Part shown: positions 1 through 25,940 of the stretch, piece after piece
How the letters are laid out: every line of letters starts with the position of its first letter
How positions within the stretch are numbered: position 1 is the stretch's first letter
Assembly (NCBI GenBank): GCA_041498975.1
Contig: JBGQJI010000024.1
Location: 1-25,940 of the forward strand
DNA length: 25,940 nt
From: Candidatus Methylomirabilis sp.
GTDB lineage: Bacteria > Methylomirabilota > Methylomirabilia > Methylomirabilales > Methylomirabilaceae
Direction: 5' to 3'
The notes under the pieces: model-generated
The model's database searches: none
What the model was told of the DNA's origin: nothing
The model's input: only the letters and a program-made list of their open reading frames with translations
Made by a program: the position numbers and the translations under genes

Positions 1-144
1 AGCAAAAGAATCGAGAGAAACAAGCAGAGCGAGCAGCGCGGCCCCGCAGGCGATGATCGCAACGGAACTTCGCCGCATCCGGCGGCCAGTCAGGCCGACG
101 ACGAGGCTCCCCAGCAGCGGGATAACCGGGATCAGCCAGATCAT
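1..144 (-). CDS. nuoL: NADH-quinone oxidoreductase subunit L, copy 2 (N-terminal part, runs off window edge)
   Basis: Not in the ORF track. Manual translation from ATG at 144: MIWLIPVIPLLGSLVVGLTGRRMRRSSVAIIACGAALLALLVSLDSFA..., resembling the N-terminus of NuoL copy 1 (LVPLLPLLGVLINGLFG); follows nuoK. Confidence 0.85.
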   Translation of the reverse strand, partial: MIWLIPVIPLLGSLVVGLTGRRMRRSSVAIIACGAALLALLVSLDSFA

Positions 145-150
145 AACTCA

Positions 151-245
151 GAGTTCCGGGTTTCGGGTTTCGGGTTTCGGCTTTCTCGACGGTAGAAACA
201 ATCCTCCCCTTGGAACTCGGAACTCGAAACTCGAAACTCGAAACT
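151..245. repeat. Inverted heptamer tandem array in the nuoK2-nuoL2 spacer
   Basis: 151-180 GAGTTCC-GGGTTTC x3-GG; 212-245 GGAACTC x2-GAAACTC x2-GAAACT; arms complementary allowing G.T pairs. Confidence 0.9.
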
Positions 246-555
246 ACCCTCGAAGGAGATTGATCTCGTCCACATCGACGGACTCCTTGTTCCTGTAGAG
301 CGCAATGATGATGGCCAGGCCGAGCGCCACCTCGGCTGCGGCCACCGCCATCACGAAGAAGACGATGATCTGCCCATCCATCGAGGCAAGAAACCTCGAA
401 AACGCAACAAAGCTCAGGTTCACCGCGTTCAGCATCAGTTCGATCGCCATGAAGATGATCAGGGCATTGCGCCGGATCAGCACCCCGATCACCCCAATGG
501 CGAAGAGCGCAGCGCTCAGGATCAGATACGCATTCAGCGGGACAGTCCCTGTCAT
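244..555 (-). CDS. nuoK: NADH-quinone oxidoreductase subunit K, copy 2
   Basis: [20 protein letters not shown]...[23 protein letters not shown] motifs; start moved to ATG 555 because the ORF-track extension is translated repeat. Confidence 0.96.
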
Positions 556-556
556 C

Positions 557-612
557 GCACCCCGCCCCCCGCACTTCGCGCTTCGCACCTGGCGCTTCGC
601 ACCTCGCACCCC
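557..612. repeat. Eight-unit heptamer tandem array in the nuoJ2-nuoK2 spacer
   Basis: GCACCCC GCCCCCC GCACTTC GCGCTTC GCACCTG GCGCTTC GCACCTC GCACCCC. Confidence 0.85.
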
Positions 613-618
613 ACAGGG

Positions 619-1125
619 CTACCTCTTGGCCAGCACCATCGCGCCGACGATCGCGATGAGCAGGATGAACGAGGTGATCTCGAACGGGATGAGGAAATCG
701 GTGAACAGAAGACGGCCGACAAGCTGGGTATTGCCCACGGCGTTGACGAGGTCAGATGTGTAGGACCCCCGGATGCCGTGGGAGACCCAGGACCCGATGG
801 CGACGGCCAGCTCGAGAAGCAGGAGGGTTACCAGGCCGATGCCCAGCACCAGCCTGGGTGTATCCTGTCGGAGCCAGGGCGGTGGCTCGTGGCCCACGTC
901 GAGCAACATGATCACGAACAGGAACAAGACCATGATCGCTCCGGCGTAGACGATTACCTGTACCACGGCGATGAACTGCGCCTGCAGGAGAAGATAGAGC
1001 CCCGATAGCGCGAAGAACGTCCCAACGAGAGAAAGGGCGCAGTAGATCGGGTTCCGCAGAACGATGACCGATACGGCGGTGGCGAGGGCCACGGCAGCCA
1101 GCGGGCCGAATACCAACCATTCCAT
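619..1125 (-). CDS. nuoJ: NADH-quinone oxidoreductase subunit J, copy 2
   Basis: NPIYCALSL, QVIVYAGAIMVLFLFVIMLL, PFEITSFILLIAIVGA motifs; ATG 1125 lies 2 nt after the nuoH stop. Confidence 0.96.
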   Translation of the reverse strand: MEWLVFGPLAAVALATAVSVIVLRNPIYCALSLVGTFFALSGLYLLLQAQFIAVVQVIVYAGAIMVLFLFVIMLLDVGHEPPPWLRQDTPRLVLGIGLVTLLLLELAVAIGSWVSHGIRGSYTSDLVNAVGNTQLVGRLLFTDFLIPFEITSFILLIAIVGAMVLAKR

Positions 1126-1127
1126 AC

Positions 1128-2117
1128 CTACCTCAGCGCAACAAAGGCAGCCGTGATCATGATGTTGGCGAGCGCCACAGGCAGCAGAAACTTCCATCCG
1201 AATCGCATCAGTTGGTCGTACCTGAAGCGCGGAAGGGTGGCCCTGAGCCAGATGAAGAGGAAGATGAACAGGAAGAGCTTACCCAGAAACCAGACAACCG
1301 GCGGCAGGAACGGCCCCCTCCAGCCGCCCAGAAACAGGGTCGTGGCCATGGCGGATACGGTAATCATGTTGGCATACTCGGCCATGAAGTACATGGCGAA
1401 CTTTATGGAGCTATACTCGACATGGAAACCGGCCACCAGTTCCGTCTCGGCTTCGGGCAGATCGAAGGGGGCGCGGTTAGTCTCAGCGACGGCGCAGATC
1501 AGGAAGATGAGGAAGCCGATCGGCTGAAGCACGATGAACCAGGCTTGTGACTGGGCATTGACGATCTCCACCAGACTCAGCGACCGGGAGAGCATCAGGA
1601 CTCCCACGACCGAGAGGCCTAACGACAGCTCATAGCTGATCATCTGGGCCGCGGAGCGCAGCCCCCCGAGCAACGCATACTTGTTGTTCGAGGCCCAGCC
1701 TCCCAGGACGATCCCGTAGATCCCCAGGGAGGCGACACCGAACACGAACAAGAGCCCGATGTTCACGTCGGTGATGACAAGATCGATGCTCCGGCCGAAG
1801 AGTCGAACCCGGTCCCCGAAAGGGATCACGGCGAAAGAAATGAAGGAGGCGATGAGCGCGAGCGTTGGGGCAAGGAAGTAGAGCACGCGGTCGGCGGCCT
1901 GGGGGACGATGTCCTCCTTGAACATCAGCTTGAGCACGTCGGCGAACGGCTGCAACAGGCCGTGGGGGCCGACCCGCATCGGCCCCAGCCGAACCTGGAT
2001 GTGGCCAAGGACCTTCCGCTCCAACCAGGTCAGATACGCCACGCTCAGCACCATCAGCCCGAAGACCACAATGATCTTCGCCACCATGATGACGAAGAAG
2101 GCGGGTTCCGGCATCAT
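1128..2117 (-). CDS. nuoH: NADH-quinone oxidoreductase subunit H, copy 2
   Basis: [60 protein letters not shown] (start 2117 or 2114). Confidence 0.97.
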
Positions 2118-2134
2118 GTCCCCCTGCTGCCGGC

Positions 2135-3418
2135 CTACGACCCGTCCCTGGATCCGAAGGGGCAGGCATGCTCCACGACGTGTCGCTCGAATTCATCGCC
2201 AAAATATTTCATATAGCTTTGAATCGGCATGGCCGCGGCGTCGCTCAGAGGGCAGATGGTCTTTCCCTGCATGTTGTCGCAGATGTCCAGGAGGAGATCG
2301 AGATCAGCCTTCCTGCCGCGGCCCTCCTCTATCCGCCGAAGCGTCTTGTGGAGCCAGGCGGTCCCTTCCCGGCACTGCGTGCACTGGCCGCACGATTCAT
2401 GATGATAGAACCTGGCGACGACCTCTCCGGTCCGGACCATGCAAGTGGTGTCATCCATCACGATGACACCGCCCGACCCGGCCATCGAACCTGCCTTGGC
2501 CAGGGACTCGAAGTCCATCCGAATATCCAGATGTTGCTCGATGAGAACTGGCACCGAGGAGCCTCCGGGGATCACTGCCTTCAGGCGGCGGCCCCCCCGC
2601 ACCCCGCCCGCATGCTCGAAGATCAACTCCCTCATGGGAACATCGATCGGGAGCTCGTAGTTTCCAGGACGACGGACGTGGCCGCTCACCGAAAAGATCC
2701 GGGTGCCTGTGCTCTTGGGGGTGCCGATGCTGGAGAACCATTCGGCTCCCCGCATCACGATGTGAGGAAGGTTGCTGAGGGTTTCCACGTTGTTCACGAC
2801 GGTGGGCATTCGGTAGAGTCCCGCCGTAGCCGGAAATGGGGGCTTGAGCCGCGGCAAGCCTCGCTTCCCCTCCAGTGACTCCAGCAGCGCGGTTTCCTCT
2901 CCACAGATGTAGGCGCCGGCCCCCCTGTGCGGTTGGATCTCCAACCCAAAACCGCTCCCCAGGATGTCCCTCCCCAAGAAGCCGTGCGCGGCGGCATCAC
3001 TGATCGCCCGCTCGAGGATGCGCGCCCCTGCGATGAACTCGCCTCTGATGTAGATGTAGGCGGTCCTGCAACCGATCGCATAGCTGGCCAGCAGCATCCC
3101 CTCCAAGAGCTGGTGAGGATCCCGCATGATGAGATCCCGATCCTTGAAGGTCCCCGGCTCGCTCTCGTCGGCATTGCAGACCAGATACTTCGTCAGGCCC
3201 GGGTCCTTGGGAACGAAGCCCCACTTCACCCCGGTCGGAAAGCCTGCGCCGCCACGGCCCCTCAATCCCGATCGCCTCACCAACTCGATCAAGCTGGCCG
3301 GGGTATGCTCTTTGAGCGCTTTGGCAATGGCCTGATACCCTCCGGTTGCCACGTAATCCTCGAGGGTCCCACCATACCCTGGAATCTCGAACCGTTTCGT
3401 GAGGATCTTCTCACTCAT
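2135..3418 (-). CDS. nuoF: NADH-quinone oxidoreductase subunit F (FMN, NADH-binding, 4Fe-4S N3)
   Basis: [57 protein letters not shown]...TICPL; ATG 3418 preferred to TTG 3430. Confidence 0.97.
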
Positions 3419-3438
3419 CGTTTTGCTCAATCACAGAA

Positions 3439-3493
3439 GCGCTCAGCGTTCAGCCCTCAGCTTTCAGCAAAAGCGCTGATCGCTGATAGCTCA
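3439..3493. repeat. Inverted heptamer tandem array in the nuoE-nuoF spacer
   Basis: GCGCTCA GCGTTCA GCCCTCA GCTTTCA ... GCTGATC GCTGATA GCTCA. Confidence 0.8.
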
Positions 3494-3949
3494 TTGCTTC
3501 CGCAGCCGGTCAACCAGCGCCGCGACATCCCGTGGGGAAACAGGGCCGTGATAATCGGCGCCCACTTGGATCGCCGGCGCGAGATCGCAGACGGCAAGGC
3601 ATTCGACCCGCTTCAGCGTGAACACTCCATCCCGGGTCGTTTCTCCCGCGGCGACGCCGAGTTCCTCTTCGAGGCGGCGGACCACATGCTCGGCCCCCAT
3701 GAGCGAACAACTCACGTTGTGGCAAACCCAGATCTCCCGCCGCCCCCCGGGTTTCAGGCGAAACAGGTCGTAGAAGGTGGCGACTTCCACCACCTGGACT
3801 GGTGAGAGGCCGAGACGTCTGGCCAACTGGGCCAGAACCTCTTCAGTCAAATACCCTGCCTCCTGCTGGCCGAGGTGCAGCAGGGGAAGGAGGGCGGACC
3901 GCCGATGAGGATAGCGGGACAGAATTTGCTGAATGTCCTCTTCGGTCAT
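3491..3949 (-). CDS. nuoE: NADH-quinone oxidoreductase subunit E (2Fe-2S N1a)
   Basis: RSALLPLLH, EVATFYDLF, CHNVSC...ECLAVCDLAP (four Cys ligands); ATG 3949 with GGGGG upstream. Confidence 0.96.
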   Translation of the reverse strand: MTEEDIQQILSRYPHRRSALLPLLHLGQQEAGYLTEEVLAQLARRLGLSPVQVVEVATFYDLFRLKPGGRREIWVCHNVSCSLMGAEHVVRRLEEELGVAAGETTRDGVFTLKRVECLAVCDLAPAIQVGADYHGPVSPRDVAALVDRLRKQ

Positions 3950-4002
3950 TAATACGCCCCCATGCGCCTCCAACTAACTCCCTCTTGAGTTGGCGTGCAC
4001 CA

Positions 4003-4130
4003 TGCCGGCCCAAGGAACGAGCCTGGCAAGGCGCTGGCCCCGGGACCGACCGAGGCGTACATTCTCAGGTACGTCGCAGGGAGCGGGCCGGGGTTAGCAA
4101 CGCTGCGAGGCGAAGTTAATTGGGCCGGCA
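4003..4130. mobile_element. 128-bp MITE/REP-like imperfect palindrome
   Basis: Perfect 11-bp terminal inverted repeat TGCCGGCCCAA (4003-4013)/TTGGGCCGGCA (4120-4130); inner stems GCTGGCCCCGG/CCGGGGTTAGC and GGCGTAC/GTACGTC. Mobility is inferred. Confidence 0.6.
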
Positions 4131-5303
4131 CTAGCGATCCACTTCGCCCAGGACGATATCGATGCTGCCGATGATCGCTACCAGATCGGCAACCAATCGC
4201 CCCTCCACCATCCTGGCCAGCGATTGGAGGTTCACGAAAGAGGGCGTACGGAAGTGAACCCGGTAAGGCTTGTTGCTCCCGTCGCTGACCAGGTATACGC
4301 CGAACTCGCCCTTTGGCGATTCGATGCTCTGGTACACCTCTCCGGCGGGCACCCGGAACCCTTCCGACCAGAGGAGGAAGTGGTGGATCAGCGCCTCCAT
4401 GCTCTTCTTGACCATCGGCTTGGGCGGTGGCGTCAATTTTGGATCCTGGATGACGATCGGTCCGTCCGGGAGGCGCTCCAGGGACTGGCGGACGATCGCG
4501 ACGCTCTGCCGCATCTCAAAGATGCGGCAGAGGTATCGGTCATAGACATCGCCGTGAGTCCCCCTGGAGATCTCGAACGCATACTGCTCATAGCCCGAAT
4601 AGGGATTGGATTTTCTGATGTCCCATGGGACTCCGCAGGCGCGGAGGCCGGGACCGCTCAAGCCGAGGTCCACAGCGTCCTCCGGCTTGATGACGCCGAT
4701 CCCCTTGGTCCGCTGGATCCAGATCGGATTGTCGGTGAGCAGGTCCTCATACTCGGCCAAGCGGTCGGGAAAGCTGGTTACAAAGGCGCGGGCTGTCTTC
4801 TCGAACCCTTCCGGCAGGTCAGCGAACAACCCTCCCACCCGGAAGTAACTGGACATCATCCGGGCCCCGGCCACCTGCTCGTACATGTCCAGGATCTGCT
4901 CACGCTCCCGGAAGGCGTAGAGGAAGACGCTCATGGCTCCGATGTCGATCGCATGGGTCCCCAGCCAGACCAGATGACTCCCGATCCGGGTCAACTCTGT
5001 CAGCATCACACGGATCGCCTTGGCCCGTGATGGGACCTCGATTCCCAGCAGCTTCTCGACGGCCAATACATACGCCAGATTATTGCTGAGGGGGGCCAGA
5101 TAATCCATCCGGTCCGTGATAGGAATAACCTGCTGGTACCGCTTGCTCTCCGCGATTTTCTCCATTCCGGTGTGCAGGTAGCCGATGTGCGGGGTGCATT
5201 TGACTACGATCTCCCCATCCAGCTCAAGGACCAATCGCAGCACGCCGTGGGTGCTAGGGTGTTGCGGCCCCATGTTGATGGTCATGGTGCGCGCTTCAGT
5301 CAC
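4131..5303 (-). CDS. nuoD: NADH-quinone oxidoreductase subunit D, copy 2 (long type)
   Basis: [51 protein letters not shown] 5303 overlaps the nuoC stop (GTGA), GGAGGAGG upstream. Confidence 0.97.
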
Positions 5304-5809
5304 CCGCCGCCCCCCTCCTCCCACCATTTTGGGGAGGCCTGGACCGGATAGTCTTTCCGGAGCGGATGCCCTTCCCATTCCTCCGGCATCAGGATCCTCC
5401 GGAGATCCGGGTGGCCTTCAAAGCTGATCCCGAACATGTCGAACACTTCGCGCTCGTGCCAATTGGCTGTGCTCCAGACGGGCGTGACGCTCGGGACCAC
5501 CTCGCCCTCCTCAAGCTGGACCTTCAACCGGATCCGCCGCTTGAACTGCAGCGAATAGAGGTGATAGACCACCTCGAAACGTGGATGTTCCGTGAGCCGA
5601 TCAATCGCGGTCAGATCGGAGAGAAAATCGTACCGGAGGTCGGGGTCCTCTTTCAGATGCCGGCAGGCGCGAACGATGTCACCCAATTTGACGAGGATGG
5701 TGGACTCGTTGCGGACACTCCTGGTCGAAAGGACCGCACCCGGGAACCTTTCGCGCAGCCTCCGAACAGTGAGGTTCTCCTCGGCTTCCTCTGCGTTCAC
5801 GTCGTCCAT
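5300..5809 (-). CDS. nuoC: NADH-quinone oxidoreductase subunit C, copy 2
   Basis: [47 protein letters not shown] 5809 overlaps the nuoA 3' end. Confidence 0.96.
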
Positions 5810-6156
5810 TCCAGCCCCCCCTTCTTCCATACGTACAGGAGGCCGACGAGGAGGATGCCGAGGAAGAAGACCATCTCAACCAACCCGAAGAGTTTCAGGT
5901 CATGCAGGACAACCGCCCAGGGGTATAGAAACACGATCTCGATGTCGAAGATGATGAACAGCATCGCGACCAGGTAAAATTTGACCGAGAACCGCTCCCT
6001 GGCAGTGCCGATCGGATCGATCCCGCACTCGTACGTGGACAGCTTTTCCTTGGAAGGCCGCCGAGGCCCAAGCACCGATGATAAGAAGAGGAGAGCCAGG
6101 GCGAAGCCTGCTGCCACGATCACCAGGATGAAGATCGGCAGGTACGAGAGGAGCAC
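5797..6156 (-). CDS. nuoA: NADH-quinone oxidoreductase subunit A, copy 2
   Basis: C-terminal 119 aa of the 486-aa [41 protein letters not shown] 6156 preceded by GAAGGA. Confidence 0.95.
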
Positions 6157-6206
6157 TGCTTCCTTCGTCTGAGCGGTCGGCCGCCGCGCCGAACTTTCGA
6201 CGTCCC

Positions 6207-6572
6207 CTACGGCCCGGGGACCACGTACTTGATGAAGGGATTCGCGAAGAAGATAATCAGGGCTATCAGGAGCACATAAATGGCCAATGATTCGATCAGG
6301 GCCAGCCCGATGATCATGGCCACCTGGATCCGGCCCGCCGCAGAGGGCTGCCGCCCGATCGCGTCCAGCGCGCTCACGATGGCCCGGCTCTGGCCGATCG
6401 CCGCAGCCGCCGATGCGATGGCCATGGCAAATCCCCCCGTCAGGACCGACACGACGAAGAAGGTCGAAGAGTCGGACTTCGCCCCTTCGGCGGCCAGCGC
6501 GGCCGTGGCTCCAAGCGCAAGGACAGCAATCATCAATAATAGCAACACGCGAACTCTTTGTATCCGGCTCAT
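6207..6572 (-). CDS. atpE: ATP synthase Fo subunit c with N-terminal signal-peptide-like extension
   Basis: IGQ...RQP loop...[14 protein letters not shown] 6572 with AAAGGAG RBS. Confidence 0.95.
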
Positions 6573-6602
6573 CGACGCCACTCCTTTCGGCAAGGGACGG
6601 GG

Positions 6603-7322
6603 TTAGTGATGCTCCTCGTGTTCGACTTGAACCGCTCCCGCGATATACACCATGGAGAGCATCACAAAGATAAAGGTCTGGACAACGCTCGTAAAGAGAC
6701 TCAGGGGCATCATGACCGCCAGGTAAATGCCGTATGGAATCACTAACCAGATCAGCGAAAGGAGGATGGCAATGACGCTTTCCTCGCCGAAAATATTGCC
6801 AAACAGTCGAATCGACAGGGAGATCGGCCGAGCCAAGTGGCCGATCAACTCGATCGGAAACATGATGGGGGCCAGCCACAGGATCGGCCCGCAGAAATGG
6901 CGCAGGTAGGCGACGATCCCGTGCTCCCGGATGCCAAAGTAATTGTAGGAGAGGAAGACGGTGATGGCCAATGCCGCCGTGGTGTTGAGGTTGGCCGTCG
7001 GCGGCTTGAGCCCGGGGATGCTTCCCAGGAGATTGCCAACCAGGATGAAGAGGCCGGCCGTGCCGATCAAGGGGAGGTATCGTTTTCCTTTGGGCCCGAT
7101 CATTTGCTCCAACAGGTTTCCGAACGCCTCGACAACTACCTCCATGAGGTTCTGCATCGGTCCCGGCACTGCCTCGAGTCTCCTCGTGGCCAGATATGAC
7201 AGGCTGACCAGGATCGCCATCGCAAGCCAAGCCATCGCCACATGCTCCGGCACCCATGGCCCGGGGATGCCGAGCGGCCCCAGAAAATTAGGAATCTGAA
7301 CAATCGTCGGATGATGTTCCAT
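6603..7322 (-). CDS. atpB: ATP synthase Fo subunit a
   Basis: [33 protein letters not shown] (essential Arg), [16 protein letters not shown] 7322 with GAGGTG upstream. Confidence 0.97.
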
Positions 7323-7370
7323 AACGCTCCCCACCTCTGATGCCCGAGATCACGCACCCCTCCGAATCCA

Positions 7371-7586
7371 TCATCGTCCCCAACGGTTCAGGTCTTTCAG
7401 GAGGTTGAAAAAGCCGGCTGCAACCCCGAAAAGGAAGAATAGGATGGTGAACCACGGGGACGTCTCGAGCCACCGGTCGAGGCCGATGCCGATCGCAGCC
7501 CCTATGGCTATCGAAGCAGCAAAGGTAATCCCCAGCGAACTCAATCCCGCGAGTTGACGCCACAGTGAAGCCTGATCGTCCTTCAT
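7371..7586 (-). CDS. AtpZ/AtpI-family (ATPase gene 1-type) small membrane protein
   Basis: Two hydrophobic helices with GxxLDRWLxTxPW and LFGVAAGF, directly upstream of atpB. Confidence 0.85.
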   Translation of the reverse strand: MKDDQASLWRQLAGLSSLGITFAASIAIGAAIGIGLDRWLETSPWFTILFFLFGVAAGFFNLLKDLNRWGR

Positions 7587-7633
7587 CGCCACGTCGGTGA
7601 ATCCAGCCCTCTAAGACCCCTCTCCCGAGCCTC

Positions 7634-7662
7634 ACTCTAGCCTTCCCCCTGCACTGTGTCAA
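7634..7662 (-). promoter_or_regulatory. Internal sigma70-type promoter for atpZ-atpB-atpE-nuo module 2
   Basis: Minus strand TTGACA (7662-7657), 17 nt, TAGAGT (7639-7634), about 48 nt upstream of the atpZ ATG. Confidence 0.75.
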
Positions 7663-7676
7663 GTCTCACCAAGTAA

Positions 7677-7747
7677 GCTCCGGGTCCCAAGTTCCGGGTG
7701 CCATGTTCAACGAAAATCCGGAACCCAGAACGTGGAACTTGGAACTT
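7677..7747. repeat. Inverted heptamer tandem array directly after the nuoN stop
   Basis: GCTCCGG GTCCCAA GTTCCGG GTGCCAT GTTCAAC ... GGAACCC AGAACGT GGAACTT GGAACTT. Confidence 0.8.
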
Positions 7748-7750
7748 TAT

Positions 7751-9208
7751 CTACCAGAGCCCGGCGACCGAGGCCCGGGCAAGGTCCAGAAAAGGACCAG
7801 GGTAGACCCCGATGACGAGGGTGCCCGCCGCCGCTACAAAGAGCGCCACCCGCAGGGGCCGGGACGAGCTCAGGGCCAAGCCAGTCGGCGGAAGGTCCCG
7901 CATGTACATCGCCATCACCACCTTCATGTAATAGAAGAGCGAGATGGTAGAATTGACGACGGCGATCACCGCGAGCCAGACGTAGCCACGCTCGATGGCT
8001 GCGCCGAAGAGGTAGAGCTTGCCCACAAAGCCGGCAGTGGGCGGCACACCGGCCAGCGAGAGAAGGAAGATCAACATGGCTGCGGCTGCCATGGGGCTCC
8101 GCTGAGCCAGGCCGGTGAAGTCGTCGATCCGCTCCCCCTTCACCTCTCCCACACAGAGGAGGATCACCATGGCAAACGCGCCAAGCGTCATCAAGGCGTA
8201 CGCCAGCGTGTACAGAAGCGTGGCCGAGATCCCCAGCGGCCGTCCCGCCACCAACCCGATCAGGAGGTACCCGATGTGGGCGATGGAGCTGTAGGCCAGC
8301 ATCCGCTTGATATTGCTCTGCGCGATCGCCACGACATTTCCCACCGTCATCGTGAGTAAAGAAAGGACATAGAAGAGGAGGACCCAGCGATCCTGTAGTC
8401 CCGGGATTGCGACCAGAAAGACCCGCAGGAGGATCGCAAGGCCGGCGATCTCTGAAGCGGCCGCGAGGAGGGCCGTCACCGGGGTGGGGGCCCCCTCGTA
8501 TACGTCGGGGATGTACATGTGAAACGGGACGGCAGCGATCTTGAAGCCGAAGCCTGCCGCCAGCATCACCATGGCCAAAATGAGCGCCGGGTTCGAGAGC
8601 TGGCCCCCTCCCCTTGTCAGGCCGGAGGCGATCTCCTTGAGGCCAGTGGCCCCGGTGAGGCCGTACAACATGACAATCCCGTAGAGAATGATGGCTGACG
8701 AGAAGCCCCCCATGAGCAGGTACTTGAGGGCCGCCTCGTTGCTCCGCCGCTCCCGCTTCAAAAACCCGGCGAGGACGTAGATGGAGATCGACATGGTCTC
8801 CAGCCCGATATAGAGGATCAGCAGGTCTACCGCGCTGGCCATCAGCATCATCCCCAGCGTGGCGAAGAGGATCAGGCCGTAAAACTCCCCCTTGTCAACC
8901 CCTTCTTCCTTCAGGTAGCCGATCGACATGAGGAGGATCAGAGCGGCCGAGATCAGGAACACGATCTTGAAGAAGAGGGCGAAGGGATCACTGAGATACT
9001 GCCCGCTGAAGGCAGACTGGGGGGCTCCCCACCTCCTGATCAGGACTATCAGGGTAAGGAGGACGCCAAGGATGCTCAGGTATCCCAGCCAGTCCCGTTT
9101 GCCTCTCGGGGCGATGAAATCGAGCATGAGGATCAGCATGGCGACCAGGCTCAAGATCACTTCTGGCGCAGCCGTGGAGAGGTCTGCCATATTGAACGCC
9201 TGGGTCAT
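7751..9208 (-). CDS. nuoN: NADH-quinone oxidoreductase subunit N
   Basis: GLETMSISIYVL, SNEAALKY, GFKIAAVPFHMYIPDVYEGAPTPV, KRMLAYSSIAH, SLAGVPPTAGFVGK; ATGA overlap with nuoM. Confidence 0.97.
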   Translation of the reverse strand: MTQAFNMADLSTAAPEVILSLVAMLILMLDFIAPRGKRDWLGYLSILGVLLTLIVLIRRWGAPQSAFSGQYLSDPFALFFKIVFLISAALILLMSIGYLKEEGVDKGEFYGLILFATLGMMLMASAVDLLILYIGLETMSISIYVLAGFLKRERRSNEAALKYLLMGGFSSAIILYGIVMLYGLTGATGLKEIASGLTRGGGQLSNPALILAMVMLAAGFGFKIAAVPFHMYIPDVYEGAPTPVTALLAAASEIAGLAILLRVFLVAIPGLQDRWVLLFYVLSLLTMTVGNVVAIAQSNIKRMLAYSSIAHIGYLLIGLVAGRPLGISATLLYTLAYALMTLGAFAMVILLCVGEVKGERIDDFTGLAQRSPMAAAAMLIFLLSLAGVPPTAGFVGKLYLFGAAIERGYVWLAVIAVVNSTISLFYYMKVVMAMYMRDLPPTGLALSSSRPLRVALFVAAAGTLVIGVYPGPFLDLARASVAGLW

Positions 9209-10869
9209 CGAGGCTCCAGGGACGGTAGTGCGGCCAAGGGATGCATCTGAGGCGGCCCGCTTCGACAGGGCTCAGCGCACCCTTCGACAGAGCTCAGGGC
9301 GGGTGCTTCGAGGCCACTCCCGGAAGGGTCGACCTCAGCGGTGTGCACCTTGTTGACCCGCGTCAGGATGTTCTTGACGGACGCCTCCATCCGACTTAGG
9401 AAGGGAGAGGGGTAGAGCCCGATCCAGAAGCACATGACGATGATGGGGACTAGGGTGCTCATCTCCCTGGGACTGAGGTCCTTGAGCGCGGCGTTCTTCG
9501 GGTTCTCGAGCGCGCCGAACATGGTCCGCTGATAGAGCCACAGCATATAGGCCGCGCCGAGAACGATCCCGGTGACGGCAAAGGCGGCCCAGACATAGTT
9601 GACCCTGAAGGCGCCCACAAGAATCAAAAACTCCCCGATGAACCCATTGAGTCCGGGAAGTCCCATGGAAGAGAGCATGATGATGGCGAACAGCGTGGCG
9701 TAGACCGGCATCTGTTTGGAGAGCCCTCCCAACTCCGAGATGAGCCTGGTGTGGCGCCGGTCGTAAATCAGGCCGACGATCAGGAAGAGGGCGCCGGTCG
9801 AGAGGCCATGATTGACCATCTGGATGATGCTCCCCTGGACACCCTGCATGTTCAGGGCGAACATGCCCAGCATGACGAAGCCCATGTGGCTGACGGAACT
9901 GTAGGCGATCAGGCGCTTCATGTCGGGCTGGACCATGCAGACCATCGCGCCGTAAATGATGGAGATGATCGAGAGGACGACGATCATGGGAACGAAGTGC
10001 CGCGTTGCCTCGGGGAACATCGGCAGATTGAACCGGATAAAGCCGTAGGACCCCATCTTGAGGAGGACGCCTGCCAGAATGACGCTGCCAGCCGTCGGGG
10101 CGTCGGTGTGGGCGTCCGGCAGCCAGGTGTGGAATGGGAACAGCGGAACCTTGATCGCAAAGCTCAGAAAGAATGACAGCCAAACCAGGTCCTGGAACGA
10201 GAACGGAACGCCGAGGAGGGTGAAGAGCGGGGTCGAGGGGTACGAGACCGTCATCAGTCGAAGGAGATCGAAGGTGTAAGCCCCGGTCTGGGAACCATGG
10301 TGGAAGTAGATCGCCAGGATCCCCAGGAGCATGATCACGCTGCCAAACAGGGTATAGAGGAAGAACTTGATGGCCGAGTAGAGACGACGGTCGCTCCCCC
10401 AAACGCCGATGAGGAAATACATCGGGACCAGCATCACCTCCCAGAAAATGTAAAAGAGAAAGAAATCGAGCGCGAAGAAGACCCCGAGCATCCCCGTCTC
10501 AAGGACCAGGAGAAAGGCAAAATACTCCTTCAGCCGCTCCGTGATCGACTCCCATGAACAGATCACCCCGATCACCGACAGGAAGGTGGTCAGCATGACC
10601 AGCCAGATGCTGATGCCGTCGAGGCCAAAGTGATAGGTCACCCCCAGGGAAGGGATCCAGGAGAACTGTTCCACGAACTGCATGTCTGCAGTGGCGGCGT
10701 CGAAGTGGGCCGGAAGCCATAACGACGCCACAAAGCTGGCCAGCGAGAAGGCCAGAGCAGTCCAGCGGATGGCGCCCCTCGACTCCTTCGGGATCAGGAA
10801 GATCAGGACAACTCCGAGCACGGGGAGGTACGCGATCAAGGAAAGGATCGGGAACTGAAGGACATTCAT
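9205..10869 (-). CDS. nuoM: NADH-quinone oxidoreductase subunit M with ~40-aa C-terminal tail
   Basis: FYIFWEVMLVPMY, AIKVPLFPFHTWLPDAH, LAGVLLKMG, AYSSVSHMG, LPGLNGFIGEF; AGGAGG upstream. Confidence 0.97.
   Translation of the reverse strand: MNVLQFPILSLIAYLPVLGVVLIFLIPKESRGAIRWTALAFSLASFVASLWLPAHFDAATADMQFVEQFSWIPSLGVTYHFGLDGISIWLVMLTTFLSVIGVICSWESITERLKEYFAFLLVLETGMLGVFFALDFFLFYIFWEVMLVPMYFLIGVWGSDRRLYSAIKFFLYTLFGSVIMLLGILAIYFHHGSQTGAYTFDLLRLMTVSYPSTPLFTLLGVPFSFQDLVWLSFFLSFAIKVPLFPFHTWLPDAHTDAPTAGSVILAGVLLKMGSYGFIRFNLPMFPEATRHFVPMIVVLSIISIIYGAMVCMVQPDMKRLIAYSSVSHMGFVMLGMFALNMQGVQGSIIQMVNHGLSTGALFLIVGLIYDRRHTRLISELGGLSKQMPVYATLFAIIMLSSMGLPGLNGFIGEFLILVGAFRVNYVWAAFAVTGIVLGAAYMLWLYQRTMFGALENPKNAALKDLSPREMSTLVPIIVMCFWIGLYPSPFLSRMEASVKNILTRVNKVHTAEVDPSGSGLEAPALSSVEGCAEPCRSGPPQMHPLAALPSLEPR
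9260..9297. repeat. 16-nt direct repeat (REP-like) inside the nuoM 3' end
   Basis: CTTCGACAGGGCTCAG (9260-9275) and CTTCGACAGAGCTCAG (9282-9297), one mismatch, 22-nt period. Confidence 0.75.
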
Positions 10870-10887
10870 TGGAGCAGCACACCTCCT

Positions 10888-10967
10888 GTTCCAAGTTCCA
10901 TGTTCCGGGTCCCGGGTTCCAAGCTCCTGGACCTTGTTTGAAACCCCGAATTTGGAACCGGGAACCC
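10888..10967. repeat. Inverted heptamer tandem array in the nuoL1-nuoM spacer
   Basis: GTTCCAA GTTCCAT GTTCCGG GTCCCGG GTTCCAA GCTCCTG ... GAAACCC CGAATTT GGAACCG GGAACCC. Confidence 0.85.
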
Positions 10968-10981
10968 CCTACTGCACCATG

Positions 10982-12952
10982 TCAGGGGAAAATGAAGAGA
11001 TATATAACGACCATGCCGAGGATGCCCAGCGCCATGGCCAGGATATAGTTCTGGACGATGCCCGTCTGCAGCCGGCGAAGACGGAGGCTTCCGCCCTGGA
11101 TCACATCGGCCACAGCATTGACCAGCCCGTCTACGATCTTCAGGTCGTTCCAGGCCGAGAGCAGGCTCAACCGGACGGTCAGCCAACTGCTCCCGTTGAC
11201 CGCCCCGTCAACGACCCTGGAATCTACCCCCCACAGGAAGCGGCAGACGTTCTTCCCGAAGTCGACGAAGATCGCCTGATACAGCTCGTCCACCCAATAC
11301 TTGTTCAACAGAAGGAGATAGACACCCTTCATCCGCTCGGCGAGTGCCGAGGGAAGTTCCGGCCGCCTGATGTAAAACTGGTAGGCCAGGCCGATCCCCA
11401 ACAGTGCGATGGCCAGCGACAGCGCGGCCATGCCGACCTGTGATGAAATCGTGGCATGGGCCATCTCTATCGCCGTTTCGTGAGCAGTCTCGAACACTGG
11501 GGCCACGAAACGATGGTACAACCCCTGGTCGGGAGGGAACCCGAACGCCAAGCCAGCGATCACGGAGAACAACCCGAGCACCACAAGCGGATACGCCATG
11601 TTCGGCGGCGATTCGTGGAGATGGTGACCCACGTGGGCATCGCCACGGAACGGACCGGTGAAGACCTGGAAGAAGAGCCTGAACATATAGAAGGCCGTGA
11701 GGAAAGCACCTACAAGGCCCAGGAGCCACGGAACCGTCAACCCACGCTCGAAGGCGTTGAACAAGATCTCGTCCTTAGACCAAAAACCGGCCAGGGGGAA
11801 GATCCCCGCGTTCGCCAGCGAGGCCAGCAGGAAGGTCCAGGCAGTGATCGGCATTGCCTTCCAAAGCCCGCCCATCCTTCGGATGTCCTGCTCCCCATGC
11901 AGCGAATGAATGACCGAGCCTGCGCCAAGGAAGAGGAGGGCCTTAAAAAAGGCATGGGTGCCCAGGTGGAAGATGGCCGAGGCGTAGGCTCCCGCGCCCG
12001 CACCCAGGAACATGTACCCGAGCTGCGAGATGGTGGAATAGGCCACGACCCGCTTGATGTCGTTCTGGACGAGCGCGATCGTGGCAGAGAAGACGGCAGT
12101 CAGCGCGCCGACCCAGGCCACCAGGTCGAGGCTGAACGGCGCGAGGTTATAGAGCGGGTGCGACCGGGCCACCATGTAGACACCAGCCGTCACCATGGTA
12201 GCCGCGTGGATCAGCGCCGACACCGGGGTCGGCCCTTCCATCGCATCGGGTAGCCAGACGTAAAGCGGGAGCTGCGCCGACTTTCCCATCGCCCCCACGA
12301 ACAGTAGCAGCGTGATCGCGGTATAGATCCCCGTACCAAGGGCGGGGTCGACCGCCTTGAAGACATCAGCGTACTTCAGCGAGCCGAATGTGCTCCAGAT
12401 GAGGAAGAGCCCGAGCAGGAATCCGGCGTCGCCGATCCGGTTGACGACGAAGGCCTTTTTCCCGGCGTCCGCCGCCGATTGTTTCTCATACCAGAAGCCT
12501 ATCAGAAGGTATGAGCAGAGCCCGACCCCCTCCCACCCCAGAAACATCAGGAGATAGTTGTTGGCCAGCACAAGCACCAACATGGAGAACATGAAGAGGT
12601 TGAGGTAGGTGAAGAACCGGGCGTAGCCGCGGTCGTCGTGCATGTAACCGATCGAATAGACGTGAATCAGAAATCCCACGAAGGTGACCACCAGCATCAT
12701 GACCGCCGAGAGCGGGTCGACCAGAAGCCCGATCGGCGCCTGGAAGTCGCCGACTTCCAGCCAGGAGTAGAGGTCCCAATCGAGGCCTTCACCGCCGACC
12801 GCCCGGACGAAGACCAGGAACGCCACAAGGCACGACAGCCCCGAAGCGGAGACGGCGATCAGGTGGGCTCGGCCCCTGATCTTGCTCCCAAACAGCCCGT
12901 TGATCAGGACCCCGAGCAGGGGCAGCAATGGTACGAGCACAACGAGTTTCAT
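10982..12952 (-). CDS. nuoL: NADH-quinone oxidoreductase subunit L, copy 1, with extended lateral helix
   Basis: GWEGVGLCSYLLIGFW, GKSAQLPLYVWLPDAMEGPTPVSALIHAATMV, HAFFKALLFL, GFWSKDEIL, QTG; start ATG 12952 (upstream extension is translated repeat). Confidence 0.97.
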   Translation of the reverse strand: MKLVVLVPLLPLLGVLINGLFGSKIRGRAHLIAVSASGLSCLVAFLVFVRAVGGEGLDWDLYSWLEVGDFQAPIGLLVDPLSAVMMLVVTFVGFLIHVYSIGYMHDDRGYARFFTYLNLFMFSMLVLVLANNYLLMFLGWEGVGLCSYLLIGFWYEKQSAADAGKKAFVVNRIGDAGFLLGLFLIWSTFGSLKYADVFKAVDPALGTGIYTAITLLLFVGAMGKSAQLPLYVWLPDAMEGPTPVSALIHAATMVTAGVYMVARSHPLYNLAPFSLDLVAWVGALTAVFSATIALVQNDIKRVVAYSTISQLGYMFLGAGAGAYASAIFHLGTHAFFKALLFLGAGSVIHSLHGEQDIRRMGGLWKAMPITAWTFLLASLANAGIFPLAGFWSKDEILFNAFERGLTVPWLLGLVGAFLTAFYMFRLFFQVFTGPFRGDAHVGHHLHESPPNMAYPLVVLGLFSVIAGLAFGFPPDQGLYHRFVAPVFETAHETAIEMAHATISSQVGMAALSLAIALLGIGLAYQFYIRRPELPSALAERMKGVYLLLLNKYWVDELYQAIFVDFGKNVCRFLWGVDSRVVDGAVNGSSWLTVRLSLLSAWNDLKIVDGLVNAVADVIQGGSLRLRRLQTGIVQNYILAMALGILGMVVIYLFIFP

Positions 12953-12956
12953 ATGG

Positions 12957-13096
12957 GTTCCAGGTTCCAGGTTCCCCATTCAAGGTTCAAAGTTCTAGGT
13001 TGCGACAAGCTCAAGGTTTTCCGTTCAAGGCCCAAGCTTCCAGGAGTCTGAATCAGGATGCCCTTCAACCTTGAACGTTGCACTTTGGACCTTGAC
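12957..13096. repeat. Inverted heptamer tandem array in the nuoK1-nuoL1 spacer
   Basis: GTTCCAG x2, GTTCCCC, ATTCAAG, GTTCAAA, GTTCTAG; GCTCAAG GTTTTCC GTTCAAG GCCCAAG CTTCCAG; opposite arm CCTTCAA CCTTGAA CGTTGCA CTTTGGA CCTTGAC. Confidence 0.85.
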
Positions 13097-13102
13097 CATT
13101 CC

Positions 13103-13411
13103 TTACCATTTCATCAGATTGATTTCGTCAACATTGACGGTTTTGAAGTTGCGGTACAGCCCGAGGATGATCGCGAGCCCCACTGCCGCCTCAGCCGCGG
13201 CCACCGTGATGACGAAGATGGCGAAGATCTGTCCCTGCAGCATCGTCTGGGGAAGATATCGAGAGAATGCCACGAAGTCGAGGTTGACGGCGTTGAACAT
13301 CAATTCCAGCGCCATGAGAATCCCGATGGCGTTGCGGCGCGTCAGGGCCCCGAACATCCCGATGGCGAAGAGGGCCGCGCTGAGGATCAAGTAGTGCGAA
13401 AGCGGTACCAT
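13103..13411 (-). CDS. nuoK: NADH-quinone oxidoreductase subunit K, copy 1
   Basis: [42 protein letters not shown]. Confidence 0.97.
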
Positions 13412-13414
13412 CCC

Positions 13415-13918
13415 TCAGTCCTTTTCCCGGTCTCGCCTGGCCAGGATGATGGCGCCGACCATCGCTGCCAAGAGTAGGATCGACACGGCCTCGAATGGCA
13501 GGACATATGTCGTCAGCAGAAGCCGTCCCAACGAGGCAGTGGCATACGACGCCGGAGGGGGTGAGCCCGCAGGAACGATCCCTCTCAGGTTGGCATAGGC
13601 CATGAGGGCGAAGATGGCGAAGACCACCAGGGCGCTGATCCCCGCCTGTTCGTTCAAGATCTTGACACCTCGGGCTGAGATACGGCTGGTCAACATGATG
13701 GCGAAGAGCAACAGGATGGTAATTCCACCCACATACAGCAGGACCTGAACTGCCGCCAGGAACTCCGCATCGAGGAGGATGTACAGAGCGGCCACGCCGA
13801 AGAAGGTAAAGACCAGCGCGATGGCAGAATGGACGATATTCGTGGCCAGAACCACAAGGAAAGCCGCCCCCAGGGTGAAGGCAGCCAGGATATAGAACAC
13901 AGCCTGGGTGACGGTCAT
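13415..13918 (-). CDS. nuoJ: NADH-quinone oxidoreductase subunit J, copy 1
   Basis: NIVHSAIAL, AEFLAAVQVLLYVGGITILLLFAIML, PFEAVSILLLAAMVGA; ATG 13918 with GAGGAGG RBS. Confidence 0.96.
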   Translation of the reverse strand: MTVTQAVFYILAAFTLGAAFLVVLATNIVHSAIALVFTFFGVAALYILLDAEFLAAVQVLLYVGGITILLLFAIMLTSRISARGVKILNEQAGISALVVFAIFALMAYANLRGIVPAGSPPPASYATASLGRLLLTTYVLPFEAVSILLLAAMVGAIILARRDREKD

Positions 13919-13935
13919 CGGCGACCTCCTCGCCA

Positions 13936-14952
13936 CTACCCGCGAAGGACCAAGACCAGCCCGGTGACTCCCATGTTCAGAAACGCCAGCGGCAGCAGGA
14001 CCTTCCACCCCAGGTACATGAGCTGATCGACGCGCAGCCTGGCCAGGGTCCAGCGAAGCCACATCATGACGAAGATAAGAAAATAGGTCTTCACGAGGAA
14101 CCAGAGCCACGGCGGCAGCAGCGGCCCATGCCATCCCCCCAGAAAAAGCGTAGTGGCAATCGCCGACACGGTGAACATGTTGGCATACTCCGCCAGGAAG
14201 AAGATGGCGAAGCGCATCCCGCTATATTCAACGTGAAAGCCGGCCACCAGCTCCGATTCGGCTTCCGGGATGTCGAACGGCAACCGGTTGCACTCGGCGA
14301 TCGCCGCCATGAGGTAGATGAGGAACCCTAAGAACTGCGGGATCACGAACCAGATCCGCTGCTGCGCCTCCACGATCTGGATCATGCTGAGAGACCCCAC
14401 CGTCATGATCACCCCGATGACCGAAACGACAAGGGGAATCTCGTAGCTGACCGCCTGGGCCGCCGATCGAAGCGCGCCCAGGACCGAGTACTTGTTGTTG
14501 GAGCTCCAGCCGGCCATGATAATCCCCACCACGGTCAGGGAGGAGATCGAGATATAAAAGAGGACGCCGATGTTCAGGTCCCGGACGATCAGGTGTGGGC
14601 CGAAGGGGATGATCACGTAGGCGGCGAGCGCGGCGGCGAAGACGACCATCGGCGCCAGGGCAAACACCACCTTGTCTGCGCCGGCGGGAATGATGTCCTC
14701 CTTGATGAGGAGCTTGATCCCGTCGGCGATGCTCTGGGCCCAGCCGTGCCAGCCGCCGACCCTCATCGGCCCGTACCGGACCTGGATGTGCGCGCTGATC
14801 TTCCGTTCCCACCAGATCATGAACATGACCGAGACGGAGATGAAGAGAATGACCACGCTCACCACCACCAGCATCACGATCAACTGGGGGACGACTGGGG
14901 GTACGCCCCACGCGGCAAAGGCGTTGTAGAACCTCTCTACGGCGTTTTCCAT
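13936..14952 (-). CDS. nuoH: NADH-quinone oxidoreductase subunit H, copy 1
   Basis: ERKISAHIQVRYGP, SNNKYSVLGALRSAAQ, AECNRLPFDIPEAESELVAG, RLRVDQLM. Confidence 0.97.
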   Translation of the reverse strand: MENAVERFYNAFAAWGVPPVVPQLIVMLVVVSVVILFISVSVMFMIWWERKISAHIQVRYGPMRVGGWHGWAQSIADGIKLLIKEDIIPAGADKVVFALAPMVVFAAALAAYVIIPFGPHLIVRDLNIGVLFYISISSLTVVGIIMAGWSSNNKYSVLGALRSAAQAVSYEIPLVVSVIGVIMTVGSLSMIQIVEAQQRIWFVIPQFLGFLIYLMAAIAECNRLPFDIPEAESELVAGFHVEYSGMRFAIFFLAEYANMFTVSAIATTLFLGGWHGPLLPPWLWFLVKTYFLIFVMMWLRWTLARLRVDQLMYLGWKVLLPLAFLNMGVTGLVLVLRG

Positions 14953-15045
14953 CAGCGTCTCGCGCCCATGGTCGGCGCACCAGTGCCCGGCACGGGAGGC
15001 GTCAGAGGTGAAGGTGAAGGAAGGCGGGTCAGCCCCACTGCGATA

Positions 15046-16179
15046 TCATCGGTCCACCTCGCCCAGGACGATGTCGATGCTCCCCAGGATGGCCACCATA
15101 TCTGCGACGAGGTGCCCCGGACCGATCACGGGGAGCACGCTCAGGTTGACAAATGTCGGAGCGCGGACCTTGTAACGGTAGGGCTTCTCGGAGCCGTCAG
15201 ACACGATGTAGAATCCAAGCTCGCCCCTGGGCGACTCGACCCTGGAGTAGATGTCTCCCACCGGCGGCTTGATCTTCTTGGGGACCTTCCCCATGATCTC
15301 ACCAGGGGGCAGGGCCCGGAGGGCCTGCTCGACGATCTTCACGCTCTCCGCCATCTCAATCCGTCTGACCATGTAGCGGTCCCAGATGTCGCCGGCGCGC
15401 CCCACGGGGATGTCGAATTCGAAACGGTCGTAGATGGAGTACGGGTCGTTCCTCCGAAGGTCCCACTTGATGCCGCTGCCCCGGAGCATCGGCCCACTGA
15501 TCGCGTAGTCGATGGCGGTCTTCTGGTCGAGCTTCCCAAGTCCCTGCACACGCTTCTGGAAGATGATGTTGTCGGTCATCACGGCGTCGTACTCCGGCAG
15601 GCGCGGCTTGAACCATTCCAGAAACGCCTTGCAATCCGCCAGGAACGTCGGCGGAAAGTCCATCGGCATCCCACCGATCCTGTAAAAGGAGTAGTTCAGG
15701 CGCTGCCCGGAGACCGACTCGAACAGGTCAAGGATCTTCTCCCGCTCCCGGAAGCAGTACATGAAGATCGTGAAGTTCCCCAGATCGAGCCCGAAGGTGC
15801 CCATCCAGATCAGGTGGCTGGCAATCCGTTGCAACTCCGCCAGAATCACCCGCATATACTCGGCCCGCTCCGGCACCTGGAGCCCCATCAAGCGCTCCAC
15901 CGCCAGGACATACCCGAAGTTGTTGTACATCGAGGCGAGATAGTCCAGTCGATCGGTATACGGGATGACCTGGATATAGGTCCGGTTTTCGCCGATCTTC
16001 TCGTGACAGCGGTGCAGGTAGCCGATGTATGGGACCACCTCGCTGACCACCTCGCCGTCTAGCTTCAACAGCAGGCGCAGGACCCCGTGTGTGCTGGGGT
16101 GCTGCGGCCCCATGTTGACGTACATCTCCTCCATCGTTTCCTGGAGGTGTTCAGTGACCACGGGTTCTGGCGGATTCAT
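15046..16179 (-). CDS. nuoD: NADH-quinone oxidoreductase subunit D, copy 1 (short type)
   Basis: [48 protein letters not shown]; no hydrogenase Ni-binding CxxC pairs. Confidence 0.97.
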   Translation of the reverse strand: MNPPEPVVTEHLQETMEEMYVNMGPQHPSTHGVLRLLLKLDGEVVSEVVPYIGYLHRCHEKIGENRTYIQVIPYTDRLDYLASMYNNFGYVLAVERLMGLQVPERAEYMRVILAELQRIASHLIWMGTFGLDLGNFTIFMYCFREREKILDLFESVSGQRLNYSFYRIGGMPMDFPPTFLADCKAFLEWFKPRLPEYDAVMTDNIIFQKRVQGLGKLDQKTAIDYAISGPMLRGSGIKWDLRRNDPYSIYDRFEFDIPVGRAGDIWDRYMVRRIEMAESVKIVEQALRALPPGEIMGKVPKKIKPPVGDIYSRVESPRGELGFYIVSDGSEKPYRYKVRAPTFVNLSVLPVIGPGHLVADMVAILGSIDIVLGEVDR

Positions 16180-16271
16180 ACTTCAACTCTTGGTTGTCTC
16201 TTCCTGCTGTGAGGTCTGTTCCAGCAATCCCCTTACGCCGTCGCCGAAGCTCCCCGTCGGGCTGCTTCGCG

Positions 16272-16736
16272 CTACGCCGGCTCGTACGGAACCAGTCGCT
16301 CGTCCTGATAGTCCTTCCGCAAGGGATGGCCCACCCAATCCTCAGATGTGAGGATTCGCCGAAGATCGGGGTGGCCATCGAAGCGGATGCCCATCAGGTC
16401 ATAGGCCTCCCGTTCATGCCAGTCCGCCGTGCTCCAGAGGGACACGACGCTCCGGATGACCGGGTCCTCCCTCGGGACCCTGACCCTGACCAGAGCCTTG
16501 GTCGGCTCCTTGAGGGAGGAGAGATTATAGACCGCCTCAAGCTCGCCACTGGCGATCCGGTCCACGGAGCTGAGGCAGTTGAGGTAGTCGAACCCCATCC
16601 CCTTCAGCCCGGCGAGAATCTCATAACTTTTCCCCCGATCGATATCCATCCGGGCCTCGACACCCTTGACCTCCGAAGCCTTGACGGCCTCGCAGAACTG
16701 CGACCTGATCGCCTGGATCACCTCCTCGGGCGTCAT
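16272..16736 (-). CDS. nuoC: NADH-quinone oxidoreductase subunit C, copy 1
   Basis: [34 protein letters not shown] 16736 overlaps the nuoA stop (TGATG). Confidence 0.96.
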   Translation of the reverse strand: MTPEEVIQAIRSQFCEAVKASEVKGVEARMDIDRGKSYEILAGLKGMGFDYLNCLSSVDRIASGELEAVYNLSSLKEPTKALVRVRVPREDPVIRSVVSLWSTADWHEREAYDLMGIRFDGHPDLRRILTSEDWVGHPLRKDYQDERLVPYEPA

Positions 16737-17095
16737 CAGACCCACTCCAGGGCGCCTTTCCGCCAAGCATAGGCGAAGCCCACCAGCAGGATGGCGATAA
16801 AAAGCATCATCTCCACGAATGCAAACAGCCCGAGTTTCCGGAAAACGATCGCCCAGGGATAGAGGAAGATCGTCTCCACGGTGAAGATGACATAGACCAG
16901 GGCGTACAGGTAGTAGCGGACGTGGACGCGAATCCAGGGGCTGCCGATCGCGTCCTCACCGCACTCGTACGTGGTCAACTTCTCCGGCTGGGGGTTACTC
17001 GGGCGAAGCAGGCGGGAAACGACGTCGACGTTGACGACGACGAACAGCACGCCCACCACCAGGAAAACGCCCACGACTGCGTAATCTGCCGCCAT
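16736..17095 (-). CDS. nuoA: NADH-quinone oxidoreductase subunit A, copy 1
   Basis: KLTTYECGE, RYYLYALVYVIFTVETIFLYPW, AWRKGALEW; TAGGTG RBS. Confidence 0.96.
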   Translation of the reverse strand: MAADYAVVGVFLVVGVLFVVVNVDVVSRLLRPSNPQPEKLTTYECGEDAIGSPWIRVHVRYYLYALVYVIFTVETIFLYPWAIVFRKLGLFAFVEMMLFIAILLVGFAYAWRKGALEWV

Positions 17096-17199
17096 GCTAT
17101 CACCTACATTCGTCGCGCGGGTCCGACTCGGGCGAGGCGTGCGTTGAGGAGTGGCCCCGTGGGGGGATCAGCGAGGCCGATGATCTTGACGATGACAAG

Positions 17200-17221
17200 A
17201 AAAATGCCCCGTACAGGGCAT
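17200..17221 (-). terminator. Intrinsic terminator-like hairpin in the nuoA1 upstream region
   Basis: Minus strand ATGCCCT-GTAC-GGGGCAT followed by TTTTCTTGT. Confidence 0.55.
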
Positions 17222-17285
17222 CCTGAAGAACTTCGCGATCGTTTGCGGAACCACCTTTCGGAATTCCCCGACCGACTTCGTGAAA

Positions 17286-17315
17286 TTTGTAGCATACGCC
17301 TTTCGAACCTGTCAA
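17286..17315 (-). promoter_or_regulatory. Putative sigma70-type promoter upstream of nuo module 1
   Basis: Minus strand TTGACA (17315-17310), 18 nt ending in TGc, TACAAA (17291-17286); the -10 is imperfect. Confidence 0.5.
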
Positions 17316-17633
17316 GGGAAAAGCGCGTCCCAAACACATCCAGAATCGGCGAGCAGGCACCCATTCCAAGCACAACGCCACGGCTTCTCGCCGAGAAGCC
17401 GTGGCGCCATCCACGCCGTGTGCTGAGGGCTCCCCCGATCCCCCAACACCGCATCCCAAACCGATCCTGGAAGGTCTTCAGACTGCCATCACGAACGGCA
17501 ACCCCGGCCTGGCCCTTCCACGGGCAGGACGATACGTGATGTGCCAACTAGCTGATCGAACTCTCTTTTCCAGATGCTTGAGTGGCCCTGAGTCTTGCCC
17601 AAGCACGTCATCTCCCATGATGGAAGTCAGGCA

Positions 17634-19298
17634 TCATCGGCGAACACCGCATGATGCCTCGTCCTCCCATGGAATGTAGGAATCGCGGGAAGTCAGGTGA
17701 CGTGGCCGGGTAAGGTGGAAGAGAAGGAGGGCGGGAGCCCTGCCGGGCTTGGCGGATGATCCGACGTCAAACGGCTGATACCGGCGGCTGAGAAACTCCA
17801 CGATCGATTGCTCCTCTATGCCCGACGAATGGGCCTGCCTTATCCGCCTATCCCAACGGAGGACCAGCCAGAGTCGCTCCTTGCCGCGCGTGATCGTATC
17901 CAGCGAAGCGATGAGCCTGGCGCGGTCCTCCGCTTTCAGGACCGCGGGCAAGCCGTGATAATGGATAGCGTCCTTCGCGTAATATGCAAAGGGCGGGACG
18001 GACCATTCGGGGGAGACAACGACCACATCGGCGGGCTTCACCTGTTGACTCAGGGAGGCCACCAACTCCCGCCATGACTCCGCCGGAAAAGCATAATAGT
18101 ATTCCGCATTCCGTCTGGCCTCTCCACGCGAAGTAAAATAGTAGTGCTGAAGACTTGCCGTCGAGACCAGGGCAATTGCCCCGATCACCAGTCCTCTCAG
18201 AAAGATCGTCGGCACTCGCCAGACCCCACTCGCGAGCAGCAGGTACAGAGCAGGAATGCTTCCTATGGAATAACGGGGAACGAAAATCGGCGGGTTGAGA
18301 AACTGTGAGAGATAGAAGGGCACCAGGATGGGGCAGACGAGCCACAGGAGAAGGAAACTGCTTCGCTGAGCGGCGCCAAGATGTAGGCGCCACCGCTCAG
18401 ATCCCTGGCCGGCCTGGGTGGCTTCCACCGGCTGGCCTCTCTTCGGGGTCGTGAGCGGCACCGCTCCCAGGGCCGCCAGAATCACATACCCCCAAAGGAT
18501 CAGGGGGTGGATGAGAAAAGCAACATAGCTTCGGATGGCGTTGGCGAGATCGGTAACCTCGGGCCGGGTTATCCATGGGCCCCTTGCCTCTTTGGCAGCT
18601 TGGTTGATGAGTGGAATCACCCATGGGGAAAAACAGAGGATCACCCCGGCCTGCAGGCCGAGCCAGCGCATGAGCACCGGCCTTCGGGTCCCGGAAAAGA
18701 ACAGGACGTAGAGGTTCTGACCCAAGACGCTAAATAGCCAGTAGTTATGGGTGTAAGAGAGCGCCACGGTAAATACGAGGTACCCCAGCCAATCTCGCCC
18801 TCTGTTGTCCTGCAGACCTTTAAGGCAGAAGTAGAATGACCCAAGCGTCAGCACCAGATACACACTGTACGGTCTAACCTCGCGAGCGTAGTGGATGGGA
18901 AATACCATCACGGCCATGAGCAGCGCGGCAACGAGGCCCGTACGACGATCACACAGGCAGAAGCCAAGCAAGCCTGTGCAGACGATGGCCGCGACGGCAA
19001 ACAGAACCGACAGAGCGCGCAGGGCCACTTCGCTCGTTCCAAACAGAGACGTCCAGGCATGAAGGAGAAGAAAATAGAGCGGGGGGCTTGTTTCGGTGGT
19101 GTTCGTCACAATACCCAGAATGCTCCTTGAGGCGAACGAAACCGCAAAGCCCTCGTCCAGCCAGAGGCTTCTGGCATTCAAATGGTAGACGCGGAGAACG
19201 CCTCCAAGCGCAGCGATGAACAGGAGGAGCAGAAAGAAATGCCCTCTGGCACCGGGAGGAGTGTTAGCCCTCGATCGATTGAGCTGATCGCTTGTCAT
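17634..19298 (-). CDS. Membrane glycosyltransferase, GT-C fold (PMT_2/ArnT/GT39-like)
   Basis: LRVYHL...SLWLDEGF, PPLYFLLLHAW, SEVALRALS, YAREVRPYS, multiple TM segments, soluble C-terminal domain. Confidence 0.85.
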   Translation of the reverse strand: MTSDQLNRSRANTPPGARGHFFLLLLFIAALGGVLRVYHLNARSLWLDEGFAVSFASRSILGIVTNTTETSPPLYFLLLHAWTSLFGTSEVALRALSVLFAVAAIVCTGLLGFCLCDRRTGLVAALLMAVMVFPIHYAREVRPYSVYLVLTLGSFYFCLKGLQDNRGRDWLGYLVFTVALSYTHNYWLFSVLGQNLYVLFFSGTRRPVLMRWLGLQAGVILCFSPWVIPLINQAAKEARGPWITRPEVTDLANAIRSYVAFLIHPLILWGYVILAALGAVPLTTPKRGQPVEATQAGQGSERWRLHLGAAQRSSFLLLWLVCPILVPFYLSQFLNPPIFVPRYSIGSIPALYLLLASGVWRVPTIFLRGLVIGAIALVSTASLQHYYFTSRGEARRNAEYYYAFPAESWRELVASLSQQVKPADVVVVSPEWSVPPFAYYAKDAIHYHGLPAVLKAEDRARLIASLDTITRGKERLWLVLRWDRRIRQAHSSGIEEQSIVEFLSRRYQPFDVGSSAKPGRAPALLLFHLTRPRHLTSRDSYIPWEDEASCGVRR

Positions 19299-19508
19299 CT
19301 CTTCACAGCATTATGGTCTTGATCTCCCAGAGGCTCAGAGCAGGATCAGGGGCCGTTTGCGGTCCCGAAGGGCTGTGCGCTGCTCCGACATTCCGGGCGA
19401 CTTCGAGAGAACGGGCATGTGCGGGCGCCCTGATCCGGTGGCCGCATTTTTCATCAATCAGTCCACCCGCTCCTTGGCGATCTGCGCTGGACAAAGGCGA
19501 GGCTGCCC

Positions 19509-20417
19509 TTATCTCCGGATGAGAATCTTCATGACGCGAATCGCCCCTTCCCAGAAAAATCCTGCCGTCTTCGCGGCTTGCCAGACAAGCAGAAAACTCG
19601 CCAGCGATATTGTCCGCCGGATTCCCGCCTCAGAGAACGGCCGACGGAAAACAGCCCAGTAGAATCTGACGTCTGGCCTGAACCGCCTCAAGAAACGCCC
19701 AGCACGCGCCCGGTGGAAGTGGAAATCTCCGCGGCCGTAGTTGAAGTGCTGCCCGCAGAAGGTGCGGAGCGTCAATGGATGGGCGTGGTAGACGAGGGCC
19801 TCGGGAGCGTAGGTCATCCGGTAGTTATGTTGCAGCCAGCGATCGCAGAAGTCACGATCCTCTGATCTAGGGAACGTTGCGTCAAACCCACCTATGGCGC
19901 GGAATTTGTCTGCTGGCAGGGCAAAATTGCCGGAGACGAGGAAGAGCGCCCGGCCGGGGACGGAGTTGAAGTGGGCGTAGACGACATCGATGATGACCTG
20001 GGTGGCGCCTGAATACGGGTTGTCGGGGAGCGCGTTGAGGACCCGTCCGCCGATGGCATGATCCGCTGTCATCGCAAAGCGCGCGGCCAGGGTCTGCAGC
20101 CAGTCCTGGGCGGGCCTGCAGTCATCGTCGGTGAAGGCGAGGAACGTGCCTTTTGCCCTTGCTGCACCCGTGTTGCGCGCGGCGGCCGCGCCGGCATGCG
20201 TTTGCGTGATGAGCATCACATCAAGCCCATCTCGGAGCGAAGCGACCATCGCTTCCGGCGGCGTCTCGCTCCCATCGTCCACAACGATCACCTCGAAGCG
20301 GTCGCGGGGGTACTCAAGCCGAGCAAGCGCCTGCAGGCATCCATTCAACTGTGTTGGCCGGTCGTAGGTGGGGATGATGATCGAGAAGTCCACCGATTGG
20401 ACAGCCGATCCATTCAT
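19509..20417 (-). CDS. Glycosyltransferase family 2
   Basis: SIIIPTYDR, EVIVVDDGS, AAARNTG, LAFTDDDC, GGFD...EDRDFCDR; ATGA overlap with the upstream gene. Confidence 0.92.
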   Translation of the reverse strand: MNGSAVQSVDFSIIIPTYDRPTQLNGCLQALARLEYPRDRFEVIVVDDGSETPPEAMVASLRDGLDVMLITQTHAGAAAARNTGAARAKGTFLAFTDDDCRPAQDWLQTLAARFAMTADHAIGGRVLNALPDNPYSGATQVIIDVVYAHFNSVPGRALFLVSGNFALPADKFRAIGGFDATFPRSEDRDFCDRWLQHNYRMTYAPEALVYHAHPLTLRTFCGQHFNYGRGDFHFHRARAGRFLRRFRPDVRFYWAVFRRPFSEAGIRRTISLASFLLVWQAAKTAGFFWEGAIRVMKILIRR

Positions 20418-21775
20418 CGGCGAGCCATCGCCTTGTCTTGGCGCCGCGCGATATCGAGGAGGAACACCAGGACGACGACCCAGACGAGTACCAAGCCAAA
20501 CACGTACAGCATCTTCAATGGCGGTGGGAGGAGATATAAGCCTCCCGGGGCCAGCATCGCAAGCGTGATGATCGCGAGCAAGACACCGGCCATCACGTCA
20601 CCTCCATCGGTGCGCGCGCCCCGTTTGGCGACACGAAACAGGGCAACCATCGGCAGAAGCATCAGAAGATCATCGTGCCAGCGATGGTACGTCCAGAGAC
20701 GGCCCACAACAGCCGTGACGCCCAGAACGAGCCAGAGATCCCCATGGCGATAGCGATACGTCCAGAAGCCAAGAGCCACCAGCGTCAGCAACGAGGCAGG
20801 GAGGATCCATTCCTTCAGGCCGAGCGCGCGCAACCAGAGGTGCAGGTCAGCGTACCCATATTCAGCCATTCCGGAGCTGCGTGCCAGCCAGCTACGGAAT
20901 AGTGGCAACAGCCCGGCCTCCTGGAAAGAGGCCGCAAGCAGGGTGAGTACAACATACCCTAACGTGACGAGCAGGGCGGGCCGGAGCCTGCCAGGGACGA
21001 GAAGCACAATCCAGAAAAAAGGGACCGAGACACTGGGCTTCACGAGGGCAATCAGCAGCAGGGCAGCGGCTACCAGATCCTCGCGACATCCACACTGTCT
21101 CCGCTGAAGCAAGAGCAGGCCAGCCACCAGCATAGGCAGAAGATGCACCATGAGCTGTCCGTTCCCGATGGTCGCACCTGTCGCGTACATCGAGAGGGGG
21201 ATGAACGCAACGAAGGCGCGCTCCAGAGACGTATCCGCGCGACTCTCCCGGACAATCAGATAGATGAGCCACCCGAGCGCCACACCTGACGTCGCTGCCC
21301 AGAGCCGACGGGCCATCGCGAAGTTCAGCCAGCCCAAGAGTGGCCAGAGGATAACGTAGCTTCCCGGCGGGTACGTCGAGGGACGCGGCTTGGTGTATAC
21401 GGGCCTCCCGGCGAACCAAAGATGCACCTCCTCGTGGCGGAGCTTCAGATCATAGGCTCCAATCGGGGACGATCCCCAGATCGGGGCTTCTCCCCAGAGC
21501 AGTCGCCAAAACTCGTATCCCAACCAGATAGATGCAGCAAGAGCCATCAGCACGACGCCGAGACGCAGTAGCGTCCCACTGTGGCCGGCCCACCAACTCC
21601 GAAGCGTCGAAGCGGTGTCCTGTCTCATTCTCAAGCGAAAGGTTCTCTCTGAACTCCTCATGCGAACGGGCCTCAGCCTCATGTCATGGCTACAATCACT
21701 TGTCAGGTCAGCCTCTGCGGGTTGGGTGCGTTCATCAGGGAAACGGACGTTGATCCAGGTCGAAGGACGAGACAT
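20414..21775 (-). CDS. Membrane glycosyltransferase, GT87/DUF2029-like (start uncertain: 21775 or 21628)
   Basis: DL...G.PVY...TYPP, GNGQ, ALVKP and a polytopic hydrophobic profile typical of GT87-type proteins. Confidence 0.7.
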   Translation of the reverse strand: MSRPSTWINVRFPDERTQPAEADLTSDCSHDMRLRPVRMRSSERTFRLRMRQDTASTLRSWWAGHSGTLLRLGVVLMALAASIWLGYEFWRLLWGEAPIWGSSPIGAYDLKLRHEEVHLWFAGRPVYTKPRPSTYPPGSYVILWPLLGWLNFAMARRLWAATSGVALGWLIYLIVRESRADTSLERAFVAFIPLSMYATGATIGNGQLMVHLLPMLVAGLLLLQRRQCGCREDLVAAALLLIALVKPSVSVPFFWIVLLVPGRLRPALLVTLGYVVLTLLAASFQEAGLLPLFRSWLARSSGMAEYGYADLHLWLRALGLKEWILPASLLTLVALGFWTYRYRHGDLWLVLGVTAVVGRLWTYHRWHDDLLMLLPMVALFRVAKRGARTDGGDVMAGVLLAIITLAMLAPGGLYLLPPPLKMLYVFGLVLVWVVVLVFLLDIARRQDKAMARR

Positions 21776-21833
21776 CGGCGATTACCCCCCCACCTGGTTG
21801 CACGGGCTACCGGCGATGACGGACCCGCAGCGA

Positions 21834-22841
21834 TTAGCATACCTTCTCCGATACCTTCTCTGCCCCCGCTTGTCTGTCATGCTCCGCAACATGTCGCTGG
21901 CGATTCAACTCAAAGGTAAGTCTGCACTGCGCCGAATTCCCGGCGCCAAACGCGTAGCCCGCCACCTCGCCTGTCGCATGTGCGACCAGCACGAGGATCA
22001 TCGGCGGCAAGGCGCGGAGTAGCAGATACGACGGTCGCCCGGGGCCCCGAACCTCCCGCAGAATGCGCCATAGCCGCACCAGTGGGATAAGCGGCATACC
22101 CCCAATGTAGAGCAGCCGCCGAAGGATGGACCATCGCCCATACCGCGCCCGCGCCGCTCCGAAGAGACGCCCGCCATGCAGCTCCGCACGAATATAGGAA
22201 GAGAGCAGGGAAATATTCAGGTGGTGCGATTTTGCCGCAGGTTCCAGGTACAGTCGATAGCCCCTGGCCCGCAAATCACGGTGTAGGATCCCTTCGGTTT
22301 CCAGCATGGTTTGAAGCATAGAACCATACTCCAGAAGAATTGCGCGCTTGTAAGCGGCGTGGTGCCACGGTAGACTGTCGGTCTCTCCTGCCACCGCTGG
22401 TTCCATAAAAGGGGCGAAGTCTGTAAGAAGGCTGGCCCAACTGATCATACTACCGGGATTGGCATTGGCTAGCACTCCTCCGACTGCCGCCCAAGGTTGT
22501 CGATGCGCTTGGATGAGCGCCTCCGCCCACCGAGGGTCGGGATAGGAGTGCTCTTCAGCATAAGCCACCACAGGCGCGCTCGCCCGACGCAGGCCAGCCG
22601 CTATGGCTCCGCCCGTAGAGCTGATCCGATCAACCTCCACGACACGAACCTGCGGAAAGTCTTTCAGCTCCAATTCATCGATGCCGAGTTCGTCTGCCGA
22701 TGGCGCCACGATCACGACCTCCAGCCGGTCTTTGACCGTTTGTTCTCGAAGATACCGGATCGTTTTCCGAACGGTCTCGTAGTGATCCGGCGTGACCATC
22801 ACCACCGACATCTCGGGCAACATACCCTCAGGCAAGTTCAC
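21834..22841 (-). CDS. Glycosyltransferase family 2-like protein, paralog B
   Basis: MSVVMVT...LREQT...LEVVIV, GLRRASAPVVAYAEEHSYPDPRW; GTG with GGAGGAG RBS. Confidence 0.8.
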   Translation of the reverse strand: MNLPEGMLPEMSVVMVTPDHYETVRKTIRYLREQTVKDRLEVVIVAPSADELGIDELELKDFPQVRVVEVDRISSTGGAIAAGLRRASAPVVAYAEEHSYPDPRWAEALIQAHRQPWAAVGGVLANANPGSMISWASLLTDFAPFMEPAVAGETDSLPWHHAAYKRAILLEYGSMLQTMLETEGILHRDLRARGYRLYLEPAAKSHHLNISLLSSYIRAELHGGRLFGAARARYGRWSILRRLLYIGGMPLIPLVRLWRILREVRGPGRPSYLLLRALPPMILVLVAHATGEVAGYAFGAGNSAQCRLTFELNRQRHVAEHDRQAGAEKVSEKVC

Positions 22842-22874
22842 CCACTCCTCCGTGCGACGAGCAGAACAATGGCT

Positions 22875-23849
22875 TCATGGGCTGAGACCTATTTGCCTCT
22901 CTTGCTTTGTCACGTAAGCGGCCTTGTACAACTCCAAGTGGGACGCTCGCTCAACCGCCTTGCCGACGCCAAGAGCATACCCAACCATTTCACCCACCGC
23001 ACTGACGATCAACCCTGCCACCAGCGCCGGCAGGACCCATGGCAGCAGTTGACGCTGGCGGCCGGACCGGCGGATATCCCGCAGAATCCGGAGGAGACGT
23101 ACCAAAGGGATGAGCGGCGCTCCTCCGACATAGAGGCACCGCCTGAACGGTGACCAGAACCTCGCCCGAGCCCCCGCAAACCCCCGGGCGGCATAGTACC
23201 GTTCCGGTATCCAGGAGGACGGCAACGAAATATTCAGGTGAGAGATCCTCGCGCCAGGTTCCAGGTACAGCCGGTATCCCCTGGCCCGCATATCACGGTG
23301 CAGCATCCCCTCAGCTTCGAGCAGATCTTCGAGCTCATCGTCGTAGTCCAGGAGGATCGCGCGCTTGTACGAGCTGTTGTGCCCCGGCAGATCATCGATG
23401 ACCCCTCCTGCGGCCGGCTCCAGCCAGGGGCCATAGTCGAGAAGAAGATTGGACCAACTGATCATGCCACCAGGATTGGCGTTGCCGATCACCGGTCCGA
23501 CGGCGGCCCATGGCTGCCGATGCGCTTCGATCAAGGCCTCAGCCCATCCGGGATCCGGATAGGAGTGACTCTCGACGAAAGCAACCGTCGCTGCGCTGGC
23601 ATGGCGAACGCCTGGTGCCCTGGCCCTGGACAAAGATCTGATCGTGCTGACTTCGACGACGCGGACCCGGTGAAAGCCTTCGAAGTCCGCATCATGAAGA
23701 TCGAGCAGTTCTGCCGACGGTGCGACGATGACGATCTCGAGCCGGTCTCTGACGGTCTGCGCCCGAAGATGCCTCATCGTCCTGCGAATCGTCTCGTTGC
23801 GATCCGTGACTATGACTACCGAAATCTCTGGAGAACTCCGGTCGTTCAA
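22875..23849 (-). CDS. Glycosyltransferase family 2-like protein, paralog A
   Basis: ISVVIVT...LRAQT...LEIVIV, RARAPGVRHASAATVAFVESHSYPDPGW; TTG with GGGGGG upstream. Confidence 0.8.
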   Translation of the reverse strand: MNDRSSPEISVVIVTDRNETIRRTMRHLRAQTVRDRLEIVIVAPSAELLDLHDADFEGFHRVRVVEVSTIRSLSRARAPGVRHASAATVAFVESHSYPDPGWAEALIEAHRQPWAAVGPVIGNANPGGMISWSNLLLDYGPWLEPAAGGVIDDLPGHNSSYKRAILLDYDDELEDLLEAEGMLHRDMRARGYRLYLEPGARISHLNISLPSSWIPERYYAARGFAGARARFWSPFRRCLYVGGAPLIPLVRLLRILRDIRRSGRQRQLLPWVLPALVAGLIVSAVGEMVGYALGVGKAVERASHLELYKAAYVTKQERQIGLSP

Positions 23850-23879
23850 GCTCGACCCCCCGTTCCCTGGCTAGCTGCC

Positions 23880-25016
23880 TTATGTCGCCTCAGGTTGGTC
23901 ACCATCAGGCACGGCCTGGATGTCCGGGGCGACCGGTGTGATCTTTCTGGGCCCCTGTGTGACTCTTACGGGTTGCCTCAGAGAAGCTGATGCCATGGCC
24001 GCCAGAACCACCTGCAGGGCACGGTGACCATCCTCCAGCGTACATTCCACTGGCGTATCGTGAAGGATGGAATCGAGGAAATGCCGCCATTGAGCCCGGT
24101 AGGATGCGGCAAAATCCCCGCCCCGTTGCATTCTCATTGCCGCTTGCGGCAACCCTTCCACCGCACGGACCATCCCCCGAATCCGCGTCCCAACGTCGCC
24201 CGGCGAACTCGAAGCGGGAAGGAATTCCAACCCATCAAAGCGATAGCAAGAGACCGTCAAGCGACCGGCCCGTCCGTAGACTTCCATCGTATTGCTGTGG
24301 CTCGTGCCTTGTAAGAACCCAGAAGCGGCAAGGACACCATTGGCCATTCGCGCTGTAACCGTGGCAGCCTCGTCATCACTCTGCCCACACCGACTCGTGG
24401 CGAAAACCTCTTCCACTTCGCTCTGCAGCAGGAAGCGCCACAGGTCGAAGTGGTGCACAGCCTGGTCAGCCAGCACCCCGCCTCCCAGCTCACGCCGCTT
24501 TCCCCACTCGGGTCTATTCTCGATGAATCGACCTGTGCTCGTAATCACGGTGCGAACCAATTCAAGTGGTCCCAGATCCCCTCGGTGGATCATGTCCCGC
24601 GCCCGGCGCACAAGACGATGCCAGCGCAGATTGAAACCGACCATCACCTTCCTCGAAGAGCATCTGGCTCGCTCAAGCAGTCGGTCGCTTTCATCCAGGG
24701 ACAGCGCCAGGGGTTTTTCAATAAGCAGATGCTTCCCGGCGTCCAAAGCCGCCAACGCCACCTCCACATGAAGCTCCGGTGGCACGCAGACTGCGACCGC
24801 TTCGATCTGGCGGTCATCGAGGAGTGCACGGTAGTCGGAACAGCGATGATCGATGCGGAACCGGTTCGCTACCCGCTGGAGATGATCTGGAACGACGTCC
24901 GCCACGGCGACGACTTGAGCATCCCGTAGCTGCTCAAGCGCCGGCAGGTGCCGGCTTTCCGTTACACGTCCACACCCGATTACGCCTAGCTTCACCGATC
25001 TATGCTCACTTGCCAA
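23880..25016 (-). CDS. Gfo/Idh/MocA family NAD(P)-dependent oxidoreductase
   Basis: LGVIGCG Rossmann motif, AGKHLLIEKPLA, MVGFNLR, GGGVLADQAVHHFD. Confidence 0.93.
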   Translation of the reverse strand: MASEHRSVKLGVIGCGRVTESRHLPALEQLRDAQVVAVADVVPDHLQRVANRFRIDHRCSDYRALLDDRQIEAVAVCVPPELHVEVALAALDAGKHLLIEKPLALSLDESDRLLERARCSSRKVMVGFNLRWHRLVRRARDMIHRGDLGPLELVRTVITSTGRFIENRPEWGKRRELGGGVLADQAVHHFDLWRFLLQSEVEEVFATSRCGQSDDEAATVTARMANGVLAASGFLQGTSHSNTMEVYGRAGRLTVSCYRFDGLEFLPASSSPGDVGTRIRGMVRAVEGLPQAAMRMQRGGDFAASYRAQWRHFLDSILHDTPVECTLEDGHRALQVVLAAMASASLRQPVRVTQGPRKITPVAPDIQAVPDGDQPEAT

Positions 25017-25050
25017 GGCGGAACCTCATTTCCACACATATCCCGCTAAG

Positions 25051-25938
25051 TCAGTGGGCTTTAGTCGCTTCGATCTCGCGAATCAGCCCAAGGTAGCGCC
25101 GAAGGTGGGCTTCGGCTGTCCAATTCCGATGGTAGCTCTGATACCCACAGAGGCCAAGCTCGCGTCGGTACGACGGATCCGCCAGCAATTGGTCCATCGC
25201 TGACACCAGCTCCTGGTCTGTCTCATAGACGAACCCGCCACCGCTCTCTGCAATGATCTCCGGCATCGCCCCCAGATCCCTCACAATGGCGGGTGTTTGC
25301 TGCCCGAAGGCCTCGATAATGACTTGAGCGAAGATCTCGAAAAATATGGATGGAACAATCAGAGCTACTGCCTGTCGGTACAGGGCCTGCAGTGGCCGCG
25401 CGGACAGGTACCCCAGGAAATGGATGTTAACACTTCCCTCGGCCAACTTCCGCAACTGGGGCTCGTAGCTCCCCCTGCCGGCGATCAGCAACTGCGCCTT
25501 GTGGTACTGGCGGAAGACGGGGATCAACGTCTGCAAACCCTTGAGCTTCTCCAGGCGCCCCACGAACAGGAAGTATGGCTCCCCCGTTGCGTCGCCTTCT
25601 GGCTGCTCCACAGTGGGCGACGCGACCTCGGCTGAGGGGATGAAATGCGGCAGATGTACGATCCGGACGTTGAGCCCCATCTGTTGATGCCTGTCTTCGG
25701 TAAAACGGCTTGGCGCAAGAAAGGCGTCGACCTGCGTGACCGCGGTCCCCAGCAGGCCGAGATACCGCCACCACTGCGGCGGGCGCTTGTAGGCCAGGCT
25801 GCAGAGGAAGCAGTGGGGCCGCACGCAGGCCGCGCGGTTGAACCTGAACAGGACATGGGTGGGGCAGACCAGCCAGTACTCGTGCATCGTGTAGAGCTTG
25901 ATGCCGGTGCCGTACTCCAGGATCTTGGGGCCCCCGAC
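25051..25938 (-). CDS. Glycosyltransferase family 4 (GT-B), 5' end outside window
   Basis: Frame open to the window edge (VGGPKILEYGTGIKLYTMHEYWLVCP); FVGRLEKLKG, PSIFFEIFAQVIIEA (EX7E), GAMPEII. Confidence 0.92.
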   Translation of the reverse strand, partial: VGGPKILEYGTGIKLYTMHEYWLVCPTHVLFRFNRAACVRPHCFLCSLAYKRPPQWWRYLGLLGTAVTQVDAFLAPSRFTEDRHQQMGLNVRIVHLPHFIPSAEVASPTVEQPEGDATGEPYFLFVGRLEKLKGLQTLIPVFRQYHKAQLLIAGRGSYEPQLRKLAEGSVNIHFLGYLSARPLQALYRQAVALIVPSIFFEIFAQVIIEAFGQQTPAIVRDLGAMPEIIAESGGGFVYETDQELVSAMDQLLADPSYRRELGLCGYQSYHRNWTAEAHLRRYLGLIREIEATKAH

Positions 25939-25940
25939 CA

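What the first reader, a model, noticed from the sequence alone, without database searches (positions are those of the whole stretch)
11069..11224. NuoL1 lateral helix has a 26-aa duplication ('2M' complex I hallmark) but the module has only one nuoM
Seen: DSRVVDGAVNGSSWLTVRLSLLSAWN (11224-11147) is followed by DLKIVDGLVNAVADVIQGGSLRLRRL (11146-11069), so the D-x-x-[VI]-V-D-G-x-V-N motif occurs twice exactly 26 aa apart, giving 75 residues from the D of DELY to the Q of QTG. Established: ordinary NuoL/Nqo12 has one such unit (about 48-50 residues over this span, from memory), and ~26-aa insertions in this helix characterise complex I homologs with an extra NuoM antiporter subunit, proposed to pump an additional proton. 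Seen: the gene order here is L-M-N with a single nuoM. Inference: a fourth antiporter-like subunit is supplied in trans (for example by module 2 beyond the window), NuoM is used twice, or the helix is a relic of a lost nuoM.
Basis: partly seen in the sequence, partly recalled or inferred. Interest (0 to 1): 0.8.

Follow-up and report, generated by a model that had tools for sequence, protein, structure and literature searches.

The report
Doubled NuoL strap helix, one nuoM
The side helix that straps together the proton pumps of one respiratory complex I in this bacterium carries a second 26-residue docking unit although its operon has a single nuoM gene; this state is common across bacteria and likely means that the NuoM pump is built in twice, which remains untested.

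Summary
NuoL1 has two D-x-x-[VI]-V-D-G-x-V-N units 26 residues apart: a span of 75, against 50 in its paralogue NuoL2, and +25/26 against solved NuoL chains. The operon is L-M-N, and the assembly holds only two L-M-N triads.

It is not a marker of a second nuoM gene. Of 67 two-unit loci from many phyla with full context, 65 have one nuoM. Twelve Chlorobiales-type genomes show no other antiporter gene, and a whole order has three units with one nuoM. PMC9040806 noted the mismatch in Manganitrophaceae, and this scan found it before on other DNA.

The extra unit is not a decaying relic. It is under purifying selection, keeps an invariant Asp, is predicted as one continuous helix and tracks the NuoM lineage.

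Best reading (about 0.5): the helix acts as a ruler and one nuoM supplies two copies (L-M-M-N). The locus is an ordinary member of a widespread type with an open, testable question.

The parts
11147..11224 (-). Lateral-helix (HL) unit 1 of NuoL1, residues 586-611
   Evidence: D586 invariant in 120 tails although outside the search pattern
11069..11146 (-). HL unit 2 of NuoL1, residues 612-637, ending just before QTG
   Evidence: D612 invariant in 120 tails
11225..11290 (-). HL leader, residues 564-585 (from the D of DELY)
10994..11068 (-). QTG motif and last transmembrane helix (TM16, predicted helix 642-662) that anchors HL
10982..12979 (-). nuoL1 (665 aa from the first ATG; the true start may be the second Met)
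   Evidence: NCBIfam PRK06590 and TIGR01974 above cut-off
9205..10869 (-). nuoM1, the only nuoM of module 1; E144, K168, K240, H254, K271 and E413 intact
   Evidence: TIGR01972 above cut-off; conserved residues
7751..9208 (-). nuoN1, overlapping the nuoM1 stop by 4 bases
   Evidence: TIGR01770 above cut-off; coordinates
13103..17095 (-). Rest of module 1: nuoA-C-D-H-J-K (no nuoB, I, E, F or G in this module)
6207..7592 (-). Small ORF (no family match; atpI/atpZ-like by position, label recalled), atpB and atpE between the two modules
244..6150 (-). Module 2: nuoA-C-D-E-F-H-J-K, continued on G000:C125 by nuoL2 (one HL unit), nuoM2, nuoN2 and a rex-like gene (label recalled)

Best explanation
NuoL1 carries a lateral helix lengthened by one complete, conserved 26-residue docking unit, and this helix likely acts as a ruler that makes room for a fourth antiporter-like subunit, likely filled by a second copy of NuoM1 made from the single gene (L-M-M-N). 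Shown: the insertion, one nuoM per module, no spare antiporter gene in the assembly, and selection on both units. Predicted: the helix runs straight through both units, about 39 A longer (26 x 1.5 A, from helix geometry). Inferred: each D-x-x-V-V-D-G-x-V-N unit docks on one NuoM, and TM16 anchored at NuoN fixes the count at two. The arm would then move five rather than four protons per two electrons. Module 1 has no nuoEF and the assembly's one nuoG sits with a nuoB-nuoI pair elsewhere, so module 1 would plausibly be the low-potential (ferredoxin-type) or reverse-running enzyme and module 2 the ordinary NADH enzyme. That division of labour is inferred, not tested.
For: (1) In solved relatives, HL length follows the number of antiporter modules (PMC8165549, passages). 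(2) The repeat is the whole docking unit. Its first Asp was not in my search pattern, yet is invariant in both units in 120 tails. It lies at about E. coli residue 563-564 in the structural alignment; that this Asp docks on NuoM is recalled. (3) Lengths are stepwise. In 80 metagenome loci picked by core motifs only, the 55 measurable spans were 44 (1), 49-52 (44), 75-76 (9) and 60 (1, a parsing error on a two-unit tail). Three-unit tails measure 101. (4) Both units are as constrained as the leader and TM16 in three groups not selected by the pattern: uncorrected pN/pS 0.35 and 0.28 in 22 module-1 orthologues, 0.24 and 0.17 in 14 Chlorobiales, 0.36-0.39 in 10 three-unit proteins. (5) AlphaFold2 gives one continuous helix, residues 560-638 in the full chain and across the whole tail at pLDDT 92 with a 120-row alignment; the model's TM16 aligns with no solved chain. 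(6) The inserted half-unit in 77 long forms from single-nuoM or context-incomplete loci matches that of 8 two-nuoM operons in hydrophobic moment (0.31 vs 0.34, p = 0.65), has no Pro, and shares T601, S605 and F611. (7) Helix length follows the NuoM lineage (3 changes on a 163-row tree, shuffled mean 50) more tightly than the NuoL core (9 changes on 91 rows). In G030 the two NuoL paralogues share 1170 identical bases that end at the start of HL. (8) Both NuoM copies of two-nuoM operons keep Glu at TM12 (16 of 16), so an M-against-M junction needs no charge change. (9) Many genomes show no other antiporter to fill the space.
Against: There is no direct evidence: no structure, stoichiometry or complex model. 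No solved complex I with the same antiporter built in twice turned up among the chains listed. In this lineage unit 1 is only weakly amphipathic (hydrophobic moment 0.02-0.13 in the window; 0.08-0.27 in five order members). In the full-length model residues 611-640 have pLDDT 44-58, and a lone-chain model cannot show how the helix lies on partners. Once two units exist, unequal crossing-over yields whole multiples without any function, and the indel itself could stop a conversion tract. The G030 identity could also be a collapsed repeat in the assembly. The NuoM tree shows only about two origins, so the co-segregation has little statistical power. A candidate NuoM interface signature (Leu174) failed its control, because canonical mycobacterial NuoM has it too. 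Earlier notes of this scan (unchecked) report two to seven units changing among relatives, and arms with up to seven NuoM copies are hard to credit.
Confidence: 0.5

Rival explanations
1. The arm is a normal L-M-N. The extra unit bulges or folds away on the membrane surface, and is kept because either unit can dock or because it stabilises the arm.
For: One nuoM gene in 65 of 67 loci. Low amphipathicity of unit 1 in this order and low confidence at residues 611-640. Tolerance of short HL insertions in E. coli is recalled; the one related paper I tried is not held. Unchecked earlier notes report labile unit numbers.
Against: Two invariant docking Asp residues, no intermediate lengths in the unselected sample, no Pro in 77 inserted segments, selection equal to the rest of HL and a continuous predicted helix.
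Confidence: 0.27
2. The second unit docks on something other than an in-line NuoM, such as a second complex I, an accessory subunit or the Fo part of ATP synthase, whose atpB and atpE genes follow the module.
For: This explains conservation without a fourth pump. atpB/atpE genes follow long-helix modules in this order, in several Acidobacteriota loci and in the three-unit order.
Against: Most long-helix loci have no atp genes beside them. The unit keeps the sequence of the single canonical unit. No candidate accessory gene was seen in module 1.
Confidence: 0.12
3. A fourth antiporter is supplied in trans, NuoM2 of module 2 being shared to give L1-M1-M2-N1.
For: Many long-helix genomes carry a second L-M-N set: all 5 and 3 of 5. 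In 13 such genomes whose second set I read, its NuoL has one unit.
Against: NuoM2 has its own NuoL2 and NuoN2. Twelve two-unit Chlorobiales-type genomes and 6 of 6 tested three-unit genomes show only three antiporter genes, so trans supply cannot be the general rule.
Confidence: 0.08
4. The second unit is a functionless relic of a lost nuoM.
For: In the clade holding NuoM1, the two copies from a two-nuoM lineage branch off in turn before the single-copy group in the best tree, and 0 of 200 bootstrap trees join them. An ancestral loss is therefore possible.
Against: The AU test does not reject the two copies as sisters (p = 0.119). In the other long-helix clade the two-nuoM pair is nested among single-nuoM rows. 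The unit is retained in 25 of 25 readable orthologues and under selection.
Confidence: 0.03

Closest known systems
Long-helix NuoL in the single-nuoM clusters Complex_I_1 and Complex_I_2 of Ca. Manganitrophaceae (PMC9040806; section 10 and passages read, Fig. S2 not seen)
   Same: An HL insertion of the 2M type in clusters of canonical gene content. The authors offer two readings: already able to take extra pumping subunits, or in evolutionary transition.
   Different: Different phylum. The text I read does not name repeated use of one NuoM. I did not align those proteins with NuoL1.
2M complex I (Chadwick et al. 2018, ISME J 12:2668; not held, known only through PMC6606698, PMC7117926, PMC7419157, PMC9040806 and recall)
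   Same: NuoL lengthened by about 26 residues. NuoM1 falls in one supported clade (100/99) with both NuoM copies of L-M-M-N operons from the class of G106, whose NuoL tails have the same two units.
   Different: No second nuoM gene in the module or spare in the assembly.
Canonical NuoL/Nqo12/NdhF helix HL (E. coli 3RKO, T. thermophilus 4HE8, Paracoccus 8QBY, Mycobacterium 8E9G, T. elongatus 6HUM)
   Same: Same fold (Z 50-53) and the same leader, docking unit, QTG and TM16.
   Different: One unit, 25-26 residues shorter.

Membership tests
2M complex I | NuoL lateral helix lengthened by about one subunit width (about 26 aa) | tested here: met
2M complex I | Second nuoM gene in the cluster | tested here: not met
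   L-M-N in the window and in 11 of 11 relatives read; six PF00361 genes in two triads in G000
2M complex I | Four antiporter-like subunits in the assembled arm | not testable with these tools
2M complex I | Descent from a two-nuoM ancestor | tested here: inconclusive
   NuoM1 shares a clade with 2M copies; order of events unresolved, AU p = 0.119
Canonical NuoL (TIGR01974 / PRK06590) | Antiporter-like core above the family cut-off | tested here: met
Canonical NuoL (TIGR01974 / PRK06590) | Single docking unit in HL, span about 50 | tested here: not met
   span 75
Long-helix, single-nuoM complex I (Manganitrophaceae Complex_I_1/2 type) | HL insertion with one nuoM in the cluster | tested here: met
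   type described in PMC9040806 section 10
Long-helix, single-nuoM complex I (Manganitrophaceae Complex_I_1/2 type) | Insertion homologous in position to that of the Manganitrophaceae proteins | not tested
   Those sequences were not fetched and Fig. S2 is not held

The most novel reading that the evidence does not exclude
A large, hidden class of complex I enzymes across many bacterial phyla sets its proton stoichiometry with a tape-measure helix. One nuoM gene supplies two copies (L-M-M-N; here, in Chlorobiales, Ignavibacteria, Acidobacteriota and others) or three copies (L-M-M-M-N; the order of G051). The repeated 'convergent' rise of two-nuoM operons is then simple gene duplication of a subunit that already stacked on itself.
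Probability: 0.45. Interest if true: 0.85.

Novelty: new member of a known kind. Interest (0 to 1): 0.5.

Why it matters
Gene counts are used to assign complex I proton stoichiometry: three pumps for L-M-N, four for L-M-M-N. If the helix rather than the gene number sets the count, many anaerobes, phototrophs and autotrophs have five- or six-proton enzymes that annotation misses, which changes their energy budgets and their scope for reverse electron flow to ferredoxin. It would also be a complex I arm with one subunit in two positions, a natural test of how coupling passes between antiporter modules. If false, the accepted use of the insertion as evidence for a fourth pump fails. Either outcome is informative, and named isolates with the trait exist (L068, L071, L134, L158). 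The locus itself is an ordinary member.

Tried and rejected

2. NuoM 'self-stacking signature'. Positions 136, 167, 174 and 236 differ between long- and short-associated NuoM (Leu174 in 57 of 59 clade A+B rows and 1 of 62 short rows). Solved canonical mycobacterial NuoM also has Leu there, so it is rejected as diagnostic.

3. Translation signals. Over 80 long and 54 short operons, nuoM Shine-Dalgarno strength relative to L and N differed weakly (p = 0.053), and L-M and M-N gaps were longer in long operons (medians 40 vs 11 and 12 vs -4). The operons are kin and starts were guessed, so this is inconclusive.

5. Solved two-unit NuoL: none listed by sequence or fold search.

6. Literature. Searches listed no paper whose title or abstract start reports a structure or stoichiometry of a long-helix single-nuoM enzyme. 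The library lacks most subscription papers, including Chadwick 2018, which may already discuss this. PMC11291895 (passages) was irrelevant. The supplement search of PMC9040806 gave nothing, and Fig. S2 is not held.

7. Rows dropped. L005 and L028 failed extraction and L030 was cut. 13 of 80 loci lacked nuoN context, and 39 further pattern loci had no flanks. The G091 tail was not read and G070 has a one-unit NuoL. Near-duplicate rows, L037's NuoM and L244 were left out of the trees.

Full report
Observation. The window holds two tandem, incomplete nuo modules on the minus strand, separated by atpB and atpE: module 1 is nuoA-C-D-H-J-K-L-M-N and module 2 is nuoA-C-D-E-F-H-J-K. NuoL1 (10982-12979, 665 aa) has the motif D-x-x-[VI]-V-D-G-x-V-N at residues 586 and 612, and spans 75 residues from D564 to Q638. 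The units share 35 of 78 bases, and 0 of 20,000 shuffles gave two motifs. Against solved chains the insertion is +25 to +26, and each solved chain's single unit matches both profile units.

Organism and genome. The closest titled loci with the same genes are a 'candidate division NC10' record (L061) and a 'Methylomirabilales' record (L130), at 67% NuoL identity, so the lineage is inferred to be Methylomirabilales. Module 2 continues on G000:C125 with nuoL2-M2-N2; NuoL2 spans 50. G000 (84.9% complete) has six PF00361 genes, exactly these two triads. The single-contig same-genus genome G008 has the same six plus two weaker hits in a separate cluster. nuoB and nuoI occur twice elsewhere in G000, one pair beside nuoG. 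There is no spare nuoM.

Conservation in the order. Of 27 best-scoring loci, less the window itself and one failed extraction, 25 of 25 module-1 orthologues have two units (span 75-76; L027 read by eye). All 11 module-2 tails have one unit (L048 read by eye). Module 1 is L-M-N with one nuoM in 11 of 11 relatives read.

Distribution elsewhere. All 80 with flanks are NuoL, from Bacteroidota, Chlorobi, Ignavibacteria, Acidobacteriota, Planctomycetota, Chloroflexota, deltaproteobacteria, Thermoplasmatota and others. Of the 67 with context through nuoN, 65 have one nuoM and 2 have two. This sample is selected for the motif and may miss diverged 2M proteins. In 80 metagenome loci picked by core motifs alone, spans were bimodal, and the six long ones with full context all had one nuoM. 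In the order of G049 (record title Chlorobiales), 14 of 41 genomes have only three PF00361 matches at E <= 1e-30. Twelve of these have a two-unit NuoL, one tail was not read and one has a single unit. In the order of G051 (record title Caldisericales), 11 of 11 NuoL tails have three units, and the 10 loci that reach nuoN have one nuoM. Six of 6 tested have only three antiporter genes, two of them near-single-contig genomes. The insertion thus does not mark a second nuoM gene, and trans supply cannot be general.

Is the extra unit functional? The first Asp of each unit was outside the pattern, yet D586 and D612 are invariant in 120 tails. In three groups not selected by the pattern, every unit is about as constrained as the leader and TM16 (uncorrected proportions, synonymous sites near saturation). 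The inserted half-unit in 77 long forms from single-nuoM or context-incomplete loci resembles that of 8 two-nuoM operons in amphipathicity and shared residues, and has no Pro. In this order it is only weakly amphipathic. AlphaFold2 predicts a continuous helix from 560 to 638, with low confidence at 611-640. With a deeper tail alignment it predicts an unbroken helix at pLDDT 92 and pTM 0.43. Structural alignments to solved NuoL end by residue 631, leaving the model's TM16 unmatched. These are lone-chain models and only suggestive.

History. On a NuoM tree, long versus short partner helix needs 3 changes among 163 rows. On the NuoL core tree it needs 9 among 91 rows, partly because paralogous cores group by genome in G030 and G054. 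In G030 the two NuoL genes share 1170 identical bases, residues 174-563, ending at the start of HL while the tails stay distinct. This fits a tail matched to its NuoM partner, but an indel blocking conversion or an assembly artefact would look the same. NuoM1 lies in a supported clade (100/99) with both copies of a two-nuoM lineage. The best tree suggests loss of one copy, but sisterhood of the copies is not rejected. In a second long-helix clade the archaeal two-nuoM pair is nested among single-nuoM rows, so there the long helix likely came first.

Mechanism. In solved complex-I-like enzymes HL is just long enough to span the antiporter modules present (PMC8165549, passages). One extra, fully conserved docking unit therefore most simply implies one extra NuoM-type surface, and in genomes without another candidate that can only be NuoM itself. 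Both copies in two-nuoM operons keep the TM12 Glu, so such a junction exists at gene level. I put L-M-M-N from one gene at about 0.5, a normal arm with the unit bulging out at 0.27, docking on another partner at 0.12, trans supply at 0.08 and an inert relic at 0.03. No complex model could be run. A candidate interface signature failed its control, and translation signals were inconclusive.

Comparison with what is known. [quoted passage not shown] The original paper was not held and may already treat single-nuoM cases. This module meets the first criterion and fails the second, so it is not filed as 2M. PMC9040806 (section 10 read; Fig. S2 not seen) already reports the insertion in NuoL of canonical-order clusters and leaves its meaning open. 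This scan recorded the same mismatch in at least nine other genomes, and three-unit and longer forms as well.

Verdict. The feature is real, conserved and functional-looking, but it is an ordinary member of a widespread type already glimpsed in print. Its value is the open and testable question of whether one nuoM gene fills two positions.

Noticed in passing
window 244-17095; G000:C40 and G000:C111: Both nuo modules lack nuoB and nuoI. These lie elsewhere as nuoG-nuoB-nuoI (C40) and nuoB-nuoI (C111). The two-module layout with atpB-atpE between is kept across the order; module 2 lacks nuoC and nuoD in G030 and G020.
   Followed up: partly
window 1-300 and the end of G000:C125: The contig ends overlap in nuoK2 and the nuoL2 start but differ in the K-L spacer, with no exact join: strain variation or an assembly fork.
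   Followed up: no
window about 145-245 and 10900-10980: Intergenic spacers hold short tandem and inverted repeats of 6-7 bases, seen by eye. Earlier scan notes mention similar repeats in nuo spacers.
   Followed up: no
L043:9467-11452 and L044:1816-3744 (G030); L250 and L260 (G054): Paralogous nuoL cores are homogenised within genomes (1170 identical bases in G030), while the N-terminal part and the HL tail stay distinct.
   Followed up: partly
L204, L232-L241: A whole order (seed record titled Caldisericales) has three HL units with a single nuoM; nine of the ten loci that reach nuoN in L232-L241 and L204 show atpB next, and all ten by at least an atpB hit.
   Followed up: yes
L037:7080-10232 (G032): nuoM2 and nuoN2 read as one open frame of 1051 aa: a fusion or a sequence error.
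   Followed up: no
L257 (G010:C10:633000-640800): One same-genus genome has a third, unrelated L-M-N set with its own nuoB and nuoI and a short helix.
   Followed up: partly
G000 whole assembly: No pmoA/amoA match (PF02461) in G000 (84.9% complete), G014, G030 or G032; one in G008. The organism may be a non-methanotrophic member.
   Followed up: partly
window 17634-25887: A run of ORFs that look like glycosyltransferases, membrane sugar transferases and an oxidoreductase lies upstream of module 1 (judged by eye, not scanned).
   Followed up: no
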